Below are positions 1 to 64,000 of a stretch of DNA of 64,000 bases, one piece after another. The number at the start of each line of letters is the position of its first letter. Within the stretch, counting starts at the first letter, position 1. Location of the stretch: NCBI RefSeq assembly GCF_053078305.1, contig NZ_CP166879.1, one strand, 5' to 3'. Position numbers and translations under genes: made by a program. A model generated the notes under the pieces. The model saw only the letters and a list, made by a program, of their open reading frames with translations, had not been told where the DNA came from and searched no databases.

Positions 1-1
1 A

Positions 2-460
2 TTTTTGTTGATGGAAATTGTTATGCCTCAGATTAGCCGGACCGCACTGGTACCCTACAGCGCGGAGCAAATGTATCAGTTAGTGAATGACGTTCAGTCT
101 TATCCTCAGTTTTTGCCGGGTTGTACCGGAAGTCGGATTCTGGAGTCCACTCCTGGGCAGATGACTGCGGCGGTAGATGTCTCTAAGGCTGGGATCAGCA
201 AAACGTTTACTACCCGCAACCAGTTGACCAGTAACCAAAGTATTCTTATGAATCTGGTGGATGGGCCGTTCAAGAAATTGATTGGTGGATGGAAGTTTAC
301 GCCGCTGAGCCAGGAGGCGTGTCGTATCGAGTTTCATCTCGACTTTGAGTTTACCAATAAGTTGATTGAGCTCGCCTTTGGTCGCGTGTTTAAAGAGCTG
401 GCGTCTAATATGGTCCAGGCTTTTACGGTTCGTGCGAAAGAGGTTTACAGTGCCAGGTAA
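2..460 (+). CDS. ratA: Ribosome association toxin RatA (SRPBCC/polyketide cyclase-like); reading frame is open to the window edge, so the 5-prime end may be truncated
   Basis: Translation [33 protein letters not shown]... matches RatA/YfjG as recalled; in-frame ATGs at 11 and 23; overlaps ratB start. Confidence 0.85.
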
Positions 461-740
461 AATTGCCGTTGAGGTGGCTTATGCGCTACCTGAGAAGCAG
501 TACCTGCAGCGCGTGACGCTGCAGGAGGGCGCGACGGTTGAAGAAGCTATTCGCGCCAGTGGCTTGCTGGAATTGCGGACCGATATCGATTTAACTAAAA
601 ACAAAGTCGGCATTTACAGCCGTCCGGCAAAACTAAGCGATAGTGTGCATGATGGTGATCGGGTGGAGATTTATCGCCCTCTCATTGCCGATCCGAAAGA
701 GCTTCGCAGGCAACGAGCAGAAAAATCAGCGAATAAATAA
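450..740 (+). CDS. ratB: RatB (YfjF), 96 aa, GTG start overlapping the ratA stop
   Basis: Translation (V)[26 protein letters not shown]... ends at the ORF stop at 740; GTG at 450. Confidence 0.85.
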
Positions 741-747
741 CGGACAG

Positions 748-778
748 AAAAAAGGTGCTCATTGAGCACCTTTTTTAA
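748..778. terminator. Bidirectional rho-independent terminator between convergent ratB and bamE
   Basis: AAAAAAGGTGCTCATTGAGCACCTTTTTT: GC stem flanked by an A-run and a T-run. Confidence 0.75.
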
Positions 779-801
779 CGTCTTTGAGAGCAACTTTATT
801 A

Positions 802-1143
802 TTAGTTACCACTCAGCGCAGGTTTGTTATCAATATTGGTCAACACACCGCTACTGTTAAAGGTTAGCGTCAGCGTTTGCTGCGTTACACCTTCATGACC
901 TGGTTGCTGGCGGAAGACATAGAACCAGGTATTCGTACCAAATGGATCGGACATCAGCGGTGTACCCAATGCGTACGCAACTTGTTGTTGCGTCATGCCA
1001 ACACGTATTTTGGATACGTCGTTAGCGGTCAGATAGTTCCCCTGGTTGATGTCAGGACGGTAAACCACTCGCTCCAGAGTGGAACAGCCTGCGGTCAACA
1101 TCAATAGTACTGCTGCTGCAGCAGTCAGCGTTTTACAGCGCAT
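802..1143 (-). CDS. bamE: Outer membrane protein assembly factor BamE (SmpA) lipoprotein
   Basis: 113-aa [41 protein letters not shown]... with lipobox LTAGC. Confidence 0.93.
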
Positions 1144-1291
1144 AGTGATTTGATTCCTTTTCGGGCCCGAGCAGTACGTGGCTCATCTGTAATATGCCGA
1201 TGATAATAGACCTTTCATCACTTTAAAACCTTTTGCTTTCCGGTCTTACGGCGTTTTGCTGTTTACTCTGACCGTGAAGCAGGAAAAAAGT

Positions 1292-2953
1292 TTACGCTGC
1301 AAGCAGTTCTTTCGCATTCGCCAGTGTGTTACGTGTGACTTCACTGCCACCAAGCAGGCGCGCCAGCTCTTGTAACCGCGCTTTTTTATCCAGAGATTGC
1401 ATATGCGTTTCTGTCATCGCACCATCGGTTTCTTTGCTGACAAAATAGTGTTGATGACCACATCCCGCGACTTGTGGCAGGTGGGTAACACACATCACCT
1501 GAGTTGATTCGCCGAGTTGACGCAGCAGTTTGCCGACAACTGCCGCTGTTGGACCACTAATCCCTACATCCACTTCATCAAAAATCAGTGCCGGGGTTTC
1601 CATTTTACGCGCCGTGATGACCTGGATTGCCAGTGCGATGCGGGACAATTCACCACCGGATGCGACTTTGGCAATAGGCTGCATTGGCTGACCTGGGTTG
1701 GTGGTTACCCGAAACTCAATACGATCAGCACCGTCAGCGCCCAGGTGATGCTCGTCAAATTTAACATCGATCGTAAACTGCCCATGCGGCATTGAGAGCG
1801 CATGCATACTGTCGGTGATCAGCTGTGCAAGTTCTTCTGCATATTGCTGGCGTTGTTGGTGTAATGCGCGCGCGGTTTCCAGTGCCTGCTGATGATGTTT
1901 CGTTACCGCCAGCGCGAGCGTTTCTTGTGAGTCGGCCTGATCGTCCAGTTGCTGCTGTTCTTCCAGTAGCGACTGGTAATACTGTGGTAATGCCTCAGGG
2001 CTGACGTGATGTTTACGTGCCAGCGAAATCTGTTTTGAGATGCGTTGTTCAAGTTCAAACAGCCGGTTGGGATCGAGATCCAAACGATCGCAGTAGTGGC
2101 GCAGTTCGTCGCTGGCTTCAGCAATCTGGATGGTAGCTTCTTCCAGCATATCAAGTACGCCGGACAGTTTGCTGTCTATGCCAATCAATTCGCTCACCAG
2201 TTGTTTAGCCGTGTAAAGTTGACTTTGCAGGTTTGCGTCTTCACCGTCGGCCATTAATGCCAAAGCATTCTGGCTGGTGGTCAGCAATTGACCGCTGTTC
2301 GCCAGACGTTTGTACTCTTCGTCGATTTGCTCAAACTCTCCGGGCTGCGGATTAAATTCGTTAAGTTCTTTTAATTGGTATTGCAGCAGTTCCGCACGGG
2401 CAGCGCGTTCCTGACTTAACTGTTGATGATGCGCGAGGTCACGGCAGCTTTGATGCCACAACTGATAACGTGCGGTCATTTCCTGGAGTAGAGAGGTTTC
2501 ATTGGCATAGCCATCAAGCAGGAACTTTTGGTGCTCGGGTTTGGTGAGTAACTGATGAGCGTGCTGACCATGGATCTGAATCAGCAACTGACCCAGTTCG
2601 CGCAGTTGTGACAGAGGAACAGCTGTACCGTTGATGAAACCACGGGAGCGACCATCGCTGCTGATCACGCGACGAAGCAAACATTCATGCCCGTCTTCAA
2701 GCTGGTTTTCTTCCAGCCAGCGCAGGGCCGCTGGCGTATCTTTCAGAGAAAAACGGGCGCACAGGTCAGCGCGAGCAGCGCCGGTACGCACCATGTCGGC
2801 TTCAGCGCGACCACCGAGACAAAGACCGAGGGCATCTATTGCAATAGATTTACCCGCACCGGTTTCGCCAGTTATTACGGTCATGCCGCTATGAAAATCA
2901 ATCTCAAGCTCACGAACGATAGCAAAGTTGCTGATGGTCAGTTGTGCCAACAT
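1292..2953 (-). CDS. recN: DNA repair protein RecN
   Basis: 553-aa ORF with N-terminal Walker A GETGAGKS and SMC-like coiled-coil middle region. Confidence 0.95.
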
Positions 2954-2959
2954 AGTCGT

Positions 2960-3025
2960 TTTCCTGTATGAAAAACCATTACTGTTATTGTGTACAGTAT
3001 AAACTGGTTTTATATACAGTAAAGA
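2960..3025 (-). promoter_or_regulatory. recN promoter region with LexA (SOS) operator(s)
   Basis: CTGT-N8-ACAG motif at 2981-3000 (ACTGTTATTGTGTACAGTAT) plus a weaker CTGG-N8-ACAG immediately downstream, directly upstream of the recN start. Confidence 0.7.
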
Positions 3026-3038
3026 GGCTGGCGTAAAA

Positions 3039-3917
3039 TTAGAATAATTTTTTTGACCAGCCGAGCTTGGTGCTTAATGTATTGAAATAACTGTAATCTT
3101 TCGGATGAATCAGATTCAGATGGTAATCACAGCGACGAATCAGGACATCTTCACCTTCCTGAATCGGCAGTGCTATCTGGCTGTCGCAACTGATTTCCAG
3201 GTCGTTACGGCGATGCGAAAAACGCAGACGGATCGTGCTGCTGCTGTTTATGACCAGTGGTCGTGCTGACAACGTATGCGGAAACATGGGCACCAGGGTA
3301 ATCGCATCGAGAGAGGGGGTCAGAATAGGACCGCCCGCAGAGAGGGAATAGGCGGTGGAGCCTGTTGGCGTCGAAATAATTAGCCCATCAGATCGCTGAG
3401 AAAACGCAAAGATCTCGTCGATATACACTTCGAACTCTATCATATGCGCCACTTTGCCTGGATGAAGTACCACTTCATTTATCGCGGTGCTGATGCGCTT
3501 TTGGCAATCTTGCTGACAGACTTGCGCTTCCAGCAAAAAACGTTTCTCGCTGATGTAGTGACCTTCCAGCACATCGGCTAATTGTTGCTGGGCGTTATCG
3601 GGGTCAAGGTCAGTCAGGAAACCCAGGTTGCCACGGTTGATTCCAATAACTTTAATATCGTAGCGGGCGAGCGTGCGCGCCGCGCCCAGCATATTACCGT
3701 CGCCACCAACGACTACCGCGAGATCAGCCAGTTGCCCAATCTCCGCGAGCGTGCCAGTTTTCACATTCTTCAGTTGCAATTCGTGAGCGATTTGTTGCTC
3801 AACGATGACCTCGTAACCTTTTGTGCACAGCCAGCGGTAGAGCATTTCATGTGTTGTCAGTGCAGTAGGGTGCCGTGGGTGTCCCACAATGCCAATACAC
3901 TTGAAATGATTATTCAT
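3039..3917 (-). CDS. nadK: NAD kinase
   Basis: 292-aa ORF with [11 protein letters not shown] motif typical of NAD kinases. Confidence 0.93.
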
Positions 3918-3963
3918 TTTTCCGAGGTCCTTGTTGCGAAGATTGATGACAATGTGAGTGCTT

Positions 3964-3994
3964 CCCTTGAAACCCTGAAACTGATCCCCATAAT
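3964..3994 (+). promoter_or_regulatory. sigma32 heat-shock promoter of grpE
   Basis: CCCTTGAAA (-35) then a 13-bp spacer then CCCCATAAT (-10), about 45 bp upstream of the grpE ATG. Confidence 0.75.
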
Positions 3995-4006
3995 AAGCGA
4001 AGTTAG

Positions 4007-4633
<627 letters not shown>

Positions 4634-4687
4634 TTTCTGCTTTCGTAATAATTCACGGCCCTGCATGCGAATGCCGGGCCGTTTTCG

Positions 4688-5950
4688 TTACTCCGCCACA
4701 CTCTCGCGCAGCGGTTTCACAGGAAAAACTTTTACCTGCTTAATCATATTGTCCTGTACGTCGAGAATATCGATATCGTACTCGCCAATACGCACGCGGG
4801 TGCCTGCGACAGGGATCTCTTCCAGTGCCTCAAGAATGACGCCATTAACCGTGCGGGCATCATCTTCCGGTAGATGCCAGTTAAAGGCTTTGTTGATTTC
4901 CCGCACGTTGGCAGTGCCATCAATAATCACCGAACCGTCGTTTTGCGGCGTGACTTCTTCGGCAAGTGTTGGCGACATCGACGTAGTGAAATCGCCGACA
5001 ATCTCTTCCAGAATATCTTCAACCGTCACCAGCCCCTGAATGTCTCCATACTCGTTGACGACCAGGCCGACTTTCTTTTTGTTGCGCTGAAACTTTACCA
5101 ACTGCGTGCTGAGCGGCGTACCTTCCGGCACAAAATAGATCTCGTCCGCGGCGCGCAGCATGGTTTCTTTGGTGAACTCTTTTTTCTCCGACATCAACCG
5201 CCAGGCTTCACGTACTCGCAGCATACTGATGGCGTCGTCCAGCGAATCACGGTAGAGCACGATGCGCCCGTGAGGTGAGTGGGAGAGTTGGCGCAGAATC
5301 GATTTCCAGTCATCGTTGATATCAATACCGATAATTTCACTGCGCGGCACCATGATGTCATCAACGGTCATTTTTTCCAGATCGAGCACCGACAGCAGCA
5401 TATCCTGATTGCGACGGGAAATTTGTGAGCGCGATTCGTGCACGATAGTGCGCAACTCTTCTTTGCTCAAAGAGCCGCTAACCACGATATCGGTTTTGAT
5501 ACCCATCATGCGCATCAGCATACGGGTGATAGCATTCAGCAACCAGACCAGCGGCATCATCAAAATTTGCAGCGGAGCCAGCAGAAAACTACTCGGATAA
5601 GCGACTTTTTCCGGGTACAGCGCGGCAATGGTTTTCGGCAATACCTCAGCAAAAACCAGTACGACAAAAGTCAGCACACCAGTCGCAATTGCCACGCCCG
5701 CATCGCCGTACAAACGCATCCCAACAATAGTGCCGAGCGCGGAGGCAAGAATATTGACCAGGTTATTGCCGATTAACACCAGGCTTATCAGGCGGTCTGG
5801 CTTACGCAGCAATTTTTCGACGCGTTTGGCCGAGCGATTACCCTGTTTCGCCATATGTCGCAGACGATAGCGGTTGAGGGTCATCATTCCGGTTTCGGAC
5901 CCGGAAAAATAGGCTGAAATGACCACCATGATGATCAGAATAATGATCAA
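4688..5950 (-). CDS. yfjD: Inner membrane protein YfjD (DUF21-CBS-CorC/HlyC family)
   Basis: 420-aa ORF with N-terminal transmembrane segments and C-terminal CBS/CorC-like region. Confidence 0.88.
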   Translation of the reverse strand: MIIILIIMVVISAYFSGSETGMMTLNRYRLRHMAKQGNRSAKRVEKLLRKPDRLISLVLIGNNLVNILASALGTIVGMRLYGDAGVAIATGVLTFVVLVFAEVLPKTIAALYPEKVAYPSSFLLAPLQILMMPLVWLLNAITRMLMRMMGIKTDIVVSGSLSKEELRTIVHESRSQISRRNQDMLLSVLDLEKMTVDDIMVPRSEIIGIDINDDWKSILRQLSHSPHGRIVLYRDSLDDAISMLRVREAWRLMSEKKEFTKETMLRAADEIYFVPEGTPLSTQLVKFQRNKKKVGLVVNEYGDIQGLVTVEDILEEIVGDFTTSMSPTLAEEVTPQNDGSVIIDGTANVREINKAFNWHLPEDDARTVNGVILEALEEIPVAGTRVRIGEYDIDILDVQDNMIKQVKVFPVKPLRESVAE

Positions 5951-5995
5951 CGTAGTAGTAGAAATGTGTTCCAGGGGGAAACTCCTTTTCTGGGT

Positions 5996-6787
5996 TTAGC
6001 TGATTAACTGCTGGACAATTCGGCTGCCGAAGTAGGCCAGTGTCAGAATAACTGCACCCGCAACGTTAAACCAGACGACGCGGCGTCCACGCCATCCTTC
6101 ATGATAATGTCCCCACAGCAGCACAATATAGACAAACCACGCCACGATAGAGAGCACAGCCTTGTCGATATTTTCCATGCTAAATAAGTTGTGCATGTAG
6201 AACAGGCCAGTGCAAAGCGTGAGCGTTAGCAGCACCACGCCAATCTGCGTGATGTGGAACATTTTACGCTCGATACTCATCAATGGCGGCATTTCCTGGT
6301 TAAACGCCAGCTTCTTGTTCTTCAGTTGGTAATCAATCCACGCCAGTTGCAGCGCGTACAGGGCGGCGATAATTAGCGTGGCATAGGAAAAGAGCGATAA
6401 GCCAATGTGCACCAGCATCCCAGGCGTAGCTTCCAGATGGGTGATGTATTCATTGGGCATGAAGGTCGCCAGCGCCAGGTTGATAAGTGCAAAGGCATAG
6501 ACAATGGGTAGCAGCAACCAGCCACGATTGCGAGAAGCCACAATGGTCATTACCGTACAGATCATCAAACTGACCAATGAACCAACGTTCAGCAGGCTGA
6601 GGTTTTGTCCGCTATCACCGTCGGGCAGGATGCGGGCTTCCAGAGCGATTGCGTGGCAGACCAGCGCAATGACCGCAGAAATAATAGCCATGCGCCGCCA
6701 GCCGCCGTTTTTTTGCAGCAGACCGGGAACAATCAGCGCAAGACTGACGGAGTAGGCGACAAGCGCGAGCAGAGCAAAAACGGGCAT
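5996..6787 (-). CDS. ypjD: Inner membrane protein YpjD (cytochrome c assembly-like family)
   Basis: Polytopic membrane ORF; start placed at the internal Met (MPVFALLALVAYSVSL...) giving 263 aa; the ORF track extends to 6862. Confidence 0.82.
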   Translation of the reverse strand: MPVFALLALVAYSVSLALIVPGLLQKNGGWRRMAIISAVIALVCHAIALEARILPDGDSGQNLSLLNVGSLVSLMICTVMTIVASRNRGWLLLPIVYAFALINLALATFMPNEYITHLEATPGMLVHIGLSLFSYATLIIAALYALQLAWIDYQLKNKKLAFNQEMPPLMSIERKMFHITQIGVVLLTLTLCTGLFYMHNLFSMENIDKAVLSIVAWFVYIVLLWGHYHEGWRGRRVVWFNVAGAVILTLAYFGSRIVQQLIS

Positions 6788-6953
6788 AGTGATGTCGACA
6801 GTTTGAGCAATAAGAAAGAGAAGCAGTATAGCGTCAGGTGAACGCTGCTCCAACCGTTGCATAACAACAAAGACGCCTTCATGTTATACTGCGGCAAAAT
6901 ACTGATGATGTGTCGCGATTGCGGCCAACCGTTTCCACCCCAGGCGAGAGACA

Positions 6954-8315
6954 ATGTTTGATAATTTAACCGATCGTTTGTCGCGCACGCTGCGCAATAT
7001 CAGTGGCCGTGGACGCCTCACTGAAGACAACGTAAAAGATACGCTGCGCGAAGTGCGCATGGCGCTGCTGGAGGCGGACGTCGCTCTGCCGGTAGTGCGT
7101 GAGTTTATCAATCGCGTAAAAGAGAAAGCGGTTGGTCATGAAGTTAATAAGAGCCTGACGCCGGGGCAGGAGTTCGTCAAAATCGTCCGTAACGAACTGG
7201 TTGCGGCGATGGGCGAAGAGAACCAGACCCTGAACCTGGCTGCGCAACCGCCTGCGGTCGTACTGATGGCGGGCCTGCAAGGTGCCGGTAAAACAACCAG
7301 CGTTGGTAAACTCGGTAAGTTCCTGCGCGAGAAGCACAAGAAGAAAGTGCTGGTGGTTTCTGCTGACGTCTATCGCCCGGCGGCAATCAAACAGCTTGAG
7401 ACGCTGGCAGAGCAGGTGGGCGTTGATTTCTTCCCTTCTGATGTTGGTCAGAAGCCGGTAGATATCGTTAACGCGGCGCTGAAAGAAGCCAAACTGAAAT
7501 TCTACGACGTGCTGCTGGTGGATACCGCTGGTCGTCTGCACGTTGACGAAGCGATGATGGACGAGATCAAACAAGTCCATGCGTCGATTAACCCGGTTGA
7601 AACCCTGTTTGTGGTTGACGCCATGACCGGTCAGGATGCGGCCAATACGGCAAAAGCATTCAATGAAGCGTTACCGCTTACCGGCGTAGTGTTGACCAAA
7701 GTGGACGGCGATGCCCGCGGCGGTGCGGCGCTCTCTATTCGTCACATCACTGGCAAACCGATCAAGTTCCTCGGTGTTGGCGAGAAAACTGAGGCGCTGG
7801 AGCCGTTCCATCCGGACCGCATCGCGTCGCGTATTCTCGGCATGGGCGACGTACTGTCGCTGATCGAAGATATCGAAAGCAAAGTTGACCGCGCGCAGGC
7901 AGAGAAATTAGCCAGCAAGCTAAAAAAAGGCGACGGCTTCGATCTCAACGACTTTCTTGAGCAACTGCGCCAGATGAAAAATATGGGCGGCATGGCCAGC
8001 TTGATGGGCAAACTGCCGGGCATGGGGCAGATCCCGGATAACGTCAAGTCGCAGATGGACGATAAAGTGCTGGTGCGTATGGAAGCCATCATCAACTCAA
8101 TGACGATGAAAGAGCGCGCTAAGCCAGAAATCATCAAAGGTTCGCGTAAGCGTCGTATCGCCGCCGGTTGCGGGATGCAGGTACAGGACGTTAACCGCCT
8201 TCTGAAGCAGTTCGACGACATGCAGCGCATGATGAAGAAAATGAAGAAGGGCGGAATGGCGAAGATGATGAGAAGCATGAAGGGAATGATGCCGCCGGGA
8301 TTTCCTGGTCGCTAA
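6954..8315 (+). CDS. ffh: Signal recognition particle protein Ffh
   Basis: 453-aa ORF with GLQGAGKTT GTPase motif and Met-rich C-terminal M domain. Confidence 0.95.
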   Translation: MFDNLTDRLSRTLRNISGRGRLTEDNVKDTLREVRMALLEADVALPVVREFINRVKEKAVGHEVNKSLTPGQEFVKIVRNELVAAMGEENQTLNLAAQPPAVVLMAGLQGAGKTTSVGKLGKFLREKHKKKVLVVSADVYRPAAIKQLETLAEQVGVDFFPSDVGQKPVDIVNAALKEAKLKFYDVLLVDTAGRLHVDEAMMDEIKQVHASINPVETLFVVDAMTGQDAANTAKAFNEALPLTGVVLTKVDGDARGGAALSIRHITGKPIKFLGVGEKTEALEPFHPDRIASRILGMGDVLSLIEDIESKVDRAQAEKLASKLKKGDGFDLNDFLEQLRQMKNMGGMASLMGKLPGMGQIPDNVKSQMDDKVLVRMEAIINSMTMKERAKPEIIKGSRKRRIAAGCGMQVQDVNRLLKQFDDMQRMMKKMKKGGMAKMMRSMKGMMPPGFPGR

Positions 8316-8373
8316 ATGACCTTATGCGACAGAGTTATTAACTGCTGATTGCATTTTCTCCAGAAATCAGTAA

Positions 8374-8700
<327 letters not shown>

Positions 8701-8718
8701 TCTGTCACGGTGGTCATG

Positions 8719-9267
8719 ATGAGCAAACAACTCACCGCGCAAGCACCTGTTGATCCCATCGTTTTGGGAAAAATGGGTTCGTCTTACGGTATTCGTGGGT
8801 GGCTCAGAGTGTTTTCTTCCACCGAAGACGCCGAAAGCATTTTTGACTATCAGCCCTGGTTTATCCAGAAGGCGGGTCAGTGGCAGCAAGTCCAGCTGGA
8901 AAGCTGGAAGCACCACAATCAGGACATGATCATCAAGCTGAAAGGCGTTGACGATCGTGATGCGGCGAACCTGCTGACGAATTGTGAAATTGTCGTGGAT
9001 TCATCGCAGCTGCCTCAGCTTGAAGAGGGTGACTACTACTGGAAAGACCTGATGGGCTGCCAGGTAGTAACCACTGAAGGCTACGATCTCGGTAAAGTCG
9101 TCGATATGATGGAAACCGGATCCAATGACGTTCTCGTCATTAAGGCAAACCTGAAAGATGCGTTTGGTATCAAGGAACGTCTCGTACCGTTCCTCGATGG
9201 GCAGGTTATCAAGAAAGTCGATCTCACTACTCGTTCAATCGAAGTAGATTGGGATCCTGGTTTTTAA
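8719..9267 (+). CDS. rimM: Ribosome maturation factor RimM
   Basis: [37 protein letters not shown]... Confidence 0.92.
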
Positions 9268-9297
9268 ACCACCGGATAAACGGTAAAAGACGGCGCT

Positions 9298-10065
9298 ATG
9301 TGGATTGGCATAATTAGCCTGTTTCCTGAAATGTTCCGCGCAATTACCGATTACGGGGTAACTGGCCGGGCAGTTAAAAATGGCCTGCTGAGCATCCAGA
9401 GCTGGAGTCCTCGCGACTTCACGCATGACCGGCACCGTACCGTGGACGATCGTCCTTACGGCGGCGGACCGGGGATGTTAATGATGGTGCAACCCTTGCG
9501 GGACGCCATTCATGCAGCAAAAGCCGCGGCGGGTGAAGGCGCAAAGGTGATTTATCTGTCACCACAGGGACGCAAGCTTGATCAAGCGGGCGTCAGCGAG
9601 CTAGCAACGAATCAAAAATTGATTCTGGTGTGCGGTCGCTACGAAGGTATAGATGAGCGCGTGATCCAAACCGAAATTGACGAAGAATGGTCAATCGGCG
9701 ATTACGTTCTCAGTGGTGGTGAGTTACCAGCAATGACGCTGATTGACTCCGTTTCCCGGTTTATTCCGGGAGTACTGGGACATGAAGCCTCGGCAACGGA
9801 AGATTCCTTTGCTGAAGGATTGCTGGATTGCCCGCACTATACGCGGCCTGAGGTGTTAGAAGGGATGGAAGTTCCGCCAGTGTTACTGTCGGGCAACCAT
9901 GCCGAGATACGTCGCTGGCGTTTGAAACAGTCGCTGGGCCGTACCTGGCTTAGAAGACCTGAACTTCTGGAAAACCTGGCTCTGACTGAAGAGCAAGCAA
10001 GGTTGCTGGCGGAGTTCAAAACGGAACACGCACAACAGCAACATAAACATGATGGGATGGCGTAA
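9298..10065 (+). CDS. trmD: tRNA (guanine37-N1)-methyltransferase TrmD
   Basis: 255-aa [16 protein letters not shown]... in the conserved rpsP-rimM-trmD-rplS operon. Confidence 0.95.
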
Positions 10066-10103
10066 GCCCCCGAGATATCAGTTTACCCAGGATAAGAGAT
10101 TAA

Positions 10104-10454
<351 letters not shown>

Positions 10455-10482
10455 GATTTCGCTTAAGCGACATCCTGTTAAG

Positions 10483-10514
10483 AAGGGCTGGCCAATTGGC
10501 TGGCCCTTTTTTTA
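10483..10514 (+). terminator. rho-independent terminator of the trmD operon
   Basis: GGGCTGGCCAATTGGCTGGCCC stem-loop followed by a T-run. Confidence 0.8.
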
Positions 10515-10530
10515 TCTGTTTGCTCGTGTT

Positions 10531-11013
10531 TTAAGGGGTAGTAATCACCACTGCGACGCGACGGTTCTCGGCGCGGCCCTGGGCGGTCTTGTTACTGGCT
10601 ATGGGATATTTTTTTCCTAAACCCTGTGTGGTGAGATTGCCGCGTGGAATTTGTCCACCCATAGCCCATGCATCGGCCACGACATTCGCCCGTTTCAATG
10701 ATAAGCCTTCGTTGTAACTGTCTTCACCATAGTTATCGGTGTGTCCATCCATACGGGCATGTGTTAGCCCTGTCGAGGCCAATTTGGCTGCCATGGTTTG
10801 GATCTGTTGCTGGCTTTCCGGGAGCAATTTGTAGTCATTTTTTGCGAACAGAATGGCATCTGATAAGCCCAGCGACCAGTCGCCGGCGGATTCAGTAAAT
10901 CCATAAGATTGCATAGCGGCGACTTGCTCAGGAGTAAACTTTCCCTGAGGGGACTGGCAGCCAGTCAGTATTAGTGAGGTGAAAATCAGGGGTGCTACCA
11001 GGTGCTTTATCAT
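10531..11013 (-). CDS. yfiB: OmpA-family lipoprotein YfiB (peptidoglycan-binding)
   Basis: 160-aa ORF with lipobox LTGC and C-terminal OmpA-like domain. Confidence 0.9.
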   Translation of the reverse strand: MIKHLVAPLIFTSLILTGCQSPQGKFTPEQVAAMQSYGFTESAGDWSLGLSDAILFAKNDYKLLPESQQQIQTMAAKLASTGLTHARMDGHTDNYGEDSYNEGLSLKRANVVADAWAMGGQIPRGNLTTQGLGKKYPIASNKTAQGRAENRRVAVVITTP

Positions 11014-11028
11014 ATCGATATATCCTTG

Positions 11029-12255
11029 TTATCTCACCAGCTTTTCGGCACGCTGGTGTTTGGCCTGATACATATTGTGATCGGCAAGCTCTTGTAATTT
11101 TTCCGCAGAGGCGTGCTCAATGGTCATCGCGTAACCAATGCTTAATGTCATGGTGGTCTGATGGCCATTATGAAGATCAAACGGGAGATTAAAGATTTGT
11201 GTCAGTGCTGAGCATATCTGCTGCACTTCAGATTCCGACTGTACATCATAGAGCACCATAGCGAATTCATCGCCGCCCAGGCGGTATGCTTTATGTCGCA
11301 GCCCGCCAAATTCAGCTAACCGTTTTGCGATTTCAATCAAGACTCTATCGCCCGTCGCATGACCCCAGGTATCATTGATATATTTGAAATTATCGCCATC
11401 AAGAAATAGTAACGCCGACGTTTTTCGGGCATCGGAATTGTTCATCAACGTATTGATGCCGCTACGAAACGCTGCGCGGTTAGCCAGCCCGGTTAATGGG
11501 TCATGTAGCGCGGTACGCAGAAGCTGCGCATTTTTGGCCTGTAAACGAAGCTGCCACTCTTCCATTTCATCCAGCAGACTGTTGAAGTCTAGAGCGAAGC
11601 GGTGAAACTCAGCGATACGTTCTTCCGAAACTCGTCGGGAAAAATTGCGGTTGGAACGCACATCATGTACGACATCGGTGATATTTTTCAGTGCTTCCAC
11701 CAGGCCATTGTGCAAATGGCGGGTGAGGGTAATTGCGATTCCTGATGCCAGCAGAATACAACCGGTCAGTACGGCGAGCGAAAACCAGATAAAATGGCTG
11801 ATTGAACTGTCGCGAGCGGTTAAGCGTACTTCGCCAATGGTTTCGCCATTGTGACGAATCGGCTGAATGATGGGGGCAGGGAAGAGCCAGTGGCTTATGA
11901 AATTGCTGAAAGTATCGCCTGGATCCTTACGGGTGTAATGCCAGGATGCCAGAATATTTTGCTGCTTATCACGTACTTCTGCAGTTGAAAATTGCCCTTG
12001 CTGGCCCAGCGCTGCCAGTGTTTCAGTTGCTGCAGGGCCATCGGCAAAAACGACAGCTGCTTCCAGACTGTAAGTCATTGTTGCTGCTGTCAGTGCCAGG
12101 TTTTTTTGCGCGTACTGTTTCAGGGTCAGCACCGAGGTCACGGAAAGCAGCAACCAGATCAGCATCATAGTGATAAATATGCTGGTCATACTGATGTTGC
12201 GTAATGCTCTTTTAAACGTGGGGCGCTTATTAAGAGAATTATCGTTATCCATCAT
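11029..12255 (-). CDS. dgcN: Diguanylate cyclase DgcN (YfiN)
   Basis: 408-aa ORF with N-terminal membrane/periplasmic region and C-terminal GGDEF domain (RLGGDEF). Confidence 0.92.
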
Positions 12256-12763
12256 TTTTCTTCCGTGCGAGCATTAAGACATCCGGGTTGACCTTTACAC
12301 CGCTACGCGATAAGGCATCCAGGTTTACGGCAAATCTGACGTCATTATTGTGGATGATCAGACAAAAGGCGCTACCAATAATGCACTCGGTATTTTGTTC
12401 GGCAATTAATAATAACGCCTTTGACGGATATTGTTCGGTTAATTCCATCTGGAATGTCGGTGACTCGTTGCCAAAATAAAAACCATTGCAGCCTGAAATC
12501 ATCGCCTCTTGTTGAGTGTGAATGATGACAGGCAGATAAGGCAAAGATGTCGCGGCATTCTCTTGTAGGGCGGTACTAAAACGTGAAGATGAAAAGATAC
12601 ATAACTTTGGTGGCCCTGATAGCGCAGGCCAGCGGGTGTAACTGACAATACCGGAAACCATCATACGCACGTTTTTCGCAACGTCAGAAGGCTCCTGAGC
12701 GAGTATTGGTGCTCCCGTCAGCAGGAGAATCAGCAGTAAGAACAGTCGGTGAGAAAAACGCAT
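12245..12763 (-). CDS. yfiR: Periplasmic repressor of DgcN, YfiR
   Basis: 172-aa ORF with signal peptide; overlaps the dgcN start (operon). Confidence 0.9.
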
Positions 12764-12912
12764 TCAGGGATCCCCACCATCTTCGCTCGAAATGCATCGA
12801 TATTTTTTCAGAATGCTCATTAAAATATCATTTTTTCATGCGATCGTCATCATTGTGAGAAATAAAACATAATGAGTAAAATCTTATGTTTAATTTATTT
12901 GTGGGGTTTTAA

Positions 12913-13278
12913 TTAATTTAATCGTATTGTGCTGGCATTTTCATCAGCCCCTTTTTGCCATACTTCATGCAGTTGGCTTGTATTTTCAACATTGTTGCAG
13001 CTGGCAGGAAAGCTTTTACCGGAAAGTCCTCGGGCATAAGTAAAATCGGTCTGGCAAGTTTTCTTTTGTCCTTCGGCATATCCTTTAAGGTATAGACCGC
13101 GATCCGCCTGTGAATCGCTAAATGCATCGTCATCTTTTATGGCGCTGCCCGATATCGCATCTTCCATACCAACATCATACCAGTCGGTGCTGGTCAAGGT
13201 TGGCGCGTGAGTATAAGGATCAATCTGGCATCCGCTAACCAGTAAAGCCAACAAGGGGGCGATAAACTTTTTCATCAT
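12913..13278 (-). CDS. yfiL: Lipoprotein YfiL
   Basis: MKKFIAPLLALLVSGCQ... lipobox; start placed at the internal Met pair (ORF track extends to 13317). Confidence 0.8.
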   Translation of the reverse strand: MMKKFIAPLLALLVSGCQIDPYTHAPTLTSTDWYDVGMEDAISGSAIKDDDAFSDSQADRGLYLKGYAEGQKKTCQTDFTYARGLSGKSFPASCNNVENTSQLHEVWQKGADENASTIRLN

Positions 13279-13323
13279 TTCTTTCTCCTTTTTCAAAGCA
13301 TAGCGGATTGTTTTCAAAGGTGA

Positions 13324-13416
13324 TGTAAATTTATCTATACAGAATCAAGGGTTAAAAGCGCGAATAAATTGCTTATGTAAAGAAAAATGTACGAAATATG
13401 GATTGAAAACTTTACT
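13324..13416 (+). promoter_or_regulatory. aroF promoter region with three TyrR boxes
   Basis: TGTAAATTTATCTATACA (13324-13341), TGTAAAGAAAAATGTACG (13376-13393) and TGGATTGAAAACTTTACT (13399-13416) fit TGTAAA-N6-TTTACA. Confidence 0.75.
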
Positions 13417-13487
13417 TTATGTGTTATCGTTACGTCATCCTCGCTGAGGATCAACTATCGCAAACGAGCATAAACAGGATCGCCATC

Positions 13488-14558
13488 ATGCAAAAAGACG
13501 CGCTGAATAACGTACATATTACCGACGAACAGGTTTTAATGACTCCGGCACAACTGAAGGCCGCTTTTCCATTAAGCCTGCAACAAGAAGCCCAGATTGC
13601 TGACTCGCGTAAAACCATTTCAGATATTATCGCCGGGCGCGATCCTCGTCTGCTGGTAGTATGTGGCCCTTGTTCCATTCATGATCCGGAAACTGCTCTG
13701 GAATATGCTCGTCGATTTAAAGCCCTTGCCGCAGAGGTCAGCGATAGCCTCTATCTGGTAATGCGCGTCTATTTTGAAAAACCCCGTACCACTGTCGGCT
13801 GGAAAGGGTTAATTAACGATCCCCATATGGATGGCTCTTTTGATGTAGAAGCCGGGCTGCAGATCGCGCGTAAATTGCTGCTTGAGCTGGTGAATATGGG
13901 ACTGCCACTGGCGACGGAAGCGTTAGATCCGAATAGCCCGCAATACCTGGGCGATCTGTTTAGCTGGTCAGCAATTGGTGCTCGTACAACGGAATCGCAA
14001 ACTCACCGTGAAATGGCCTCCGGGCTTTCCATGCCGGTTGGTTTTAAAAACGGCACCGACGGCAGTCTGGCAACAGCAATTAATGCTATGCGCGCCGCCG
14101 CCCAGCCGCACCGTTTTGTTGGCATTAACCAGGCAGGGCAGGTTGCGTTGCTACAAACTCAGGGGAATCCGGACGGGCATGTCATCCTGCGCGGTGGTAA
14201 AGCGCCGAACTATAGCCCTGCGGATGTTGCGCAATGTGAAAAAGAGATGGAACAGGCGGGACTGCGCCCGTCTCTGATGGTAGATTGCAGCCACGGTAAT
14301 TCCAATAAAGATTATCGCCGTCAGCCTGCGGTGGCAGAATCCGTGGTTGCTCAAATCAAAGATGGCAATCGCTCAATTATTGGTCTGATGATCGAAAGTA
14401 ATATCCACGAGGGCAATCAGTCTTCCGAGCAACCGCGCAGTGAAATGAAATACGGTGTATCCGTAACCGATGCCTGCATTAGCTGGGAAATGACCGATGC
14501 CTTGCTGCGTGAAATTCATCAGGATCTGAACGGGCAGCTGACGGCTCGCGTGGCTTAA
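13488..14558 (+). CDS. aroF: DAHP synthase, Tyr-sensitive
   Basis: [30 protein letters not shown]..., 356 aa from the ATG at 13488. Confidence 0.93.
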
Positions 14559-14568
14559 GAGGTTTATT

Positions 14569-15690
14569 ATGGTTGCTGAATTGACCGCATTACGCGATCA
14601 AATTGATGAAGTCGATAAAGCGCTGCTGAATTTATTAGCGAAGCGTCTGGAACTGGTTGCTGAAGTGGGAGAGGTGAAAAGCCGCTTTGGACTGCCTATT
14701 TATGTTCCGGAGCGAGAGGCATCTATGTTGGCCTCGCGTCGTGCAGAGGCGGAAGCTCTGGGTGTACCGCCAGATCTGATTGAGGATGTTTTGCGTCGGG
14801 TGATGCGTGAATCTTACTCCAGTGAAAACGACAAAGGATTTAAAACGCTTTGTCCTGCGTTACGCCCGGTAGTTATCGTTGGCGGCGGCGGTCAGATGGG
14901 ACGTCTGTTCGAGAAGATGCTGACACTCTCGGGTTATCAGGTGCGGATTCTGGAGCAACATGACTGGGATCGAGCGGCTGATATTGTTGCCGATGCCGGA
15001 ATGGTGATTGTTAGTGTGCCAATCCACGTTACTGAGCAAGTTATTGGCAAATTACCGCCTTTACCGAAAGATTGTATTCTGGTTGATCTGGCATCAGTGA
15101 AAAATGGACCATTACAGGCCATGCTGGCGGCGCACGATGGCCCGGTACTGGGGTTGCACCCGATGTTCGGCCCGGACAGCGGTAGCCTGGCAAAGCAAGT
15201 TGTGGTCTGGTGTGATGGACGTAAGCCGGAAGCATACCAATGGTTTCTGGAGCAAATTCAGGTCTGGGGCGCTCGGTTGCATCGTATTAGCGCTGTCGAG
15301 CACGATCAGAATATGGCGTTTATTCAGGCTCTGCGCCACTTTGCTACTTTTGCTTACGGGCTGCACCTGGCAGAAGAAAATGTTCAGCTTGAGCAACTTC
15401 TGGCGCTCTCTTCGCCGATTTACCGCCTTGAGCTGGCGATGGTCGGGCGACTGTTTGCTCAGGATCCGCAGCTTTATGCCGACATCATTATGTCGTCAGA
15501 GCGTAATCTGGCGTTAATCAAACGTTACTATAAGCGTTTCGGCGAGGCGATTGAGTTGCTGGAGCAGGGCGATAAGCAGGCGTTTATTGACAGTTTCCGC
15601 AAGGTGGAGCACTGGTTCGGCGATTACGCACAGCGTTTTCAGAGTGAAAGCCGCGTGTTATTGCGTCAGGCGAATGACAATCGCCAGTAA
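14569..15690 (+). CDS. tyrA: Bifunctional chorismate mutase / prephenate dehydrogenase (T-protein)
   Basis: 373-aa [33 protein letters not shown]... Confidence 0.95.
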
Positions 15691-15696
15691 TAATCC

Positions 15697-15732
15697 AGTG
15701 CCGGATGATTCACATCATCCGGCACCTTTTCA
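15697..15732. terminator. Bidirectional terminator between convergent tyrA and pheA
   Basis: GTGCCGGATGATTCACATCATCCGGCAC hairpin followed by CTTTTC. Confidence 0.75.
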
Positions 15733-16893
15733 TCAGGTTGGATCAACAGGCACTACGTTCTCACTTGGGTAACAGCCCAATACCTTCATTGAACGGGTGA
15801 TTTCCCCTAACTCTTTCAATGCTTTTTGCATTTCCGCTGATTCAAGATTGGCCTGAATATCCAGATAAAACATCTCTTCCCATGGATTACCGTGAATCGG
15901 GCGTGATTCCAGACGGGTCATAATCAGATTGTGGTTGCGCAGTACCAGCAACGCTTCAACCAGCGCACCGGCTTGTTGCCCGGTCGCCATTAACAACGTT
16001 GTTTTCGCCGGAACCTGATCAGACACGTTAATGGCTTTACGCGCCAACACCACAAATCGGGTGAAGTTTTGTCGCTGATTCGCTTCAATCCGCTCCAGTA
16101 CCTGCAAATCGTACAAAGTGCCGCCAGCTTCGCTTCCCAACGCAGCAACATGCGGTGATTTTGCCTGTGCAACCTTTTCCATTGCCGCAGACGTACTTTC
16201 GGTATATTCAATCTTCCAGTGCGGATAACGATTAAGGAATTTGCTGCATTGCTGGAATGGCTGCGGATGGCTGTAGACCGTATTGATGGTGGATAAATCA
16301 GTCGTGCCGGAGACTAACAAACAATGGTCGATAGTTAACGTCATCTCGCCAACAATCGACAAGCTGGTATGTTGCAGCAGATCGTAAACGTCATTTATGG
16401 CACCGGAGCTGGTATTTTCAATCGGTACGACGGCATAGTCGGCTTGGCCGGTTTCCACCTGATTAAAAATATCGGCAAATTTGGCGCAGCCACTTTCAAT
16501 GAATTGCTCAAAGTGACGGGCAGCATACTGGCGCGCCGCAAGATGGGAATAAGAACCTTTGGGGCCGAGAAAAGCGATGCGTGCTGAGTGCGGATTAATT
16601 TTATTGAGATGTTGTTGGAGTAAAGCCTGCTGAGTTAATACGGAATCTTCAATGATGAGCTGGAACAGGCGAGTAATGTAATGGGCGTCCAGATGGTGCG
16701 CTTTACCGAGCGTAATTAATCTTTCCAGTAAATCGCGTTCACGATCAATATCACGTACCGGGCGATGCGAGAGCAGTTTGGCTTTTCCCACCTCGACGGC
16801 CAGTTCGCGCCGCTCTGCGAGTAATGCTAATAATTTTTCATCCAGCGCGCTGATTTTCTCTCGCAGCGCCAGTAACGGGTTTTCCGATGTCAT
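15733..16893 (-). CDS. pheA: Bifunctional chorismate mutase / prephenate dehydratase (P-protein)
   Basis: 386-aa [42 protein letters not shown]... Confidence 0.95.
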
Positions 16894-16910
16894 AGTGTTG
16901 CCTTTTTGTT

Positions 16911-16946
16911 ATCAATAAAAAAGGCCCCCCGATTTGGGAGGCCTTA
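16911..16946 (-). terminator. pheA attenuator (leader terminator)
   Basis: AAGGCCCCCCGATTTGGGAGGCCTT GC-rich hairpin with a U-run on the minus strand, between pheL and pheA. Confidence 0.85.
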
Positions 16947-16991
16947 TTGTTCGTCTTCGCATTCTGTTTCACACGACGAAACGCCTCCCAT

Positions 16992-17039
16992 TCAGGGGAA
17001 GGTAAAAAAGAATGCGAAGAAAAACGGTGTGTGTTTCAT
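16992..17039 (-). CDS. pheL: pheA leader peptide, 15 aa MKHTPFFFAFFFTFP (below the ORF-track size cutoff)
   Basis: Minus-strand ATGAAACACACACCGTTTTTCTTCGCATTCTTTTTTACCTTCCCCTGA; seven Phe codons in 15. Confidence 0.9.
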   Translation of the reverse strand: MKHTPFFFAFFFTFP

Positions 17040-17142
17040 GTTTGTTTCCTTAAGTGACTTTAGTACAGTACCCGTACTGTTTTCACGCTGTCAACAAAAA
17101 ACGCGCCCGAAGGCGCGTTGGCGATACACTCAATATAAAGGA

Positions 17143-17538
<396 letters not shown>

Positions 17539-17705
17539 TCAAAATGTGTGATGGAAATCTCATAATTTTGTCACTTTTTGTCAACGAATCTTTTTTGTGA
17601 GAAATCGCAGGAAGAGGTGTTTTTTTACTTGAGGAATATCTCAAAGCGAGCCATATTTGATGAGATCGATAGTGACTAAATCGCTTCAGTTTCACAACTG
17701 ACAGA

Positions 17706-17745
17706 ATAAAAAAACGGCAGCTCAAGGGCTGCCGTTTTGTGTTTC
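17706..17745. terminator. Bidirectional rho-independent terminator downstream of bamD
   Basis: AAAAAAACGGCAGCTCAAGGGCTGCCGTTTTGTGTTT. Confidence 0.8.
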
Positions 17746-17754
17746 AGGTTTCTG

Positions 17755-18492
17755 TTATGTATTGCTGCTGTTTGCGGCGATGATTTTCGCTACTTTTTCA
17801 GCTTGCGCATTCATCTGCATCTGACGGTATGCATTTTCCATCAGCGGCAGCGCATCACGCGTAGCCTGGGTATCCGGGTAGTCGCGCAACATGCCTTCTA
17901 CGCGGTTAACGACGGCAACCCATGCGCCACGTTCTGTATAGTACTCGGCCACGGAGTATTCATATTTCGCCAGACGATCTTTCAGGAATACCAGACGTTT
18001 GGTGGCATCGGTGGTGTACTGACTGTTTGGATAGCCGCGCACCAGTTTGGAAAAGTCACTAAACGCAGCTCGTGCATGTTGAGGATCGCGATCGCTACGG
18101 TCAACGCCAAAGAACCCTTGCAGCGCACTGTCATCCAGCGCCATATTGGTCAGGCCACGCATGTACATGACATAATCGATATTCGGATGGGTCGGGTTAA
18201 GGCGAATAAAACGATCGATGGCAGCCTGCGCTAACGGCAAATCGGCGTTTTTATAGTAGGCGTAGATGAGATCCAGCTGCACCTGCTGCGAATACGGACC
18301 AAACGGATAGCGATTATCTAACGCTTCCAGTTGCGTTATTGCCTGTCTCCAGTTACCGTCCTGCAGCTTTTGTTGTGCAGTCGCGTAAATTTCATTTGGC
18401 GGATTATCAGGTACTTCTTCCTTTGACCCCGAGCAACCCGCCAAAAACAGGCTTAGTGTGGCGGCTGCCACCAGATATTTCATGCGCGTCAT
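17755..18492 (-). CDS. bamD: Outer membrane protein assembly factor BamD (YfiO)
   Basis: 245-aa ORF with lipobox LAGCSGS and TPR-like repeats. Confidence 0.95.
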
Positions 18493-18626
18493 GACGTTTT
18501 GACTTTCCTCAAAATGTAATACGGGAGATTCTCTGTTCCTGCTCCCGGTTAAGACCAGCTACAATAGCACACTATATTAAACGGCAAAGCCGTAAAACCC
18601 CAACGATAAACGAAGAAGCAGTATAT

Positions 18627-19607
18627 ATGGCACAACGAGTACAGCTCACTGCAACGGTGTCCGAAAACCAACTCGGTCAACGCTTAGATCAGGCTTTGGC
18701 CGAAATGTTCCCGGATTATTCACGTTCGCGAATAAAAGAATGGATCCTCGACCAGCGCGTGCTGGTTAACGGCAAACTTTGTGATAAGCCGAAAGAAAAA
18801 GTATTGGGTGGCGAGCAGGTTGCCATCAACGCAGAGATTGAAGAAGAAGCGCGTTTTGAACCGCAGGATATCCCGCTGGATATCGTCTATGAAGATGAAG
18901 ACATCATCGTCATTAATAAACCGCGCGACCTGGTGGTTCATCCTGGCGCGGGTAACCCGGATGGCACGGTACTGAATGCGTTGCTTCATTATTATCCGCC
19001 TATTGCCGATGTACCGCGTGCGGGCATCGTCCATCGTCTGGATAAAGACACCACTGGCCTGATGGTTGTGGCAAAAACCGTTCCGGCTCAGACGCGTTTA
19101 GTCGAATCTTTGCAAAGGCGTGAAATTACTCGTGAGTACGAAGCGGTGGCGATTGGTCATATGACCGCTGGCGGTACGGTGGATGAGCCAATCAGTCGCC
19201 ACCCGACCAAACGTACTCACATGGCGGTGCATCCGATGGGCAAACCAGCGGTGACTCACTATCGCATCATGGAACACTTCCGTGTGCACACGCGTCTGCG
19301 GTTGCGTCTGGAAACTGGACGTACGCACCAGATCCGCGTGCATATGGCCCATATCACTCATCCGCTGGTGGGCGATCCGGTTTATGGTGGCCGTCCGCGT
19401 CCGCCAAAAGGTGCTTCGGAAGCGTTTATCTCCACGCTGCGTAAGTTTGACCGCCAGGCGCTTCATGCAACCATGCTGCGTCTTTATCATCCGATCTCCG
19501 GCATCGAAATGGAATGGCATGCGCCTATTCCACAAGATATGGTGGAGCTGATTGAGGCGATGCGTGCCGATTTCGAAGAACATAAGGATGAAGTGGACTG
19601 GTTATGA
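18627..19607 (+). CDS. rluD: 23S rRNA pseudouridine synthase RluD
   Basis: 326-aa ORF with S4 domain and HRLDKDTTGLMVVAK catalytic motif. Confidence 0.95.
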   Translation: MAQRVQLTATVSENQLGQRLDQALAEMFPDYSRSRIKEWILDQRVLVNGKLCDKPKEKVLGGEQVAINAEIEEEARFEPQDIPLDIVYEDEDIIVINKPRDLVVHPGAGNPDGTVLNALLHYYPPIADVPRAGIVHRLDKDTTGLMVVAKTVPAQTRLVESLQRREITREYEAVAIGHMTAGGTVDEPISRHPTKRTHMAVHPMGKPAVTHYRIMEHFRVHTRLRLRLETGRTHQIRVHMAHITHPLVGDPVYGGRPRPPKGASEAFISTLRKFDRQALHATMLRLYHPISGIEMEWHAPIPQDMVELIEAMRADFEEHKDEVDWL

Positions 19608-20335
19608 GTAAGCTGATTGTCCCGCAGTGGCCGCTGCCAAAAGGTGTTGCGGCTTGTAGCTCTACTCGTATCGGCGGCGTGAGCTTGCCCCCGTATGACT
19701 CGCTCAACCTCGGTGCCCATTGTGGCGATAACCCGGATCACGTTGAGGAGAATCGCAAGCGACTTTTTGCTGCGGGCAATTTGCCTTCTAAACCGGTCTG
19801 GCTTGAGCAGGTACACGGCAAAGATGTGCTTAAGCTTACTGGCGAACCTTATGCCTCAAAACGAGCAGATGCCTCTTATAGCAATACGCCTGGCACGGTT
19901 TGCGCAGTGATGACTGCCGACTGCCTCCCTGTGCTGTTTTGCAATCGAGCGGGAACGGAAGTCGCCGCCGCTCATGCTGGCTGGCGTGGACTGTGCGCAG
20001 GCGTGCTGGAAGAGACAGTTTCCTGTTTTGCTGATAATCCGGAAAATATTCTCGCCTGGTTAGGGCCGGCAATTGGTCCACGCGCGTTCGAAGTGGGGGC
20101 GGAGGTTCGCGAGGCGTTTATGGCAGCAGACGCCAAAGCGAGTACAGCTTTCATTCAGCATGGTGATAAGTATCTGGCGGATATTTATCTGCTTGCCCGG
20201 CAGCGTCTGGCGAGCGTTGGTGTTGAACAAATTTTCGGCGGCGACCGTTGTACATATACGGAAAATGAGACTTTCTTCTCTTATCGTCGCGACAAGACCA
20301 CCGGGCGTATGGCAAGTTTCATTTGGCTGATATAA
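19604..20335 (+). CDS. pgeF: YfiH/PgeF (DUF152, purine nucleoside phosphorylase-like)
   Basis: 243-aa ORF overlapping the rluD stop by 4 nt. Confidence 0.9.
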   Translation: MSKLIVPQWPLPKGVAACSSTRIGGVSLPPYDSLNLGAHCGDNPDHVEENRKRLFAAGNLPSKPVWLEQVHGKDVLKLTGEPYASKRADASYSNTPGTVCAVMTADCLPVLFCNRAGTEVAAAHAGWRGLCAGVLEETVSCFADNPENILAWLGPAIGPRAFEVGAEVREAFMAADAKASTAFIQHGDKYLADIYLLARQRLASVGVEQIFGGDRCTYTENETFFSYRRDKTTGRMASFIWLI

Positions 20336-20395
20336 CCTAAAGAATCAAGACGATCCGGTACGCGTGATTTTCTTTTCACATTAATCTGGTCAATA

Positions 20396-20427
20396 ACCTT
20401 GAATAATTGAGGGATGACCTCATTTAA
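20396..20427 (+). promoter_or_regulatory. sigma32 heat-shock promoter of clpB
   Basis: CCTTGAATAA (-35), 13-bp spacer, CCTCATTTA (-10), about 40 bp upstream of the clpB start. Confidence 0.75.
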
Positions 20428-20464
20428 TCTCCAGTAGCAACTTTGATCCGTTATGGGAGGAGTT

Positions 20465-23038
20465 ATGCGTCTGGATCGTCTTACTAATAAATTCCAGCTT
20501 GCTCTTGCCGATGCCCAATCACTTGCACTCGGGCACGACAACCAATTCATCGAACCACTTCATTTAATGAGCGCCCTGCTGAATCAGGAAGGGGGTTCGG
20601 TTAGTCCTTTGTTAACATCAGCTGGCATAAATGCTGGCCAGTTGCGCACAGATATCAATCAGGCATTAAATCGTTTACCGCAGGTTGAAGGTACTGGTGG
20701 TGATGTCCAGCCATCACAGGATCTGGTGCGCGTTCTTAATCTTTGCGACAAGCTGGCGCAAAAACGTGGTGATAACTTTATCTCGTCAGAACTGTTCGTT
20801 CTGGCGGCACTTGAGTCTCGCGGCACGCTGGCCGACATCCTGAAAGCAGCAGGGGCGACCACCGCCAACATTACTCAAGCGATTGAACAAATGCGTGGAG
20901 GTGAAAGCGTGAACGATCAAGGTGCTGAAGACCAACGTCAGGCTTTGAAAAAATATACCATCGACCTTACCGAACGAGCCGAACAGGGCAAACTCGATCC
21001 GGTGATTGGTCGTGATGAAGAAATTCGCCGTACCATTCAGGTGCTGCAACGTCGTACTAAAAATAACCCGGTACTGATTGGTGAACCCGGCGTCGGTAAA
21101 ACTGCCATCGTTGAAGGTCTGGCGCAGCGTATTATCAACGGCGAAGTGCCGGAAGGGTTGAAAGGCCGCCGGGTACTGGCGCTGGATATGGGCGCGCTGG
21201 TGGCTGGGGCGAAATATCGCGGTGAGTTTGAAGAACGTTTAAAAGGCGTGCTTAACGATCTTGCCAAACAGGAAGGCAACGTCATCCTGTTTATCGACGA
21301 ATTACATACCATGGTCGGCGCGGGTAAAGCCGATGGCGCAATGGACGCCGGAAACATGCTGAAACCGGCGCTGGCGCGTGGTGAATTGCACTGCGTAGGT
21401 GCCACGACGCTTGACGAATATCGCCAGTACATTGAAAAAGATGCTGCGCTGGAACGTCGTTTCCAGAAAGTGTTTGTTGCCGAGCCTTCTGTTGAAGATA
21501 CCATTGCGATTCTACGTGGCCTGAAAGAACGTTACGAATTGCACCACCATGTGCAAATTACTGACCCGGCAATTGTTGCAGCGGCGACGTTGTCTCATCG
21601 CTACATTGCTGACCGTCAGCTGCCGGATAAAGCCATCGACCTGATCGATGAAGCAGCATCCAGCATTCGTATGCAGATTGACTCAAAACCAGAAGAACTC
21701 GACCGACTCGATCGCCGTATCATCCAGCTCAAACTGGAACAACAGGCGTTAATGAAAGAGTCTGATGAAGCCAGTAAAAAACGCCTGGATATGCTCAACG
21801 AAGAACTGAGCGACAAAGAACGTCAGTACTCCGAGTTAGAAGAAGAGTGGAAAGCAGAGAAGGCATCGCTTTCTGGTACGCAGACCATTAAAGCGGAACT
21901 GGAACAGGCGAAAATCGCTATTGAACAGGCTCGCCGTGTGGGGGACCTGGCGCGGATGTCTGAACTGCAATACGGCAAAATCCCGGAACTGGAAAAGCAA
22001 CTGGAAGCCGCAACGCAGCTCGAAGGCAAAACTATGCGTCTGTTGCGTAATAAAGTGACCGACGCCGAAATTGCTGAAGTGCTGGCGCGTTGGACGGGGA
22101 TTCCGGTTTCTCGCATGATGGAAAGCGAGCGCGAAAAACTGCTGCGTATGGAGCAAGAACTGCACCATCGCGTAATTGGTCAGAACGAAGCGGTTGATGC
22201 GGTATCTAACGCTATTCGTCGTAGCCGTGCGGGGCTGGCGGATCCAAATCGCCCGATTGGTTCATTCCTGTTCCTCGGCCCAACTGGTGTGGGGAAAACA
22301 GAGCTTTGTAAGGCGCTGGCGAACTTTATGTTTGATAGCGACGAGGCGATGGTCCGTATCGATATGTCCGAGTTTATGGAGAAACACTCGGTGTCTCGTC
22401 TGGTTGGTGCGCCTCCGGGATATGTTGGTTATGAAGAAGGTGGCTACCTGACCGAAGCTGTGCGTCGTCGTCCGTATTCCGTTATCCTGCTGGATGAAGT
22501 GGAAAAAGCGCATCCGGATGTCTTCAACATTCTGTTGCAGGTACTGGATGATGGGCGTCTGACTGACGGGCAGGGGAGAACGGTCGACTTCCGTAATACG
22601 GTTGTCATTATGACCTCTAACCTCGGTTCCGATTTGATTCAGGAACGCTTCGGTGAACTGGATTATGCGCACATGAAAGAGCTGGTGCTCGGTGTGGTTA
22701 GCCATAACTTCCGTCCGGAATTCATTAACCGTATCGATGAAGTGGTGGTCTTCCATCCGCTGGGTGAACAGCACATTGCGTCGATTGCGCAGATTCAGTT
22801 GAAACGTCTGTATAAACGTCTGGAAGAACGTGGTTATGAAATCCACATTTCTGACGAGGCGCTGAAACTGCTGAGCGAGAACGGTTACGATCCGGTCTAT
22901 GGTGCACGTCCTCTGAAACGTGCAATTCAGCAGCAGATCGAAAACCCGCTGGCACAGCAAATACTGTCTGGTGAATTGGTTCCGGGTAAAGTGATTCGCC
23001 TGGAAGTTAATGAAGACCGGATTGTCGCCGTCCAGTAA
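20465..23038 (+). CDS. clpB: Chaperone ClpB (AAA+ disaggregase)
   Basis: [27 protein letters not shown]...; two AAA+ modules (GEPGVGKT and GPTGVGKT); 857 aa from the ATG at 20465. Confidence 0.96.
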
Positions 23039-23045
23039 ATGATAA

Positions 23046-23072
23046 AACGAGCCCTTCGGGGCTCGTTTTTGT
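23046..23072 (+). terminator. clpB rho-independent terminator
   Basis: AACGAGCCCTTCGGGGCTCGTTTTTGT. Confidence 0.85.
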
Positions 23073-23153
23073 CTATAAGTTAGACGGAAAAGACTATATT
23101 TAAGATGTTTTGCCTGAAAAGTGAGCGAACGATAAAGTTTTTATATTTTTCGC

Positions 23154-23181
23154 TTGTCAGGCCGGAATAACTCCCTATAAT
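23154..23181 (+). promoter_or_regulatory. rRNA operon promoter P1, with AT-rich UP-element-like sequence upstream (about 23100-23153)
   Basis: TTGTCA, 16-bp spacer, TATAAT followed by GC-rich discriminator TGCGCCACC. Confidence 0.8.
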
Positions 23182-23272
23182 GCGCCACCACTGACACGGA
23201 ACAACGGCAAACACGCCGCCGGGTCAGCGGGGTTCTCCTGAGAATTCCGGCAGAGAAAGCAAAAATAAATGC

Positions 23273-23300
23273 TTGACTCTGTAGCGGGAAAGCGTATTAT
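23273..23300 (+). promoter_or_regulatory. rRNA operon promoter P2
   Basis: TTGACT, 16-bp spacer, TATTAT. Confidence 0.8.
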
Positions 23301-23337
23301 GCACACCCCGCGCCGCTGAGAAAAAGCGAAGCGGCAC

Positions 23338-23350
23338 TGCTCTTTAACAA
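23338..23350 (+). promoter_or_regulatory. rrn leader boxA antitermination element
   Basis: TGCTCTTTAACAA in the leader upstream of the 16S gene. Confidence 0.75.
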
Positions 23351-23481
23351 TTTATCAGACAATCTGTGTGGGCACTCGAAGATACGGATTCTTAACGTCG
23401 CAAGACGAAAAATGAATACCAAGTCTCAAGAGTGAACACGTAATTCATTACGAAGTTTAATTCTTTGAGCATCAAACTTTT

Positions 23482-25023
<1,542 letters not shown>

Positions 25024-25108
25024 CCTTAAAGAAGCGTACTTTGCAGTGCTCACACAGATTGTCTGATAGAAAGTGAAAAGCAAGGCGTCTTGCGAAGCAG
25101 ACTGATAC

Positions 25109-25184
25109 GTCCCCTTCGTCTAGAGGCCCAGGACACCGCCCTTTCACGGCGGTAACAGGGGTTCGAATCCCCTAGGGGACGCCA
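25109..25184 (+). tRNA. gltW: tRNA-Glu (UUC) in the 16S-23S spacer
   Basis: GTCCCCTTCGTCTAGAGGCCCAGGACACCGCCCTTTCACGGCGGTAACAGGGGTTCGAATCCCCTAGGGGACGCCA, 76 nt with CCA end. Confidence 0.97.
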
Positions 25185-25377
25185 CTTGCTGGTTTGTGAG
25201 TGAAAGTCACCTGCCTTAATATCTCAAAACTCATCTTCGGGTGATGTTTGAGATATTTGCTCTTTAAAAATCTGGATCAAGCTGAAAATTGAAACACTGA
25301 ACAACGAGAGTTGTTCGTGAGTCTCTCAAATTTTCGCAACACGATGATGAATCGAAAGAAACATCTTCGGGTTGTGA

Positions 25378-28280
<2,903 letters not shown>

Positions 28281-28373
28281 ACAACGCCGAAGATGTTTTG
28301 GCGGATTGAGAGAAGATTTTCAGCCTGATACAGATTAAATCAGAACGCAGAAGCGGTCTGATAAAACAGAATT

Positions 28374-28493
28374 TGCCTGGCGGCCTTAGCGCGGTGGTCC
28401 CACCTGAACCCATGCCGAACTCAGAAGTGAAACGCCGTAGCGCCGATGGTAGTGTGGGGTCTCCCCATGCGAGAGTAGGGAACTGCCAGGCAT
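28374..28493 (+). rRNA. rrfG: 5S ribosomal RNA
   Basis: TGCCTGGCGGCC...GGGAACTGCCAGGCAT, 120 nt. Confidence 0.97.
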
Positions 28494-28504
28494 CAAATAA
28501 AGCG

Positions 28505-28533
28505 AAAGGCCATCCTGACGGATGGCCTTTTTG
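28505..28533 (+). terminator. rRNA operon terminator T1
   Basis: AGGCCATCCTGACGGATGGCCTTTTTGCG. Confidence 0.85.
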
Positions 28534-28548
28534 CGTTGGTGAAAAAAA

Positions 28549-28582
28549 TGCCTGATGCGACGCTGCGCGTCTTATACTCCCA
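28549..28582. repeat. REP-like (repetitive extragenic palindrome) element
   Basis: TGCCTGATGCGACGCTGCGCGTCTTATAC resembles the REP consensus; intergenic between the rrn terminator and kgtP. Confidence 0.55.
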
Positions 28583-28813
28583 CATATGCCAGATTCAGCA
28601 GCGAATACGGCTTCCCCAACTTGCCCACCTCCATACGTGTTCTCCTCACCAGAAATTTATCCTTAAGCTCCTCAATAACCATTTTCCTGCTAACTAAATT
28701 CATGGTTAAGGTTGCATAATGACACGCAACAAATGTATAACATTTTCTTTACCAAAAGAAATAAACAAAAGCGACCGACAAAAGCATCGGATTACGGCAG
28801 GAGACATAATGGC

Positions 28814-30112
28814 ATGGCTGAAAGTACTGTAACGGCAGACAGCAAACTGACAAGTAGTGATACACGTCGCCGCATTTGGGCGATTGTGGGGGCCTCTTCA
28901 GGTAATCTGGTCGAGTGGTTCGATTTCTATGTCTACTCGTTCTGTTCACTCTACTTTGCCCACATCTTCTTCCCTTCCGGGAACACGACGACTCAACTAC
29001 TACAAACAGCAGGTGTTTTTGCTGCGGGATTCCTCATGCGCCCAATAGGCGGTTGGCTATTTGGCCGCATAGCCGATAAACATGGTCGCAAAAAATCGAT
29101 GCTGCTATCGGTGTGTATGATGTGTTTCGGCTCACTGGTAATCGCCTGTTTGCCTGGTTATGAAACAATCGGTACGTGGGCTCCGGCATTATTGCTTCTC
29201 GCGCGTTTATTTCAGGGATTATCCGTTGGCGGAGAATATGGCACCAGCGCCACCTATATGAGTGAAGTTGCCGTTGAAGGGCGCAAAGGTTTTTACGCAT
29301 CATTTCAGTATGTGACGTTGATCGGCGGACAACTGCTAGCCCTACTGGTTGTCGTGGTTTTACAACACACCATGGAAGACGCTGCACTCAGAGAGTGGGG
29401 ATGGCGTATTCCTTTCGCGTTAGGAGCTGTGTTAGCTGTTGTGGCGTTGTGGTTACGTCGTCAGTTAGATGAAACTTCGCAACAAGAAACGCGCGCTTTA
29501 AAAGAAGCTGGATCTCTGAAAGGATTATGGCGCAATCGCCGTGCATTCATCATGGTTCTCGGTTTTACCGCTGCGGGCTCCCTTTGTTTCTATACCTTCA
29601 CCACTTATATGCAGAAGTATCTGGTAAATACTGCGGGAATGCATGCCAACGTGGCGAGTGGCATTATGACTGCCGCATTGTTTGTATTCATGCTTATTCA
29701 ACCACTCATTGGCGCGCTGTCGGATAAGATTGGTCGCCGTACCTCAATGTTATGTTTCGGTTCACTGGCAGCCATTTTTACCGTTCCTATTCTCTCAGCA
29801 TTGCAAAACGTTTCCTCGCCTTATGCCGCTTTTGGTCTGGTGATGTGTGCCCTGCTGATAGTGAGTTTTTATACATCAATCAGTGGAATACTGAAGGCTG
29901 AGATGTTCCCGGCACAGGTTCGCGCATTAGGCGTTGGTCTGTCATATGCGGTCGCTAATGCTATATTTGGTGGTTCGGCGGAGTACGTAGCGTTGTCGCT
30001 GAAATCAATAGGAATGGAAACAGCCTTCTTCTGGTATGTGACCTTGATGGCCGTGGTGGCGTTTCTGGTTTCTTTGATGCTACATCGCAAAGGGAAGGGG
30101 ATGCGTCTTTAG
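28814..30112 (+). CDS. kgtP: Alpha-ketoglutarate:proton symporter (MFS)
   Basis: [41 protein letters not shown]..., 432 aa from the internal ATG; the ORF track extends upstream to 28712. Confidence 0.93.
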
Positions 30113-30435
30113 TGACGGGTCAGTTGCCAGACGGTATAGCCGGTGCTTGCACCGGCGACATCCCAGGCCAAATCCTTCCAGCTCCAGCCGCTCCCTTCGG
30201 GGCGGCTATCCCAAAGCTCTTTTGACGCCCCCAAACTGACAGAGAACATCAATCCAAACATGGCACTGCGATCCCGGCTCATCCCCTGATGCTGTGAATA
30301 TTCATTTCCGGCGGCGGAAAGCATCGCCGAGGCGATAAAGTGTTGAGCTTTATCCTGCCCGCTCCAGCTATCGTTAGCCATATGGCTGCATCCAGAAAGT
30401 AACAATAGCGAACAGACAAAAAGAATACGCAAAAC
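30109..30435 (-). CDS. yfiM: Lipoprotein YfiM
   Basis: Lipobox LLSGCSHM; start uncertain (ORF track extends to 30453, which would overlap the pssA terminator). Confidence 0.75.
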
Positions 30436-30442
30436 GTGGCCT

Positions 30443-30473
30443 CCAAAAAACAAACCCCGTACAGGACGGGGTT
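30443..30473 (-). terminator. pssA rho-independent terminator
   Basis: Minus strand ACCCCGTCCTGTACGGGGT hairpin followed by TTTGTTTTTT. Confidence 0.8.
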
Positions 30474-30477
30474 GTGA

Positions 30478-31833
30478 TTACAGGATGCGGCTAATTAATC
30501 GGTCGATGCGGATACGGCGCAAACGGCGGATGAGTTTACGAACCTTCACCGGATAATCGGCAATACTTTGCAGATCGCGATAGTGCTTAACGATGGTGGT
30601 ATGCTCGCGGATCAGCTCCAGTTCTTTCTCTCGCTGCGGCGCAAGCTCCAGTTGTGGATCGTGGATCAAAATGGCGTTTTCCAGATCCAGACGCCAGGCG
30701 CGCGGGTTCAGGTTATTACCGGTGATCAACATCCACTTATCATCAACCCACATCCCTTTTAGGTGATAGGTGTTGTCGTCATCTTTCCATAACCGAACCA
30801 CTAGCTGGTCAGTATTGACGTAATACTGCAAACGGCTCAGGAAACGACGCAGATTGATCTCATAGAGATAAGGCAATGCGCCAATTATCTTGAAAGGTTC
30901 ATCTTCCGGAATGTAGAAGTCGTTCGCGGTTTTATCACCAACAATAATTTCGACCTTTTTCCCTTCGCGCAGCAACTGGATAATATTGCGCACAAGGATT
31001 GCTGGCAGGTTGAAGTATGGCGTACAGATGGTTAGTTTCTGCTCGGCACAAGGCATAAGATGGAAAATGGTCTTGTTCAACAGACTCGATTTCCCCAGCC
31101 CCACTAGCGGCGTTACGGAAAGCTGATCGTTGTCGGCATCGCCCTGGAAATGATAAGCGGCATCACGCAGCTCCTGGCGGAACAGACGAATATCGTTCTT
31201 GATTTCCGGGCTTTTTGGCCGATTAACATCATCCAGACGATTAACGCCGCGGCCATTCATAATATTCTGTGTAACCCATTCAAACATAATGTCTGACATC
31301 TTACGGTTACGGATAAGGTGATAACGGTCGTAGCGATATTTATCGTGCTGATGCAGGTAAACATCGTTCAGGCTGGCACCGCTATAAAGTACGCTATCGT
31401 CGATGATAAAGCCTTTAAAGTGCAGAACGCCAAGGGCTTCACGGGTATTGATTGGAACGCCATAAACTGGAACATCTACGCCCGGATTTTCCTGCGCCAT
31501 GCGGCAGTACCAGTCAGCGTTAGTGTTAGATGCCGCAGCGCCAATGCGTCCACGTTGTGCACGATGCCAGTCGACCAGCACCCGCACATCCAGTTCCGGA
31601 CGCTGCCTTTTAGCTTCATACAACGCGTTCAGAATGCCTTTGCCACCGTCATCCTGTTCGAGATACAGGGCGACAATGCAAATGCGCTGCTTCGCGCTGG
31701 CTATTTTTTCCAGCAGCGTCTCCCGGAAGTCGGCGGGAGCGTAAAAGAAATCGACATCATCAACTGATTGAGAAATCTTGGGTAGTTGGGCAAGGTGTTG
31801 TTGATGTTTATTACGCTTAAATTTTGACAACAT
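30478..31833 (-). CDS. pssA: CDP-diacylglycerol--serine O-phosphatidyltransferase (phosphatidylserine synthase)
   Basis: MLSKFKRNKHQQHLAQLPKISQSVDDVDFFYAP...; two PLD-like HKG motifs. Confidence 0.94.
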   Translation of the reverse strand: MLSKFKRNKHQQHLAQLPKISQSVDDVDFFYAPADFRETLLEKIASAKQRICIVALYLEQDDGGKGILNALYEAKRQRPELDVRVLVDWHRAQRGRIGAAASNTNADWYCRMAQENPGVDVPVYGVPINTREALGVLHFKGFIIDDSVLYSGASLNDVYLHQHDKYRYDRYHLIRNRKMSDIMFEWVTQNIMNGRGVNRLDDVNRPKSPEIKNDIRLFRQELRDAAYHFQGDADNDQLSVTPLVGLGKSSLLNKTIFHLMPCAEQKLTICTPYFNLPAILVRNIIQLLREGKKVEIIVGDKTANDFYIPEDEPFKIIGALPYLYEINLRRFLSRLQYYVNTDQLVVRLWKDDDNTYHLKGMWVDDKWMLITGNNLNPRAWRLDLENAILIHDPQLELAPQREKELELIREHTTIVKHYRDLQSIADYPVKVRKLIRRLRRIRIDRLISRIL

Positions 31834-31946
31834 CACAGTGCATTTCTTCTCTGTTCATTGAAGGGTCCTCTGTGCAATGCAGACGACATAAGCGGGCAAT
31901 AATAACACCAGTCCCGATTAAGTGGTCAACATTTCCAGTACCTTAC

Positions 31947-34607
31947 TCATGATTCCTCGCGCTGGGCAAGATTTAGCGTAAGCCCAACGATCCCCTCTTC
32001 GAGCTGGATATCAACGTTAAACCCGAGCTTGCGGGCCAGCGCCACCATGCCACGATTGTTTGGCATCGTAATACCATTCAGACGTTGTAGTCCGTGATCT
32101 CGCGTATAGGTAATCAACTTTTCCATTAAGCGTCGACCTAAGCCTAACCCTTTGAGATCCGAGCGAACCAGCACGGCAAATTCGGCATCGATGTTATCAG
32201 GGTCGGAGATCGCACGCGTGACGCCGAGGATCTCTTCCGTTTGATCAATACGTCGTACCGCTACAAACGCCATTTCCCGATCGTAGTCGATCTGCGTCAT
32301 GTTGGCTAAATCTTCATGGGTAAATTCGTTGATCTCGCTAAAGTAGCGGTAATAAAGATCTTCTTTGGTGACTCGCGAAATGAATTGCTGAAGTTGTGGC
32401 TCATCTTCTGGCAAAATCGGGCGGAACAAGCAGCGTTCACCGTTTTTCAATTCTACCCATTCTTCCAGCTGATGCGGATAAGGGCGCACTGCCAGCCGAC
32501 TCTCGTTATCGCCTTCAAACGGCGCGATATCCAGCGTGACATCCAGCGCGGTAAATTCACTGCCAGAAGCCAGCAAAGGATGAATATCCAGACGCTGAAT
32601 TTCCGGGCAATCGACAATCAAGTTGGAAACCTGCACCAGAAGCTGGCTCAAGCCTGCAACATCCAATGGGCGTAGCGCACTGCGCGCACGAATCTTTTTA
32701 CTTTTGATCCCCTGAATAACCAGATAGCGGGCCAGGTTCATATTCAGCGGCGGCAGTGCGACGACGGCTTGATCTTCAGGACGCCACTCCACACCGCCTT
32801 CACCCAGCATGATCAACGGCCCAAAAACCGGATCGTGCTCAACCACAACCCGCAACTCCTGAGCGCCAGCACGGTTAGCCATACTTTGCACCAACAGGCC
32901 GTGGACCCGCGCCTGCGGCCAGGTCATTTTTACGCGATCGAAAATAGCGTTTGCCGCTTGCTGGACTTCATTGGCTGTACGCAGGTACAGCATGACGCCC
33001 TGAACTTCCGATTTATGTGGAATATCCGGCGAACGCAATTTCAGCGCCACCGGATAACCAATCTGTTCGGCAATATGCACCGCTTCGGTGCTATCACTGG
33101 CAATCCAGGTAGGGAGCGTGTTCATGCCATACGCTTGCAGGATGGGCTGAACTTCATGGGTATCGAGCGACGTAGCCCCTTCGGCAATCGCCTGTTGCAA
33201 TAGAAGATGCGCTTTTGCGGTATTGGAAGTCAGATTGCTGGGCAACGCCGGCGTTTCGCGTAGTTGCTTCTGATTACGCCGGTACTCCACCATATGCATA
33301 AAAGCAGTGATGGTTCCTTCCGGGGTACGGTAGGTCGGCAGCCCGGCTTCGCTGAATAAACGTCGTGCCTCTTGCGAGGAGTGCTCGCCGCACCAGTTCG
33401 TCAGCAGAGAAACATACTTGCTGCGGGGATGATGCTTTACCGCTTCAATTAATGCTTGCGCACTTTCTGTTGCGGGAGCAGCGGCGCTGGGCGAATGAAT
33501 AACCATCAGCGCATCAAAATCCTGGCTATGGAGCAGAATGTCCAGCGTTTTGACATAATGCTCGCTGCTGGCGTCATCGCGCAGATCGAGCGGGTTAGAG
33601 ATTGCCACATGTCCTGGCAGTGCATCACGCAGTTTCTGGCAGGTTTCTTCGCTTAGTGTTGCCAGCTTGCCATTGCGTGACCATAAGGCATCCAGCGCCA
33701 GCGCGGCAGGCGCAGCACCGTTGCTGATAATCATCAACCGGTCGCCACGCAGCGGGCGCATATGGCTAAGGGTTTCTACCGCCGAAAACAGTTCGTGGGT
33801 GTCCTGTACCCGCAACAAACCGGCACGCTGAATAGCCGCATCCCATGCCGGGTCCATTCCTGCCGTCGTGTTGAGCAGTCGCTGTGCCGCCGGGCTACGT
33901 CCGCTTTTAATCACCAGAATCGGTTTATTACGCGAGGCACTACGGGCCGCCGAAACAAAGCGTCGCGCGTCGCTTAACTGTTCGAGATAGAGCAGGATGG
34001 CGCTGGTTTTACTGTCGCGTGCCAGATAGTCAAGCAATTCATCAACGTCGATATCCAGGCTGTCGCCGAGCGCAATAAAGTAGGAAAAGCCCATCTCACG
34101 CTGTTGCGCCCAGTCGAGGATGGTGTTGGAGACGGCAGCCGATTGTGAAATAAACGCCAGCTTGCCGCGTTTAATAGGTACCGGCGAAAAGCTGGCATTC
34201 AGACCTTGCCAGGGAGCCAGTAAACCCAGACTGTTTGGTCCAAGCAGGCGCATGTTATGGCGCAGGGCGCAGGCGCGGAGATCTTCGTGTTGCGATGCCG
34301 GGGCGGAAAGAATAATGCAGGTTTTACAGCCTTTCTCGCCGAGCTCTTCCAGAAGAGCAAGATTACGGCTGGCATTGGTACATAAAACCGCAAGGTCGGG
34401 TGTAAAGGGCAAGCTGGCAATATCCGGCCAGGCCAACACACCCAACACCGCTTTCCAGGCTGGCGTCACCGGGAGTACCGGTCCGTTAAAGCCTCCCGCC
34501 AGCAGGTTACGCATCATCAGGTAACCTGCGCGATTGGGTTTCATCGACGCGCCAATTACCGCTATCGATTTTGGTCGCAGTAGTGCTTCCAGTCCTCGCT
34601 GACTCAT
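31947..34607 (-). CDS. patZ: Protein lysine acetyltransferase PatZ/Pka (YfiQ): NDP-forming acyl-CoA synthetase-like region plus C-terminal GNAT
   Basis: 886-aa ORF MSQRGLEALLRPKSIAVIGAS... with C-terminal GNAT-like domain. Confidence 0.93.
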   Translation of the reverse strand: MSQRGLEALLRPKSIAVIGASMKPNRAGYLMMRNLLAGGFNGPVLPVTPAWKAVLGVLAWPDIASLPFTPDLAVLCTNASRNLALLEELGEKGCKTCIILSAPASQHEDLRACALRHNMRLLGPNSLGLLAPWQGLNASFSPVPIKRGKLAFISQSAAVSNTILDWAQQREMGFSYFIALGDSLDIDVDELLDYLARDSKTSAILLYLEQLSDARRFVSAARSASRNKPILVIKSGRSPAAQRLLNTTAGMDPAWDAAIQRAGLLRVQDTHELFSAVETLSHMRPLRGDRLMIISNGAAPAALALDALWSRNGKLATLSEETCQKLRDALPGHVAISNPLDLRDDASSEHYVKTLDILLHSQDFDALMVIHSPSAAAPATESAQALIEAVKHHPRSKYVSLLTNWCGEHSSQEARRLFSEAGLPTYRTPEGTITAFMHMVEYRRNQKQLRETPALPSNLTSNTAKAHLLLQQAIAEGATSLDTHEVQPILQAYGMNTLPTWIASDSTEAVHIAEQIGYPVALKLRSPDIPHKSEVQGVMLYLRTANEVQQAANAIFDRVKMTWPQARVHGLLVQSMANRAGAQELRVVVEHDPVFGPLIMLGEGGVEWRPEDQAVVALPPLNMNLARYLVIQGIKSKKIRARSALRPLDVAGLSQLLVQVSNLIVDCPEIQRLDIHPLLASGSEFTALDVTLDIAPFEGDNESRLAVRPYPHQLEEWVELKNGERCLFRPILPEDEPQLQQFISRVTKEDLYYRYFSEINEFTHEDLANMTQIDYDREMAFVAVRRIDQTEEILGVTRAISDPDNIDAEFAVLVRSDLKGLGLGRRLMEKLITYTRDHGLQRLNGITMPNNRGMVALARKLGFNVDIQLEEGIVGLTLNLAQREES

Positions 34608-34638
34608 ACCGGTCTCCCGCAGAAGTGACCGAATGATT

Positions 34639-35337
34639 TTAAACGCTTTCTAACTGTTCTGCTGTGATGCTACCCAGATGTTGCGTTTTTCCTGCCAGAT
34701 AGCGTGTTTTAAAGCGGGTAAAATGCTCGCCTAACCCTGCTGCCGCCCCGGTATCGCCGGCCATATCTAACAGTGCGATGGCTACCTCGGCAGTACAATA
34801 TTGGCCTTCAGCCTGGGCTTCACGCAGGCGATAGGCAGAAAGCCGGGAAAGATCGACGGAAATGACGGGAAGATTATCCAGATACGGACTTTTACGAAAC
34901 ATCTTGCGAGCTTCCGGCCAGGTACCATCGAGCATGATAAACAGCGGTGGCTTACCGGCAGGTGGTGTGAAGATCACTTCCCGTTGCTCATCAGCATACG
35001 AGGCGGGAAAGACCACCATTGGCTGATAATCCGGGTTTTGTACCAGATCCAGCAAATCCTGCGAGGGTTCGGTACGCGACCATTGAAACGCAACGGTATC
35101 AGGCAAAATATCAGCAATCAGACGCCCGGTATTACTGGGCTTCATTGGCTCGGTGTCGAACATCAGCAAACAGAAGCGACTTTTTGCTTCCGCTGGCGTG
35201 ATTGTTGAACAGAGACATAATTTCTCTGGCAAAAGACAGCGTTGGCAGCGACGAACGCGATTACCGCGGGCAAGAAAAGGACGTGTTGCGCGCGCAATAC
35301 GTTCGGCGCGTAACTGGAGAACAGCGTTTTCGGTCAT
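34639..35337 (-). CDS. tapT: tRNA-uridine aminocarboxypropyltransferase (DTW domain protein YfiP)
   Basis: MTENAVLQLRAERIARATRPFLARG..., DTW motif in MLDGTWPEARKM; start at the internal Met (ORF track extends to 35388). Confidence 0.85.
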   Translation of the reverse strand: MTENAVLQLRAERIARATRPFLARGNRVRRCQRCLLPEKLCLCSTITPAEAKSRFCLLMFDTEPMKPSNTGRLIADILPDTVAFQWSRTEPSQDLLDLVQNPDYQPMVVFPASYADEQREVIFTPPAGKPPLFIMLDGTWPEARKMFRKSPYLDNLPVISVDLSRLSAYRLREAQAEGQYCTAEVAIALLDMAGDTGAAAGLGEHFTRFKTRYLAGKTQHLGSITAEQLESV

Positions 35338-35405
35338 AAGAGAGCGTCGAAAAAACGCCATTGTCGCAGAGGAGAAAACGGGGCACAAGATGCGCCCCGG
35401 TAAGA

Positions 35406-35825
35406 TTAAAGAGATTCGTTCAACCAGCTGTCGAACGGCGCTTTCGGCACTGCGCCATTAAGCATGTCGACAACCTGACCGTTTTTGAAAATCATGATCG
35501 TCGGAATACTGCGAATACCAAAGCGGCTGCTTAATTCACGTTCAGCTTCGGTATTCACTTTCACAAAGCGCACTTTACCGCTACGCTCTTGCGCGACATC
35601 TTCAAAAATTGGTGCGAAATTACGGCAGGGGCCGCACCACGGTGCCCAGAAGTCGATCACCACTGGTAGATCATCTTTCAGCAATTTGTCGAGCGTTTCA
35701 CCGGTCGCATTAATCACCTCTCCGTCAAACAAGTCGTGACCGCAGCGTCCGCATTTTGCCGCATCTTCGATCCGATCGTCGGGAATGCGATTGATGGCCT
35801 GACAATGGGTACAAACGGTATTCAT
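35406..35825 (-). CDS. trxC: Thioredoxin 2
   Basis: 139-aa ORF with N-terminal zinc-finger CxxC pairs and WCGPC active site. Confidence 0.95.
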
Positions 35826-36031
35826 AACTAACCTCGGGATGAGTAAGGAGACTTATCGGCAACGACGCCGGTATGTTTCTAATATGTTACATATTATCGG
35901 GGACATTGTTCTAGACAACAATCTGTTTTATTCAATAGGTATGATAGTCGCAGGCTTTGGTACGAAATCATGGCGAACCGCGCGGACTTCGGGTAATCTG
36001 CGCGCTTCGCGCAGCGCTGGTGGAGAAAAGC

Positions 36032-37069
36032 ATGAACGATGAAATGAAAGGTAAAAGCGGCAAGGTCAAAGTGATGTATGTCCGCAGTGATGATGATTCT
36101 GATAAACGTACCCACAACCCGCGTACCGGGAAAGGGGGCGGGCGTCCAGGAAAATCTCGTGCTGACGGTGGCCGTCGCCCCGCCCGCGATGACAAACAGA
36201 GTCAGCCCCGTGACCGCAAGTGGGAAGAGTCGCCGTGGCGCACGGTTTCCCGCGCGCCGGGTGATGAGACGCCGGAAAAGGCCGATCACGGTGGTATCAG
36301 TGGTAAAAGTTTTATTGATCCGGAAGTGTTGCGTCGTCAGCGTGCGGAAGAAACCCGCGTCTACGGCGAAAATGCATGTCAGGCACTGTTCCAGAGCCGT
36401 CCGGAAGCGATTGTTCGCGCCTGGTTTATCCAGAGCGTAACGCCACGTTTTAAAGAAGCCTTGCGCTGGATGGCGGCAAACCGCAAAGCGTACCATGTGG
36501 TGGATGAAGCGGAATTGACAAAAGCGTCAGGCACGGAACATCACGGCGGCGTTTGCTTCCTGATCAAAAAGCGTAATGGCACAACCGTGCAGCAGTGGGT
36601 AAGCCAGGCAGGTGCGCAGGATTGCGTTCTGGCACTGGAAAACGAATCTAACCCGCATAACCTGGGTGGCATGATGCGCAGCTGCGCGCACTTCGGCGTG
36701 AAAGGCGTTGTGGTGCAGGATGCGGCACTGCTGGAGTCGGGTGCGGCTATCCGTACCGCAGAAGGCGGCGCAGAACACGTTCAGCCGATTACTGGCGACA
36801 ACATTGTTAACGTGCTGGATGATTTCCGTCAGGCGGGTTACACCGTAGTGACAACTTCCAGCGAGCAGGGTAAACCGCTGTTCAAAACCAGCCTGCCAGC
36901 GAAAATGGTACTGGTGCTGGGTCAGGAATATGAAGGGTTACCGGATGCCGCACGCGATCCGAACGATCTGCGCGTGAAGATTGACGGTACGGGCAACGTT
37001 GCCGGGCTGAATATCTCTGTTGCAACAGGCGTTTTGCTTGGTGAATGGTGGCGTCAGAATAAAGCCTGA
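36032..37069 (+). CDS. yfiF: SpoU/TrmH-family RNA 2-prime-O-methyltransferase YfiF with basic low-complexity N-terminus
   Basis: [40 protein letters not shown]...; 345 aa from the ATG at 36032. Confidence 0.88.
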
Positions 37070-37116
37070 TAAATCAGCCGGGTGGCAACTCTGCCATCCG
37101 GCATTTTCCCGCAAAT

Positions 37117-37806
37117 TTACTCACTCTCTGCCGGTAATACTGGCATCCAGTCAATCGGCGTCTCGCCATGTTGTTCCAGCCACTGATTTGCCAGCACAAA
37201 ATGGTTACAGCCAAAGAATCCACGATGCGCAGAAAGCGGTGACGGATGCGGTGCTTTCAGTACGTGATGGCGTTGCTTATCTATAATCGCCCCTTTCTTT
37301 TGCGCATGCGATCCCCACAACAAAAACACCACGCCTTCGCGATGCTGGTTAATCAGGCTGATTACTTTATCGGTGAAGGTTTCCCAGCCGAGGCTGGCGT
37401 GGGAATGCGCCTGACCTGCGCGTACCGTCAACACAGTATTGAGTAGCAGAACGCCCTGACGCGCCCAGCTTTCAAGATAACCATGATTAGGGCGGGTGAA
37501 GCCCGGAATAGTATTTTCCAGCTCTTTATACATATTCAGCAGTGACGGAGGAGTGGCGATTCCGGGGCGAACGGAAAATGCCAGCCCATGCGCCTGTCCC
37601 GGTCCGTGATAAGGATCCTGGCCGAGAATCACCACTTTAACGTCACCCAACTCGGTAAAGCGGAACGCGTTAAAGACATCTTTTTGTGGTGGATAGATAG
37701 TGACGCCGGACTGCCGCTCGCTGGCGACGGTCTGAAGGGTATTAAGAAAATAGGGTTGCTGCTTCTCTTCAGCCAGCACGTCATGCCAGGTTAATTCGTT
37801 AGCCAT
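37117..37806 (-). CDS. ung: Uracil-DNA glycosylase
   Basis: 229-aa [28 protein letters not shown]... with [18 protein letters not shown] motif. Confidence 0.96.
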
Positions 37807-37989
37807 CTCGCTCTCCTGCGAATCTTCAATCCGCCTAGCTTAACTGCTTCTTTCTACAGAACAAAATCATGCTCATTTTTTAGACTTAAACGAGTGCAAA
37901 AAAATGTAAATTGGTAAAATTTCACACCCGCATAAGTTGATGTAAAACAATAAAATCCATTTGCGACCACAATCGATGTGTGGTTTTTG

Positions 37990-38003
37990 TTGATTTAAAT
38001 CAA
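37990..38003. promoter_or_regulatory. FNR binding site upstream of grcA
   Basis: Perfect TTGAT-TTAA-ATCAA palindrome. Confidence 0.8.
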
Positions 38004-38110
38004 AGAATCAAGGGGGTTTGAGGAGTATATATACACTCAAGCAACAATGGTTTTACCAATTGGCCGCGACAGGCTGAACAAATCAAATAATTTTGCCGGG
38101 GAGGCATCAC

Positions 38111-38494
38111 ATGATTACAGGTATCCAGATTACTAAAGCCGCTAACGACGATCTGCTGAACTCTTTCTGGCTGCTGGACAGCGAAAAAGGCGAAGCACGT
38201 TGCATCGTTGCGAAAGCAGGTTTTGCAGAAGACGAAGTGGTTGCAGTAAGCAAACTGGGTGACATTGAGTACCGTGAAGTTCCAGTAGAAGTGAAACCAG
38301 AAGTTCGCGTTGAAGGTGGTCAGCACCTGAACGTTAACGTTCTGCGTCGTGAAACTCTGGAAGATGCAGTTAAGCATCCGGAAAAATATCCGCAGCTGAC
38401 CATCCGTGTATCCGGTTATGCAGTTCGCTTTAACTCTCTGACTCCGGAACAGCAGCGCGACGTTATCGCTCGTACCTTTACTGAAAGCCTGTAA
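38111..38494 (+). CDS. grcA: Autonomous glycyl radical cofactor GrcA (YfiD)
   Basis: [38 protein letters not shown]... with glycyl-radical motif RVSGYAVRF. Confidence 0.95.
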
Positions 38495-38514
38495 GGCTTA
38501 AGTAGCAAGTTACT

Positions 38515-38548
38515 AAGCGGAAGAGGGCGACCTCTTCCGCTTTTTTTC
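38515..38548. terminator. Bidirectional terminator between convergent grcA and eamB
   Basis: GCGGAAGAGGGCGACCTCTTCCGC hairpin followed by TTTTTTT. Confidence 0.85.
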
Positions 38549-38549
38549 A

Positions 38550-39137
38550 TTAATAGAAAATGCGTACCGCGCAATAGATCAGTAGCAGCGCCAGCACGAT
38601 ATTTAACTGGCGACCATACTGGCGAAACAATCGCTGAAACAGATGCCCCGCCAGCGCCCAGCACACATTACCAAACGTCCCAATCATTGCCAGCAAAACG
38701 CTGACGCCAACTACCCAGCTTAACGCCTGTGTTTGCGGCAGAACAAATGTCGACAGTGCCGTAACACCGTACAAAATGATTTTGACGTTCACAAACTGCA
38801 AAGCAAAGCTGGCCCAAAAACTGATTGGTTTTGTCTGAAGCCCGTCTTCCTTTGTTGGACTGGTAGCGATTTTCCACGCCAGCCAGACAATATATGCCGC
38901 CCCCGCCCAACTCAACAGATGCACAGCTGCCGGGTCGATAACAGCCAGTGAAAACGAAATGCCCGCACACAGCAACATGACGATTAAAAATCCCAGACTC
39001 ATCCCTGCCAGCACGCGGGTACTCTGATGAAATCCGTGCGTTGTGGCTGAGCTAAGGGCGAGAATATTGTTCGGTCCTGGCGTCATGGCGGTAATCAGGG
39101 TGTAAGTCCAAAAAGCACTTAAAAGGGTCGGTGTCAC
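38550..39137 (-). CDS. eamB: Cysteine/O-acetylserine exporter EamB (YfiK), LysE family
   Basis: 195-aa polytopic membrane ORF MTPTLLSAFWTYTLITAMTPGPNNILALSSA... Confidence 0.93.
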   Translation of the reverse strand: MTPTLLSAFWTYTLITAMTPGPNNILALSSATTHGFHQSTRVLAGMSLGFLIVMLLCAGISFSLAVIDPAAVHLLSWAGAAYIVWLAWKIATSPTKEDGLQTKPISFWASFALQFVNVKIILYGVTALSTFVLPQTQALSWVVGVSVLLAMIGTFGNVCWALAGHLFQRLFRQYGRQLNIVLALLLIYCAVRIFY

Positions 39138-39239
39138 TTGTTATCTCCTCTGTTTTGGTAGACAGTACCCGACACGGAATATTTAAAAAAATGAATGTTT
39201 TTACATTCTAAATTCGATATTTTCGATAGGTTTGGGGTT

Positions 39240-40121
39240 ATGGATCTGCGCCGTTTTATTACGCTTAAAACCGTGGTGGAAGAGGGTTCCTTTTTGCGAG
39301 CTTCGCAAAAATTGTGCTGTACACAATCGACGGTGACTTTTCATATTCAGCAGCTTGAGCAGGAGTTCTCAGTCCAGTTATTTGAGAAAATTGGCCGACG
39401 GATGTGCCTCACTCGCGAAGGTAAAAAGCTGCTGCCGCACATTTATGAACTCACCAGAGTGATGGATACCCTTCGTGAGGCTGCCAAAAAGGAGTCGGAT
39501 CCAGACGGGGAACTACGCGTTGTTTCGGGCGAAACGTTGCTCTCTTACCGAATGCCGCAGGTGTTGCAGCGTTTTCGGCAACGCGCCCCAAAAGTGCGTT
39601 TATCGTTGCAGTCTCTGAACTGTTACGTGATCCGTGATGCGCTATTGAATGATGAGGCCGATGTCGGGGTTTTTTATCGCGTAGGGAATGATGATGCCCT
39701 GAACCGACGAGAATTGGGTGATCAATCGCTGGTGCTGGTAGCTTCACCGCAAATTGCAGATGTCGATTTTACTGAGCCGGGAAGACATAACGCCTGTAGC
39801 TTTATTATCAACGAACCGCAATGTGTATTCCGGCAGATATTTGAGAGCACGCTGCGCCAGCGGCGGATCACGGTGGAAAATACCATTGAGCTGTTAAGCA
39901 TTGAAAGTATCAAACGTTGTGTCGCGGCGAATATCGGTGTCAGTTACTTGCCCCGCTTTGCGGTGGAAAAAGAGCTTGAGAGCGGAGAATTAATTGAATT
40001 GCCTTTTGGCGAACACTCGCAGACCATTACGGCAATGTGCGCTCACCATGCCGGAAAAGCGGTTAGCCCGGCGATGCACACTTTTATTCAGTGTGTTGAA
40101 GATTGTTTTTTGCCGGGATAA
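39240..40121 (+). CDS. yfiE: LysR-family transcriptional regulator YfiE
   Basis: MDLRRFITLKTVVEEGSFLRASQKLCCTQSTVTFHIQQLE... HTH; 293 aa from the internal ATG. Confidence 0.9.
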   Translation: MDLRRFITLKTVVEEGSFLRASQKLCCTQSTVTFHIQQLEQEFSVQLFEKIGRRMCLTREGKKLLPHIYELTRVMDTLREAAKKESDPDGELRVVSGETLLSYRMPQVLQRFRQRAPKVRLSLQSLNCYVIRDALLNDEADVGVFYRVGNDDALNRRELGDQSLVLVASPQIADVDFTEPGRHNACSFIINEPQCVFRQIFESTLRQRRITVENTIELLSIESIKRCVAANIGVSYLPRFAVEKELESGELIELPFGEHSQTITAMCAHHAGKAVSPAMHTFIQCVEDCFLPG

Positions 40122-40150
40122 AAATAATGCCGGGCTTAAACCCGGCATTG
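40115..40150 (-). terminator. srmB rho-independent terminator
   Basis: Minus strand AATGCCGGGTTTAAGCCCGGCATT hairpin followed by ATTTTTAT. Confidence 0.7.
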
Positions 40151-40153
40151 AGA

Positions 40154-41488
40154 TTACTCTTCTGTCGTTTGCGGTGGCACGCCCGTTCCGCTTGGTTTAC
40201 GGCGCTTACCAATATTTTTGGTATCGCGATGGCGTTTTTTCACCCGCGGCTTCTCTTTCTCTTTAGCTTTTTTCTTCTCGGCGCGTTTTGCCAGTACTTT
40301 CTTCGATGGCTTGCCGGTCTGCTTCTCGCTTGGTGCACGCGTTTTCGGGCGTAACTCATCAATTACGCGAGCTTTAATTGGCTCTTCAATATAGCGACCA
40401 ACTTTGCCCAGCAGCAGATGGTCATGGGCTTCTACCAGCGAAATTGCGGTGCCTTTACGACCGGCGCGCGCGGTACGTCCGATACGGTGCAAATAAGTAT
40501 CGCCACTGCGCGGCATATCGAAGTTAAAGACGTGGCTGACGTCAGGAATGTCGATACCGCGCGCAGCAACATCGGTTGCAACCAGTACGTTTACGCGACC
40601 TTCGGTCAAACGCTTGATCGCTTCGTTACGCTTGCCTTGTACCATCTCACCTTCGAGATAGCAGTTGTTGATGCCCGCTTCGCGCAGCCAGTTTGCCAGC
40701 TCATGCACACGCTCACGCTTACGCACAAACACAATTGAGCGGGTCGCTTCCGGCTGTTTTAACAGATGCACCAGCAATGCGGTTTTATGTTCCAGGTCAT
40801 CGGCGCGGTAATACCACTGATGAATTTTTTTGCGCTCACGGGTGGACGGATTGGCAGAAACCTCCACCGGATCTTCCAGCAGACGCTCGGCAAAGTCCTG
40901 AATCGCATCGCCTTCCAGAGTTGCCGAAAAGAGCAGGGTCTGTTTACGCCAGCGCGTTTCGCCAGCAATATGTTCGATATCCTGAGCGAAGCCCATATCC
41001 AGCATACGGTCTGCTTCGTCGAGGATCAGCGTTTCAACCGCGCGGCAATCGAAGTTCTCTTCTTTTATGTATTGCAGCAGACGTCCGGTCGTGGCGACCA
41101 CGATGTCCTGATTTTCGCTGAACACTTCCGCGTGGTTCATATAGGCTACGCCGCCGGTGATGGTGGCGATATCCAGATGCGTATGTTTCGCCAGTTCGCG
41201 GGCATGATCGGCCACCTGCATCGCCAGCTCGCGAGTTGGGGTGAGGATCAAAATACGCGGCGGACCGGATTTCTTACGCGGGAAATCGAGCAGGTGCTGC
41301 AACGCTGGCAGCAGATACGCCGCCGTTTTACCGGTGCCTGTCGGCGCAGAACCGAGTACATCACGGCCATCGAGCGCAGGCGGAATGGCGGCAGCCTGAA
41401 TGGCGGTCGGGCGAGTGAAACCTTTATCCTGGAGGGCTTCCAGCAGGCTTTCGTCGAGTTCAAGTTCGGAAAAAGTCGTTACAGTCAT
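40154..41488 (-). CDS. srmB: DEAD-box ATP-dependent RNA helicase SrmB
   Basis: 444-aa ORF with Q-motif, [10 protein letters not shown] Walker A, DEAD box and basic C-terminal tail. Confidence 0.95.
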
Positions 41489-41619
41489 GTTCTACCTCTG
41501 TGTGGGGCGCTGATTATAGACGTTACGGCTGCAATCTTCATCTGTTTGTATGGATATCGCTTCTCGGGTATTGTTCTCACCCGGTGCTATCGCCGTTTTT
41601 CCTGCAAGGTTTTATTTTC

Positions 41620-43973
<2,354 letters not shown>

Positions 43974-44261
43974 TTAATTTACTAAACACGGTTTGGTCAG
44001 CATAGCATCATGTTGTGCGAATAAACACCTGCTATTTTAATATTTGTTACAGTGGCTAAACACGCTGACGCAGGGCGGCGAGAAAAAGAGAAGTTACTGG
44101 CTGGTGGAGGATTAGGTGGTGAAATAAAAAGGCCGTTGGGTTACTCTTCAGGCAGTTAAATGGGCATTTCTACACAGATAATGCGATGTTCAGATTCTGT
44201 AGACTTATAATGATAGATAATGATCCGTCTACAGCATGACAAACAAAAACAGATGCGTTAC

Positions 44262-44289
44262 GGAACTTTACAAAAACGAGACACTCTAA
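44262..44289 (+). promoter_or_regulatory. sigmaE-dependent promoter (rpoE P2-like)
   Basis: GGAACTT (-35), 16-bp spacer, TCTAA (-10), about 85 bp upstream of the rpoE ATG. Confidence 0.75.
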
Positions 44290-44371
44290 CCCTTTGCTTG
44301 CTCAAATTGCAGCTAATGGAGTGGCGTTTCGATAGCGCGTGGAAATTTGGTTTGGGGAGACTTTACCTCGG

Positions 44372-44947
44372 ATGAGCGAGCAGTTAACGGACCAGGTCCT
44401 GGTTGAACGGGTCCAGAAGGGAGATCAGAAAGCCTTTAACTTACTGGTAGTGCGCTATCAGCATAAAGTGGCGAGTCTGGTTTCCCGCTATGTGCCGTCG
44501 GGTGATGTTCCCGATGTGGTACAAGAAGCTTTTATTAAAGCCTATCGTGCGCTGGATTCGTTCCGGGGAGATAGCGCTTTTTATACATGGCTGTATCGGA
44601 TTGCTGTAAATACAGCGAAAAATTACCTGGTTGCTCAGGGGCGTCGTCCACCTTCCAGTGATGTGGATGCCATTGAAGCTGAAAACTTCGAAAGTGGCGG
44701 CGCGTTGAAAGAAATTTCGAACCCTGAGAACTTAATGTTGTCAGAAGAACTGAGACAGATAGTTTTCCGAACTATTGAGTCCCTCCCGGAAGATTTACGC
44801 ATGGCAATAACCTTGCGGGAGCTGGATGGCCTGAGCTATGAAGAGATAGCCGCTATCATGGATTGTCCGGTAGGTACGGTGCGTTCACGTATCTTCCGAG
44901 CGAGGGAAGCTATTGATAACAAAGTTCAACCGCTTATCAGGCGTTGA
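44372..44947 (+). CDS. rpoE: ECF sigma factor sigmaE (sigma24)
   Basis: MSEQLTDQVLVERVQKGDQKAFNLLVVRYQHKVASLVSRY...; 191 aa. Confidence 0.96.
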   Translation: MSEQLTDQVLVERVQKGDQKAFNLLVVRYQHKVASLVSRYVPSGDVPDVVQEAFIKAYRALDSFRGDSAFYTWLYRIAVNTAKNYLVAQGRRPPSSDVDAIEAENFESGGALKEISNPENLMLSEELRQIVFRTIESLPEDLRMAITLRELDGLSYEEIAAIMDCPVGTVRSRIFRAREAIDNKVQPLIRR

Positions 44948-44979
44948 CGATAGCGGGATACTGGATAAGGGTATTAGGC

Positions 44980-45630
44980 ATGCAGAAAGAACAACTTTCC
45001 GCTTTAATGGATGGCGAAACGCTGGATAGTGAGCTGCTTAACGAACTGGCTCATAACCCAGAAATGCAGAAAACCTGGGAAAGCTATCACTTAATCCGTG
45101 ACTCAATGCGGGGTGATACTCCCGAGGTGCTCCATTTCGATATCTCTTCACGCGTGATGGCCGCCATTGAAGAAGAGCCAGTACGTCAACCGGCGACATT
45201 GATCCCGGAAGCCCAGCCTGCGCCGCATCAATGGCAGAAAATGCCATTCTGGCAGAAAGTACGTCCGTGGGCGGCACAGCTTACCCAAATGGGCGTAGCC
45301 GCATGCGTATCGCTTGCAGTTATCGTTGGCGTCCAGCACTATAATGGACAATCTGAAACGTCCCAGCAGCCCGAAACACCGGTATTTAATACACTGCCGA
45401 TGATGGGTAAAGCCAGCCCGGTTAGCCTGGGAGTACCTTCTGAAGCGACCGCAAATAATGGTCAACAGCAGCAGGTACAGGAGCAGCGTCGTCGCATTAA
45501 TGCAATGTTGCAGGATTACGAACTGCAACGCCGACTCCACTCTGAACAGCTTCAGTTTGAGCAGGCGCAAACCCAGCAAGCCGCTGTACAGGTGCCAGGA
45601 ATTCAAACTTTAGGAACGCAATCGCAGTAA
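44980..45630 (+). CDS. rseA: Anti-sigmaE factor RseA
   Basis: MQKEQLSALMDGETLDSELLNELAHNPEMQKTWESYHLIRDSMRGD...; 216 aa. Confidence 0.95.
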   Translation: MQKEQLSALMDGETLDSELLNELAHNPEMQKTWESYHLIRDSMRGDTPEVLHFDISSRVMAAIEEEPVRQPATLIPEAQPAPHQWQKMPFWQKVRPWAAQLTQMGVAACVSLAVIVGVQHYNGQSETSQQPETPVFNTLPMMGKASPVSLGVPSEATANNGQQQQVQEQRRRINAMLQDYELQRRLHSEQLQFEQAQTQQAAVQVPGIQTLGTQSQ

Positions 45631-46586
45631 TGAAGCAACTTTGGTTTGCCATGTCATTAGTGACAGGTAGCCTGTTATTCTCTGCTAACGCCTCGGCCAC
45701 TCCCGCGTCCGGGGCGTTATTACAGCAGATGAACCTGGCCAGTCAGTCACTGAATTACGAGCTGTCATTCATCAGCATCAATAAACAGGGTGTTGAGTCT
45801 CTGCGTTATCGACATGCACGCCTCGATAACCGTCCTCTTGCACAATTGTTGCAAATGGATGGCCCGCGCCGGGAAGTGGTACAGCGCGGCAATGAAATCA
45901 GCTATTTTGAACCGGGCCTTGAACCGTTTACTCTTAATGGCGATTACATTGTTGATTCTCTGCCATCGCTCATCTATACCGATTTCAAACGCCTTTCTCC
46001 TTACTACGACTTTATCTCCGTCGGGCGCACGCGTATTGCTGATCGTCTTTGTGAAGTTATTCGCGTGGTTGCTCGTGATGGCACACGCTACAGCTACATC
46101 GTGTGGATGGACACCGAATCGAAATTACCGATGCGGGTTGATCTTCTTGATCGCGATGGTGAAACGCTGGAACAATTTCGCGTGATTGCTTTTAACGTCA
46201 ATCAGGATATCAGCAGCAGTATGCAGACGCTGGCGAAGGCAAATTTGCCGCCGTTGCTTTCTGTTCCTGTAGGTGAAAAAGCTAAATTCAGCTGGACGCC
46301 AACCTGGTTGCCACAGGGTTTTAGCGAAGTTTCCAGTAGTCGACGTCCGCTACCGACGATGGACAACATGCCTATCGAATCACGTCTCTATTCCGACGGA
46401 TTATTCAGCTTCTCGGTAAACGTTAACCGCGCTACGCCATCGAGCACCGATCAGATGTTGCGCACCGGACGCAGAACCGTCAGTACAAGCGTACGTGATA
46501 ACGCTGAAATCACCATTGTCGGTGAACTGCCGCCGCAAACGGCGAAACGCATTGCCGAGAATATTAAGTTCGGGGCAGCGCAATGA
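45630..46586 (+). CDS. rseB: SigmaE regulatory protein RseB
   Basis: 318-aa ORF with signal peptide. Confidence 0.95.
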   Translation: MKQLWFAMSLVTGSLLFSANASATPASGALLQQMNLASQSLNYELSFISINKQGVESLRYRHARLDNRPLAQLLQMDGPRREVVQRGNEISYFEPGLEPFTLNGDYIVDSLPSLIYTDFKRLSPYYDFISVGRTRIADRLCEVIRVVARDGTRYSYIVWMDTESKLPMRVDLLDRDGETLEQFRVIAFNVNQDISSSMQTLAKANLPPLLSVPVGEKAKFSWTPTWLPQGFSEVSSSRRPLPTMDNMPIESRLYSDGLFSFSVNVNRATPSSTDQMLRTGRRTVSTSVRDNAEITIVGELPPQTAKRIAENIKFGAAQ

Positions 46587-47062
46587 TCAAAGAGTGGGCT
46601 ACCGTCGTCTCCTGGCAAAACGGGCAGGCGCTGGTCAGTTGTGATGTTAAAGCCTCATGCAGCAGCTGCGCTTCACGCGCCGGTTGCGGTAGCCGCGTGT
46701 TGAATAAACTTGGCCCGCAAACCACGCATACCATTGTCGTACCCTGTGATGAGCCGTTAGTGCCGGGGCAAAAAGTGGAATTGGGGATCGCCGAAGGCAG
46801 CCTGCTTAGCTCCGCATTACTGGTTTATATGTCGCCGCTGGTGGGATTATTCCTCATCGCTTCGCTATTTCAGCTACTCTTTGCTTCTGACGTCGCAGCA
46901 TTATGTGGTGCGGTCCTCGGCGGTATTGGCGGGTTCCTGATTGCGCGTGGCTACTCGCGTAAGTTTGCTGCCCGGGCAGAATGGCAACCGATCATCTTAA
47001 GCGTGGCATTGCCGCCTGGCCTTGTGCGATTTGAAACATCTTCGGAAGACGCGAGCCAGTGA
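46583..47062 (+). CDS. rseC: SigmaE regulatory protein RseC
   Basis: 159-aa ORF overlapping the rseB stop. Confidence 0.93.
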   Translation: MIKEWATVVSWQNGQALVSCDVKASCSSCASRAGCGSRVLNKLGPQTTHTIVVPCDEPLVPGQKVELGIAEGSLLSSALLVYMSPLVGLFLIASLFQLLFASDVAALCGAVLGGIGGFLIARGYSRKFAARAEWQPIILSVALPPGLVRFETSSEDASQ

Positions 47063-47259
47063 TTTCACTGGCTTTGTTGCATTTTGCATAACAAATGCGA
47101 GGACGTTTCCAGATACCACAATCCATACGGTATGAACATTTCCTCGCCTCAATGTTGTAGTGTAGAATGCGGCGTTTCTATTAATACAGACGTTAAGCTC
47201 AGAACAGCGACTTCTAAAAGCCTGGTTAACCGGGCATTAAGGCACAATAATCATACTTT

Positions 47260-49059
<1,800 letters not shown>

Positions 49060-49074
49060 CCCTTAGGAGTTGGC

Positions 49075-50049
49075 ATGGCGAATATGTTTGCCCTGATTCT
49101 GGTGATTGCCACACTGGTGACGGGCATTTTATGGTGCGTGGATAAATTCTTTTTCGCACCTAAACGGCGGGAACGTCAGGCAGCGGCGCAGGCGGCTGCC
49201 GGTGACTCACTGGATAAAGCAACGTTGAAAAAGGTTGCGCCGAAGCCTGGCTGGCTGGAAACCGGTGCTTCTGTTTTTCCGGTACTGGCTATCGTATTGA
49301 TTGTGCGTTCGTTTATTTATGAACCGTTCCAGATCCCGTCAGGTTCGATGATGCCGACTCTGTTAATCGGTGATTTTATTCTGGTAGAGAAGTTTGCTTA
49401 TGGCATTAAAGATCCTATCTACCAGAAAACGCTGATCGAAACCGGTCATCCGAAACGCGGCGATATCGTGGTCTTTAAATATCCGGAAGATCCAAAGCTT
49501 GATTACATCAAGCGCGCGGTGGGTTTACCGGGCGATAAAGTCACTTACGATCCGGTCTCAAAAGAGCTGACGATTCAACCGGGATGCAGTTCCGGCCAGG
49601 CGTGTGAAAACGCGCTGCCGGTCACCTACTCAAACGTGGAACCGAGCGATTTCGTTCAGACCTTCTCACGCCGTAATGGTGGGGAAGCGACCAGCGGATT
49701 CTTTGAAGTGCCGAAAAACGAAACCAAAGAAAATGGAATTCGTCTTTCCGAGCGTAAAGAGACACTGGGTGATGTGACGCACCGCATTCTGACAGTGCCG
49801 ATTGCGCAGGATCAGGTGGGGATGTATTACCAGCAGCCAGGGCAACAACTGGCAACCTGGATTGTTCCTCCGGGACAATACTTCATGATGGGCGACAACC
49901 GCGACAACAGCGCGGACAGCCGTTACTGGGGCTTTGTGCCTGAAGCGAATCTGGTCGGTCGGGCAACGGCTATCTGGATGAGCTTCGATAAGCAAGAAGG
50001 CGAATGGCCGACAGGTGTGCGCTTAAGTCGCATTGGCGGCATCCATTAA
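49075..50049 (+). CDS. lepB: Signal peptidase I
   Basis: 324-aa ORF with catalytic GSMMPTL serine motif. Confidence 0.96.
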   Translation: MANMFALILVIATLVTGILWCVDKFFFAPKRRERQAAAQAAAGDSLDKATLKKVAPKPGWLETGASVFPVLAIVLIVRSFIYEPFQIPSGSMMPTLLIGDFILVEKFAYGIKDPIYQKTLIETGHPKRGDIVVFKYPEDPKLDYIKRAVGLPGDKVTYDPVSKELTIQPGCSSGQACENALPVTYSNVEPSDFVQTFSRRNGGEATSGFFEVPKNETKENGIRLSERKETLGDVTHRILTVPIAQDQVGMYYQQPGQQLATWIVPPGQYFMMGDNRDNSADSRYWGFVPEANLVGRATAIWMSFDKQEGEWPTGVRLSRIGGIH

Positions 50050-50062
50050 TAGCTCATCTTCG

Positions 50063-50101
50063 TTCACGTTGTCGCCGTTATGGCGACAACGTGAATTATT
50101 T
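50063..50101 (+). terminator. lepB terminator
   Basis: Perfect inverted repeat TTCACGTTGTCGCCGTTATGGCGACAACGTGAA followed by TTATTTAT. Confidence 0.75.
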
Positions 50102-50291
50102 ATGAGATAAATCTCCCGTGGCTAACGACATCCCCCGTCGTTGTGTATAGAATATTCCCCCGAAGTTTAAGGTTGGCACCTCCAGGTTGCCACGGCACAC
50201 GAAACAGCGTTGGTCCCCATATACCGCTAAACTGAAACTGCAGCGAAGCAGTTAGCAGAGCCATGTATATCAGGTCTGTTTCGTGTGCTGA

Positions 50292-51904
<1,613 letters not shown>

Positions 51905-51915
51905 GAGTAACTCCG

Positions 51916-52644
51916 ATGGAAGGCTGGCAGCGCGCATTTGTCCTGCATAGTCGCCCGTGGAGCGAAACCAGCCTGATGCTGGACGTCTTCACGGAGGAAT
52001 CGGGTCGCGTGCGTCTGGTTGCCAAAGGCGCACGCTCTAAACGCTCTACCCTGAAAGGTGCATTACAGCCTTTCACCCCTCTCTTGCTACGTTTTGGCGG
52101 GCGTGGCGAAGTCAAAACGCTGCGCAGTGCTGAAGCTGTCTCGCTGGCGCTGCCATTAAGCGGTATCACGCTTTACAGCGGTCTGTACATCAACGAACTT
52201 CTCTCCCGCGTACTGGAATACGAGACGCGCTTCTCTGAACTCTTTTTCGATTACTTGCACTGCATTCAGTCTCTTGCAGGGGTCACTGGTACGCCAGAAC
52301 CCGCGCTGCGCCGCTTTGAACTGGCACTGCTCGGGCATCTGGGTTATGGCGTCAATTTTACCCATTGTGCGGGTAGCGGCGAGCCGGTAGATGACACCAT
52401 GACGTATCGTTATCGCGAAGAAAAAGGGTTTATCGCAAGCGTCGTTATCGACAATAAAACGTTCACCGGAAGGCAGTTGAAAGCGTTACACGTGCGGGAA
52501 TTTCCTGACGCAGACACACTGCGCGCCGCGAAACGCTTTACCCGCATGGCGCTTAAGCCGTATCTTGGCGGTAAACCTTTAAAGAGCAGGGAACTGTTCC
52601 GGCAATTTATGCCTAAGCGAACGGTGAAAACACATTATGAATGA
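51916..52644 (+). CDS. recO: DNA repair protein RecO
   Basis: 242-aa [43 protein letters not shown]... Confidence 0.95.
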
Positions 52645-52655
52645 TGAGGATTGTC

Positions 52656-53387
52656 ATGGCTGAATTACTGTTAGGCGTCAACATTGACCATATCGCTACG
52701 CTGCGCAACGCGCGCGGTACCGCTTACCCGGATCCGGTGCAGGCCGCGTTTATTGCCGAGCAGGCGGGGGCGGACGGCATTACCGTGCATTTACGTGAAG
52801 ATCGCCGCCACATTACTGACCGCGATGTGCGCATCCTGCGTCAGACGCTGGATACCCGCATGAATCTGGAGATGGCGGTGACCGAAGAGATGCTGGCGAT
52901 CGCGGTTGAGACGAAGCCGCATTTTTGCTGCCTGGTACCAGAAAAGCGTCAGGAAGTAACAACCGAAGGCGGCCTGGACGTTGCAGGGCAGCGTGAAAAA
53001 ATGCGCAATGCCTGCAAACGTCTGGCGGATGCCGGGATTCAGGTTTCTCTGTTTATCGACGCCGATGAAGAGCAGATCAAAGCTGCGGCAGAGGTTGGCG
53101 CACCGTTTATCGAGATCCACACCGGTTGCTATGCTGATGCCAAAACTGACGCCGAACAGGCGCAAGAGCTGGCGCGTATCGCCAAAGCCGCGACCTTTGC
53201 CGCTAGTCTCGGTTTGAAAGTTAACGCCGGACACGGTCTGACCTATCACAACGTAAAAGCCATTGCCGCCATCCCTGAGATGCACGAACTGAATATCGGT
53301 CATGCCATTATTGGTCGTGCAGTGATGACCGGACTGAAAGATGCGGTGGCAGAAATGAAGCGCCTGATGCTGGAAGCGCGTGGCTAA
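52656..53387 (+). CDS. pdxJ: Pyridoxine 5-prime-phosphate synthase
   Basis: [28 protein letters not shown]...; 243 aa from the internal ATG. Confidence 0.95.
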
Positions 53388-53767
53388 TGGCAATATTAGG
53401 TTTAGGCACGGATATCGTCGAGATCGCTCGCATAGAAGCAGTGATCGCCCGATCCGGTGAGCGCCTGGCACGCCGCGTATTAAGCGATAACGAATGGGAA
53501 ATTTGGAAAACGCACCACCAGCCGGTGCGTTTTCTGGCGAAACGCTTTGCCGTAAAAGAAGCCGCAGCAAAAGCGTTTGGCACCGGGATCCGCAATGGTC
53601 TGGCGTTTAATCAGTTTGAAGTATTTAACGATGAGCTTGGTAAGCCACGGCTGCGACTGTGGGGCGAGGCATTAAAACTGGCGGAAAAGCTGGGCGTTGC
53701 AAATATGCATGTGACGCTGGCCGATGAGCGCCACTATGCTTGCGCCACGGTAATTATTGAAAGTTAA
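53387..53767 (+). CDS. acpS: Holo-[acyl-carrier-protein] synthase
   Basis: 126-aa [39 protein letters not shown]... Confidence 0.96.
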
Positions 53768-53791
53768 AAATAATACCGTTCTCTTTAAAAA

Positions 53792-53835
53792 GTAAAACCC
53801 CCGAACTGGTAAGGAACGGGGGTTTTACTTTGTAA
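53792..53835 (+). terminator. acpS operon terminator
   Basis: GTAAAACCCCCG...CGGGGGTTTTAC hairpin followed by TTTGTAACTTT. Confidence 0.8.
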
Positions 53836-53844
53836 CTTTAATTT

Positions 53845-53868
53845 AGTGCAGCACGCACCCTCAACAAC
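53845..53868. repeat. 24-nt element, copy 1 of an imperfect direct repeat (second copy at 54093-54116)
   Basis: AGTGCAGCACGCACCCTCAACAAC; contains the internal palindrome GTGC...GCAC. Confidence 0.6.
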
Positions 53869-54092
53869 AGCGATTATGGATCAGGGTAGTTATCTTTTAC
53901 AAGCAACTTGCAATCTTTATCATAAAAACTCGAGCCTTTACGAAGAAAGCGATATTGATGGCAAGATTAACGTGACCGCCAATTCGTAAGTACATTAAAA
54001 TTGGTTTCGTTATTGGCGATTTTGCTGTGCTTTACACCATGCCACAGAATTCCCCCATTGAAACGAGTGGTGTCGTCAAAGCTCTGGTGTGG

Positions 54093-54116
54093 AGTGCAGC
54101 ATGCACCCTCAATAAC
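54093..54116. repeat. 24-nt element, copy 2 of the direct repeat, in the shoB upstream region
   Basis: AGTGCAGCATGCACCCTCAATAAC; 22 of 24 positions identical to copy 1. Confidence 0.6.
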
Positions 54117-54187
54117 TCGCACGTTCAGTTTTGGGGAGATGTAAGGGCTAATCTGAACGGCTGCATTCCTTGTTTAAGGAAAAACGA

Positions 54188-54268
54188 ATGACTGATTGCC
54201 GATACCTTATTAAACGGGCCATCAAAATCATCATTGCTGTTTTACAGCTGATCCTTCTGTTCTTATAA
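54188..54268 (+). CDS. shoB: Type I toxin ShoB, 26-aa hydrophobic peptide (below the ORF-track size cutoff)
   Basis: ATGACTGATTGCCGATACCTTATTAAACGG... translates to MTDCRYLIKRAIKIIIAVLQLILLFL; in the acpS-yfhL interval where shoB/ohsC lies in K-12. Confidence 0.85.
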   Translation: MTDCRYLIKRAIKIIIAVLQLILLFL

Positions 54269-54285
54269 CACAAGGAAACGTACTT

Positions 54286-54322
54286 AAGGTGCGTCCGGTG
54301 AACCAGTCGGACGCACCTTTAA
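54286..54322 (+). terminator. Putative shoB transcript terminator or stabilising hairpin
   Basis: AAGGTGCGTCCGGTGAACCAGTCGGACGCACCTT hairpin followed by a short T/A tract. Confidence 0.55.
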
Positions 54323-54462
54323 TAACTATAAATAAGTGTCTGGGCAGATACTATATAAATTAACTTAGTGAATGTTTATGCTAATAATCATCAATTAAAT
54401 AAATATAATAGCGTTAAGGTTTCCCTATAAAATAATTAATACTCTACTTCAGGAGCAGAATA

Positions 54463-54732
<270 letters not shown>

Positions 54733-54937
54733 TTACCGTTAAATTATTTTAAAATCAGTAAGTTGTATCGAGTTTGTATGCTTTACAGTTATTAACTTAC
54801 TGTATGTTGATCCAGTGTATTTAACCTTGATAAACTCAGTCCAGCAACACAAAACCGCAACACATTGCATTTTGTCCCGTAGAAAAGACTTGTATGTGTG
54901 AGCTTGTTTTCTGCGCCTACGCAGATAAGGATTGAGA

Positions 54938-56335
54938 ATGCCGCGCACTGTAACACATAATCCGGATAGCCCCAATAATGACGATGTTTTAGCCGCATCT
55001 GAAAAATGGGACGCCTGTAAACCCCCCTATACCAGCGCACACATAAAAATCTGTGTTGCTGCCGCCAAAATCATCCTCGCAGCTTCCGGCGTGGCTCGCC
55101 GTTCCAAATACGAAAAAGAGAACTATCTCCGTATCGATTTCAGCAAAGCCGGTAAGGTTACATTTTACGCCGAGTTTCCAAAAAAGATGGGCCTCAAGGG
55201 TAAAAAGCTCGGCGAGTGGCCGGAGCTCGCTATCCAGCTGGCGCGCGAAAAAGCGCTAGGTATGGCTGACTGTGGCTTGCGGGCAGAGTCCGTACATGCA
55301 GCGCTGGAAATGTACCGGGATGACCTCAAAGCCAAAGTCGCCCGGCAGAAGCTGAGCCCGGACAGTTTCACAACCTACGGGGTGCGTATCGACCGGATTA
55401 AAGCAACGTTCGGCGAGCGTGAGGTGTTCAGCGACGTAACATACAATCGGCTAGTGGAAGTGCTGGACGAGTGGATCGCCACTCGCTCGAACAATAACGC
55501 CCTGGAGTTGTTTGCCGAGCTCCGTCGGTTCTGGAAGTTCTGCGCACCTACTCTTTGTAACGGTCGCAATGTTGCTGCCAGTCTGCCAGATGATTATGTT
55601 TCCTCCCGCGTACAGAAACCCACCCCCACACGGCTTTTTACCGATATTGAGTCAATCGCCCGGCTCTGGCTCAATGTTGCCGCCTGCACCTCTGTACACC
55701 AGAAGAATGCTGTTCGCTTCATGATCATCACCGGCGTTCGTCCGATTAATGTCCATAACCTGCGCTGGGACTACGTTCACGAGGAGACTGGCGAAATTGT
55801 TTATCCTGAAGGGGTTATCGGCATGCGAGGGGCTATGAAAACACAAAAGGCTTTCCGCCTGCCAATAACGCCGGAGATCCGGCGGATTATCGACGAGCAG
55901 AAAGCATGGCGTGATTCAGTTCCTGAGTGCAACAGGGATTATGTATTTTTGCAGCCGCGTGATCCAATGCAGCCATTTTCAAAACGATCACTGGATAAGC
56001 TAGTGAAAACATACAGCCCGGATGGGGCTGTAAAAGGATTAAAACATGATGGGACTGTTAAAGGGAAAGACGGTGCATTTAATACGATGTGCCGTAAATT
56101 CCTTAAGAGCAATGTTATTGCCTTGATGAAGGAAAGAGGCTATTCCCGATCAGACCGAAGGGAAATCAGCCTCCTTTGCCTTCACCACTCCAGCAAGTCA
56201 GATGACCCGATGGCAGAACATTACGACTTTTCTGATGAGATTTTGCAGGAAGAGATTGCGTTAAAGCGCGAAGCTTTCGAGGCTCACGAGCGGAGCATAC
56301 TTGCGCAGGTGGCATTGCTACGGCGGCGAGGTTAA
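54938..56335 (+). CDS. Putative site-specific integrase (tyrosine recombinase-like, P4-type N-terminal domain)
   Basis: About 465-aa ORF at the island edge, convergent with an AlpA-like gene; N-terminal region resembles integrase arm-binding domains; start codon uncertain (TTG at 54932 or ATG at 54938). Confidence 0.6.
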   Translation: MPRTVTHNPDSPNNDDVLAASEKWDACKPPYTSAHIKICVAAAKIILAASGVARRSKYEKENYLRIDFSKAGKVTFYAEFPKKMGLKGKKLGEWPELAIQLAREKALGMADCGLRAESVHAALEMYRDDLKAKVARQKLSPDSFTTYGVRIDRIKATFGEREVFSDVTYNRLVEVLDEWIATRSNNNALELFAELRRFWKFCAPTLCNGRNVAASLPDDYVSSRVQKPTPTRLFTDIESIARLWLNVAACTSVHQKNAVRFMIITGVRPINVHNLRWDYVHEETGEIVYPEGVIGMRGAMKTQKAFRLPITPEIRRIIDEQKAWRDSVPECNRDYVFLQPRDPMQPFSKRSLDKLVKTYSPDGAVKGLKHDGTVKGKDGAFNTMCRKFLKSNVIALMKERGYSRSDRREISLLCLHHSSKSDDPMAEHYDFSDEILQEEIALKREAFEAHERSILAQVALLRRRG

Positions 56336-56532
56336 TACCGGCTGCGACACTTTTGAATAAAAGCGTCGACATTGCGGCGCTCATAACGAACTACTTTTGC
56401 ACTGAAACGAATTGGTGCCAGGATAGCCCGATGACGATGCTTAATATTCCACTCACATAGCGTTTTCTGTGTAATACCTAACTTTTGGCATACTTCATCC
56501 GGGGTGAGTAAATCGTCGGGTTTCTCGCTCAT
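56332..56532 (-). CDS. AlpA/excisionase-family small DNA-binding protein
   Basis: 66-aa ORF LLTPDEVCQKLGITQKTLCEWN with HTH-like pattern; overlaps the upstream helicase stop by 4 nt. Confidence 0.6.
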   Translation of the reverse strand: MSEKPDDLLTPDEVCQKLGITQKTLCEWNIKHRHRAILAPIRFSAKVVRYERRNVDAFIQKCRSRY

Positions 56533-57923
56533 GCTATACCTCTCTTTTTCATGGCATCGAGCAGGATGTCCTGCACTGTTCGTTTTGAGTTGCGCCGCTC
56601 CATCACCATTTCGTCCATAGTGTCGGCAGCAATAATGTGGTGAATAAATACCGGACGATTGTGTCCGGCTTGTATCTGCCTGGTGGGGCCGATACGTTCA
56701 ATAATTTGCTGATATTGCTCCAGGTCCCACCAGTGTGAGAAAAATACCAGTATATTTCCGCCGTCTTGCATGTTCAGGCCGTGGCCCGCGCTGGCTGGGT
56801 GTGCAAAGAGAACAGGAATCTTTCCGGAATTCCAGTCGCGCAGTGTCTGTGGATCCTGGTCGAGGTGACGACCGCGAGGGAATGCTTTAAGCAAGCGTTC
56901 AAGATCGTGTTTCCAGTGATAAGCAACCAGCACAGGTGCGCCAGCTGCTTCGGCCAGTATGCTGTCCAGCGCCTGTAGTTTGGTGTCATGCAGTTCTGAC
57001 CAACTTCCGGTGTCGTCTGTGTATACTGCGCCACTGGCGATTTGAAGACACTTCAGTGTCTTTGCCGCGGCGTTCGGTGCTTCGATGCCTTCGCCATTCA
57101 GCTCGAGGAACATTTCCTTTTCCATTTCACGATACTGCTGACGGGCCTTCGGGGGCATATCCACGCGGATTACGTTATGGATGGGGTCTTTGATATCGAA
57201 CCAGTCGGCCGCATCCAGCGAGAGGGTCACATCGGCTAACGCTCGCTGTATTTCACCCTGTGAGTGAGCAAAAGGCTCCAGTTTGGTCCAGCTCTGCCCC
57301 GGAAACTGTATCGATTTGAACCAGCGTGAGGTAAATGCGCCGTAAGTGCGCCCGAGACGTTGCCCCAGGTCCACAAACCACGATTGTCCCCACAAATCTA
57401 CCAGGCCGTTCGGTGCTGGCGTACCGGTGAGATTTATCCAGCGCCGGACATACTTGTGCGCCACTTTGCCCAGCGCCGCCGCGCGCTTACCACCACCTCG
57501 CAGCCGGAAGGATTTTAGCCGGGTGCTTTCATCTGGAATGACAGTACCGAACGGCCATCGTTCTCCCAATTCCTCAACCAGCCAGACAAGGTTATCGTAG
57601 TTGATGGTGAACACGCTCGCGTTGTTGTTCGCCAACGCTGCAGAGCGCGCTTTGGCATTACCAACAATTGGTTGTACCTCGATATTGCGCAAATGCCCCC
57701 ACTTCAGTGCTTCATCCGGCCAGGTGTTTGCTGCAACGCGTAGCGGCGCGAGGACCAGCGCGGGGCGTGTTTCTGCTCCAGCCATGAAAAGATCTTCCAG
57801 CGTGGTGAGTGTCGCTACGGTTTTACCCATCCCCATCCCTGCCCAGATGTTGCCGCGCAGAATGTCGGTTTGGTGATTGATTATGAGGTTTTGATAAAGT
57901 CGGGGGTGGAATATGTTATTCAT
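56529..57923 (-). CDS. Phage-type SNF2/DEAD-like helicase
   Basis: Walker A GMGMGKT, motif II DEST, C-terminal helicase domain; start placed at the Met of MNNIFHPRLYQ (ORF track extends to 57998). Confidence 0.8.
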   Translation of the reverse strand: MNNIFHPRLYQNLIINHQTDILRGNIWAGMGMGKTVATLTTLEDLFMAGAETRPALVLAPLRVAANTWPDEALKWGHLRNIEVQPIVGNAKARSAALANNNASVFTINYDNLVWLVEELGERWPFGTVIPDESTRLKSFRLRGGGKRAAALGKVAHKYVRRWINLTGTPAPNGLVDLWGQSWFVDLGQRLGRTYGAFTSRWFKSIQFPGQSWTKLEPFAHSQGEIQRALADVTLSLDAADWFDIKDPIHNVIRVDMPPKARQQYREMEKEMFLELNGEGIEAPNAAAKTLKCLQIASGAVYTDDTGSWSELHDTKLQALDSILAEAAGAPVLVAYHWKHDLERLLKAFPRGRHLDQDPQTLRDWNSGKIPVLFAHPASAGHGLNMQDGGNILVFFSHWWDLEQYQQIIERIGPTRQIQAGHNRPVFIHHIIAADTMDEMVMERRNSKRTVQDILLDAMKKRGIA

Positions 57924-57985
57924 TAATACACCTATGGTAGAATATGTGTCAATTCTCTCTCTATATATAACTAACGGAGGCGGGT

Positions 57986-58783
57986 ATGCCCCTGGCAAAA
58001 ATACTTACAAAACAAGTTTCTTTATTAACTGTTTTTTCAGCGTTAGCTTATGTGATGGCATATTCTTTTCAGAAAGGTGTTGCATCGTATTATGGCTATC
58101 CAGCCCTTTTTATTAAAATAGATTTAAATACGCTATTGTATTCGGCTGTATGGCTTTTGTTTTTTAGTTTTTTATTTCTCGGTGCCTTATACGCGACATT
58201 GATGTTTGATTTGAAAGGGAAATATTATGTTCCATTTATTATATTTATAGTGGTTATGCTAATACCTAATTTTTACATAATAGGATTCCATTGGCCTTTT
58301 GGTTATTTCTCAGAAACCTCTGTGATGAGTGTTGGAGATATTTTATTATTTGCTCTGCTTTTGTTGAATTACCACAATGCGGTGTCCGCGTCAATCCATA
58401 GTAAGAGACACGAACATCATATGGATAGCATTAGAAAATTTGGGAGGCTTGCAGAGTATAAAGACGTATTTTATTATATCGATTTAAAAATCCTAAAATC
58501 AGCTTTTCCTTTAGGGGTGATGACATTATTGATATTGAGCTATACCTTCGGGAAGGTTACTGCATTTAAAAATAACGAATATTATATGGTAGATGGTAGT
58601 AATACTAAAGTGTTGCTCAATTCATTTGGTAGTGGTTTTGTTGTTGGTGATTGTGAGTCCAATAGCGCAAAATTTGAATTTGTTAATGATTTAAAAGGGA
58701 TGAAATTCACAGTCATGTCCTCTAAAAAGGAAATAGCTAAATTAAAAGAGTGTTTCGAAACACGTGTTAAAAATACGGATTAA
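57986..58783 (+). CDS. Hypothetical polytopic membrane protein (265 aa), AT-rich cargo gene
   Basis: GGAGG 7 bp upstream of the ATG; about five predicted hydrophobic helices plus a roughly 70-aa hydrophilic C-terminus; divergent from the helicase; no family recognised. Confidence 0.65.
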   Translation: MPLAKILTKQVSLLTVFSALAYVMAYSFQKGVASYYGYPALFIKIDLNTLLYSAVWLLFFSFLFLGALYATLMFDLKGKYYVPFIIFIVVMLIPNFYIIGFHWPFGYFSETSVMSVGDILLFALLLLNYHNAVSASIHSKRHEHHMDSIRKFGRLAEYKDVFYYIDLKILKSAFPLGVMTLLILSYTFGKVTAFKNNEYYMVDGSNTKVLLNSFGSGFVVGDCESNSAKFEFVNDLKGMKFTVMSSKKEIAKLKECFETRVKNTD

Positions 58784-58795
58784 AGTATAAGTCTT

Positions 58796-59083
58796 TTATC
58801 TTTTATTGCGGCTTAAAATAATTTCCTCCAGATTTTTGCTATCCAGCACCACCACGGTAAAGCCCAGCTCGCGCAGCCGCTTGTGCTCGCGCAACTGGTC
58901 GGCGCGTGGTGCTTTGCCGGGTGCTTTGCATTCAACGAAAACAAGACGGCCGCCGGGTAGCAGAACAATGCGATCCGGTACCGAGCGGCGACCAGGTGAT
59001 ATGAACTTAAAGGCGACCCCACCAGCCTTTTTCACTTCGGCGACGAGATGCTTCTCGATTAGGTTTTCACGTTCATATATCAT
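58796..59083 (-). CDS. VRR-NUC domain nuclease
   Basis: 95-aa ORF with PDRIVLLPGGRLVFVECKAPGKAPRADQLREHKRL, matching the VRR-NUC pattern of PD...(D/E)xK with a conserved Q. Confidence 0.8.
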   Translation of the reverse strand: MIYERENLIEKHLVAEVKKAGGVAFKFISPGRRSVPDRIVLLPGGRLVFVECKAPGKAPRADQLREHKRLRELGFTVVVLDSKNLEEIILSRNKR

Positions 59084-59125
59084 ATGACGTTTCCTTTAGC
59101 CCTCTAGTTTGAGGGCTGGGAATCT

Positions 59126-59677
59126 TTAGCGACGGCTGGGATGAATTTTTTCACGGAGAACTAAGGTTAGTTGTTCTAGTGTCAATGGCTCGCCAAAATT
59201 CTCATGAAATAATGGATTGAATACATGCATCATGCGTTCGTATGTTGCCAGCGAAGGCGTGTGAGAATTAAGATCTCTTAATTTGAATTCTTCAAATCTA
59301 TCCAGTTTATTGATGACGAAATCAGCGGCTGCAAGATACTCAGTTTCGTTATTTCCATCGAATCCTTTGAATATTGGATTTTTTCCAAATAACTCAACAT
59401 TTTCTTTTAACTTCTTTTTTTCTTCTTCTGTAAGTTCACTGTAGCTATATTCAATAACTCTCCACATATCTAGGATGTCTAGAACTTTTTTTACAACACG
59501 TGGAGTTTCGGTATTTTTAAATGGAATACCACTAAATTTCCAAGGGAGTGCCCATGTTTGGTTTTCGAATATAGCATCACGGACAAATGTGTGATCGATT
59601 TCGCCTTCAATCTCGTTTTTATCGTACAGGTCACACAGCATCATTAGAATTAGTTTTTCGCCATCTGAAAGTTGCAT
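59126..59677 (-). CDS. YfbU-family (UPF0304) protein, 183 aa, AT-rich cargo gene
   Basis: MQLSDGEKLILMMLCDLYD..., FKGFDGNNETEYL, HTPSLATYERMMHVF align with remembered E. coli YfbU motifs (AQRLILSNQYKMM, FLGFDAATEARYL, QTPMWEKYQRML). Confidence 0.65.
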   Translation of the reverse strand: MQLSDGEKLILMMLCDLYDKNEIEGEIDHTFVRDAIFENQTWALPWKFSGIPFKNTETPRVVKKVLDILDMWRVIEYSYSELTEEEKKKLKENVELFGKNPIFKGFDGNNETEYLAAADFVINKLDRFEEFKLRDLNSHTPSLATYERMMHVFNPLFHENFGEPLTLEQLTLVLREKIHPSRR

Positions 59678-59682
59678 GTTTT

Positions 59683-60192
59683 TTATCCTTGAGTGTTAAA
59701 CGTTAAATCATCAACGAGTAGATCTATGTGAGGTTGAATAGCCAATATTTTTGCATGCAAAACTCTACCTGTTCTTAACTTTTCCGCAGGAGTTTTTGCA
59801 TCTGAAAGCTCAGAAATATTTTCCCTTATTTCAGCACAAAAATTTTCTGAGTCTATGCTCAATTTTACTTTATTGTTAGGTTTTATTGCTTGGGCTGCAA
59901 ATAAATCGATGAAATCCTCTATTTCAGAAATTATTGGTTCTAAACTTATGCCTCGAACATTTTCCTCATTCGAACCAGGACCAATTGCTCTTAGAGATTT
60001 TATGGCGGTTGATAACTTTCCATGAAGGTTGCCTGCGTCCCTTATACTACGTTGATAATTGACCGTAGCTAAAGCCTTTTGAGCTTCTGTGGCGGCATCC
60101 CGCGACTTTTTCCACCCCCATAGTGAACACATAGCACCAACTATGGTAACAAAAGTACCTATCCTTGATAGCCAGACATCTGTATTTTCCAT
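59683..60192 (-). CDS. Hypothetical membrane-anchored protein (169 aa), first gene of a two-gene cassette with the YfbU-family gene
   Basis: Single N-terminal hydrophobic helix (IGTFVTIVGAMCSLWGW) then a charged helical region; 5-nt gap to the downstream ORF; AT-rich. Confidence 0.6.
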   Translation of the reverse strand: MENTDVWLSRIGTFVTIVGAMCSLWGWKKSRDAATEAQKALATVNYQRSIRDAGNLHGKLSTAIKSLRAIGPGSNEENVRGISLEPIISEIEDFIDLFAAQAIKPNNKVKLSIDSENFCAEIRENISELSDAKTPAEKLRTGRVLHAKILAIQPHIDLLVDDLTFNTQG

Positions 60193-60277
60193 TAAAGCAC
60201 CAAAAACAATCTGTTAAGGATAGCTATATGATACATATATCTTCAATGATGTCATGTATCTGATTTGTGAGCTGTGA

Positions 60278-62341
60278 TCAGTCCTTACGGTAGTGGTACG
60301 CCTCAAAACCGCCAGCGTTCAGTGGGATATCGGGCGCCCATTCGGGGTTAGTGGAGAGAAGCGCGGAAAGCGCTTTATCGTTGAAATCTTCTGTGTCAGG
60401 TGCTTCGGTGATCACCTCGTCGTGTACCGTCAGCACAATGCTGTAACCGGCATCTTCGATAAGCGGCATGTTTCCGGCCAGAACGTCGCGGGCGGCCGCT
60501 TGGGTGACGTTCTCCACCAGCTTTCCGCCGTAGGTTTTGAGTCGTTGCCATTTACGTGAATAAGAGTTAACACCCATATAGGTGATATTCCCTTTTTCGA
60601 TAATCGGAGACGGGTAGCATACAGCGCGTCCAGATGGCAGCTGTATGCGCAGCCACGCGCCATCACGTCGGATTTTAAGATAGCCGCAATACAATGTTTT
60701 TTGCGGTGTGGCGATTGCAGTGCGGACGGTGCGCTCCAGTTCGTACCAGAAATCACAGGTCGCGGGATGCGCCCGGCGCCAGAGACGTTTAAGTGAGTCG
60801 CAGGCGATAAATACCCGTTCAGAAAGCCCGTAGGTTGACTTGCGTTTAACCGATTCGTCGTACCAGCTTTTCGCCTCGCGGATAACATCGCGGGGAATGT
60901 TTGGTAGTGCGGCGTTCGCCAGCTCGTCGAGATCGAGACCGTAAACCAGTGCAAAAGTGATGAAGGCCGACACACCACCACCATAACCCAGACCGAGTTC
61001 CATGACTTTACCGATCTGACGCATGTGTTTATCAACATCATCTGGTGCAATATCGAAAGCTTTTGCATACGCCAGTTTATATAAGTCCGGACCCGTTCCG
61101 GCGTCGTACTCTCTGAATGCATTCAGTTTCCATTCTTCTCCCGCCAGCCATGCCAGCATACGGCCTTCAATGTTCGACAAGTCACTTACCACCAGCTTTT
61201 TGCCTGTTGGCGCGATAATGCAGCCACGTAACGCTGAACTGGTTAGTTCCATGATATTGTCAAACAGCAGGTCTGCACATCCGGCTTTCAGTGCTTCGAT
61301 GCCTTCGTCTATTTGTTCCTGTTTTAGTGAAGGGCGGGGAAGGTTCTGGGGCTGGAATAGCCGTCCGGCCCAACGACCGGTACGTGACGCCCCGCAGAAC
61401 TGTAGCGTACCGCGTAAGCGCCCGTCGTGGCTTACGCCTTTCATCAGTGCCTTGTATTTACTGGTGCTGGTAGTACTGGCCTGCAGGCGGATAGCCAGCA
61501 GTTCTTTCACGGCAGATGGTAAATCGGGGTCGGCAATACGACGTTCCAGAGTACTGCGTTGCATGTCTGGTAGCTCCACACCGTAGGATTCAACAATGTG
61601 CTTAATCAACGCGTCTCGTTGTGTGGCTGCCTGCACTTCGCCATCAGTCATTTCCTGTGTACGCTTTGCCAGGCGCTTTTGTTCCTGGTCTACCGCGTCG
61701 ATCGCAGCGCGTGCGAGTTCCACGTCCATGCAGACGCCCCGGTCATTGATCTGCTGATCACGATGCCAGAGCGCCAGTTCTGTCCCCTGATAATTCCACT
61801 TCGGCAGACGTTTATAGACTTCGCGCATTGCCTCGATATCCAGTCCGGCGTAAGCAACAAAGCGCCGCCATTCTTCCGGGTGGGTTTTGCTGGTGGCCCG
61901 GCGCAGTTTGCTGTTTTTCGGGCGTGGCTTACAGAACAGCTGGATCAGCGCTTTACCTTCTTTGTCCTTCGCTTTGTCTTGCGGGACGCCTAGTACTTCG
62001 CAGAGTTCCCCCAGAGACCCCGGGAGACCGTGCGCCAGCGCCTGCACCATTGTGTCGCGCCAACGTTCGACTGGCGGTGCCAGGCGCGGCATTGCATAAC
62101 GCAGAACGGTGCGGTCGAAGTGAGAGTTATGGAAATAAAGCAGGGTTTCAGGGTCTGCGATTGCTTCGTATAAGCCGTGTGGAATACCACCACCGGCAGT
62201 GATATCCCACACGTTTACTGGCCCGTCGTTGATAGCCCATGCGAAAAGCATCACTTCAACGCCTTCGGCATACGCATGGGTACCGTTCGTAATAGGGATT
62301 TCGCAATAGGTTTCCAGGTCGCCCCATAGTATATTGGACAT
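60278..62341 (-). CDS. Phage-type family A DNA polymerase with 3-prime-5-prime exonuclease domain
   Basis: 687-aa ORF; Exo I DLETY; pol motifs DLSNIEGR (A), [16 protein letters not shown] (B), HDEVITE (C). Confidence 0.88.
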
Positions 62342-62387
62342 GTGTTTACCTTGGTTTTTATTCTATTAACTGATTAAAAGATTAATT

Positions 62388-63017
62388 ATGCATATGATCC
62401 AATACTTGATTGACCATACAGAGCATCTGGAGAAAATAGCTGGATATATTTTTTCATGTTTGATTGTTATGGGAGTCTGGATAAGAAAGATCATTTTTAA
62501 TTATAAGTATAAAGAGCCTAAATATGTCAAGAAGTTAATTTTATATTTAGTTAAGTATGAACGTTATCTGGATGAGGAGGATAAGAGTGCCATAGAAAAA
62601 AGAATAAATGATAAAATTATTCGTGATGCGCTGAAATTGCAATCCTCTTATAACCGAAGAGATGTTATTTACATTTGCAATAGATTAGAAAAAAGACAGT
62701 ATATAAATCAGTTGATTAAGCTTCAGAATTATATAGAGAAAGATAACGGAGTGTTTTTTATTAATGTTGATTTTTCAGGTTTTTTATTTATTATTAGTCG
62801 TCTGTTTTCCTTTCTGTGTTTTGTGCTGTTTACCCTTTTTTCTATTATCTGCATTATTTCCATAGGGCAAAATGAAGGCCTTTTAAATTATCTTGTGTAT
62901 ATGGTTATGATAATAGTTTTAGAGACTGTTGGTTTTTGGATGTATGATACTTTCCCGTCTAAGAAAAAGATCTGTGAACTAAATAAAGAATTGAGAAAGA
63001 TTAAGATTCCTGAGTGA
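62388..63017 (+). CDS. Hypothetical membrane protein (209 aa), very AT-rich cargo gene
   Basis: ORF divergent from the polymerase; predicted N-terminal helix and two C-terminal hydrophobic helices; Lys/Ile/Tyr-rich; no family recognised. Confidence 0.55.
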   Translation: MHMIQYLIDHTEHLEKIAGYIFSCLIVMGVWIRKIIFNYKYKEPKYVKKLILYLVKYERYLDEEDKSAIEKRINDKIIRDALKLQSSYNRRDVIYICNRLEKRQYINQLIKLQNYIEKDNGVFFINVDFSGFLFIISRLFSFLCFVLFTLFSIICIISIGQNEGLLNYLVYMVMIIVLETVGFWMYDTFPSKKKICELNKELRKIKIPE

Positions 63018-63069
63018 TTATACGCCTAATCAGTAGCCCGGTGTTTAACCGGGCGTCTATGAAGTAGGG

Positions 63070-63618
63070 TTAAATTAGTGCTTCAGCATCAGCACCTTCG
63101 CTGATATCGTCGAAATCGTCAGCGCTTGCCACTCCGCCGCCAGCGAATGCATCGCCGTCTCGCAGGAACTGGACTCCGCCGAGTGAGGCATTAATGCGTT
63201 TACCGAAATTATTGTCCTGTGCCCAGATATCGATAACGGCGTTTACATAGCACCCTGCATAGGGACGTCCGTCAGCCTGAATAAGTGGCGAACGATCGCG
63301 ATCAAGAACAGCTGGGCGCGCTTTGTTAGCAGCATTCAGGAAGAAATTACCGGGGAAGCCTTCATACTCTGCTTTTTCATCACCATCATGCAGGCACAGA
63401 TTGAGTTTTTTCTCCAGCTGGTTATAAATGGGCTCCCACTTCTCTCCCCATTTTTCCTTCGCTACCTGCTTCATAGCTTTACGGATTTCTTCCAGTTGTG
63501 GGTGTTTGGGAGACATTAAAAATACTGCGGAGAAACGCGGATCGCCTTCGCCGTTTACAGTTTTAGCTTCAAACAGAGACGGGAAGGCCAGACGAACATT
63601 GTTCAGCTTCAGTTTCAT
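63070..63618 (-). CDS. DUF2815-like phage replication-module protein
   Basis: 182-aa ORF MKLKLNNVRLAFPSLFEAK... with acidic C-terminal tail; sits between a DUF2800-like gene and the polymerase as in other phages. Confidence 0.6.
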   Translation of the reverse strand: MKLKLNNVRLAFPSLFEAKTVNGEGDPRFSAVFLMSPKHPQLEEIRKAMKQVAKEKWGEKWEPIYNQLEKKLNLCLHDGDEKAEYEGFPGNFFLNAANKARPAVLDRDRSPLIQADGRPYAGCYVNAVIDIWAQDNNFGKRINASLGGVQFLRDGDAFAGGGVASADDFDDISEGADAEALI

Positions 63619-63633
63619 GGGTATTTCCTTAAA

Positions 63634-64000
63634 TCAGATGAGGTCTGCGGTTAGCGTATCGTCGGATACGTCGTCGAAATCATTTACAGGGTTGATATTG
63701 AGTGCGGGGCGTGGGTCTGACTCGGGAACGACGGTTGGTTTACCATCAGCTCGTGTTATCAGTGCCTCGACTTTTGACCAACGGCGTGGACTGGCCTTTT
63801 TGATAAGTTTTTCGGCTTTTGTGGGACTAATAAGTTTAAAGTCGAATACTTCTTCAGTTTTGTACCTGAACTGGTCCTTCAGAAGTGCGCGAGCTGCCTC
63901 TTCATCACTCCAGGCCCGGTTACCTTGTTTTCCTGTTACCAGTTTAAACCCCGGTACCGGATGTCCGGCATTGAGTTCATTGTGAACCCGGTCCCGTACT
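63634..64000 (-). CDS. C-terminal part of a DUF2800-like (PD-(D/E)xK-type) phage protein; 5-prime end lies beyond the window
   Basis: Manual translation of the minus strand gives an open frame from the window end to TGA at 63634-63636 (...GKQGNRAWSDEEAARALLKDQF...VNDFDDVSDDTLTADLI); not in the ORF track because it has no start in the window. Confidence 0.5.
   Translation of the reverse strand, partial: VRDRVHNELNAGHPVPGFKLVTGKQGNRAWSDEEAARALLKDQFRYKTEEVFDFKLISPTKAEKLIKKASPRRWSKVEALITRADGKPTVVPESDPRPALNINPVNDFDDVSDDTLTADLI

Follow-up and report, generated by a model that had tools for sequence, protein, structure and literature searches.

Coq10 proteins, represented by yeast Coq10 and human COQ10A/B, and the Caulobacter protein CC1736 (PDB 1t17) are the closest described relatives of bacterial RatA (PasT), and share with it a single lipid-binding START/SRPBCC domain of about 145 residues. 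The likeness extends to function: RatA is reported to be a Coq10 homologue that binds ubiquinone (PMC7424257; bioRxiv 10.64898/2026.05.04.722385), and human COQ10 complements the Escherichia coli mutants. Indeed, Fino et al. described respiratory and oxidative-stress phenotypes for ratA that were rescued by human COQ10, and observed no toxicity and no toxin–antitoxin behaviour (PMC7424257). A 2026 preprint by Fasnacht et al. reports that RatA binds ubiquinone-8 and interacts with the ubiquinone biosynthesis metabolon, and proposes the name UbiM (bioRxiv 10.64898/2026.05.04.722385). RatA differs from Coq10 in being a bacterial, cytosolic protein without a mitochondrial targeting sequence, and also in its genetic setting, since in the beta- and gammaproteobacteria ratA is followed by an overlapping gene of the RnfH family, whereas Coq10 loci are without one.

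The product of this second gene, RatB (PasI), has its closest described relatives in RnfH of Azotobacter vinelandii RNF1 (PDB 8ahx, chain H) and in Haemophilus HI0395 (PDB 2hj1), with which it shares the Ub-RnfH domain and the lack of a cofactor. Within RNF1, the RnfH subunit is cytoplasmic, carries no cofactor and touches both RnfB and RnfC (PMC12174285), and an RnfB homologue is bound by a RatB-like protein of Legionella (PMC11445079). With type II toxin–antitoxin systems such as RelBE and MazEF the ratAB pair shares its layout, a small operon of two genes whose open reading frames overlap, and historically it was annotated as one of them. The arrangement also resembles that of translationally coupled overlapping bacterial gene pairs (of the ATGA and TAATG types, and longer), in that the start codon and Shine–Dalgarno sequence of ratB are conserved within the last codons of ratA; the ratAB overlap of 11 nt, however, exceeds the commonest classes of 1 and 4 nt.

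The locus described here lies at the left edge of a 64,000-nt stretch of DNA, which is referred to as the window. At positions 1–1200 the window shows 100% identity to a number of E. coli chromosomes, and of 5426 complete E. coli genomes 5425 carry the ratAB locus at an identity of at least 95%, in a median of one copy; 5432 of the 5433 places at which it was found in these genomes are chromosomal. RefSeq labels the genes of this region ratA and yfjF (RnfH family protein), followed by a convergent bamE and then by recN and nadK, with smpB and ssrA upstream of ratA in divergent orientation. The smpB/ratAB/bamE gene order is fixed across the Enterobacteriaceae and is retained in distant relatives down to 36–42% identity. 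The first-pass annotation had named the two genes ratA and ratB; these names held, given the identity to E. coli chromosomes and the agreement of the Pfam and NCBIfam assignments. It had also proposed alignment with K-12, and this revealed six SNPs in 780 nt, a single changed residue in RatA and an identical RatB.

The feature is thus the ordinary, conserved ratA–ratB (pasT–pasI) pair of the E. coli core genome, and as such is already known. Positions 1–776 would comprise the complete transcribed ratAB operon, promoter excluded. The overall reading favoured here, to which we assign a probability of about 0.9, is that of an operon with the anatomy set out below, encoding a Coq10-type RatA and an RnfH-type RatB that together do not form a toxin pair. 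Three antisense open reading frames (80–337, 106–273 and 479–613) were treated as chance frames within strongly supported genes, and an Rfam scan of the whole window returned no RNA family within positions 1–800.

The ratA coding sequence (pasT; proposed name ubiM) occupies positions 23–460 on the plus strand and encodes 145 residues, as annotated in the RefSeq PGAP CDS. The protein matches the Pfam START/polyketide-cyclase family PF03364 over the whole profile (1–126 of 126; E = 8.8e-39, 133.1 bits against a cut-off of 23.4) and the NCBIfam equivalog model NF007999 with 304.7 bits against a threshold of 258 (E = 9.6e-92). Residues 7–143 align with CC1736 (1t17_A; E = 1.8e-19). RatA is therefore a single-domain START/SRPBCC protein of the Coq10 family and the bacterial counterpart of mitochondrial Coq10. 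From the published work, RatA would carry ubiquinone-8 between its biosynthetic complex and the respiratory chain.

These assignments bear on the label of ribosome-association toxin, which the first-pass annotation had given to RatA and which is superseded by the identification of the protein as a ubiquinone-binding Coq10 homologue (PMC7424257; bioRxiv 10.64898/2026.05.04.722385). Under that label ratAB is a type II toxin–antitoxin module in which RatA binds the 50S subunit and blocks 70S formation, and RatB is the antitoxin. RefSeq and NCBIfam product names still carry it (‘type II toxin-antitoxin system toxin RatA’), an operon of two overlapping genes is reminiscent of such modules, and over-expression of the annotated 158-residue open reading frame arrests growth, as described by Fasnacht et al. 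(PMC11988751); in one study the arrest was relieved by co-expression of pasI. Fasnacht et al., however, tie the toxicity to the artificial form, RatA-fl, and indicate that only this 158-residue form is toxic and that it is not made from the native locus (PMC11988751). Moreover, CFT073 and MG1655 showed no toxicity (PMC7424257). A ratB deletion is viable, no complex between RatA and RatB was found, and no neutralisation was seen on plates (bioRxiv 10.64898/2026.05.04.722385; PMC11988751).

The anatomy and distribution of the pair point in the same direction. In typical type II modules the antitoxin gene comes first and its product carries a DNA-binding or neutralising domain; here the order is reversed, with ratA before ratB, and RatB matches the Ub-RnfH beta-grasp family alone, with no DNA-binding domain among its Pfam matches. 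Type II modules tend to be patchy in distribution and are often multi-copy or mobile, whereas ratAB is a single-copy component of the core genome whose synteny persists across large evolutionary distances. Unlike RelBE and MazEF, then, ratAB is toxin-first, its supposed antitoxin can be deleted, and its toxicity is an artefact that arises when the gene is over-expressed from the wrongly annotated start. The earlier reports of toxicity are accounted for by over-expression of the mis-annotated form, which is 13 residues longer and has a hydrophobic N-terminus. Taken together, the pair does not behave as a toxin–antitoxin system by these measures, and the type II reading is effectively refuted; we regard it as very improbable indeed.

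The reading frame of ratA (frame 2) is free of stop codons from position 2 until the TAA at 458–460, which agrees with the earlier observation that the frame is open to the window edge. It had been supposed from this that the 5′ end of ratA might lie outside the window, and extension of the sequence upstream had been suggested. In the fetched upstream DNA the start codon of the legacy K-12 annotation, which gives a protein of 158 residues, is indeed found 17 nt upstream of window position 1; the frame remains open for six more codons only, up to this ATG, and an in-frame TAA directly precedes it. The supposition is correct for this legacy ATG, but not for the functional start, ATG 23–25 (‘Met14’ of K-12), which lies inside the window. 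A Shine–Dalgarno-like GGAAA at positions 13–17 is conserved 5 nt ahead of ATG 23, and the alignment to the NCBIfam model begins at the Met that this codon specifies.

Homologues from distant bacteria begin at the same residue. Among the 150 best representatives drawn from a library clustered at 50% identity, the first residue of 122 aligns exactly with Met14, and that of 140 falls within three residues of it. Start codons were also compared across 80 species-level enterobacterial loci, in all of which a motif of the form ATGnTAnnAT, containing the legacy ATG, is present 38–40 nt upstream of the Met14 ATG. An open in-frame extension runs from this motif in 54 of the 80; in 14 a stop codon intervenes and in 12 the motif is out of frame, so that the extension is broken in 26 species while the ratA core is intact in every one. 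Because the motif is retained in all 80 species but is open in frame in only 54, its conservation is that of a DNA element rather than of a codon.

The pattern of variation within the extension leads to the same view. Across 68 species, the information per codon position in the ratA core was 1.81/1.94/1.00 bits, against a flat 1.12/1.04/1.26 bits in the 13-codon ‘extension’. Periodicity of the kind displayed by the core is the classic signature of coding sequence. Residues of the extension diverge freely, while a 13-residue stretch of the RatA core is nearly invariant. On this comparative evidence the ‘extension’ is promoter DNA that does not code for protein.

Published experimental data decide the matter in the same sense. 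In the study by Fasnacht et al. (PMC11988751), over-expression of RatA from the annotated open reading frame gave two proteins, which M1S and M14I mutants and intact mass measurements assigned to initiation at Met1 and Met14, and only the Met14 product was made from the native promoter. The same study places the transcription start downstream of Met1, by primer extension and dRNA-seq, and the –10 box inside the annotated open reading frame; the primer for the –10 mutant alters ATATTA immediately after Met1 (PMC11988751). From this published primer the –10 hexamer TATTAT is placed at window positions –12 to –7, and in our reading this hexamer and the TG of ‘Met1’ together make up an extended –10 element, TGnTATTAT. 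The operon would thus be served by a sigma-70 promoter of the extended –10 type (TGaTATTAT), situated 7–16 nt past the window edge and overlapping the old K-12 ‘start codon’. Judged from the position of the –10 box, transcription of ratAB would begin at about window position 1. Positions 1–22 on the plus strand, once read as codons 6–13 of the legacy 158-residue frame, would then form a 22-nt untranslated leader, as judged from the promoter position and the absence of codon periodicity; this leader would carry the GGAAA ribosome-binding site and be followed by the real start, ATG 23.

A consensus promoter scan of the smpB–ratA intergenic region did not report a plus-strand ratA promoter, owing to its poor –35 element; the promoter was instead placed from the primer published for the –10 mutant and from conservation across the 80 species. 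Just upstream of the extended –10, a conserved run of eight T residues and a small hairpin (AGCGCCGGGATAGCGTT followed by the T-run) occupy window positions –52 to –7 (2449–2493 of the fetched upstream sequence, L001), and the T-run hardly varies among 68 species. It may serve as a –35 element or an UP element, or it may be terminator-like. There may also be a second, stress-induced ratA promoter further upstream.

It could be argued that such an upstream promoter makes the 158-residue protein a genuine second isoform, produced under conditions that have gone unexamined and with its 5′ end beyond the window. Consistent with this, an AGGA lies just upstream of the legacy ATG, that ATG is open in frame in the 54 enterobacterial species noted above, and Fasnacht et al. 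leave room for an additional upstream promoter and report a signal-peptide-like N-terminus from SignalP (PMC11988751). Against it stand the disruption of the extension in 26 of the 80 species, its free divergence without coding periodicity, and its absence from 140 of the 150 distant homologues. Moreover, the short form alone was seen over growth phases and stresses (bioRxiv 10.64898/2026.05.04.722385; PMC11988751), and conservation of the ATG is explained by the role of its TG in the extended –10, in keeping with the reduction in mRNA caused by M1S (PMC11988751). A second isoform is thus highly unlikely, and the ratA coding sequence is complete inside the window; what lies outside is promoter. 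The comparative data provide independent, if only mildly new, support for the experimentally revised ratA start. Reliance on the outdated K-12 start and on the toxin names still in the databases leads to mis-assignment both of the function of RatA and of the boundary of its gene.

The second gene, ratB (pasI, yfjF), occupies positions 450–740 on the plus strand. GTG 450–452 opens a frame of 96 codons that is +1 relative to ratA and closes with TAA at 738–740. A TTG at position 366 was dismissed as a start and attributed to the habit of calling the longest open reading frame; GTG 450 is the annotated start and is positioned 6 nt after a GAGG at 440–443. The RatB protein matches the Ub-RnfH family PF03658 over the full profile (1–83 of 83; E = 3.2e-35, 120.7 bits against 23.7) and NCBIfam model NF002490 (E = 1e-45, 154.1 bits against 75), and aligns with HI0395 (2hj1; 6.4e-28) and with the RnfH chain 8ahx_H (1.5e-13). 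RatB is therefore an RnfH-type protein with a ubiquitin-like (beta-grasp) fold. Unlike rnfH of A. vinelandii, ratB stands beside ratA and outside any rnf/rsx operon: its neighbours are ratA and bamE, and the 64-kb window holds no rsx gene. In the K-12 annotation RatB is called a ‘putative component of the Rsx system’, a description that is inferred.

At the junction, the last 11 nt of ratA are also the first 11 nt of ratB (450–460, plus strand), as is evident from the open reading frames and from RefSeq. The first-pass annotation had described the ratB GTG as overlapping the ratA stop; the overlap of the two frames is real, but the GTG itself is located 5 nt before the TAA triplet, and the two codons are apart. 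The Shine–Dalgarno core of ratB, the GAGG at 440–443 on the plus strand, falls within Glu–Val codons of ratA. All 81 enterobacterial loci compared carry the arrangement GAG[GA]-N6-GTG within the 3′ end of ratA, so that a downstream start codon and its Shine–Dalgarno sequence are conserved inside the end of the upstream frame. The overlap measures 11 nt in 73 of these loci and 17 nt in the remaining eight, which belong to the Citrobacter freundii group and carry a 6-nt insertion. In these eight loci (L008–L012, L015, L016 and L018) the insertion takes the form of a GTGTCA-like duplication before the ratA stop, which lengthens RatA by two residues and provides two in-frame GTG candidates for the start of ratB. 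Of seven distant, unfused relatives (36–56% identity), six have overlaps of 4 nt (ATGTGA or GTGTGA) or 14 nt, and one is without ratB.

That the overlap persists through changes of sequence speaks for selection acting on linked expression. RatB would be translated from GTG 450 by way of the GAGG embedded in the last ratA codons, and the 11-nt overlap most likely ties its synthesis to ribosomes that are finishing ratA. Coupling of ratB translation to that of ratA, as inferred from the conserved overlap, is a plausible interpretation and the one that we favour, if with restrained confidence.

Possible mechanisms and direct evidence for coupling were considered. RNA structure that hides the ribosome-binding site of ratB was rejected as a mechanism, since the predicted fold of the junction (window 400–500) is no better than that of shuffled sequences (z = +0.63). 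A programmed frameshift giving an E. coli RatA–RatB fusion was likewise rejected, as a slippery site is missing and the two genes are read in different frames. Expression of ratB falls about 100-fold (log2 fold change –6.75) upon deletion of ratA (bioRxiv 10.64898/2026.05.04.722385). The strain in which this drop was observed is Keio JW2600. [quoted passage not shown] A deletion of that extent takes out the –10 box, so that transcription would probably be lost, which is the simpler cause of the drop in ratB; the result is not decisive as proof of coupling.

It may also be asked whether the overlap is incidental, with ratB translated independently from its own Shine–Dalgarno sequence and GTG and the conservation reflecting double coding constraint only. 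The strong GAGG with its ideal 6-nt spacing and the lack of any occluding RNA structure at the junction are compatible with this, as is the fact that the conserved AAAGAGGTTTAC also encodes the conserved C-terminal K-E-V-Y of RatA. Furthermore, ratA occurs without ratB in one distant relative (L092), and solitary ratA genes are common (PMC7424257). However, the overlaps of 4, 11, 14 and 17 nt, with varied sequence and at identities down to 36%, together with outright fusion of the genes in one clade, suggest that selection acts on linked, equimolar synthesis rather than on any given sequence. An incidental overlap is accordingly a possible but somewhat doubtful explanation, and coupled translation is preferred.

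The L092 locus (49% identity) keeps the order smpB–ratA–bamE, with ratA at 1501–1935 and bamE at 2114–2443 and no ratB between them, so ratB can be lost while ratA stays.

The fused genes provide a further view of the relationship between the two proteins. Two of the 150 RatA representatives are single polypeptides with both domains. The P0199 fusion is present on contigs of at least four independent samples that differ by 0–2 nt, and a search with P0199 returned about 35 further clusters, each a distinct 90%-identity cluster, in which both domains align over 96–100% of the length at 42–67% identity. The fusions (PF03364 followed by PF03658) are 234–303 residues long, and their alignment is collinear, with the RatA domain, a short variable linker and the RatB domain in succession. 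Some of the contigs concerned measure 1.9–2.8 Mb, and P0283, P0294 and P0295 are labelled as uncultured Gammaproteobacteria. The fused genes occupy the orthologous position, adjoining a divergent smpB; they were located in L086–L089 (622–1392 in L086), L097–L098 (2501–3232), L099 (2501–3403) and L085 (1014–1754). The fusion clade thus consists of natural gene fusions in operon order, and P0149 seems to lie outside the P0199 clade. Neither ‘fusion’ nor ‘fused’ is used as a word in PMC7424257 or in bioRxiv 10.64898/2026.05.04.722385.

E. coli-like RatA–RatB ‘fusions’ of 251 residues are also found in public assemblies (P0004 and P0021, with 12 and 29 member sequences). These result from a 1-nt deletion in the AAAGAGG at the junction (window 437–452) and are probably frameshift alleles or assembly errors, distinct from the true fusion clade.

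Natural fusions in operon order are Rosetta-stone evidence that RatA and RatB act together, and RatB most likely serves RatA as an accessory partner, not as an antitoxin. The fusion clade is mildly new, and offers a testable argument for RatB as the partner of a ubiquinone shuttle. In a stronger version the two proteins would form an obligate physical pair, in which RatB would act as an adaptor that docks the START protein with its bound ubiquinone onto a redox complex in the membrane, for example one that is RnfB/RsxB-like, because the conserved overlapping junction and the fusion clade point to equimolar joint action. If true, this would answer what RatB does, a question that arises from the RatA literature. 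An AlphaFold2 model of P0199, built from an alignment of 36 sequences, gave two confidently modelled domains (mean pLDDT 88.8) but a pTM of 0.59, with a disordered linker and no defined interface, and thus speaks neither for nor against a fixed contact between RatA and RatB. No complex formed between purified RatA and RatB in the original study, and ratA alone complements the phenotypes of ratAB mutants (PMC7424257; bioRxiv 10.64898/2026.05.04.722385). An obligate pair is thus put forward tentatively, as a rather unlikely possibility, and RatB as an accessory partner remains the preferred reading.

Downstream of ratB, RNA folding identified a probable bidirectional intrinsic terminator at positions 748–776, between the ratB stop (740) and the stop of the convergent bamE (802). 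The 13-bp stem of this hairpin, AAAAAAGGUGCUC-AUU-GAGCACCUUUUUU, is perfectly paired and lies between an A-tract and a U-tract. The predicted folding energy is –20.7 kcal/mol (z = –4.87), and none of 200 shuffled sequences folds as well. The hairpin probably terminates both the ratAB operon and bamE. A simple scan for terminators missed it, as the T-run forms part of the stem.

Beyond the operon, the first 1297 nt of the window are identical to strain 14EC033, while from position 1298 scattered SNPs appear, with about 30 in recN and more downstream; positional comparison with the 14EC033 record fails further downstream of the recN SNPs. The break at 1298 indicates either that the window is from another strain or that a recombination boundary lies near the 3′ end of recN. 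The remainder of the window, which extends from ratA as far as purL/qseE, is unremarkable core chromosome of E. coli. The intervals 16915–17040, 20346–20484, 23482–28491, 46547–47378 and 50162–50376 include the Phe leader, RyfD, a complete rRNA operon with tRNA-Glu, the AsrC antisense RNA and rncO. The same window also holds the type I toxin–antitoxin pair shoB/ohsC, with the ohsC RNA at 53789–53865 (Rfam RF02495, 103 bits) and shoB adjacent, which, in contrast to the mis-named ratAB, is a genuine toxin–antitoxin system.

Follow-up and report, generated by a model that had tools for sequence, protein, structure and literature searches.

Three intact genes, in the order yfiR, dgcN (yfiN) and yfiB, lie on the minus strand at positions 10531-12763 of the window, the 64,000-nucleotide stretch of DNA that was analysed. 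We regard it as practically certain that they make up the canonical yfiR-dgcN(yfiN)-yfiB operon of the E. coli chromosome, undamaged and in what is essentially its K-12 allele. The locus is already known, being the K-12 system itself rather than a relative of it.

Gene organisation

The ORF list for window positions 8500-15000 shows that the operon runs from 12763, where the yfiR ATG begins, to 10531, where the yfiB stop codon ends. The preliminary description had claimed a complete operon with exactly these limits, and the claim stands: the three ORFs are intact, and the RefSeq annotation of the same DNA carries the same labels, yfiR, dgcN and yfiB. Their lengths of 172, 408 and 160 residues equal those of K-12 b2603, b2604 and b2605. 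The operon sits in its usual E. coli surroundings: on one side it is flanked by the plus-strand genes rpsP, rimM, trmD and rplS. On the other side is yfiL, a minus-strand gene for a lipoprotein of 122 residues, followed by aroF-tyrA on the plus strand.

The three adjacent genes are tightly spaced on their common strand, with an overlap and then a short gap as they are read from 12763 to 10531 (Table 1). The arrangement had been called overlapping, which is correct for yfiR and dgcN (11 nt) but not for dgcN and yfiB, which are 15 nt apart. The yfiR/dgcN overlap is annotated likewise in K-12 and in E. coli ET350, and suggests that the translation of the two genes may be coupled. A Shine-Dalgarno-like element, GGAAG, is present 5' of the dgcN ATG.

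Table 1. Positions of the genes, domains, motifs and intergenic features of the yfiR-dgcN-yfiB locus in the window.
Feature	Position	Strand	Details	Basis
yfiR	12245..12763	-	Periplasmic repressor of DgcN, DUF4154/YfiR family, 172 aa	ORF, Pfam, NCBIfam, K-12 identity
dgcN (yfiN)	11029..12255	-	Inner-membrane diguanylate cyclase, 408 aa	ORF, NCBIfam, K-12 identity
yfiB	10531..11013	-	OmpA/Pal-like outer-membrane lipoprotein, 160 aa	ORF, NCBIfam, PDB match
yfiL-yfiR intergenic region	12764..12912	-	149 nt, AT-rich, presumed promoter region	Sequence
YfiR predicted signal peptide	12698..12763	-	aa 1-22, cut before QE	Hydrophobic segment aa 3-25
yfiR stop region/dgcN start overlap	12245..12255	-	11 nt, ATGATGGATAA	ORF coordinates and sequence
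DgcN periplasmic sensor domain CHASE8	11818..12123	-	aa 45-146; "PAS-like" in the literature	Pfam 1.3e-33, full length (1-102/102)
DgcN GGDEF catalytic domain	11047..11511	-	aa 249-403	Pfam 1.5e-43
DgcN primary inhibitory (Ip) site position	11293..11304	-	aa 318-321, reads GLRH not RxxD	
DgcN GGDEF active-site motif	11263..11277	-	aa 327-331, codons GGCGGCGATGAATTC	
dgcN-yfiB spacer	11014..11028	-	15 nt, with Shine-Dalgarno-like AAGGA; minus strand ...GAGATAACAAGGATATATCGATATG	Sequence
YfiB lipobox	10957..10968	-	LTGC, aa 16-19; Cys19 lipid acceptor, Gln20 at +2	
YfiB OmpA-like peptidoglycan-binding domain	10561..10851	-	aa 55-151	Pfam
Hairpin between convergent rplS and yfiB	10480..10511	both	Terminator-like site on + strand	

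Conservation and comparison with K-12

Positions 10400-12900 were compared by megablast with all complete RefSeq E. coli genomes (n=5426). A match was found in 5425 of them, and in 5370 it covers at least 80% of the query. All of the matches to the locus are chromosomal, with a median of one copy per genome. The top match is E. coli ET350, which is 99.8% identical and has yfiB, dgcN, yfiR and rplS annotated beneath the match. In K-12 MG1655, b2603-b2604-b2605 show the same order, the same lengths, the same 11-nt overlap and 15-nt gap, and the same neighbours rplS, yfiL and aroF.

A codon-by-codon comparison with MG1655 gave 16 nucleotide differences in all over the three genes. One of these is in yfiR (against b2603) and 11 are in dgcN (against b2604); all 12 are synonymous, and the amino acid sequences of YfiR and DgcN are both 100% identical to those of K-12. 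The remaining four are in yfiB (against b2605), where they produce two amino acid differences, V10I and S125G; the yfiB allele of the window is nucleotide-identical to that of ET350. Alignment of the three genes to b2603-b2605 and to ET350 revealed no indels, frameshifts or internal stops; frameshifts and stop codons had been singled out beforehand as the defects that would count against an intact operon. The exclusively synonymous changes in yfiR and dgcN, taken with the almost universal presence of the locus, indicate that purifying selection acts on these as functional genes.

The encoded proteins

All three proteins are assigned to their families by Pfam, NCBIfam and PDB matches with E-values that run from 1e-16 to 1e-151, and chance can thus be discounted. 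The check that had been proposed, an alignment with YfiBNR proteins already characterised, bears out the assignment, in that structures of YfiR, YfiB and TpbB/YfiN from P. aeruginosa are the top PDB matches; the PDB entries for the P. aeruginosa system are 4YN7, 4ZHU-4ZHY, 5EB0-5EB3, 4IOB and 7A7E. The YfiBNR system of P. aeruginosa PAO1 (YfiR, TpbB/YfiN and YfiB) has the same three-protein architecture, with GGDEF intact.

YfiR matches the Pfam family DUF4154 ("YfiR/HmsC-like") at 4.9e-31, and passes the NCBIfam equivalog sequest_YfiR with 168 bits against a cut-off of 85 bits. Structures of P. aeruginosa YfiR match it at 1e-16, with an identity to the PAO1 protein of only about 32% over the aligned region. 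Cys55, Cys92, Cys127 and Cys134 align with P. aeruginosa Cys71, Cys110, Cys145 and Cys152, so that both of the conserved cysteine pairs are kept. The signal peptide is probably cleaved after an A-x-A-like motif, ILA.

DgcN passes the NCBIfam DgcN/YfiN equivalog with 503.9 bits against a cut-off of 325 bits. Hydrophobic segments at about residues 20-46 and 150-179 lie on either side of the CHASE8 domain, and the GGDEF domain matches the structure of the P. aeruginosa TpbB/YfiN GGDEF domain (7a7e) at 5.5e-29. The active-site motif itself is present, in agreement with the earlier claim of an intact GGDEF. No RxxD product-inhibition site was found anywhere in DgcN; five residues upstream of GGDEF the protein reads GLRH, and E. 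coli YfiN has been published with GLRH and lacking RxxD (PMC10127611). Residue 280 is a serine, and the published secondary-site residue "N280" does not fit the numbering of the protein in the window.

Of the features that define YfiBNR/HmsCDE systems, and that can be assessed from a sequence, all were recognised but one, a HAMP linker between the second transmembrane segment and the GGDEF domain, which the profiles did not confirm. A HAMP domain has been assigned to YfiN in the literature, but the linker at DgcN residues 180-245 gave no Pfam match to HAMP even at E<=1. In NCBIfam, residues 169-243 aligned weakly with the sensor-kinase models BaeS and PRK15347.

YfiB contains an OmpA domain (Pfam, 2.6e-17) and passes two NCBIfam models, PRK09967 (345.9 bits against a cut-off of 155) and OMP_LP_YfiB (229.9 bits against 128). 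Structures of P. aeruginosa YfiB match it at 1.5e-31. The lipobox that had been reported as intact is indeed so, and Cys19 aligns in the HMMER alignment with Cys26, the lipid acceptor of the P. aeruginosa protein (role from PMC4887326). In the same alignment N59, D93, G96 and R108 correspond to the P. aeruginosa peptidoglycan-site residues N68, D102, G105 and R117 (roles also from PMC4887326). F39 and W46 align with P. aeruginosa F48 and W55, while P. aeruginosa L43, the site of the activating mutation L43P, is replaced by M34. All of the linker residues that have been mutagenised in Shigella are kept, namely C19-Q20, P22-Q23, E29-Q30 and S36 (tested in PMC8948675).

Of the two residues at which YfiB differs from K-12, V10I falls in the hydrophobic core of the signal peptide, and S125G is in the OmpA-like domain, at a position that is not conserved and where Pseudomonas has Ala. 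Both substitutions are probably neutral.

Proposed mechanism

In the mechanism proposed here, DgcN is an inner-membrane cyclase that crosses the membrane twice and exposes a CHASE8/PAS-like domain to the periplasm; a linker leads to the GGDEF domain, which lies in the cytoplasm and makes c-di-GMP from GTP. YfiR, located in the periplasm and held by two disulfide bonds, would bind to the periplasmic domain of DgcN and keep the cyclase off. YfiR would lose its activity, and DgcN so be turned on, under reducing conditions or when DsbA is missing. Sequestration of YfiR by YfiB at the outer membrane would be expected to relieve the repression of DgcN. By analogy with the P. aeruginosa structures (PMC4887326), activated YfiB would span the periplasm, bind peptidoglycan and clamp the YfiR dimer, leading to release of YfiN. 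Once released, DgcN would run unchecked, because it has no RxxD product-inhibition site.

Several of these steps have been described in MG1655. There YfiR represses YfiN, and the repression is lifted by DTT or by loss of DsbA (PMC4992967). A second envelope stress then sends YfiN to the Z ring, via FtsZ and ZipA, and division is arrested (PMC4992967). Raised c-di-GMP results in less motility and in more cellulose and biofilm. The missing I-sites lead to unrestrained synthesis, which drains GTP on gluconeogenic carbon sources and produces an antibiotic-tolerant growth arrest (PMC10127611). YfiR repression and redox control can reasonably be expected to carry over to the strain studied here from MG1655, whose YfiR and DgcN are identical.

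The role of YfiB

The evidence for YfiB comes from several species. In P. aeruginosa its sequestration of YfiR has been shown both structurally and genetically (PMC4887326). The YfiR interface of the window is not identical to that of P. aeruginosa, because E163 and Q187 of the P. aeruginosa protein are A145 and K169 here; a further P. aeruginosa residue, I169, is L151. By homology it is probable that YfiB sequesters YfiR in E. coli as well, and genetic support for this comes from Shigella, in which knockout of yfiB causes both c-di-GMP and biofilm to fall (PMC8948675). In E. coli MG1655, however, YfiN still relocates to mid-cell on envelope stress in a yfiB knockout (PMC4992967), which indicates that YfiB is not the sensor for this relocation.

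This last observation bears on the description of the locus as a tripartite envelope-stress module. The parts that concern YfiR, namely repression and dependence on redox state and DsbA, hold in E. coli, but the requirement for all three proteins does not extend to the stress relocation of YfiN, for which YfiB is unnecessary. The tripartite label rests mainly on P. aeruginosa, and is better supported there than in E. coli.

It is therefore worth considering whether the E. coli locus is essentially a two-component redox switch formed by YfiR and DgcN, with YfiB being accessory, or a separate Pal-like lipoprotein, rather than the stress sensor. The behaviour of the yfiB knockout is in keeping with this, as is the description of Salmonella enterica, which has a YfiR-repressed YfiN cyclase in a yfi operon that lacks yfiB (PMC4992967), whereas the window has all three genes. 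It is also relevant that two of the P. aeruginosa YfiR residues that contact YfiB, E163 and I169, are among those replaced here. On the other hand, yfiB is kept 15 nt downstream of dgcN in nearly all E. coli; its product passes an equivalog model and has kept its lipid anchor, peptidoglycan-binding residues and linker residues; and deletion of the near-identical yfiB of Shigella lowered c-di-GMP and biofilm. We consider a two-component switch to be a serious possibility, though clearly not a probable one, and we retain a role for YfiB in the sequestration of YfiR.

A system that the literature describes as homologous, and likewise tripartite, is HmsCDE of Yersinia pestis, which consists of a periplasmic repressor (HmsC), a cyclase (HmsD) and an OmpA-like lipoprotein (HmsE). 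Its output is the biofilm that blocks the flea, and CsrA activates the translation of hmsE. The outputs also differ between Pseudomonas, where they are Pel/Psl and small-colony variants, and E. coli, where they are cellulose, motility, division arrest and GTP depletion.

Transcription of the operon

We infer that yfiR, dgcN and yfiB are co-transcribed, because yfiR and dgcN overlap by 11 nt, dgcN and yfiB are 15 nt apart, and a simple scan gave no terminator-like sites on the minus strand inside the cluster. The yfiR Shine-Dalgarno sequence, GGTGGGGA, lies within the intergenic region upstream of yfiR, which has three differences from K-12. A consensus scan of this spacer on the minus strand found no promoter at 9/12 or better. 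A weaker candidate for the yfiR promoter, by our own reading, would be ATGACG-17 nt-TGaTATTTT.

With no strong consensus promoter given by the scan, it could be argued that the genes, although intact, are effectively silent in this strain, and form a cryptic module that contributes nothing under natural conditions. A chromosomal YfiN-GFP fusion is below detection in MG1655, implying that native expression is low, and the phenotypes generally need deletion of yfiR or over-expression (PMC4992967). Against this, the purifying selection noted above, with 12 of 12 nucleotide changes in yfiR and dgcN being synonymous and the locus present in 5425 of 5426 genomes, makes a silent module extremely improbable; a functional operon is the reading adopted here.

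Downstream of yfiB is a hairpin, located between the convergent genes rplS and yfiB. On the plus strand its predicted energy is -28.3 kcal/mol and a U-run follows, which makes it a strong terminator of rplS. The fold is less stable on the strand of yfiB, at -18.2 kcal/mol; the stem there is interrupted by an internal loop, the U-run is poor, and the consensus scan found no convincing terminator for yfiB on that strand. No Rfam family was found in 10531-12912 in a scan of the whole window at gathering thresholds.

YfiL

The gene upstream of yfiR, yfiL (12913-13278), lies 149 nt away on the same strand, and no terminator-like site was found on that strand. Its product matches DUF2799 in Pfam and a lipoprotein equivalog in NCBIfam. 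Literature on E. coli CFT073, as cited in PMC10294631, names the locus yfiLRNB. These observations raise the question of whether the functional unit comprises four genes, yfiL-yfiR-dgcN-yfiB, with the DUF2799 lipoprotein being co-transcribed and forming part of the signalling. However, yfiBNR of P. aeruginosa and hmsCDE of Y. pestis have been published as three-gene units, the AT-rich gap that follows yfiL resembles a promoter region, and the literature examined gave no functional data for YfiL. A four-gene unit is thus unlikely, and the three-gene operon is preferred.

A more specific proposal can be made on the basis of adjacency and the lack of a detected terminator, which is that YfiL, transcribed together with the operon, would act as its fourth component and modulate the signalling of YfiR and YfiB in enterobacteria. 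We put this forward as a long shot. A weaker alternative to it is that the V10I/S125G allele of YfiB may change the set-point of the signalling.

Significance

The locus is a textbook part of the E. coli core genome; as a discovery it is small, and its use is in annotation. A strain with the complete module would be expected to respond to redox or envelope stress with a burst of c-di-GMP, division arrest and antibiotic tolerance, as in MG1655. The biological point that is touched on is the role in E. coli of YfiB, and possibly that of YfiL.

Other regions of the window

Positions 1-54713 of the window are collinear, in reversed orientation, with K-12 MG1655 2754747-2699673, at an identity of 98-99%. 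Three small intergenic differences from K-12 were noted, at ffh/rpsP, in the rrnG 16S-tRNA-Glu spacer, and at srmB/yfiE.

K-12 lacks the region 54724-64000, which starts directly past yfhL and represents the integrase-proximal arm of a rare prophage. The genes of this arm include those for an integrase, a SNF2 helicase, a YfbU-domain protein, a family-A DNA polymerase and an Enc34-type ssDNA-binding protein, and several of its ORFs have no Pfam match. A query of 54600-64000 is covered to at least 80% in only 17 of the 5426 complete E. coli genomes, the best match being O55:H7 CB9615, at 97.8%. The induced phages vB_EcoM-606R2, 689R2 and 611R5 cover 56% of the same query, at 97.4%.

Flanks of the yfiR-dgcN-yfiB operon

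The yfiR-dgcN-yfiB operon is preceded by yfiL, which encodes a lipoprotein with a single substitution (A100T) relative to YfiL of E. coli K-12 MG1655. No terminator was detected between yfiL and yfiR, and the CFT073 literature, as cited in PMC10294631, names the locus yfiLRNB. At the other end, yfiB and rplS are convergent, and the hairpin lying between them (10480–10511) is asymmetric between the two strands. On the rplS strand it folds at -28.3 kcal/mol and is followed by a U-run, while on the yfiB strand it contains A-C mismatches and the fold is weaker, at -18.2 kcal/mol. The hairpin owes its strength as an rplS terminator to G-U pairs.

Region collinear with K-12

A complete rrn operon (16S, tRNA-Glu(UUC), 23S and 5S) is found at 23482–28491, and is the counterpart of K-12 rrnG. 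This operon and the RNAs matched in Rfam are all expected in a region collinear with K-12.

Features of the window outside the yfiR-dgcN-yfiB operon
Feature	Position	Strand	Remark
yfiL	12913–13278	-	DUF2799 lipoprotein gene; same strand as yfiR, 149 nt upstream
Phe leader	16915–17040		Rfam match
RyfD	20346–20484		Rfam match
AsrC	46547–47378		Rfam match
rncO	50162–50376		Rfam match
OhsC	53789–53865		Rfam match
Tyrosine integrase	54932–56335	+	prophage arm
SNF2 helicase	56529–57998	-	prophage arm
ORF, 265 aa	57986–58783	+	prophage; no Pfam match
YfbU-domain protein	59126–59677	-	prophage arm
ORF, 169 aa	59683–60192	-	prophage; no Pfam match
Family-A DNA polymerase	60278–62341	-	prophage arm
ORF, 209 aa	62388–63017	+	prophage; no Pfam match
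Enc34-type ssDNA-binding/DUF2815 protein	63070–63618	-	prophage arm

Three intergenic regions differ from K-12. The ffh-rpsP interval (8315–8330) is some 112 bp shorter, the srmB-yfiE interval (about 40125–40149) has around 150 bp fewer, and the spacer between 16S and tRNA-Glu in rrnG (25088–25109) is unlike that of K-12. Our guess is that these are small intergenic repeat elements, present or absent.

Prophage arm

Directly past yfhL (54463–54723), the sequence from 54724 to 64000 has no counterpart in K-12. It makes up one arm of a prophage, the integrase-proximal one. A search of 5426 complete E. coli genomes with 54600–64000 as the query found just 17 that cover at least 80% of it, the best match being O55:H7 CB9615 (97.8%). 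The induced phages vB_EcoM-606R2/689R2/611R5 cover 56% of the query at 97.4%.

A Pfam search of the ORFs of 265, 169 and 209 residues gave zero matches at E≤0.001. Records of related phages annotate a 'TIR-like domain-containing protein' within this module, which raises the possibility that one of the three is an accessory or defence-type gene carried by the phage.

Follow-up and report, generated by a model that had tools for sequence, protein, structure and literature searches.

The clpB locus considered here raises the question of whether the gene specifies one protein or two, and whether the sequence that would allow the second to be made is a signal in its own right or a consequence of the peptide that it encodes. 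The locus lies in a 64,000-nucleotide stretch of contig NZ_CP166879.1 (NCBI RefSeq assembly GCF_053078305.1), the whole of which is referred to as the window, and a sequence-only reading of it had claimed that the internal GTG start of the short ClpB isoform is preserved. In E. coli, the alternate start of ClpB is the GUG at position 149, which gives rise to an N-terminally truncated protein alongside the full-length one (PMC6168691). Furthermore, a Ribo-RET study names clpB, infB and mrcB as the three genes of E. coli whose internal starts had been characterised before, and observed specific ribosome peaks at these experimentally verified sites, clpB included (10.1101/520783). It is nearly certain, in our assessment, that the site in the window is the one already documented for internal initiation of translation in E. 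coli clpB, which would give one heat-shock-inducible mRNA two ribosome entry points; for E. coli, no observation made here speaks against it. As such, the internal start is textbook-level knowledge, present unchanged and ordinary, and its initial interpretation was correct; the sole addition that we make beyond what was known is the cross-species pattern of start codon and Shine-Dalgarno (SD) sequence.

The host gene is a clpB ortholog by protein identity, synteny and domain content. The coding sequence of full-length ClpB95 runs from 20465 to 23038 on the plus strand (as do all features of the window given below) with the stop codon counted in, and its open reading frame and translation give a protein of 857 aa and 95.6 kDa, of which 857 of 857 residues are identical to those of K-12 MG1655 ClpB. 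In the window, rluD, yfiH and clpB are followed by an rRNA operon (16S at 23482-25023, then tRNA, 23S and 5S), the same rluD-yfiH-clpB-rrnG arrangement as in K-12, and the Pfam architecture of the protein consists of two Clp_N repeats followed by AAA, AAA_lid_9, AAA_2 and ClpB_D2-small. The list of open reading frames opens the clpB frame at an earlier ATG, at 20453 ('MGGVM'), but the annotated start in K-12 and in strain Res13-Sevr-PER07-33 (100% identical) is the ATG at 20465-20467 and not that at 20453. This primary initiation region (20455..20467) includes an SD-like GGGAGGAG at 20455-20462 ahead of the annotated ATG. On the level of DNA, the 121 nt centred on the internal start show 100% identity to K-12, and of 5426 complete E. 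coli genomes, 5425 have a match to the 2.8-kb clpB region, annotated there as clpB and in several cases 100% identical. When set beside K-12 clpB as the reference ClpB95/ClpB80 system, the window has the same protein, 121-nt DNA, SD, spacer, GTG and codon number, and no difference is detectable; it is the same allele, whose clpB region is also 100% identical to that of several isolates. Since the DNA here is identical to that of K-12, transfer of the published initiation results (Ribo-RET in E. coli, mutagenesis in Salmonella) to the clpB of the window is safe.

The internal site falls in the stretch 20880-20919, which reads cgattgaaca aatgcgtgga ggtgaaagcg tgaacgatca. Both the GGAGG (20897-20901) and the GTG downstream of it (20909-20911), to which attention had first been drawn, are read directly from these letters, and the GTG is in frame with clpB as codon 149, as had also been proposed: (20909-20465)/3 = 148, and the translation runs ...A-I-E-Q-M143-R-G-G-E-S-V149-N-D-Q. 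The internal initiation codon (20909..20911) is Val149 of ClpB95 and would be read as fMet1 of ClpB80. At 8 nt the internal SD is longer than the GGAGG originally singled out, as GGAGGTGA (20897..20904) spans Gly145 (GGA), Gly146 (GGT) and the first two bases of Glu147 (GAA), and it is the perfect 8-nt complement of TCACCTCC in the 16S 3' end of the same window. This anti-SD sequence, with which the internal SD would pair, is located at 25014..25021 near the 3' end of the 16S rRNA gene rrsG, whose sequence ends ...ggatcacctcctta at 25023 (Rfam SSU_rRNA_bacteria, 23482-25023). Between the GGAGG core and the GTG there are 7 nt (TGAAAGC, 20902-20908), 20905..20908 being what the sequence leaves as the rest of the spacer after the full element. 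The usual optimum spacing in E. coli initiation regions is 5-9 nt, and 7 nt is inside this range.

When the -20 to -4 region of each of the 54 in-frame ATG, GTG and TTG codons in clpB was scored against the 16S tail, the SD:anti-SD duplex of codon 149 (-13.6 kcal/mol) ranked first of the 54, with the primary clpB start at -10.2 kcal/mol. GGAGG occurs only once in the sense strand of clpB, GGAGGTGA is unique on the plus strand of the window, and the GGA used for Gly145 is a rare codon in this gene (3 of 63 Gly codons). Furthermore, the RNA around the GTG is comparatively open: windows of 41 and 61 nt placed there fall within the 10-12% of clpB windows that have the least structure. The loose motif GGAGG-N5-9-[A/G/T]TG is, for its part, not enriched in the window (18 found vs 22.1 +/- 4.2 in shuffles), and given this chance frequency sequence alone would not prove function.

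It could be argued that the short isoform begins instead at the in-frame ATG of Met143 (20891-20893), a mere 18 nt before the GTG, since as a start codon ATG is the stronger of the two and since gene-detection tools did call Met143 as the alternative start from Salmonella Ribo-RET data (PMC11005335). Column 143 is also start-capable in 39 of the 80 species surveyed below. However, Met143 is without an upstream SD (-1.4 kcal/mol in the scoring described above), the GGAGG being downstream of its ATG, and a start codon combined with an SD occurs at column 143 in only 1 of the 80 species. The cleanest genetic evidence on the two codons comes from mutagenesis in Salmonella: changing Met143 (ATG427->CTT) still gives both isoforms, and only the change at Val149 (GTG445->CTT) abolishes the short form, so that the long form is the only one expressed (PMC11005335). 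Last, the ClpB80 of K-12 RefSeq begins at the GTG and not at Met143. Taken with these observations, a start at Met143 is highly improbable, the Salmonella mutagenesis having in effect refuted it already, and initiation at GTG149 is the reading that we retain.

The K-12 annotation supplies the second product explicitly. In RefSeq NC_000913.3, b2592 has two CDS features, namely 'chaperone protein ClpB' (NP_417083.1, complement of 2731600..2734173) and 'ClpB80' (YP_010051194.1, complement of 2731600..2733729), the latter having as its first codon the same GTG, 444 nt beyond the ATG of clpB, and translating as V-N-D-Q-G-A-E-D... Alignment with K-12 clpB, which the sequence-only reading had itself proposed as the check on its assignment, places the GTG at the documented internal start as the first codon of ClpB80. 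Val149/GUG is named as the internal start in two publications (PMC6168691, PMC11005335), and the Ribo-RET peak is at the clpB internal site verified before (10.1101/520783). Following the K-12 annotation, the ClpB80 CDS of the window is 20909..23038 and encodes 709 aa (79.9 kDa) without the N-terminal domain; the predicted masses of 95.6 and 79.9 kDa fit the names ClpB95 and ClpB80. The isolated ClpB N-terminal domain of PDB 1KHY is exactly residues 1-148, both Pfam Clp_N repeats lie before codon 149, and the first AAA domain extends from residue 203. The start is accordingly situated between the N-terminal domain and NBD1, and the predicted product of ~80 kDa is without the N-domain only.

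With respect to the transcript, a sigma-32-type heat-shock promoter-like sequence is found upstream of clpB at 20398..20426 (CTTGAAT, 13 nt, CCTCATTTA). The sigma-32 consensus is CTTGAAA N13-15 CCCCATNT, which we take the sequence at 20398-20426 to resemble. To judge from its sequence, this element probably drives a single mRNA that carries both starts. A heat-inducible sigma-32 promoter from E. coli has been described, there in use on a plasmid (PMC6941012). Masking of the internal SD by mRNA structure, in the manner of an RNA thermometer, was also considered and has been dropped, since the 121-nt fold does not surpass shuffled sequence (z = -1.47; 17 of 200 shuffles reach it) and since the bases predicted to pair with the SD shift with the length of sequence folded, from an upstream CCACC in the 121-nt fold to the downstream 20956-20965 in the 201-nt fold.

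A second alternative holds that GGAGG...GTG is a by-product of the conserved R-G-G-E-S-V peptide, and that short ClpB results from proteolysis, or from an internal promoter or shorter transcript. The chance frequency of the bare motif in the window is in keeping with such an origin, and transcripts starting within the coding region have been reported for the clpB of Leptospira (PMC6941012). Against this, a consensus scan for sigma-70 found no sigma-70-like promoter between 20465 and 20909, Ribo-RET traps initiating ribosomes at the clpB internal site (10.1101/520783), and the short form is lost upon point mutation of the GTG (PMC11005335). In both E. coli and Salmonella the by-product explanation is already refuted by these cited experiments, and for the site in the window we consider its likelihood to be very slight. 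The comparisons between species described below bear upon the same issue, and their testimony is divided between it and a selected internal start.

Of 5426 E. coli genomes, 5416 contain the 30-mer 20890-20919 without a mismatch, which is weak evidence owing to the low diversity of the species. We also compared E. coli with E. albertii, Citrobacter werkmanii and Enterobacter cloacae. Codon identity at degenerate sites that encode the same residue is 61-65% in Citrobacter werkmanii and Enterobacter cloacae, and codons 143-149, ending at the GTG, form a 7-codon run with complete nucleotide identity in all four species. Of the 6-codon windows in clpB only 1.8% are fully identical, and only 4 of its 207 identical runs are as long as the one that ends at the GTG. 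The internal SD is identical in E. albertii, Citrobacter and Enterobacter, and in Salmonella as represented by oligo oPVDL2496. The invariant synonymous sites in Enterobacteriaceae, together with the rare GGA codon and the unique GGAGG, point to selection on the RNA sequence and argue against a mere by-product of the peptide. The clpB of Salmonella Typhimurium, in which GTG445/Val149 has been validated by chromosomal mutagenesis (PMC11005335), has the same GGAGGTGAAAGCGTG at the same codon number, and the mutagenic oligo in the supplement of that work contains the same GGAGGTGAAAGC-GTG; the Salmonella gene differs synonymously on both flanks, at Q138, A139, Q142 and R144 upstream and at G153 and A160 downstream.

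A scan of species-representative genomes provided a wider sample of 80 clpB loci from the Gamma- and Betaproteobacteria (66-100% identity). Val149 is kept in 77 of the 80, encoded by GTG in 37 species, GTC in 28, GTT in 10 and GTA in 2, and the remaining 3 have ATT. There is no excess of GTG at Val149, as the 37 of 77 observed compares with 36.1 +/- 4.2 expected from each species' own clpB Val codon usage, and this agreement across the proteobacteria sampled is a point in favour of the by-product explanation. In 43 of the 80 species the aligned codon (GTC/GTT/GTA/ATT) cannot initiate; the sampled Pseudomonas, Photorhabdus and Legionella, for instance, have GTC or GTT. The description of the internal start as 'preserved' is consequently sound within E. 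coli and the Enterobacteriaceae, and fails as a statement of universal conservation across the Gamma- and Betaproteobacteria. The R-G-G-(E/Q) peptide is itself conserved and, in most species, dictates much of the G-rich, SD-like character of the DNA that encodes it. Ahead of columns 148-151 the mean SD energy is high in every species surveyed. This background likewise favours a by-product.

The co-variation of SD strength with GTG between species counts against it. GGA at Gly145 is enriched (13 observed vs 5.9 +/- 2.3 expected) and is linked to GTG149, being present in 11 of 37 species with GTG and 2 of 43 with other codons (p = 0.003). A strong SD (<= -10 kcal/mol), for which the rare GGA codon is often used, occurs in 11 of 37 GTG species vs 1 of 43 non-GTG species (Fisher p = 6e-4). 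With the four Enterobacteriaceae collapsed to one, the counts are 8 of 34 vs 1 of 43 (p = 0.005), and a GC3-stratified permutation after collapsing close relatives returns p = 0.004, although relatedness between the surveyed species is only crudely controlled by these means and the co-variation is to be read as a lead and not a result. Among 30 control columns of conserved valine, the SD-GTG link is seen in none. The species that combine a strong SD with GTG are scattered, and comprise Enterobacteriaceae, a Pseudidiomarina, one of two Marinobacter, a Xanthomonas, an Alcanivorax and several MAGs. At a looser threshold, a start codon with an SD of <= -8 occurs at column 149 in 17 species, second to column 262 with 19, and the column is not unique in this respect. 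An internal start free to lie at any position of the linker (residues 134-164) is found in 19 of the 80 species, a frequency that is not significant, as 11% of windows of equal width in the rest of the gene are as good or better.

Where it is present, the internal start looks like a real and selected feature, patchy rather than universal. We would give even chances to the broader proposition that the ClpB80 start is a lineage-patchy trait, repeatedly gained or lost, and not an ancient universal feature of clpB. If this is true, many proteobacteria (among those sampled Pseudomonas, several Shewanella, Vibrio and Legionella) would make only full-length ClpB or use another route, and claims of internal-site conservation across bacteria that are founded on protein alignment would overstate the case. 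A conserved valine alone is poor ground for inferring an internal start, since over half of the proteobacteria sampled lack the start codon and SD.

Given the arrangement of the locus, it is reasonable to postulate the following course of events. Ribosomes starting at the ATG at 20465 would produce full-length ClpB95. Pairing of the 16S 3' end with GGAGGTGA would bring the GTG at 20909, separated from the GGAGG core by 7 nt, into the P site, and entry there would yield ClpB80, corresponding to residues 149-857 with fMet in place of Val149. The start lies at the end of the N-domain, in the linker before the first ATPase domain, and because of this position ClpB80 is expected to keep the AAA+ disaggregase motor complete and to lack only the N-domain, which binds substrate. 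The two forms would then co-assemble, with mixed hexamers, according to the literature, reactivating aggregates better than either form alone. ClpB95/ClpB80 hetero-oligomers have been described and are synergistic in aggregate reactivation (PMC6941012, 10.1101/428458), and the ClpB95:ClpB80 ratio is reported to shift under stress, the mixed hexamers being the better disaggregase (PMC11005335, PMC6941012, 10.1101/428458). Two independent ribosome entries on one heat-shock mRNA would be the most likely means of producing both proteins, and it is the single-transcript step of this scheme that we infer. Actual initiation at the GTG at 20909 and the function of the isoforms are taken from the papers cited; the coordinates, frame, K-12 identity, strength and complementarity of the SD, domain boundary and conservation are observations of the present analysis.

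Comparable arrangements are known in other genes and lineages. The E. coli genes infB (IF2-alpha/beta) and mrcB (PBP1b) likewise have SD-driven in-frame internal starts that give shortened isoforms from the same mRNA, as seen by Ribo-RET (10.1101/520783); these are, however, unrelated genes and proteins, and the clpB start differs in that it coincides with a domain boundary, with the loss of one globular domain in its entirety. In Mycobacterium tuberculosis, ClpB and ClpB-deltaN are likewise two isoforms of which the short one is without the N-terminal domain, and this has been ascribed to a GTG at position 149 (PMC6168691). Mycobacterium tuberculosis is nonetheless of a distant lineage, outside the 80-species survey, and since in that survey the valine is often conserved without the start codon, the matter has to be tested lineage by lineage.

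For the window itself, the only consequence is one of annotation. The H1 record has a single clpB CDS, and most automated annotations are without the second. In the manner of K-12 RefSeq, clpB should carry two CDS features, ClpB95 from 20465 and ClpB80 from 20909.

The valine at position 149 of ClpB, whose codon (20909-20911, + strand) serves as the internal start of the ClpB80 isoform, is kept at the aligned column in 77 of 80 clpB loci drawn from species-representative genomes of Gamma- and Betaproteobacteria. It is encoded by GTG in only 37 of these 80 sampled species, which is what codon usage would predict, and both a strong Shine-Dalgarno (SD) sequence (a duplex with the 16S 3' end of -10 kcal/mol or below) and the rare GGA codon for Gly145 are found almost exclusively alongside GTG at Val149. 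This pattern suggests that the internal start is patchy in its distribution and may have been gained or lost repeatedly.

As regards the primary start, annotations place it at the ATG at 20465, and the ORF listing instead gives a product of 861 aa; a second in-frame ATG lies four codons upstream, at 20453 ('MGGVM...', 20453-20467, + strand), and therefore accounts for the longer reading frame. This upstream ATG falls within the primary SD, GGGAGGAG (20455-20462). Further upstream, TGAGGGATGACCTCA, a short inverted repeat with TTTAAT after it (20408-20422, + strand), was flagged as terminator-like. It falls in the stretch that separates the -35-like element of clpB's putative sigma-32 promoter from the -10-like one and extends into the latter, and the flag is probably a chance product of promoter sequence. 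The same region gives a 125-bit Rfam match to the Ysr155/RyfD sRNA (RF02768; 20346-20484, + strand), and ryfD is annotated at the equivalent position in the E. coli K-12 MG1655 record. As the match is on the same strand as clpB and spans its promoter and 5' UTR, reaching 20 nt into the coding sequence, RyfD may simply be a 5' piece of the clpB transcript.

Directly 3' of clpB and 5' of the 16S gene, comparison with the consensus gave two near-consensus sigma-70 promoters on the + strand, at 23154-23181 (11/12 matches) and 23273-23300 (10/12), a pair consistent with the P1/P2 tandem of an rRNA operon; by synteny, this operon is rrnG.

In NZ_CP062811.1, from a strain with a 100% identical clpB, yfiB is adjoined by a prophage of the P2 type with genes for an integrase, a CI repressor, a portal protein and a terminase. 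The window lacks this prophage, and its alignment to NZ_CP062811.1 begins only at 10440; positions 1-10440 hold instead long ORFs on the + strand (453, 185 and 255 aa), which, from their size and order against the K-12 map, could be ffh, rimM and trmD.

Further Rfam matches, counted at the gathering threshold over the whole window, were the Phe leader (16915-17040, - strand), StyR-44 in the 16S-23S spacer (25262-25370, +), the AsrC antisense RNA (46547-47378, -), the rncO leader (50162-50376, +) and the ohsC antitoxin sRNA (53789-53865, -), all as expected for this E. coli region.

What the first reader, a model, noticed from the sequence alone, without database searches (positions are those of the whole stretch)
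53845..54116. Pair of 24-nt near-identical direct repeats with internal palindrome flanking the shoB upstream region
AGTGCAGCACGCACCCTCAACAAC (53845-53868) and AGTGCAGCATGCACCCTCAATAAC (54093-54116) are identical at 22 of 24 positions and lie about 250 bp apart. Each contains GTGC...GCAC, capable of a short hairpin. Their position suggests they are transcript 5-prime features or regulatory elements of the divergent shoB/ohsC pair, or the base-pairing region duplicated between the two RNAs.
Basis: seen in the sequence. Interest (0 to 1): 0.35.

Follow-up and report, generated by a model that had tools for sequence, protein, structure and literature searches.

The report
OhsC–shoB antisense pairing-site repeat
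The two 24-base repeats are the already-described matching sequences through which the small RNA OhsC binds and silences the mRNA of the toxic peptide ShoB in E. coli, so the finding is real but ordinary; the one extra observation is that the two copies have changed together across E. coli strains.

Summary
The repeat is real: 53845-53868 and 54093-54116 match at 22/24 positions, 248 bp apart, with none expected by chance. The window is E. coli chromosome, acpS–ohsC–shoB–yfhL.

Copy 1 is the first 21 nt of the antitoxin sRNA OhsC (minus strand, Rfam RF02495, 103 bits) plus 3 promoter-side bases. Copy 2 lies in the shoB 5' UTR, about 74 nt upstream of the ATG. The genes are divergent, so complementary RNAs read as a direct DNA repeat. 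This is the published OhsC–shoB pairing region (19 nt in K-12).

Both mismatches here are C (ohsC) over T (shoB), which are G·U wobbles, so this strain can form a 21-bp duplex.

Across 98 loci, pairing compatibility is 93-100% at positions 2-21 (64% at position 11). It collapses exactly at the OhsC +1.

About 31% of 5,426 E. coli genomes carry a second allele. In it the block ACCCT has become GATTC in both copies.

Folding predicts that the 5' end of shoB mRNA masks the site until the published +40 processing.

The co-varying alleles and the cis-masking are modest additions.

The parts
53789..53865 (-). ohsC gene, encoding the antitoxin sRNA OhsC. Its 5' end (+1) is at 53865. It carries a small 5' hairpin and a long terminator hairpin.
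   Evidence: Rfam RF02495 ohsC_RNA, 103.1 bits against a gathering score of 50, full model 1-77. The K-12 RefSeq ncRNA ohsC aligns to the same start.
53845..53868 (.). Repeat copy 1. 53845-53865 encodes OhsC nt 21-1, the pairing region. 53866-53868 (AAC) lies between the ohsC -10 box and +1 and is not transcribed.
   Evidence: The boundary of co-conservation falls at position 21, which is OhsC +1.
53873..53902 (-). ohsC promoter: -35 TTGTAA at 53902-53897 and -10 CATAAT at 53878-53873.
   Evidence: Promoter scan. The same hexamers are listed for ohsC in PMC11264685 Table 2.
53972..54001 (+). shoB promoter: -35 GTGACC and -10 TAAAAT. The inferred transcription start is about 54008.
   Evidence: Promoter scan. 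The same hexamers are listed in PMC11264685 Table 2. The distance from 54008 to the terminator is about 323 nt, which agrees with the published full-length transcript of about 320 nt (PMC5668327).
54009..54039 (+). 5'-terminal segment of the primary shoB mRNA (nt 2-32). It is a degenerate inverted third copy that is predicted to pair with nt 78-109 and mask copy 2. The published +40 processing removes it.
   Evidence: MFE and partition-function folds. Helix energy is -35 to -39 kcal/mol. 96.2% of cells are paired, against 27-48% for slid controls, with GC<->AU and GU/GC/AU variation at two pairs. This is a prediction only.
54093..54116 (+). Repeat copy 2. 54093-54113 is the OhsC target site in the shoB 5' UTR (mRNA nt 86-106). 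It lies 62 nt upstream of the RBS and 74 nt upstream of the ATG.
   Evidence: RNAduplex and cofold place a contiguous 21-bp duplex here. The site co-varies with copy 1 across strains.
54176..54268 (+). shoB RBS (AAGGAA, 54176-54181) and ShoB ORF (54188-54268, 26 aa, MTDCRYLIKRAIKIIIAVLQLILLFL).
   Evidence: RefSeq annotation of the 100%-identical strain XH990: 'type I toxin-antitoxin system toxin ShoB', WP_000128773.1. ORF list.
54281..54324 (+). shoB terminator hairpin.
   Evidence: Inverted repeat I2, 17-nt arms, 88% complementary. It is present in the folds.
53785..53835 (.). Near-palindromic hairpin that serves as the OhsC terminator and, on the other strand, follows the acpS stop codon (probably a bidirectional terminator).
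   Evidence: Inverted repeat I1, 19-nt arms, 95% complementary. It forms the 3' stem of the Rfam model. A sub-threshold plus-strand ohsC hit (37.6 bits) reflects the palindromy.

Best explanation

Shown or strongly supported:
- Copy 1 encodes the first 21 nt of OhsC.
- Copy 2 is the matching site in the long shoB 5' UTR, about 74 nt upstream of the start codon.
- In this strain the two inter-copy differences are G·U wobbles, which allows a continuous 21-bp duplex.

Inferred mechanism, by analogy with tisB/istR-1 and zorO/orzO and from folding:
- The primary shoB transcript is inert because its own 5'-terminal ~32 nt pair with the region containing copy 2, and the RBS is in a stem.
- Cleavage at about +40 frees the site, which then serves as a ribosome standby or entry region.
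- OhsC nucleates with its single-stranded 5' tail (GUUGA) on the accessible UCAAU and zips up 20-21 bp, opening its small 5' hairpin.
- The duplex blocks standby ribosomes and is cut by RNase III, so ShoB is not made.
For: OhsC identity and its 5' end:
- Rfam RF02495 scores 103 bits at 53789-53865 on the minus strand.
- The K-12 ncRNA annotation starts at repeat position 21.

ShoB identity:
- RefSeq annotation in a 100%-identical strain.

Literature:
- The OhsC 5' end shares 19 nt of complementarity with the shoB 5' UTR (PMC3919570).
- ShoB toxicity is abolished by OhsC, and there are full-length (~320 nt) and processed (~280 nt) transcripts, of which only the processed form is translated (PMC5668327, PMC5397157, PMC7708055).
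- RNase III cleavage was detected in vivo in the putative shoB/OhsC duplex region (PMC6212723).

Duplex prediction:
- OhsC nt 1-30 against shoB mRNA gives -42.6 kcal/mol with 21 contiguous pairs at the repeat. Shuffled OhsC gives -20.4 ± 2.5, with a best value of -30.2.
- Cofold gives 21 intermolecular bp. The net gain is -21.7 kcal/mol on the +40 form and -10.9 on the full-length form.

Comparative evidence:
- In 98 loci (14 distinct haplotype pairs), WC/GU compatibility is 93-100% at positions 2-21, except 64% at position 11. It drops to 0-57% immediately outside, and the edge falls at OhsC +1.
- The type B allele changes ACCCT to GATTC and T to C at position 10 identically in both copies.
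- Between alleles A and B, the transcribed regions differ only in the OhsC pairing nt (7/21), the shoB target (7/21), and shoB nt 9-11 and nt 39. There are 0 differences in 318 nt of the other RNA parts.
- Marginal counts in 5,426 genomes match. Type A: ohsC 3,709 and shoB 3,692. Type B: ohsC 1,693 and shoB 1,676.
- Position 10 shows the states A-U, G·U and G-C, and never A·C.
Against: - Nothing was tested experimentally here. Duplex formation, the standby mechanism and the cis-masking helix are predictions or analogies.
- The primary paper (Fozo 2008) could not be read, so its content is cited through later papers.
- The shoB transcription start is inferred from the published -10 box and the transcript length. 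No TSS data were read.
- Type B keeps a central U·U mismatch, giving a 9+9 bp duplex plus a G·U, so perfect pairing is not required or not maintained.
- The A/B covariation is essentially one evolutionary event in tightly linked sites 248 bp apart. Gene conversion between the copies could also produce it.
- The cis-helix energies are barely allele-specific in swap tests (-38.5 against -38.8 kcal/mol).
Confidence: 0.92

Rival explanations
1. The repeats are DNA-level operator sites: two copies of a binding site for a transcription factor (for example CpxR, which regulates both genes) that bracket the divergent promoters.
For: CpxR regulates shoB and ohsC through two boxes in this locus (PMC9600279, PMC11264685). 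The repeats flank the intergenic promoter region.
Against: - Both copies lie inside the transcripts, downstream of the promoters, rather than over them.
- The published CB2 box overlaps the ohsC -35, which is between the repeats (PMC11264685).
- The repeat has no GTAAA-N5-GTAAA CpxR-type motif (known consensus; sequence read directly).
- Inter-copy differences are wobble-compatible in the RNA sense: C/T only, and never T/C. A DNA-binding model does not predict this.
- Co-conservation stops exactly at OhsC +1.
Confidence: 0.02
2. The same pairing module works through a different downstream mechanism. OhsC blocks translation of an upstream leader ORF (54027/54039-54191) whose stop codon overlaps the shoB ATG (ATGA), and ShoB synthesis is translationally coupled to that ORF, as in hok/mok/sok, rather than through a ribosome standby site.
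For: A 54-aa ORF (GTG start; 50 aa from the ATG) spans the OhsC target and ends in a TGA overlapping the shoB ATG. It stays open in type B, where AGT GCA GCA CTC GAT TCC reads through with no stop (sequence read directly).
Against: - Both start codons (mRNA nt 20 and 32) are removed by the +40 processing that yields the only translationally active form (PMC5397157, PMC7708055).
- No Shine-Dalgarno sequence is seen upstream of either start.
- Substitutions seen in the UTR are mostly non-synonymous in that frame.
- OhsC binds in the middle of the ORF, not at its initiation region.
Confidence: 0.06
3. The similarity is a passive relic of a local duplication, or is kept uniform by gene conversion between the copies, with no selection for RNA pairing.
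For: A 5-nt block changed identically in both copies, which looks more like one copying event than five paired point mutations. The sites are only 248 bp apart and are inherited together.
Against: - Positions 1 and 21 stay different between the copies in nearly all haplotypes of both alleles, and position 11 differs in all type B haplotypes. Homogenisation is therefore not ongoing.
- Identity ends precisely at the OhsC transcription start.
- All other internal differences keep G·U pairing.
- OhsC functionally represses ShoB (PMC5668327).
- RNase III cuts in the duplex region in vivo (PMC6212723).
Confidence: 0.03
4. The GTGC...GCAC palindrome is the functional unit: each RNA forms a hairpin, and the two interact through loop-loop kissing, or the hairpins are independent stability elements.
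For: OhsC alone is predicted to form a 5-bp hairpin at nt 8-20 with a pairing probability of about 1. This hairpin is part of the Rfam consensus structure. The C/T polymorphism at position 10 keeps it (A-U to G·U).
Against: - The palindrome is destroyed in type B, carried by 31% of genomes. There OhsC forms only a shifted 4-bp GUGU/GCAC hairpin.
- In shoB mRNA the local hairpin is not predicted in either the full-length or the +40 form.
- Co-conservation covers all 20 nt, not only the stem and loop.
- The hairpin is at most an accessory feature of OhsC.
Confidence: 0.05

Closest known systems
ShoB/OhsC type I toxin-antitoxin system of E. coli K-12 (Fozo et al. 2008; Rfam RF02495)
   Same: It is the same locus (acpS–ohsC–shoB–yfhL), with the same divergent arrangement, the same promoters and the same 26-aa toxin apart from V11A. 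The OhsC 5' end is complementary to the shoB 5' UTR.
   Different: K-12 has 19 perfect pairs plus a terminal G·U. This strain's ohsC has T>C at position 10, giving an internal G·U, and T>A at position 1, giving one extra A-U pair. The result is a 21-bp duplex with two wobbles. This ohsC variant is found in 119 of 5,426 complete E. coli genomes.
TisB/IstR-1 (E. coli)
   Same: [quoted passage not shown] The primary transcript is inactive and is activated by 5' processing (+42). The sRNA blocks a ribosome standby site and triggers RNase III cleavage.
   Different: The sequences and toxin are not homologous. tisB is LexA-controlled. Standby binding has been demonstrated for tisB and is only hypothesised for shoB (PMC5397157, PMC7708055).
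ZorO/OrzO and ZorP/OrzP (E. coli O157:H7)
   Same: The arrangement is divergent, with 18-nt pairing between the sRNA 5' end and a ~174-nt 5' UTR and activation by 5' processing. Variation in the pairing region gives target discrimination between paralogous pairs. Fifteen contiguous nt, or 17 nt with one mismatch, suffice for repression (PMC3919570, PMC11264685).
   Different: In zor/orz the discriminating variants coexist as tandem paralogues in one genome. In shoB/ohsC the two predicted specificities (A and B) are alleles of a single-copy locus in different strains.
Hok/Mok/Sok (plasmid R1 and chromosomal copies)
   Same: It is a type I TA system in which the toxin mRNA is kept inert by long-range pairing between its ends, is activated by processing, is silenced by antisense RNA and is cleaved by RNase III. 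An upstream ORF overlaps the toxin start.
   Different: Sok is encoded in cis, overlapping its target, and acts on the mok initiation region. hok is activated by 3' processing. Coupling to a leader ORF is established for hok. For shoB it is unlikely, because +40 processing removes the upstream ORF's start codons.

Membership tests
ShoB/OhsC type I toxin-antitoxin locus | An sRNA matching the OhsC covariance model (sequence plus structure) above Rfam's gathering score | tested here: met
   RF02495 scores 103.1 bits against a gathering score of 50, over the full length 1-77, at 53789-53865 on the minus strand.
ShoB/OhsC type I toxin-antitoxin locus | A 26-aa hydrophobic ShoB ORF with an AAGGAA RBS | tested here: met
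   The ORF at 54188-54268 encodes MTDCRYLIKRAIKIIIAVLQLILLFL. RefSeq calls the identical sequence ShoB, WP_000128773.1. The RBS is at 54176-54181.
ShoB/OhsC type I toxin-antitoxin locus | Divergent, non-overlapping toxin and antitoxin genes in the acpS–yfhL interval | tested here: met
   Annotation of the identical strain and of K-12. 5,425 of 5,426 E. coli genomes match the locus, always on the chromosome.
ShoB/OhsC type I toxin-antitoxin locus | About 19 nt of complementarity between the OhsC 5' end and the shoB 5' UTR | tested here: met
   21 contiguous pairs (19 Watson-Crick and 2 G·U) at -42.6 kcal/mol, against -20.4 ± 2.5 for shuffled OhsC. K-12 has 19 Watson-Crick pairs, as published (PMC3919570).
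ShoB/OhsC type I toxin-antitoxin locus | ShoB overproduction is toxic, and OhsC represses ShoB synthesis | not testable with these tools
   Reported for K-12 (Fozo 2008, as summarised in PMC5668327 and PMC5397157). Not tested for this allele.
Divergent type I TA systems with standby-site control (tisB/istR-1 type) | [quoted passage not shown] | tested here: met
   The target is at 54093-54113, the RBS at 54176 and the ATG at 54188.
Divergent type I TA systems with standby-site control (tisB/istR-1 type) | The primary transcript is translationally inert through 5'-end structure and is activated by 5' processing | tested here: inconclusive
   Folding predicts that nt 2-32 pair with nt 78-109 and that the RBS is in a stem. 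Processing at +40 and the activity of only the processed form are published for K-12 (PMC7708055, PMC5397157). No structure probing is available.
Divergent type I TA systems with standby-site control (tisB/istR-1 type) | 30S standby binding at the antitoxin target site, and competition by the sRNA | not testable with these tools
   Only hypothesised for shoB in the literature (PMC5397157, PMC7708055).
Divergent type I TA systems with standby-site control (tisB/istR-1 type) | RNase III cleavage of the toxin mRNA–antitoxin duplex | not testable with these tools
   In vivo cleavage sites in the putative shoB/OhsC duplex are reported for MG1655 (PMC6212723). The coordinates could not be read because no supplement is held.

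The most novel reading that the evidence does not exclude
The shoB/ohsC locus exists in E. coli as two co-adapted specificity alleles, A (about 68%) and B (about 31%). Their recognition blocks changed in concert in three interacting RNA segments: the OhsC 5' end, the shoB target, and nt 9-11 of the shoB mRNA's own 5' end, which masks the target.

The two alleles are predicted to be mutually non-repressing. Cross-pair duplexes score -21 to -28 kcal/mol, close to the shuffled background, against -34 to -43 kcal/mol for cognate pairs. A recombinant carrying ohsC of one type and shoB of the other would therefore lose antitoxin control, which would make the locus a 250-bp hybrid-incompatibility unit.

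The 2024 survey (PMC11264685) noted the variability of the pairing region but stated that pairing potential could not yet be validated for shoB-ohsC.
Probability: 0.4. Interest if true: 0.45.

Novelty: already known. Interest (0 to 1): 0.22.

Why it matters
The repeat itself adds nothing new. It is the textbook recognition element of a characterised type I toxin-antitoxin pair, and it shows that complementary regions of divergent RNAs look like direct repeats in raw DNA.

The comparative by-products are modestly useful in three ways:
- They give sequence-based support that OhsC–shoB pairing is under selection. The edge of co-conservation falls exactly at the OhsC +1, and only wobble-compatible differences occur.
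- They define four natural ohsC 5'-end variants (three of type A, one of type B) and the two shoB target types they pair with, with population frequencies, which could serve directly as natural compensatory mutants.
- They suggest a concrete structure for the so far unstudied inactive primary shoB transcript.

Tried and rejected
- RNAduplex with full-length OhsC gave long, unrealistic hybrids that involved the terminator stem. I replaced it with OhsC nt 1-30 and with cofold.
- Fozo 2008, Fozo 2012 and the Thomason 2015 dRNA-seq paper are not held. The RNase III paper has no supplement held, and the 2024 survey's supplement is truncated. Published TSS and cleavage coordinates therefore could not be read.
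- The genome-contig scan with a back-translated ShoB N-terminus found only 6 Escherichia species representatives. Two of them, E. albertii and E. whittamii, were cut before the ohsC copy, so their ohsC side could not be examined.
- A swap test for allele-specific cis-masking showed almost no energy difference. The three-way covariation therefore remains a hint.
- The CpxR-box idea for the repeats was rejected on position and motif.
- The simple terminator scan found nothing, because both hairpin loops exceed its 8-nt limit. The hairpins are nevertheless evident.

Full report
**Observation**

- The repeat finder reports the two as a two-copy direct family with 92% identity and 248-bp spacing.
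- A degenerate search allowing three mismatches finds only these two sites in the window, and none in 100 dinucleotide-preserving shuffles.

**Context**

The window is E. coli chromosome. An 801-bp query around the finding is 100% identical to strain XH990 and others, and it matches 5,425 of 5,426 complete E. coli genomes, always on the chromosome. RefSeq annotation gives acpS (+), shoB (+, 'type I toxin-antitoxin system toxin ShoB'), yfhL (-) and yfhH (-). K-12 additionally annotates the ncRNA ohsC between acpS and shoB, on the opposite strand to shoB.

Rfam places OhsC (RF02495) at 53789-53865 on the minus strand, with 103 bits against a gathering score of 50. Reading K-12 in the same orientation shows that its annotated ohsC 5' end is repeat position 21. 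Three things follow.
- Copy 1 is OhsC nt 1-21, plus three bases (AAC, 53866-53868) that lie between the ohsC -10 box (CATAAT, 53878-53873) and +1.
- The shoB promoter hexamers published for E. coli (GTGACC and TAAAAT, PMC11264685 Table 2) are at 53972-53977 and 53996-54001. This gives an inferred start near 54008 and a transcript of about 323 nt to the terminator, matching the published full-length RNA of about 320 nt (PMC5668327).
- Copy 2 is therefore mRNA nt 86-109. It lies 62 nt upstream of the RBS (54176) and 74 nt upstream of the ATG (54188).

**Why a direct repeat**

The two genes are divergent. A segment of shoB mRNA and its complement in OhsC therefore read as the same sequence on the plus strand. 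[quoted passage not shown] It places shoB-ohsC with tisB-istR-1, zor-orz and dinQ-agrB as the divergent type I systems whose antitoxins pair far upstream of the RBS (PMC4147584, PMC5397157).

K-12 indeed has 19 identical bases (positions 2-20). In this window the two inter-copy differences (positions 10 and 21) are both C on the ohsC side and T on the shoB side. These give G·U wobbles in the RNA duplex. Position 1 has become identical, so 21 contiguous pairs can form.
- RNAduplex of OhsC nt 1-30 against the shoB mRNA gives -42.6 kcal/mol at exactly this site. Shuffled OhsC gives -20.4 ± 2.5, with a best value of -30.2.
- Cofolding complete OhsC with the UTR gives 21 intermolecular pairs involving OhsC nt 1-21.

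**Comparative test**

I collected the locus from three sources:
- 12 further E. coli genomes spread over the identity range, plus K-12;
- 6 species-level Escherichia representatives;
- 80 metagenome contigs.

The copies fall into two classes.
- Type A has the shoB target AGTGCAGCATGCACCCTCAAT. Its ohsC side is TGTGCAGCATGCACCCTCAAC (K-12 form, A1), TGTGCAGCACGCACCCTCAAC (A2) or AGTGCAGCACGCACCCTCAAC (this window, A3).
- Type B (O157:H7 and others) has ohsC TGTGCAGCACACGATTCCAAC and shoB AGTGCAGCACTCGATTCCAAT. The block ACCCT has become GATTC in both copies, with one U·U mismatch at position 11.
- No A/B mixed haplotype occurred among 98 loci that carry both copies.

Over the 14 distinct haplotype pairs, Watson-Crick or G·U compatibility is 93-100% at positions 2-21, with 64% at position 11. 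At position 1 it is 7%, at position 0 it is 0%, at positions 22-23 it is 57%, at position 24 it is 29%, and beyond that it is about 0%. The co-conserved unit therefore ends exactly at the OhsC transcription start. Rare variants follow the same rule:
- shoB position 12 T with ohsC C gives G·U;
- shoB position 14 T with ohsC C gives G·U;
- position 10 occurs as T/T, C/T and C/C, but never T/C, which would be A·C.

Exact-variant searches in the 5,426 complete genomes gave the following counts.

| Variant | Genomes |
|---|---|
| shoB target type A | 3,692 |
| shoB target type B | 1,676 |
| ohsC A1 (K-12 form) | 3,084 |
| ohsC A2 | 506 |
| ohsC A3 (this window) | 119 |
| ohsC type B | 1,693 |

The marginal totals agree within 17 genomes for each type. 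The share of type B (about 31%) matches the 33.1% of loci with the TTGTAC ohsC -35 variant in PMC11264685, and that variant is linked to type B in my alignment.

Between the A and B consensus sequences, the transcribed parts differ only in four places:
- OhsC nt 1-21 (7 differences);
- the shoB target (7 differences);
- shoB mRNA nt 9-11;
- shoB mRNA nt 39.

There are no differences in the OhsC 3' part, shoB nt 41-85, shoB nt 107-181, the ORF or the 3' UTR, which together make 318 nt. The promoter intergenic region differs at 25 of 142 positions.

Cross-allele duplexes are predicted at -21 to -28 kcal/mol, close to the shuffled background. Cognate duplexes are -41 to -43 (type A) and -34 (type B). 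[quoted passage not shown] The counts above show that each natural pair keeps 19-21 pairable positions.

**Mechanism**

Established for K-12, from papers I could read:
- OhsC abolishes ShoB toxicity.
- There are full-length (~320 nt) and 5'-processed (~280 nt, '+40') shoB RNAs, and only the processed one is translated (PMC5668327, PMC5397157, PMC7708055).
- RNase III cleavage sites occur in the putative shoB/OhsC duplex in vivo (PMC6212723).
- A standby-ribosome mechanism like that of tisB/IstR-1 is hypothesised, not shown (PMC5397157, PMC7708055).

Folding adds a concrete proposal for the inactive primary transcript.
- In the 323-nt RNA (MFE -103.3 kcal/mol, z = -4.4), nt 16-32 pair with nt 78-94 and nt 2-9 pair with nt 102-109. 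The whole of copy 2 sits in a bipartite helix with the mRNA's own 5' end. The probability of being unpaired is about 0 for repeat positions 1-8. The helix energy is -35 to -39 kcal/mol.
- Across 15 distinct UTR sequences, 96.2% of cells are paired, against 27-48% for slid controls. Pair 9-102 occurs as G·U, G-C and A-U, and pair 11-100 switches from G-C to A-U in type B.
- The 5' end is thus a degenerate inverted third copy of the repeat.
- Removing nt 1-40 frees the site. The predicted net gain from OhsC binding rises from -10.9 to -21.7 kcal/mol in this strain.
- OhsC alone is predicted to have a free 5' tail (nt 1-6), a 5-bp hairpin (nt 8-12 with 16-20) and the terminator stem. The hairpin is in the Rfam consensus structure.
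- The allele-specific block lies mostly in the free tail, which is the likely nucleation site. That last point is an inference.

**The palindrome**

GTGC...GCAC accounts for the OhsC hairpin in type A. It is lost in type B, where only a shifted 4-bp hairpin is predicted. The local hairpin is not predicted in shoB mRNA. It is at most an accessory feature.

**Rivals**

- DNA operator sites. These are unlikely. The CpxR boxes lie between the repeats (PMC11264685, PMC9600279), the repeats are transcribed, and the pattern of differences is RNA-specific.
- Relic duplication or gene conversion without function. This does not explain the sharp boundary at +1, the persistent differences at positions 1, 11 and 21, or the published repression.
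- Leader-ORF coupling. The ORF at 54027/54039-54191 has a TGA overlapping the shoB ATG. This is a possible mechanistic variant, but its start codons are removed in the only active mRNA form.

**Verdict**

Novelty is 'already known'. The window's ohsC variant (2.2% of genomes) is a minor allele with a 21-bp, two-wobble duplex.

The co-varying A/B alleles and the predicted cis-masking helix are modest additions that would need experiments. I could not read Fozo 2008 or Fozo 2012 to check whether they were already noted there.

Noticed in passing
window 54027-54191 (+): An upstream ORF in the shoB 5' UTR (54 aa from GTG 54027, or 50 aa from ATG 54039) spans the OhsC target and ends in a TGA that overlaps the shoB ATG (ATGA). 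It resembles tisA or mok, but both of its start codons lie in the first 40 nt, which processing removes.
   Followed up: partly
window 54009-54039 versus 54085-54116: The extreme 5' end of the shoB mRNA is a degenerate inverted copy of the repeat. It is predicted to mask the OhsC site in the primary transcript. nt 9-11 (54016-54018) form a hypervariable patch (GCG, AAG, GCA, GAG, GTG, GAA) that tracks the allele of the target.
   Followed up: partly
window 53866-54007; loci L009-L013: The intergenic promoter region differs at 25 of 142 positions (17.6%) between allele groups A and B, while the flanking RNA bodies are identical. The ohsC -35 is TTGTAA in type A and TTGTAC in type B.
   Followed up: partly
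window 53896-53923 (+): This is the best sigma-70-like match in the region (TTTACA-16-TATCAT, 10/12). It lies on the shoB strand, upstream of the published shoB promoter, and overlaps the ohsC -35. It is not conserved in type B, and nothing is known about its function.
   Followed up: no
window 53785-53835: A near-palindromic hairpin is shared by the acpS 3' end and ohsC. It probably acts as a bidirectional terminator. It produces a sub-threshold plus-strand ohsC Rfam hit (37.6 bits).
   Followed up: no
L105 895-1592 (E. coli PK8277; also PK8217): An IS1 element is inserted about 125 bp downstream of the shoB stop codon, between shoB and yfhL. The ohsC/shoB pair itself is left intact.
   Followed up: partly
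window 54359-54379 and 54791-54811; 54319-54332 and 54782-54795: A 21-nt direct repeat (86% identity) and a 14-nt inverted repeat bracket yfhL. They may be chance matches.
   Followed up: no
window 16915-17040, 20346-20484, 23482-28491, 46547-47378, 50162-50376: Other Rfam hits in the window: Phe leader (-), RyfD (+), a complete rRNA operon with a spacer tRNA and StyR-44, AsrC antisense to rseC (-), and the rncO leader (+). All are expected for this E. coli region.
   Followed up: no
literature (bioRxiv 10.1101/481986; PMC8081044): Hfq CLASH recovered chimeras between OhsC and the malG 3'UTR-derived sRNA MdoR/MalH. This suggests that OhsC may be sponged or may have a second partner. I did not check which part of OhsC is involved.
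   Followed up: no
L014 (E. albertii), L023 (metagenome), L016 (divergent Escherichia): Further target variants were seen: shoB position 10 C with position 14 T, and shoB position 12 T. Each is matched by ohsC C, giving a G·U pair. The E. albertii and E. whittamii loci were cut before the ohsC copy, so their pairing could not be examined.
   Followed up: partly

What the first reader, a model, noticed from the sequence alone, without database searches (positions are those of the whole stretch)
54188..54268. shoB type I toxin peptide gene, invisible to the ORF track
A 26-codon ORF encoding MTDCRYLIKRAIKIIIAVLQLILLFL lies in the acpS-yfhL interval. This is the known location of the ShoB toxin, which is repressed by the divergent OhsC small RNA. 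OhsC itself should be encoded upstream on the opposite strand, roughly 53870-54000, but I cannot place its ends from sequence alone. The peptide differs at one position (Ala11) from the K-12 sequence as I remember it (Val).
Basis: partly seen in the sequence, partly recalled or inferred. Interest (0 to 1): 0.4.

Follow-up and report, generated by a model that had tools for sequence, protein, structure and literature searches.

The report
Known ShoB toxin and OhsC antitoxin

Summary
The 26-codon ORF at 54188-54268 (+) is real and encodes MTDCRYLIKRAIKIIIAVLQLILLFL. It aligns in register with K-12 shoB (b4687): 79 of 81 bases match, with one synonymous change and V11A. RefSeq annotates the same ORF as shoB in a strain whose acpS-yfhL interval is 100% identical. 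The interval between acpS (53387-53767) and yfhL (54463-54723, minus strand) matches K-12 at 98% of alignment columns (96.5% by BLAST in related strains).

OhsC is present, but not at 53870-54000. Rfam RF02495 scores 103 bits (cut-off 50) at 53789-53865 (-), and the K-12 ohsC annotation maps to 53787-53865 (-).

OhsC nt 1-21 pair with the shoB 5'UTR at 54093-54113, 75 nt upstream of the ATG. That is 21 bp, two of them G.U, at -42.2 kcal/mol (K-12: -41.4).

The published promoter hexamers, the Shine-Dalgarno sequence AAGGAA and both terminators are intact, so the module looks functional.

This exact shoB DNA allele occurs in 100 of 5,426 complete E. coli genomes and in Escherichia sp. E1V33.

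Side results:
- Two co-varying OhsC/target pairing types exist in E. coli.
- A prophage-like island is integrated in the 5' end of yfhL.

Verdict: already known; low interest.

The parts
53387..53767 (+). acpS (holo-ACP synthase), left flanking gene (context)
   Evidence: 126-aa ORF. Annotated as acpS in the identical region of strain XH990 and in K-12.
53787..53865 (-). OhsC antitoxin small RNA (79 nt; the 5' end at 53865 is the pairing end)
   Evidence: Rfam RF02495 scores 103.1 bits (GA 50) at 53789-53865, model positions 1-77 of 77. K-12 ohsC b4608 (L002:1521-1599) maps to 53787-53865 in alignment A1. Its fold is -29.7 kcal/mol, z = -4.7 against shuffles.
53785..53835 (.). Near-palindromic G+C-rich hairpin: the OhsC intrinsic terminator and probably also the acpS terminator (bidirectional)
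   Evidence: Inverted repeat I1, 19-nt arms, 95% complementary, 13 nt between the arms. The sub-threshold plus-strand Rfam echo of 37.6 bits comes from this palindrome. The same palindrome is remarked on in PMC11264685. The simple terminator scan missed it because the loop exceeds 8 nt.
53873..53902 (-). ohsC promoter: -35 TTGTAA (53902-53897), 18-nt spacer, -10 CATAAT (53878-53873)
   Evidence: Promoter scan. The hexamers are identical to those listed for ohsC in PMC11264685 Table 2. The -10 ends 7 nt before the OhsC 5' end.
53972..54001 (+). shoB promoter: -35 GTGACC (53972-53977), 18-nt spacer, -10 TAAAAT (53996-54001)
   Evidence: Promoter scan. The hexamers are identical to those listed for shoB in PMC11264685 Table 2.
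54008..54187 (+). shoB 5' untranslated region (about 180 nt; the start is inferred from the -10 and was not mapped here)
   Evidence: Position relative to the -10 hexamer. Consensus fold pairs 54009-54016 with 54109-54116 and 54023-54039 with 54085-54101. Pair 54016-54109 varies as A-U/G-C/G.U across 10 haplotypes. The z-score of the fold is only -1.57.
54093..54113 (+). OhsC target site in the shoB 5'UTR, 75 nt upstream of the ATG
   Evidence: Direct repeat D1 with 53845-53868 on the plus strand, so it is complementary to OhsC. Explicit pairing gives 21 bp, of which 19 are Watson-Crick and 2 are G.U, at -42.2 kcal/mol.
54166..54181 (+). Anti-SD (UUCCUU, 54166-54171) : SD (AAGGAA, 54176-54181) hairpin
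   Evidence: Present in the MFE, centroid and alifold structures. The RBS AAGGAA is as published. The predicted pair probabilities of the central hairpin pairs rise from about 0.8 to 0.9-0.99 when the OhsC site is blocked in the 5'-shortened RNA.
54188..54268 (+). shoB ORF: 26 codons plus stop, encoding MTDCRYLIKRAIKIIIAVLQLILLFL
   Evidence: Translation. In register with K-12 b4687, 79 of 81 nt and 25 of 26 aa identical. RefSeq CDS shoB WP_000128773.1 in identical DNA.
54281..54324 (+). shoB terminator-like hairpin (GGUGCGUCCG ... CGGACGCACC followed by UUUAAUAA)
   Evidence: Inverted repeat I3, 17-nt arms, 88% complementary. It forms in all folds of the mRNA. It is identical to K-12.
54463..54723 (-). 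yfhL (4Fe-4S ferredoxin), right flanking gene, convergent with shoB (context)
   Evidence: 86-aa ORF. Annotated as yfhL in XH990 and K-12.

Best explanation
This is the chromosomal shoB-ohsC type I toxin-antitoxin locus of Escherichia coli, intact, at its normal site between acpS and yfhL.

shoB is transcribed rightward from the GTGACC/TAAAAT promoter. The mRNA is about 320 nt with a 5'UTR of about 180 nt, and it encodes a 26-residue peptide. The N-terminus is short and charged (MTDCRYLIKRAIK). The C-terminal helix is very hydrophobic (IIIAVLQLILLFL) and is expected to insert into the inner membrane. The K-12 orthologue is lethal when overproduced (literature).

OhsC is a 79-nt RNA transcribed leftward from the divergent TTGTAA/CATAAT promoter. 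It ends in the hairpin it shares with acpS. Its first 21 nt pair with the shoB leader at 54093-54113, far upstream of the ribosome-binding site.

Most likely mechanism (inferred from the K-12 literature and from folding here):
1. In the full-length mRNA, the 5' end pairs with and hides the OhsC site, and UUCCUU pairs with the Shine-Dalgarno sequence. This form is translationally inert.
2. A 5'-processed form, about 41 nt shorter, frees the leader. The region around the OhsC site can then compete with the anti-SD and allow translation.
3. OhsC binding removes that competitor and closes the SD hairpin again.
4. The duplex also becomes an RNase III substrate.

In this window OhsC differs from K-12 at three positions: G12, U21 and C34. 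G12 turns one A-U pair into G.U and U21 adds one U-A pair, so predicted pairing strength is unchanged. The peptide carries V11A, a conservative change at a position that is also Ile in other strains.
For: Identity:
- The ORF translates as stated.
- It is in register with K-12 shoB, 79 of 81 nt identical.
- RefSeq annotates shoB (WP_000128773.1) in DNA 100% identical over 711 bp.
- Synteny recO-pdxJ-acpS-[ohsC-shoB]-yfhL is preserved.
- The interval matches in 5,425 of 5,426 E. coli genomes.

OhsC:
- Rfam gives 103.1 bits against GA 50, full length.
- The K-12 annotation maps to 53787-53865.
- The fold is stable, z = -4.7.

Expression signals:
- Both published promoter hexamer pairs and the RBS AAGGAA are present unchanged.

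Pairing:
- 21 bp at -42.2 kcal/mol, against -41.4 in K-12.
- Across 16 E. coli loci the OhsC 5' end and its target change together as a mirrored block. Cognate pairs score -34 to -42 kcal/mol and non-cognate pairs -21 to -24.
- 1,671 of the 1,697 genomes that hit a type-B probe carry both type-B halves.

Leader structure:
- The consensus fold hides the target and the SD. Seven of 9 variable pairs stay paired, and one of them (54016-54109) changes on both sides.
- Blocking the target raises the predicted probability of SD closure.

Literature on the K-12 orthologue:
- 19-nt 5'-end pairing (PMC3919570).
- The longest transcript gives no reporter activity, while a 5' end 41 nt downstream does. 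A dinQ-like four-element switch has been proposed (PMC5066626).
- An RNase III cleavage site lies in the duplex region (PMC6212723).
- CpxR regulates the locus (PMC9600279).
- Residues 1-10 are dispensable for toxicity but an 11-residue deletion is not tolerated (PMC12022103).
Against: - Nothing was measured in this strain: not transcription, 5' ends, translation, toxicity or repression.
- The shoB transcription start (about 54008) is inferred from the -10 hexamer only.
- The leader fold is not significantly more stable than shuffled sequence (z = -1.57; 12 of 200 shuffles fold as well).
- The predicted SD opening in the shortened RNA is modest. The SD unpaired probability is 0.22-0.30 free and 0.08 blocked, and the anti-SD:SD pairs remain about 0.75 probable in the ensemble.
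- No Pfam or NCBIfam profile exists to score the peptide (0 hits). Membership therefore rests on orthology.
- V11A lies at the edge of the minimal toxic core, since the N10 truncation is toxic and N11 is not. An effect on potency cannot be excluded.
Confidence: 0.95

Rival explanations
1. The locus is shoB-ohsC, but this haplotype is functionally shifted. It combines ShoB A11, OhsC G12/U21 and the leader 5' end GGCG. Possible consequences are an attenuated or altered toxin, or changed repression kinetics because of the central G.U pair.
For: Residue 11 is the first residue of the minimal toxic core, since the N10 truncation is toxic and N11 is not (PMC12022103). The exact ORF allele is rare, in 100 of 5,426 genomes. 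Four positions in the locus are private to this haplotype in the 16-locus sample: 53832, 53845, 53920 and 53962, plus 54219, which is V11A. Pair 54016-54109 is the G.U intermediate between the A-U and G-C states.
Against: Position 11 is naturally V, A or I, all small aliphatic residues. The same ORF allele persists in about 100 E. coli genomes and in Escherichia sp. E1V33. Predicted duplex energy is unchanged or slightly better than in K-12. OhsC G12 also occurs in strains with V11. All expression signals are intact.
Confidence: 0.12
2. The locus is a decaying, non-functional remnant of shoB-ohsC.
For: Chromosomal type I loci such as some hok/sok copies are known to decay (discussed in PMC11264685). 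No expression data exist for this strain.
Against: The ORF has full length and there are no frameshifts. Promoter hexamers, SD, target site and both terminators are intact. Among 16 diverse loci the ORF always has 26 codons and all replacements are aliphatic-to-aliphatic. PMC11264685 reports over 99% conservation of these elements.
Confidence: 0.03
3. The ORF is a chance open frame in an intergenic region, or the true product starts at the upstream TTG (54170) and is 32 aa long.
For: Forty-six ORFs of at least 20 aa overlap this 3-kb stretch, so short ORFs are common. The mechanical ORF caller extends this frame to TTG 54170.
Against: The frame is conserved across Escherichia species with a near-identical peptide. 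AAGGAA lies 6 nt before the ATG and would fall inside the TTG-started ORF. Curators annotate the ATG start in both K-12 and RefSeq.
Confidence: 0.01

Closest known systems
shoB-ohsC of E. coli K-12 MG1655 (b4687 / b4608; formerly ryfB / ryfC)
   Same: Same chromosomal site, orientation, promoter hexamers, SD, terminators and leader. 98% of alignment columns are identical across the acpS-yfhL interval. The peptide matches at 25 of 26 residues. OhsC is the same length with the same 5'-end pairing.
   Different: V11A in the peptide. OhsC has A12G (a central A-U becomes G.U), A21U (adds a U-A pair) and A34C. Positions 54016-54017 in the leader are GC instead of AA.
Type-B shoB-ohsC alleles (E. coli O157:H7, O55:H7 and about 31% of complete E. 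coli genomes)
   Same: Same locus, same architecture and near-identical peptide.
   Different: A block of about 8 nt in the OhsC 5' end (GGAAUCGUG versus AGGGUGC[A/G]) and the mirrored block in the target (CUCGAUUC versus UGCACCCU) are swapped together, with one internal U.U. The window is type A.
zorO-orzO / zorP-orzP (E. coli O157:H7)
   Same: A divergent small RNA whose 5' 18 nt pair with a 5'UTR of about 174-180 nt upstream of the RBS. The toxin is a small hydrophobic peptide. The full-length UTR inhibits translation and a processed form is active (PMC3919570; PMC5397157 abstract).
   Different: Unrelated sequences, a 29-aa toxin and a different locus. Wild-type OhsC does not repress zorO.
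tisB-istR-1 and dinQ-agrB (E. coli)
   Same: A divergent antitoxin with about 20 nt of pairing in a long leader. The primary transcript is inert and a 5'-processed form is active. RNase III cleaves the duplex. A dinQ-like four-element switch has been explicitly proposed for shoB (PMC5066626; PMC6212723).
   Different: Those loci are LexA/SOS-controlled, and tisB uses a standby-ribosome site. shoB-ohsC is reported to be CpxR-regulated, and its switch has not been tested experimentally.

Membership tests
ShoB type I toxin (orthologue of E. coli K-12 b4687) | Sequence orthology, in register, to K-12 ShoB | tested here: met
   79 of 81 nt and 25 of 26 aa are identical, with the same start and stop. 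RefSeq names the identical ORF ShoB, WP_000128773.1.
ShoB type I toxin (orthologue of E. coli K-12 b4687) | Location between acpS and yfhL, convergent with yfhL | tested here: met
   acpS 53387-53767 (+), shoB 54188-54268 (+), yfhL 54463-54723 (-). The order is the same as in K-12 and XH990.
ShoB type I toxin (orthologue of E. coli K-12 b4687) | Small peptide with a charged N-terminus and a hydrophobic C-terminal helix | tested here: met
   Read directly from the sequence MTDCRYLIKRAIK-IIIAVLQLILLFL. No structure prediction was run.
ShoB type I toxin (orthologue of E. coli K-12 b4687) | Match to a curated protein-family profile | tested here: inconclusive
   No hits in Pfam-A or NCBIfam even at E<=1, so neither library gives a profile match that could score this 26-aa peptide either way.
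ShoB type I toxin (orthologue of E. coli K-12 b4687) | Toxic on overproduction | not testable with these tools
   Known for the K-12 V11 peptide only (PMC5066626; PMC12022103). The A11 variant is untested.
OhsC antitoxin RNA (Rfam RF02495) | Covariance-model score at or above the gathering threshold, full length | tested here: met
   103.1 bits against 50, model positions 1-77 of 77, at 53789-53865 (-).
OhsC antitoxin RNA (Rfam RF02495) | Encoded divergently upstream of shoB with its own promoter and intrinsic terminator | tested here: met
   TTGTAA-18-CATAAT at 53902-53873 (-). The terminator hairpin has arms at 53785-53803 and 53817-53835.
OhsC antitoxin RNA (Rfam RF02495) | 5' end complementary (about 19 nt or more) to the shoB 5'UTR | tested here: met
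   OhsC nt 1-21 pair with 54093-54113: 19 Watson-Crick and 2 G.U pairs, -42.2 kcal/mol.
OhsC antitoxin RNA (Rfam RF02495) | Represses ShoB synthesis | not testable with these tools
   Literature for K-12 only (cited).
Divergent, limited-pairing type I TA class (tisB/istR-1, zorO/orzO, dinQ/agrB, shoB/ohsC) | Long structured 5'UTR with the antitoxin site upstream of, not over, the RBS | tested here: met
   The leader is about 180 nt. The target ends 75 nt before the ATG, and the SD lies in its own hairpin.
Divergent, limited-pairing type I TA class (tisB/istR-1, zorO/orzO, dinQ/agrB, shoB/ohsC) | Inert primary transcript and active 5'-processed isoform | tested here: inconclusive
   Folding is consistent with this. 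The 5' end hides the target, and removing about 41 nt changes the MFE so that the SD sits in a loop. However, the ensemble effect is modest and the fold z-score is -1.57. Experimental support exists only for K-12.

The most novel reading that the evidence does not exclude
The most novel reading not excluded concerns the locus across E. coli rather than this window. shoB-ohsC may exist as two mutually non-cross-reacting specificity classes. Type A includes this window and K-12. Type B covers about 31% of genomes and includes O157:H7. A block of about 8 nt in the OhsC seed and its mirror image in the shoB leader have been exchanged together. On the DNA plus strand the two sites are direct repeats 248 bp apart, so gene conversion between them could keep toxin and antitoxin matched. 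The window's haplotype (OhsC G12/U21, leader G54016, ShoB A11) would be an intermediate or variant of type A with its own repression and toxicity set-point. PMC11264685 noted high variability in the pairing region but stated that pairing sufficiency could not yet be judged.
Probability: 0.4. Interest if true: 0.3.

Novelty: already known. Interest (0 to 1): 0.1.

Why it matters
It matters little beyond correct annotation. shoB is a 26-codon gene that ORF callers with length cut-offs miss, and OhsC is a non-coding RNA, so marking both prevents the acpS-yfhL interval from being read as empty. The locus has been linked in the literature to envelope stress (CpxR) and to colistin survival. The catalogue of natural variants (A11, I11, V14/V15, L22; two pairing types) offers ready-made alleles for testing what sets toxin potency and antitoxin specificity. 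None of this is surprising to a specialist.

Tried and rejected
- Pfam-A and NCBIfam scans of the peptide gave no hits. The peptide is too short and neither library returned any match.
- The simple terminator scan found none in 53700-54500 because both hairpins have loops longer than its 8-nt limit. The inverted-repeat search and folding show them.
- RNAduplex on full-length OhsC against the whole shoB mRNA produced an unrealistic 76-nt interaction. I reran it on OhsC nt 1-24 against 54085-54120.
- A CpxR consensus scan (GTAAA-N5-GTAAA, up to 2 mismatches) gave 74 hits against 55 expected, so it is uninformative. One 1-mismatch site lies at 54021-54035 (-). The CB1/CB2 coordinates could not be recovered from the papers held.
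- The primary papers Fozo et al. 2008 (PMC2597788) and Fozo 2012 (10.4161/rna.22568) are not in the library. Their content is cited only through papers that quote them.
- Searching the PMC11264685 supplement for the A11 peptide string found nothing; the file was truncated when stored.
I rejected this because no Rfam hit to OhsC falls within 53870-54000 on either strand (the only other match reaching it is a sub-threshold chance Thr_leader hit ending at 53901), and the interval holds the two promoters.
- I considered that the Rfam plus-strand hit at 53763-53831 was a second OhsC. I rejected this because it scores 37.6 bits, below GA 50, and is the palindromic terminator read backwards.
- I considered that the one-piece hits in the type-B probe search were A/B-discordant genomes. 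The one I inspected (FCI29) is a type-B target with a 1-nt insertion.

Full report
**1. The observation**

The mechanical ORF list shows the same frame only as a 32-aa ORF starting at TTG 54170.

The ORF lies between a 126-aa ORF at 53387-53767 (+) and an 86-aa ORF at 54463-54723 (-). Public annotation of identical DNA names these acpS and yfhL.

A 26-codon ORF is not evidence by itself, because 46 ORFs of at least 20 aa overlap this 3-kb stretch. Everything therefore depends on comparison with other sequences.

**2. Identity of the ORF**

The interval 53760-54470 matches 5,425 of 5,426 complete E. coli genomes. It is 100% identical to strain XH990, where RefSeq annotates acpS, shoB (WP_000128773.1) and yfhL in this order.

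In K-12 MG1655 the order is yfhL, shoB (b4687), ohsC (b4608), acpS. A pairwise alignment of the whole acpS-yfhL interval is identical at 98% of columns. The ORF is in register with b4687, with the same start and the same stop.

Two bases differ. CTG>CTT is silent at Leu7. GTC>GCC gives V11A.

The exact 81-nt allele occurs in 100 of 5,426 genomes. It also occurs, base for base, in Escherichia sp. E1V33.

In a spread of 16 E. coli loci the ORF is always 26 codons. All replacements are aliphatic for aliphatic: V11A, V11I, I14V, I15V and I22L.

A degenerate search for the MTDCRYLIKR coding motif over one genome per GTDB species found it only in the genus Escherichia. This agrees with the published statement that ShoB is confined to E. 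coli, Shigella and close relatives (PMC2887945).

Pfam and NCBIfam returned no match for the peptide.

**3. OhsC**

Rfam's ohsC_RNA model (RF02495) matches 53789-53865 on the minus strand at 103.1 bits. The gathering score is 50, and the match is full length.

The K-12 ohsC annotation (79 nt) maps through the alignment to 53787-53865 (-).

That interval holds the divergent promoters. For ohsC these are TTGTAA-18-CATAAT at 53902-53873 (-). For shoB they are GTGACC-18-TAAAAT at 53972-54001 (+). These are the very hexamers tabulated for the locus in PMC11264685.

OhsC folds into a small 5' hairpin and a strong terminator, at -29.7 kcal/mol and z = -4.7. The terminator is nearly palindromic and sits 18 nt after the acpS stop. 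It probably terminates acpS as well. This explains the weak plus-strand echo in Rfam (37.6 bits).

**4. Pairing**

On the plus strand, 53845-53868 and 54093-54116 are direct repeats, matching at 22 of 24 positions. OhsC, which is transcribed from the minus strand, is therefore complementary to the shoB leader.

Written out, OhsC nt 1-21 pair with 54093-54113. There are 19 Watson-Crick pairs and 2 G.U pairs, at -42.2 kcal/mol.

K-12 has 19 Watson-Crick pairs plus a terminal G.U, at -41.4 kcal/mol. The window's OhsC differs by A12G, which turns a central A-U into G.U, and by A21U, which adds a U-A pair. Pairing capacity is retained.

The site ends 75 nt before the ATG, so OhsC cannot act by simple occlusion of the Shine-Dalgarno sequence.

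**5. How it most likely works**

From the literature on K-12:
- OhsC pairs through its 5' end over 19 nt (PMC3919570).
- Several shoB 5' ends exist. The longest form gives no reporter activity, while one 41 nt shorter does.
- A dinQ-like switch of four sequence elements has been proposed (PMC5066626).
- An RNase III cleavage site maps to the shoB/OhsC duplex region (PMC6212723).
- CpxR regulates both genes (PMC9600279).

Folding the window's leader from the inferred start (about 54008) gives three features:
- 54009-54016 pairs with 54109-54116.
- 54023-54039 pairs with 54085-54101. Together these two helices bury the OhsC site.
- A separate UUCCUU:AAGGAA hairpin at 54166-54181 closes the SD.

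The same structure is the alifold consensus of 10 distinct haplotypes. Seven of 9 variable pairs stay paired. One of them, 54016-54109, takes the forms A-U, G-C and G.U.

Removing about 41 nt changes the minimum-energy fold. The region 54091-54100 then pairs with 54160-54169, and the SD sits in a loop. Blocking 54093-54113, to mimic bound OhsC, raises the probability of the central anti-SD:SD pairs from about 0.8 to 0.9-0.99. It also lowers SD accessibility from 0.22-0.30 to 0.08.

These results are consistent with the switch model but weak. The leader's fold z-score is only -1.57, and the start site is not mapped.

Status of each step:
- Shown here: the parts, their integrity, and the complementarity.
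- Taken from the literature: toxicity, repression, processing and RNase III cleavage.
- Inferred: that all of these hold in this strain, and the details of the switch.

**6. V11A**

In published truncation experiments, removing residues 1-10 leaves ShoB toxic, while removing 11 abolishes activity (PMC12022103). Residue 11 therefore sits at the edge of the essential core.

The change is conservative, and the position is naturally V, A or I. The allele persists in about 100 genomes. I take it as a neutral or near-neutral polymorphism. A quantitative effect on potency is not excluded.

**7. Side result: two pairing types**

Among the 16 loci, 9 carry the K-12-like pairing block. Seven carry a different block in both partners. 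Their OhsC reads GUUGGAAUCGUGUGCUGCAC and their target reads GUGCAGCACUCGAUUCCAAU, with one internal U.U.

Cognate duplexes score -34 to -42 kcal/mol. Non-cognate duplexes score -21 to -24 kcal/mol.

I built a probe by concatenating the type-B OhsC seed and the type-B target. It hit 1,697 of 5,426 genomes, and 1,671 of those carry both halves. One single-half case that I inspected was a type-B target with a 1-nt insertion, not a mixed locus.

Linkage over 250 bp would explain co-occurrence. It would not explain the mirrored sequence change, which requires co-evolution or gene conversion between the two direct repeats.

PMC11264685 had already noted large variation in the pairing regions, so this refines known work and is not a discovery.

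**8. Comparison and verdict**

This is the known shoB-ohsC locus. Every defining feature that can be tested by sequence is met. It works like the other divergent, limited-pairing type I systems (zorO-orzO, tisB-istR-1, dinQ-agrB).

Only the placement of OhsC needs correcting. Novelty: already known. Interest: low.

Noticed in passing
window 54694-64000 (integrase 54932-56335 +; further ORFs to the window end): A prophage-like island begins inside the 5' end of yfhL. It encodes a tyrosine integrase, an HTH regulator, an SNF2 helicase, VRR-NUC, YfbU, a DNA polymerase and DUF2815 in the O55:H7 CB9615 counterpart. The window is identical to island-free strain XH990 up to 54693. Codons 1-10 of yfhL are then supplied by the element ([11 protein letters not shown] instead of MALLITKKCIN), and K-12's neighbour yfhH is absent from the rest of the window. 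Only 17 of 5,426 E. coli genomes cover at least 80% of this stretch.
   Followed up: partly
window 53845-53865 (-) and 54093-54113 (+); loci L003-L015, L022: E. coli carries two co-varying versions of the OhsC seed and its shoB target: type A as here and in K-12, and type B in O157/O55 and about 31% of genomes. The block substitution is mirrored in both partners. Predicted cross-type pairing is about 12-20 kcal/mol weaker.
   Followed up: partly
window 54016 and 54109: The pair between the 5' end of the shoB mRNA and the distal part of the OhsC target is A-U in K-12-like strains, G-C in type-B strains and G.U in this window. This is the only pair in the leader that changes on both sides.
   Followed up: yes
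Its locus is 97.5% identical overall but has a K-12-like OhsC seed with A12. This may reflect shared ancestry or recombination of the allele.
   Followed up: no
window 46547-47378 (-), 50162-50376 (+), 20346-20484 (+), 16915-17040 (-), 23482-28491 (+): Other Rfam matches above threshold place the window in the E. coli pheA-rrn-rpoE/rseC-rnc-era-recO-pdxJ-acpS region. They are AsrC (antisense to rseC), the rncO leader, RyfD, the Phe leader, and a complete rRNA operon with tRNA-Glu. All are as expected for this region.
   Followed up: no
window 54021-54035 (-): There is a one-mismatch match to the CpxR consensus GTAAA-N5-GTAAA just downstream of the inferred shoB start. The motif count in the window is near chance, and the published CB1/CB2 coordinates could not be retrieved, so its meaning is open.
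   Followed up: partly

What the first reader, a model, noticed from the sequence alone, without database searches (positions are those of the whole stretch)
54323..54462. Strongly AT-rich tract downstream of yfhL and shoB
The roughly 140 bp between the shoB hairpin and the yfhL stop are dominated by A/T (for example TATAAATAAGTG...AATAAATATAATAGCG). The tract lies between two convergent genes. It could be a nucleoid-protein binding region or the remnant of an older insertion, and may be native to this locus.
Basis: seen in the sequence. Interest (0 to 1): 0.15.

Follow-up and report, generated by a model that had tools for sequence, protein, structure and literature searches.

The report
AT-rich spacer between shoB and yfhL
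The AT-rich 140 bp is real but ordinary: it is the non-coding tail of an old, Escherichia-only insertion that brought the shoB/ohsC toxin-antitoxin pair between acpS and yfhL, and it holds transcript-end signals flanking a dispensable filler.

Summary
Window 54323-54462 is 25% G+C, in the lowest 0.14% of 140-bp windows, and lies between convergent shoB (54188-54268, +) and yfhL (54463-54723, -).

It is native to the locus. K-12 carries it at 92% identity. It is single-copy in 5369 of 5426 complete E. coli genomes, and no feature was annotated under it in the records listed, apart from one 'hypothetical protein'.

In most other Enterobacteriaceae the acpS and yfhL stop codons overlap by 4 nt. 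Only Escherichia species carry the ~700-bp, 39% G+C insert that holds ohsC, shoB and this tract. The 'older insertion' idea is therefore right, but for the whole module.

Anatomy:
- The first 4 nt are the tail of the shoB terminator (published Term-seq 3' end, equivalent to window 54326).
- The last ~36 nt belong to a strand-specific hairpin that starts at the yfhL stop codon, plus its U-rich tail. This is a candidate yfhL terminator or 3' stabiliser.
- The central ~100 bp has no conserved ORF, RNA family, repeat or protein-binding motif. It diverges quickly and tolerates a natural 77-bp deletion and IS insertions.

Published data place a Rho-dependent termination region on the yfhL strand here and score yfhL as H-NS-bound, though only at gene level. 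Interest is low.

The parts
53768..54462 (.). Escherichia-specific insert between the acpS stop and the yfhL stop (695 bp, 38.7% G+C). It holds ohsC, shoB and the AT-rich tract.
   Evidence: In most Enterobacteriaceae loci the acpS and yfhL stop codons overlap by 4 nt. Only Escherichia loci have a 618-715 bp spacer containing shoB. G+C. No phage relatives; the only 'plasmid' hits are 1.4-4.9 Mb Escherichia records that look like mislabelled chromosomes.
53789..53865 (-). ohsC antitoxin sRNA (context)
   Evidence: Rfam RF02495, 103 bits, E 4e-17.
54188..54268 (+). shoB type I toxin ORF, 26 aa (context)
   Evidence: ORF and translation. Annotated as shoB in K-12 and XH990.
54288..54326 (+). shoB intrinsic terminator: hairpin 54288-54317, tail UUUAAUAAC, RNA 3' end at 54326. 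It overlaps the first 4 nt of the flagged tract.
   Evidence: 13-bp stem (11 of its pairs lie inside 54288-54317) in the fold. Strong Term-seq 3' end at K-12 2700059(-) in three growth conditions (PMC7815308). One U-A to C-G compensatory change seen between alleles.
54327..54426 (.). Central AT-rich spacer (25% G+C): non-coding, fast-evolving and dispensable.
   Evidence: No conserved ORF, no Rfam hit, no repeats. Mean pairwise identity is 75% (minimum 55%), against 96% in shoB. A 77-bp deletion (54321-54397) occurs in Escherichia sp. MOD1-EC7003. IS1 is inserted with a 9-bp duplication AAATTAACT in TUM1881, and ISKpn26 in SCPM-O-B-9504. The site is used as a target site for engineered CAST insertion (PMC8464060).
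54427..54466 (-). Hairpin on the yfhL-sense RNA that starts at the yfhL stop codon (arms 54466-54454 and 54448-54436, loop 54453-54449), followed by the U-rich tail UUAUUUUAU (54435-54427). Candidate yfhL terminator or 3' protective stem-loop.
   Evidence: Free energy is -12.4 kcal/mol (z -4.3) on the - strand and only -4.7 (z -0.9) on the + strand. The same fold appears in six divergent alleles. 94% of cells are paired, with 2 compensatory pairs and 14 G.U cells that pair only on the - strand.
54463..54723 (-). yfhL ferredoxin gene (context)
   Evidence: ORF; annotation in K-12 and XH990.

Best explanation
The tract is the non-coding 3' spacer shared by convergent shoB and yfhL. It forms the yfhL-side end of an ancient, Escherichia-specific AT-rich insertion (ohsC-shoB type I toxin-antitoxin module) that landed between acpS and yfhL, whose stop codons overlap in most other Enterobacteriaceae.

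How it most likely works:
1. The left edge finishes the shoB intrinsic terminator (shown by published Term-seq).
2. The right edge is an AU-rich hairpin that begins at the yfhL stop codon and is followed by a U-rich tail. I infer that it terminates yfhL transcripts or protects their 3' ends.
3. The ~100 bp between them carries no specific element and acts as filler. yfhL-strand transcription that escapes the hairpin is stopped by Rho around the antisense side of shoB (a published Rho-termination region, at coarse resolution). The DNA is probably coated by H-NS like other AT-rich acquired DNA (published evidence at gene level only; the rest is inferred).

The centre is under weak constraint. 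Composition and length persist, but the sequence drifts, is deleted, or takes up IS elements.
For: - Composition and position.
- Native and single-copy: K-12 at 92% identity; 5369 of 5426 genomes, 1-2 places per genome (median 1), never on plasmids.
- Insertion: the acpS and yfhL stops overlap by 4 nt in most Enterobacteriaceae genera sampled. GC-rich REP-like spacers of 82-106 bp occur in Salmonella arizonae and in Citrobacter sedlakii and C. koseri. Inserts of 618-715 bp with shoB occur only in Escherichia.
- shoB 3' end at the equivalent of window 54326.
- Rho termination region on the yfhL strand at K-12 2700120(+), Rho score 3.75, p 2e-8.
- yfhL hairpin is strand-specific and kept in all alleles.
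- The centre is dispensable and fast-evolving.
- No ORF, Rfam family, repeat or motif.
- yfhL is scored H-NS-bound in ChAP-seq.
Against: - The curated K-12 Term-seq list has no 3' end on the yfhL strand after the hairpin. The stem has only 2 G-C pairs, and the consensus terminator scan did not call it.
- The covariation statistics rest on 8 sequences and are weak: 47-56 of 500 shuffles do as well.
- The Rho region was defined with 800-nt windows, so it is not localised to the tract. The tract's yfhL-sense strand is not C-rich or G-poor.
- The H-NS evidence is gene-level, from any one of three strains, and does not resolve the tract.
- Length (139-140 nt) and G+C (24-29%) are kept across alleles that are only 55-65% identical. 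This could mean more constraint than 'filler' implies.
Confidence: 0.7

Rival explanations
1. The tract is a dedicated binding platform for a nucleoid or regulatory protein (H-NS, Fis, IHF or Nac) that actively regulates shoB and/or yfhL, rather than passive AT-rich DNA.
For: - yfhL is scored H-NS-bound.
- A Nac ChIP-seq peak lies inside yfhL. In the same Nac-overexpression data set shoB rose 82-fold and yfhL fell about 50-fold (PMC5217608).
- Composition and length are conserved despite sequence divergence.
- There are 26 TpA steps and several W-runs of at least 6.
Against: - The best match to the H-NS high-affinity site is 8 of 10, and there is only a chance-level IHF match.
- Sequence identity falls to 55-65% between alleles.
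- A 77-bp natural deletion and IS insertions are tolerated.
- The Nac peak is about 155 bp away, inside the gene, and comes from an overexpression experiment on two very small genes.
Confidence: 0.15
2. The tract hides an unannotated gene: a small RNA, a small protein, or a promoter that drives antisense transcription into shoB or yfhL.
For: - Three sigma-70-like hexamer pairs fall in the tract, at 54360-54388 (+), 54431-54402 (-) and 54378-54350 (-).
- Short ORFs of 20 and 24 codons lie on the + strand.
- One genome record annotates a 'hypothetical protein' here (H95).
Against: - Promoter-like hexamers are expected in 75% AT DNA.
- The 20-codon ORF is cut to 9 codons in K-12 by a 1-bp indel and substitutions.
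- There is no Rfam match at E up to 1.
- There is no curated Term-seq 3' end inside the tract other than the shoB end.
- The TSS tables I could reach were truncated or not held, so initiation was not tested.
Confidence: 0.05
3. The centre is the decayed relic of something that arrived with the module, such as a second toxin copy, an older gene or a mobile-element end, and is now eroding neutrally.
For: - The whole 695-bp block is a lineage-specific insertion of low G+C.
- Divergence is very high and a deletion is present.
- The acpS-yfhL junction has taken other insertions elsewhere: a transporter gene in Yersinia and an IS200-like transposase in Y. pestis.
Against: - There are no terminal inverted or direct repeats, and no internal similarity to shoB or its UTR.
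- There are no phage relatives, and the only 'plasmid' hits are Mb-size Escherichia records.
- No ORF remnant is recognisable.
- 100 bp of 25% G+C DNA is too short and too biased for any homology test to succeed, so this can be neither shown nor excluded.
Confidence: 0.1

Closest known systems
Intergenic 3' regions of convergent genes with back-to-back or bidirectional terminators (E. coli Term-seq and SMRT-Cappable-seq literature)
   Same: Two convergent genes each have a stem-loop at their own end. The shoB hairpin has an experimentally mapped 3' end. The yfhL-strand read-through is Rho-dependent.
   Different: The two hairpins are separated by ~100 bp of extremely AT-rich filler rather than being adjacent or shared. 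The yfhL hairpin is AU-rich, overlaps the stop codon, and has no mapped 3' end.
H-NS-bound, horizontally acquired AT-rich DNA (xenogeneic silencing; Higashi et al. 2016, PMC4720273)
   Same: The DNA has low G+C, was acquired in one lineage, evolves faster than its flanks, and the neighbouring gene yfhL is scored H-NS-bound.
   Different: It is only 140 bp (695 bp for the whole module), far smaller than typical silenced islands. Occupancy of the tract itself is not shown, and there is no high-affinity nucleation motif.
shoB-ohsC type I toxin-antitoxin locus (Fozo et al. 2008, 2010; PMC2887945; PMC11264685)
   Same: The tract is physically part of the same Escherichia-restricted insertion and begins at the 3' end of the shoB mRNA.
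   Different: Published descriptions of the locus stop at the shoB ORF or terminator. The tract has no known role in OhsC-shoB pairing, which maps to 53845-53868 and 54093-54116.
REP/BIME extragenic repeats that fill the same acpS-yfhL junction in Salmonella and Citrobacter
   Same: They occupy the same position between the two stop codons and are non-coding.
   Different: Those spacers are GC-rich palindromic units. The Escherichia tract is AT-rich, non-palindromic and single-copy.

Membership tests
Rho-independent terminator (shoB, + strand) | Stable stem-loop just downstream of the gene | tested here: met
   13-bp stem spanning 54286-54319 (core hairpin 54288-54317) in the fold; inverted repeat I3.
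Rho-independent terminator (shoB, + strand) | RNA 3' end mapped a few nt after the stem | tested here: met
   Published Term-seq 3' end at K-12 2700059(-), equivalent to window 54326, 9 nt after the stem, in three conditions.
Rho-independent terminator (shoB, + strand) | U-rich tract after the stem | tested here: inconclusive
   The tail is UUUAAUAAC, with only three consecutive U. The consensus scan did not call it.
Rho-independent terminator (yfhL hairpin, - strand) | Strand-specific stem-loop immediately after the stop codon | tested here: met
   13-bp stem starting at the stop codon. Free energy -12.4 kcal/mol (z -4.3) on the - strand against -4.7 (z -0.9) on the + strand.
Rho-independent terminator (yfhL hairpin, - strand) | G+C-rich stem | tested here: not met
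   Only 2 G-C pairs plus 2 G.U pairs out of 13. It falls below the scan's minimum of 3 G-C pairs.
Rho-independent terminator (yfhL hairpin, - strand) | U-rich tail | tested here: met
   UUAUUUUAU (7 of 9 U) in the window; weaker in K-12, UUAUAUUAC (5 of 9).
Rho-independent terminator (yfhL hairpin, - strand) | Structure conserved by covariation | tested here: inconclusive
   94% of cells are paired and 2 pairs show compensatory changes, but 47-56 of 500 shuffles do as well, with only 8 sequences.
Rho-independent terminator (yfhL hairpin, - strand) | Mapped RNA 3' end at the tail | tested here: not met
   No + strand 3' end at 26999xx-27000xx in the curated K-12 Term-seq tables. yfhL may simply be too weakly expressed to register.
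H-NS-bound acquired AT-rich DNA | G+C well below the genome average | tested here: met
   25% against 50.2%.
H-NS-bound acquired AT-rich DNA | Lineage-specific presence (acquired) | tested here: met
   The insert is found only in Escherichia; the stop codons overlap in most other Enterobacteriaceae sampled.
H-NS-bound acquired AT-rich DNA | H-NS occupancy in vivo | tested here: inconclusive
   yfhL is scored H-NS-bound in ChAP-seq of SE11, SE15 or K-12, at gene level only. No coordinate table was accessible.
H-NS-bound acquired AT-rich DNA | High-affinity nucleation motif TCGATAAATT (consensus recalled from Lang et al. 2007) | tested here: not met
   The best match in the tract has 2 mismatches (54352-54361), which is unremarkable.
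Repeated extragenic element (REP/BIME/MITE) | Many copies per genome | tested here: not met
   1-2 places per genome, median 1.
IS or transposon remnant | Terminal inverted repeats, target duplication or transposase fragments | tested here: not met
   No such repeats bound the insert or the tract. There is no long ORF.
Known RNA family (Rfam 15) | Covariance-model match | tested here: not met
   Only ohsC matches in 53000-56000. Nothing matches in the tract at E up to 1.
Small protein gene | ORF conserved between alleles | tested here: not met
   The 20-codon ORF 54368-54430 is truncated to 9 codons in K-12.

The most novel reading that the evidence does not exclude
The tract could be a selected 'insulator' whose length and composition, rather than sequence, are under constraint: 139-140 nt and 24-29% G+C are kept while sequence identity falls to 55-65%. 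Together with H-NS and Rho it would set how much convergent yfhL transcription runs antisense into the shoB toxin gene. Toxin mRNA level would then be coupled to yfhL promoter activity. The opposite changes of shoB (+82-fold) and yfhL (-50-fold) on Nac overexpression would fit such coupling.
Probability: 0.08. Interest if true: 0.4.

Novelty: new member of a known kind. Interest (0 to 1): 0.12.

Why it matters
It matters little. The result closes a low-priority flag: the tract is native Escherichia DNA, not a strain-specific anomaly.

Three modest by-products came out of the work:
- The shoB/ohsC module, including this tract, can be delimited as a 695-bp insertion between two stop codons that overlap in most other Enterobacteriaceae. 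This dates the module to the Escherichia lineage and gives its exact borders.
- yfhL has an unannotated stop-codon-overlapping hairpin that may define its 3' end.
- The centre tolerates natural deletion and IS insertion. This fits its use as a target site for engineered chromosomal insertion.

Tried and rejected
- **Motif scans.** The H-NS high-affinity site and the IHF consensus gave chance-level results only.
- **Consensus promoter and terminator scan.** It found neither hairpin in the tract and only weak promoter-like hexamers, as expected in AT-rich DNA.
- **Rfam at a permissive threshold.** Nothing matched in the tract.
- **Repeat search for insertion scars.** None found.
- **Plasmid and phage searches for the origin of the module.** The only hits were mislabelled chromosomes.
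- **TSS and other transcript data.**
  - The Cappable-seq table was truncated at about 270 kb.
  - The SMRT-Cappable-seq supplements held nothing for this locus.
  - Supplements of Dar & Sorek 2018, Kahramanoglou 2011 and Melamed 2016 are not held.
  - Thomason 2015 and Fozo 2008 are not held at all.
- **Rho loading site.** I looked for a C-rich, G-poor segment on the yfhL-sense strand of the tract and found none. The first such segment lies beyond shoB, at about 54200 and below.
- **Small-ORF reading.** Rejected because the frame is not conserved in K-12.

Full report
**1. Observation**

Window 54323-54462 is 140 bp with A58 C17 G18 T47, i.e. 25% G+C. The 64-kb window averages 50.2%, and only 0.14% of its 140-bp windows are as AT-rich.

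The surrounding map is pdxJ, acpS (53387-53767, +), ohsC (53789-53865, -; Rfam 103 bits), shoB (54188-54268, +), the tract, and yfhL (54463-54723, -).

**2. Native or strain-specific**

- K-12 MG1655 has the same tract at 92% identity. All differences lie in the yfhL-proximal half.
- Megablast finds the tract in 4811 of 5426 complete E. coli genomes. The more sensitive blastn finds it in 5369, with 1-2 places per genome (median 1) and none on plasmids.
- No feature is annotated under it, apart from one 'hypothetical protein' in a single record.
- The wider acpS-yfhL locus is present in 5425 of 5426 genomes.
- By identity to the window, 92 genomes are at 99% or more, 4704 at 90-95% (the K-12 type) and 527 at only 60-80%. 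The species therefore carries two deeply diverged alleles of this small region, while the flanking coding sequence stays above 97% identical.

**3. Where it came from**

A degenerate DNA pattern for the YfhL peptide [10 protein letters not shown] retrieved 90 loci from the species-representative genome collection.

- In most Enterobacteriaceae loci sampled (among them Klebsiella, Raoultella, Kosakonia, Buttiauxella, Pseudescherichia, Superficieibacter and Siccibacter; most but not all Enterobacter, Raoultella, Kosakonia and Citrobacter loci, a few of which have 18-263 bp spacers), the acpS and yfhL stop codons overlap by 4 nt (TTAA or TTAG). There is no intergenic DNA at all.
- Salmonella arizonae, Citrobacter sedlakii and C. 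koseri have GC-rich, REP-like spacers of 82-106 bp.
- Only Escherichia loci have 618-715 bp of 38-41% G+C DNA that contains shoB. These are E. coli, E. albertii, E. whittamii and Escherichia spp. E1V33 and MOD1-EC7003.
- In the window this insert is 53768-54462, 695 bp at 38.7% G+C.
- This agrees with the published statement that ShoB is confined to E. coli and close relatives (PMC2887945).
- No terminal repeats bound the insert.
- It has no relatives in the phage collection. The four hits in the plasmid collection are Escherichia records of 1.4-4.9 Mb that look like mislabelled chromosomes.

The 'remnant of an older insertion' idea is therefore right for the whole ohsC-shoB module, and the tract is its yfhL-side end.

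**4. Anatomy of the tract**

*Left edge.* The shoB hairpin is at 54288-54317 and is followed by UUUAAUAAC. Published Term-seq reports a strong 3' end at K-12 2700059(-) in LB at OD 0.4, LB at OD 2.0 and M63 medium (PMC7815308). This maps to window 54326, so the first 4 nt of the flagged tract are still shoB mRNA.

*Right edge.* On the yfhL-sense strand, a 13-bp AU-rich stem begins at the last base of the final Ile codon and includes the stop codon. Its arms are 54466-54454 and 54448-54436, the loop is 54453-54449, and the tail UUAUUUUAU is at 54435-54427.
- It folds at -12.4 kcal/mol (z -4.3) on the yfhL-sense strand, but only -4.7 (z -0.9) on the opposite strand.
- The same fold is predicted for six divergent alleles, at -8.2 to -15.8 kcal/mol.
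- Across eight alleles, 94% of cells are paired and two pairs show compensatory double changes (for example UCUACU/AGUAGA in K-12 against CCUGCU/AGCAGG in E. whittamii). Fourteen cells are G.U wobbles that would be A.C mismatches on the other strand.
- With only eight sequences the shuffle control is weak: 47-56 of 500 shuffles do as well.

I read this as a candidate yfhL terminator, or as the protective stem-loop to which Rho-terminated transcripts are trimmed back. That second mechanism is described in general by Dar & Sorek 2018, which I cite from my own knowledge of the paper. Against this reading, the stem has only two G-C pairs, the consensus scan did not call it, and the curated K-12 Term-seq tables list no 3' end there.

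*Centre (54327-54426).*
- There is no conserved ORF. The 20-codon ORF at 54368-54430 shrinks to 9 codons in K-12.
- There is no Rfam match and no repeat.
- There is no H-NS high-affinity or IHF consensus above chance.
- Mean pairwise identity among Escherichia alleles is 75% (minimum 55%), against 96% in shoB.
- Escherichia sp. MOD1-EC7003 lacks 77 bp (window 54321-54397), deleted between AATAA direct repeats.
- E. coli TUM1881 carries IS1 here with a 9-bp target duplication, AAATTAACT. Strain SCPM-O-B-9504 carries ISKpn26 with loss of shoB.
- The yfhL-shoB interval has been used as one of eight target sites for CRISPR-transposon insertion (PMC8464060).

One feature is not fully explained by 'filler'. 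Length (139-140 nt) and G+C (24-29%) are kept in every allele except the one with the deletion.

**5. Transcript and binding evidence from the literature**

- *Rho.* The same eLife study lists a Rho termination region whose best coordinate is 2700120 on the yfhL strand, antisense to the shoB stop codon and equivalent to window ~54265. The Rho score is 3.75 and p is 2.3e-8. It was computed with 800-nt windows, so it shows only that yfhL-strand transcription through this neighbourhood is Rho-limited. It does not show where Rho loads. The yfhL-sense strand of the tract is poor in both C and G, and the first C-rich, G-poor stretch lies beyond shoB.
- *H-NS.* The ChAP-seq table of Higashi et al. 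scores yfhL as H-NS-bound, including under the stricter definition that excludes marginal 3' overlaps. The call is per gene and applies to any one of three strains.
- *Nac.* A Nac ChIP-seq peak (U00096.2 coordinate 2697790) falls inside yfhL, about 155 bp from its stop codon. In that Nac-overexpression data set shoB rose 82-fold and yfhL fell about 50-fold. This is curious but may be noise on two very small genes.
- *TSS data.* The transcription-start tables that I could reach were either truncated or absent.

**6. Interpretation**

The best-supported reading is that the tract is the shared 3' spacer of convergent shoB and yfhL inside an old, Escherichia-specific AT-rich insertion. Its two ends carry the transcript-end signals of the two genes. 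Its centre is weakly constrained, dispensable AT-rich DNA, probably H-NS-coated, lying in a zone where Rho stops yfhL-strand read-through.

What is shown:
- the composition;
- nativeness to the locus;
- the insertion history;
- the shoB 3' end;
- the strand-specific hairpin;
- dispensability of the centre.

What is inferred:
- that the hairpin acts as a terminator or stabiliser;
- that H-NS occupies the tract itself;
- that the tract has any insulating role.

The rivals are a dedicated regulatory binding site, a hidden transcript or small ORF, and the relic of a decayed element. None is excluded, and none has positive support beyond what AT-richness alone would give.

**7. Novelty and score**

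Every component is of a well-known kind. The sequence is in K-12, and the locus has been studied as the shoB/ohsC toxin-antitoxin system, although published analyses stop at the shoB ORF (PMC11264685). The small new points are the exact borders of the insertion, the unannotated yfhL hairpin, and the two allele classes.

Interest is 0.12. The most novel reading not excluded is a composition- and length-constrained insulator that couples yfhL transcription to toxin mRNA. I give it about 8% probability, and it would be of moderate interest if true.

Noticed in passing
window 54713-64000 (integrase ORF 54932-56335 +): Homology to most E. coli genomes stops about 10 nt inside the 5' end of yfhL. 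Beyond that point K-12 and XH990 have yfhH, whereas the window has a prophage-like block. It encodes a tyrosine integrase, an SNF2 helicase, a YfbU-domain protein, a family A DNA polymerase and an Enc34-type ssDNA-binding protein. The element supplies new first codons for YfhL (MSLLITKR against K-12 MALLITKK). yfhL is a reported Stx2b prophage insertion site (PMC12029490)..
   Followed up: partly
loci L007-L096 (e.g. L034, L089, L087, L017): In most Enterobacteriaceae the convergent acpS and yfhL genes overlap by 4 nt at their stop codons (TTAA or TTAG). Each gene must therefore terminate inside the other's coding sequence..
   Followed up: yes
L030, L048, L094; L011, L014, L052, L059, L070, L071, L081, L083; L032: The acpS-yfhL junction has repeatedly taken up DNA. 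Salmonella arizonae and Citrobacter sedlakii and C. koseri have GC-rich REP-like units. Several Yersinia species have ~1.85 kb containing a 447-aa membrane protein gene. Y. pestis has an IS200-like transposase ORF downstream of yfhL..
   Followed up: partly
window 54323-54462 against E. coli genomes (e.g. L003 KK19-02; H96-H98): There is a sharp allelic dimorphism. 527 of 5426 E. coli genomes carry a tract only 60-80% identical to the window, although the flanking shoB and yfhL coding sequences are at least 97% identical. The minority allele shares its shoB terminator variant with E. albertii and E. whittamii, which suggests an old polymorphism or import by recombination..
   Followed up: partly
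L050 (Escherichia sp. MOD1-EC7003), equivalent to window 54321-54397: A natural 77-bp deletion of the left and central part of the tract lies between AATAA direct repeats. It leaves the shoB terminator stem and the yfhL hairpin intact..
   Followed up: yes
L004 (TUM1881) and L005 (SCPM-O-B-9504): IS1 is inserted in the tract with a 9-bp target duplication, AAATTAACT (window ~54357-54365). In another strain an IS5-family ISKpn26 occupies the region, with loss of shoB..
   Followed up: yes
window 53845-53868 and 54093-54116: A 24-nt direct repeat (92% identity) lies within ohsC and within the shoB 5' UTR. It corresponds to the OhsC-shoB base-pairing region. A weaker third copy overlaps the shoB terminator (54303-54326, 63%)..
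   Followed up: no
window 54188-54268: ShoB in this strain is MTDCRYLIKRAIKIIIAVLQLILLFL, i.e. V11A relative to K-12. The same variant occurs in XH990 and in Escherichia sp. E1V33..
   Followed up: no
K-12 yfhL/shoB (PMC5217608 Table 1): On Nac overexpression shoB was among the most induced genes (82-fold) and the adjacent convergent yfhL among the most repressed (0.019-fold). Both are assigned to the same ChIP-seq peak inside yfhL. This may be noise on tiny genes, or a hint of convergent-transcription cross-talk..
   Followed up: no
plasmid collection hits H56-H59: Four records in the plasmid collection that match the locus are 1.4-4.9 Mb long and non-mobilizable. They appear to be chromosomes mislabelled as plasmids..
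   Followed up: no
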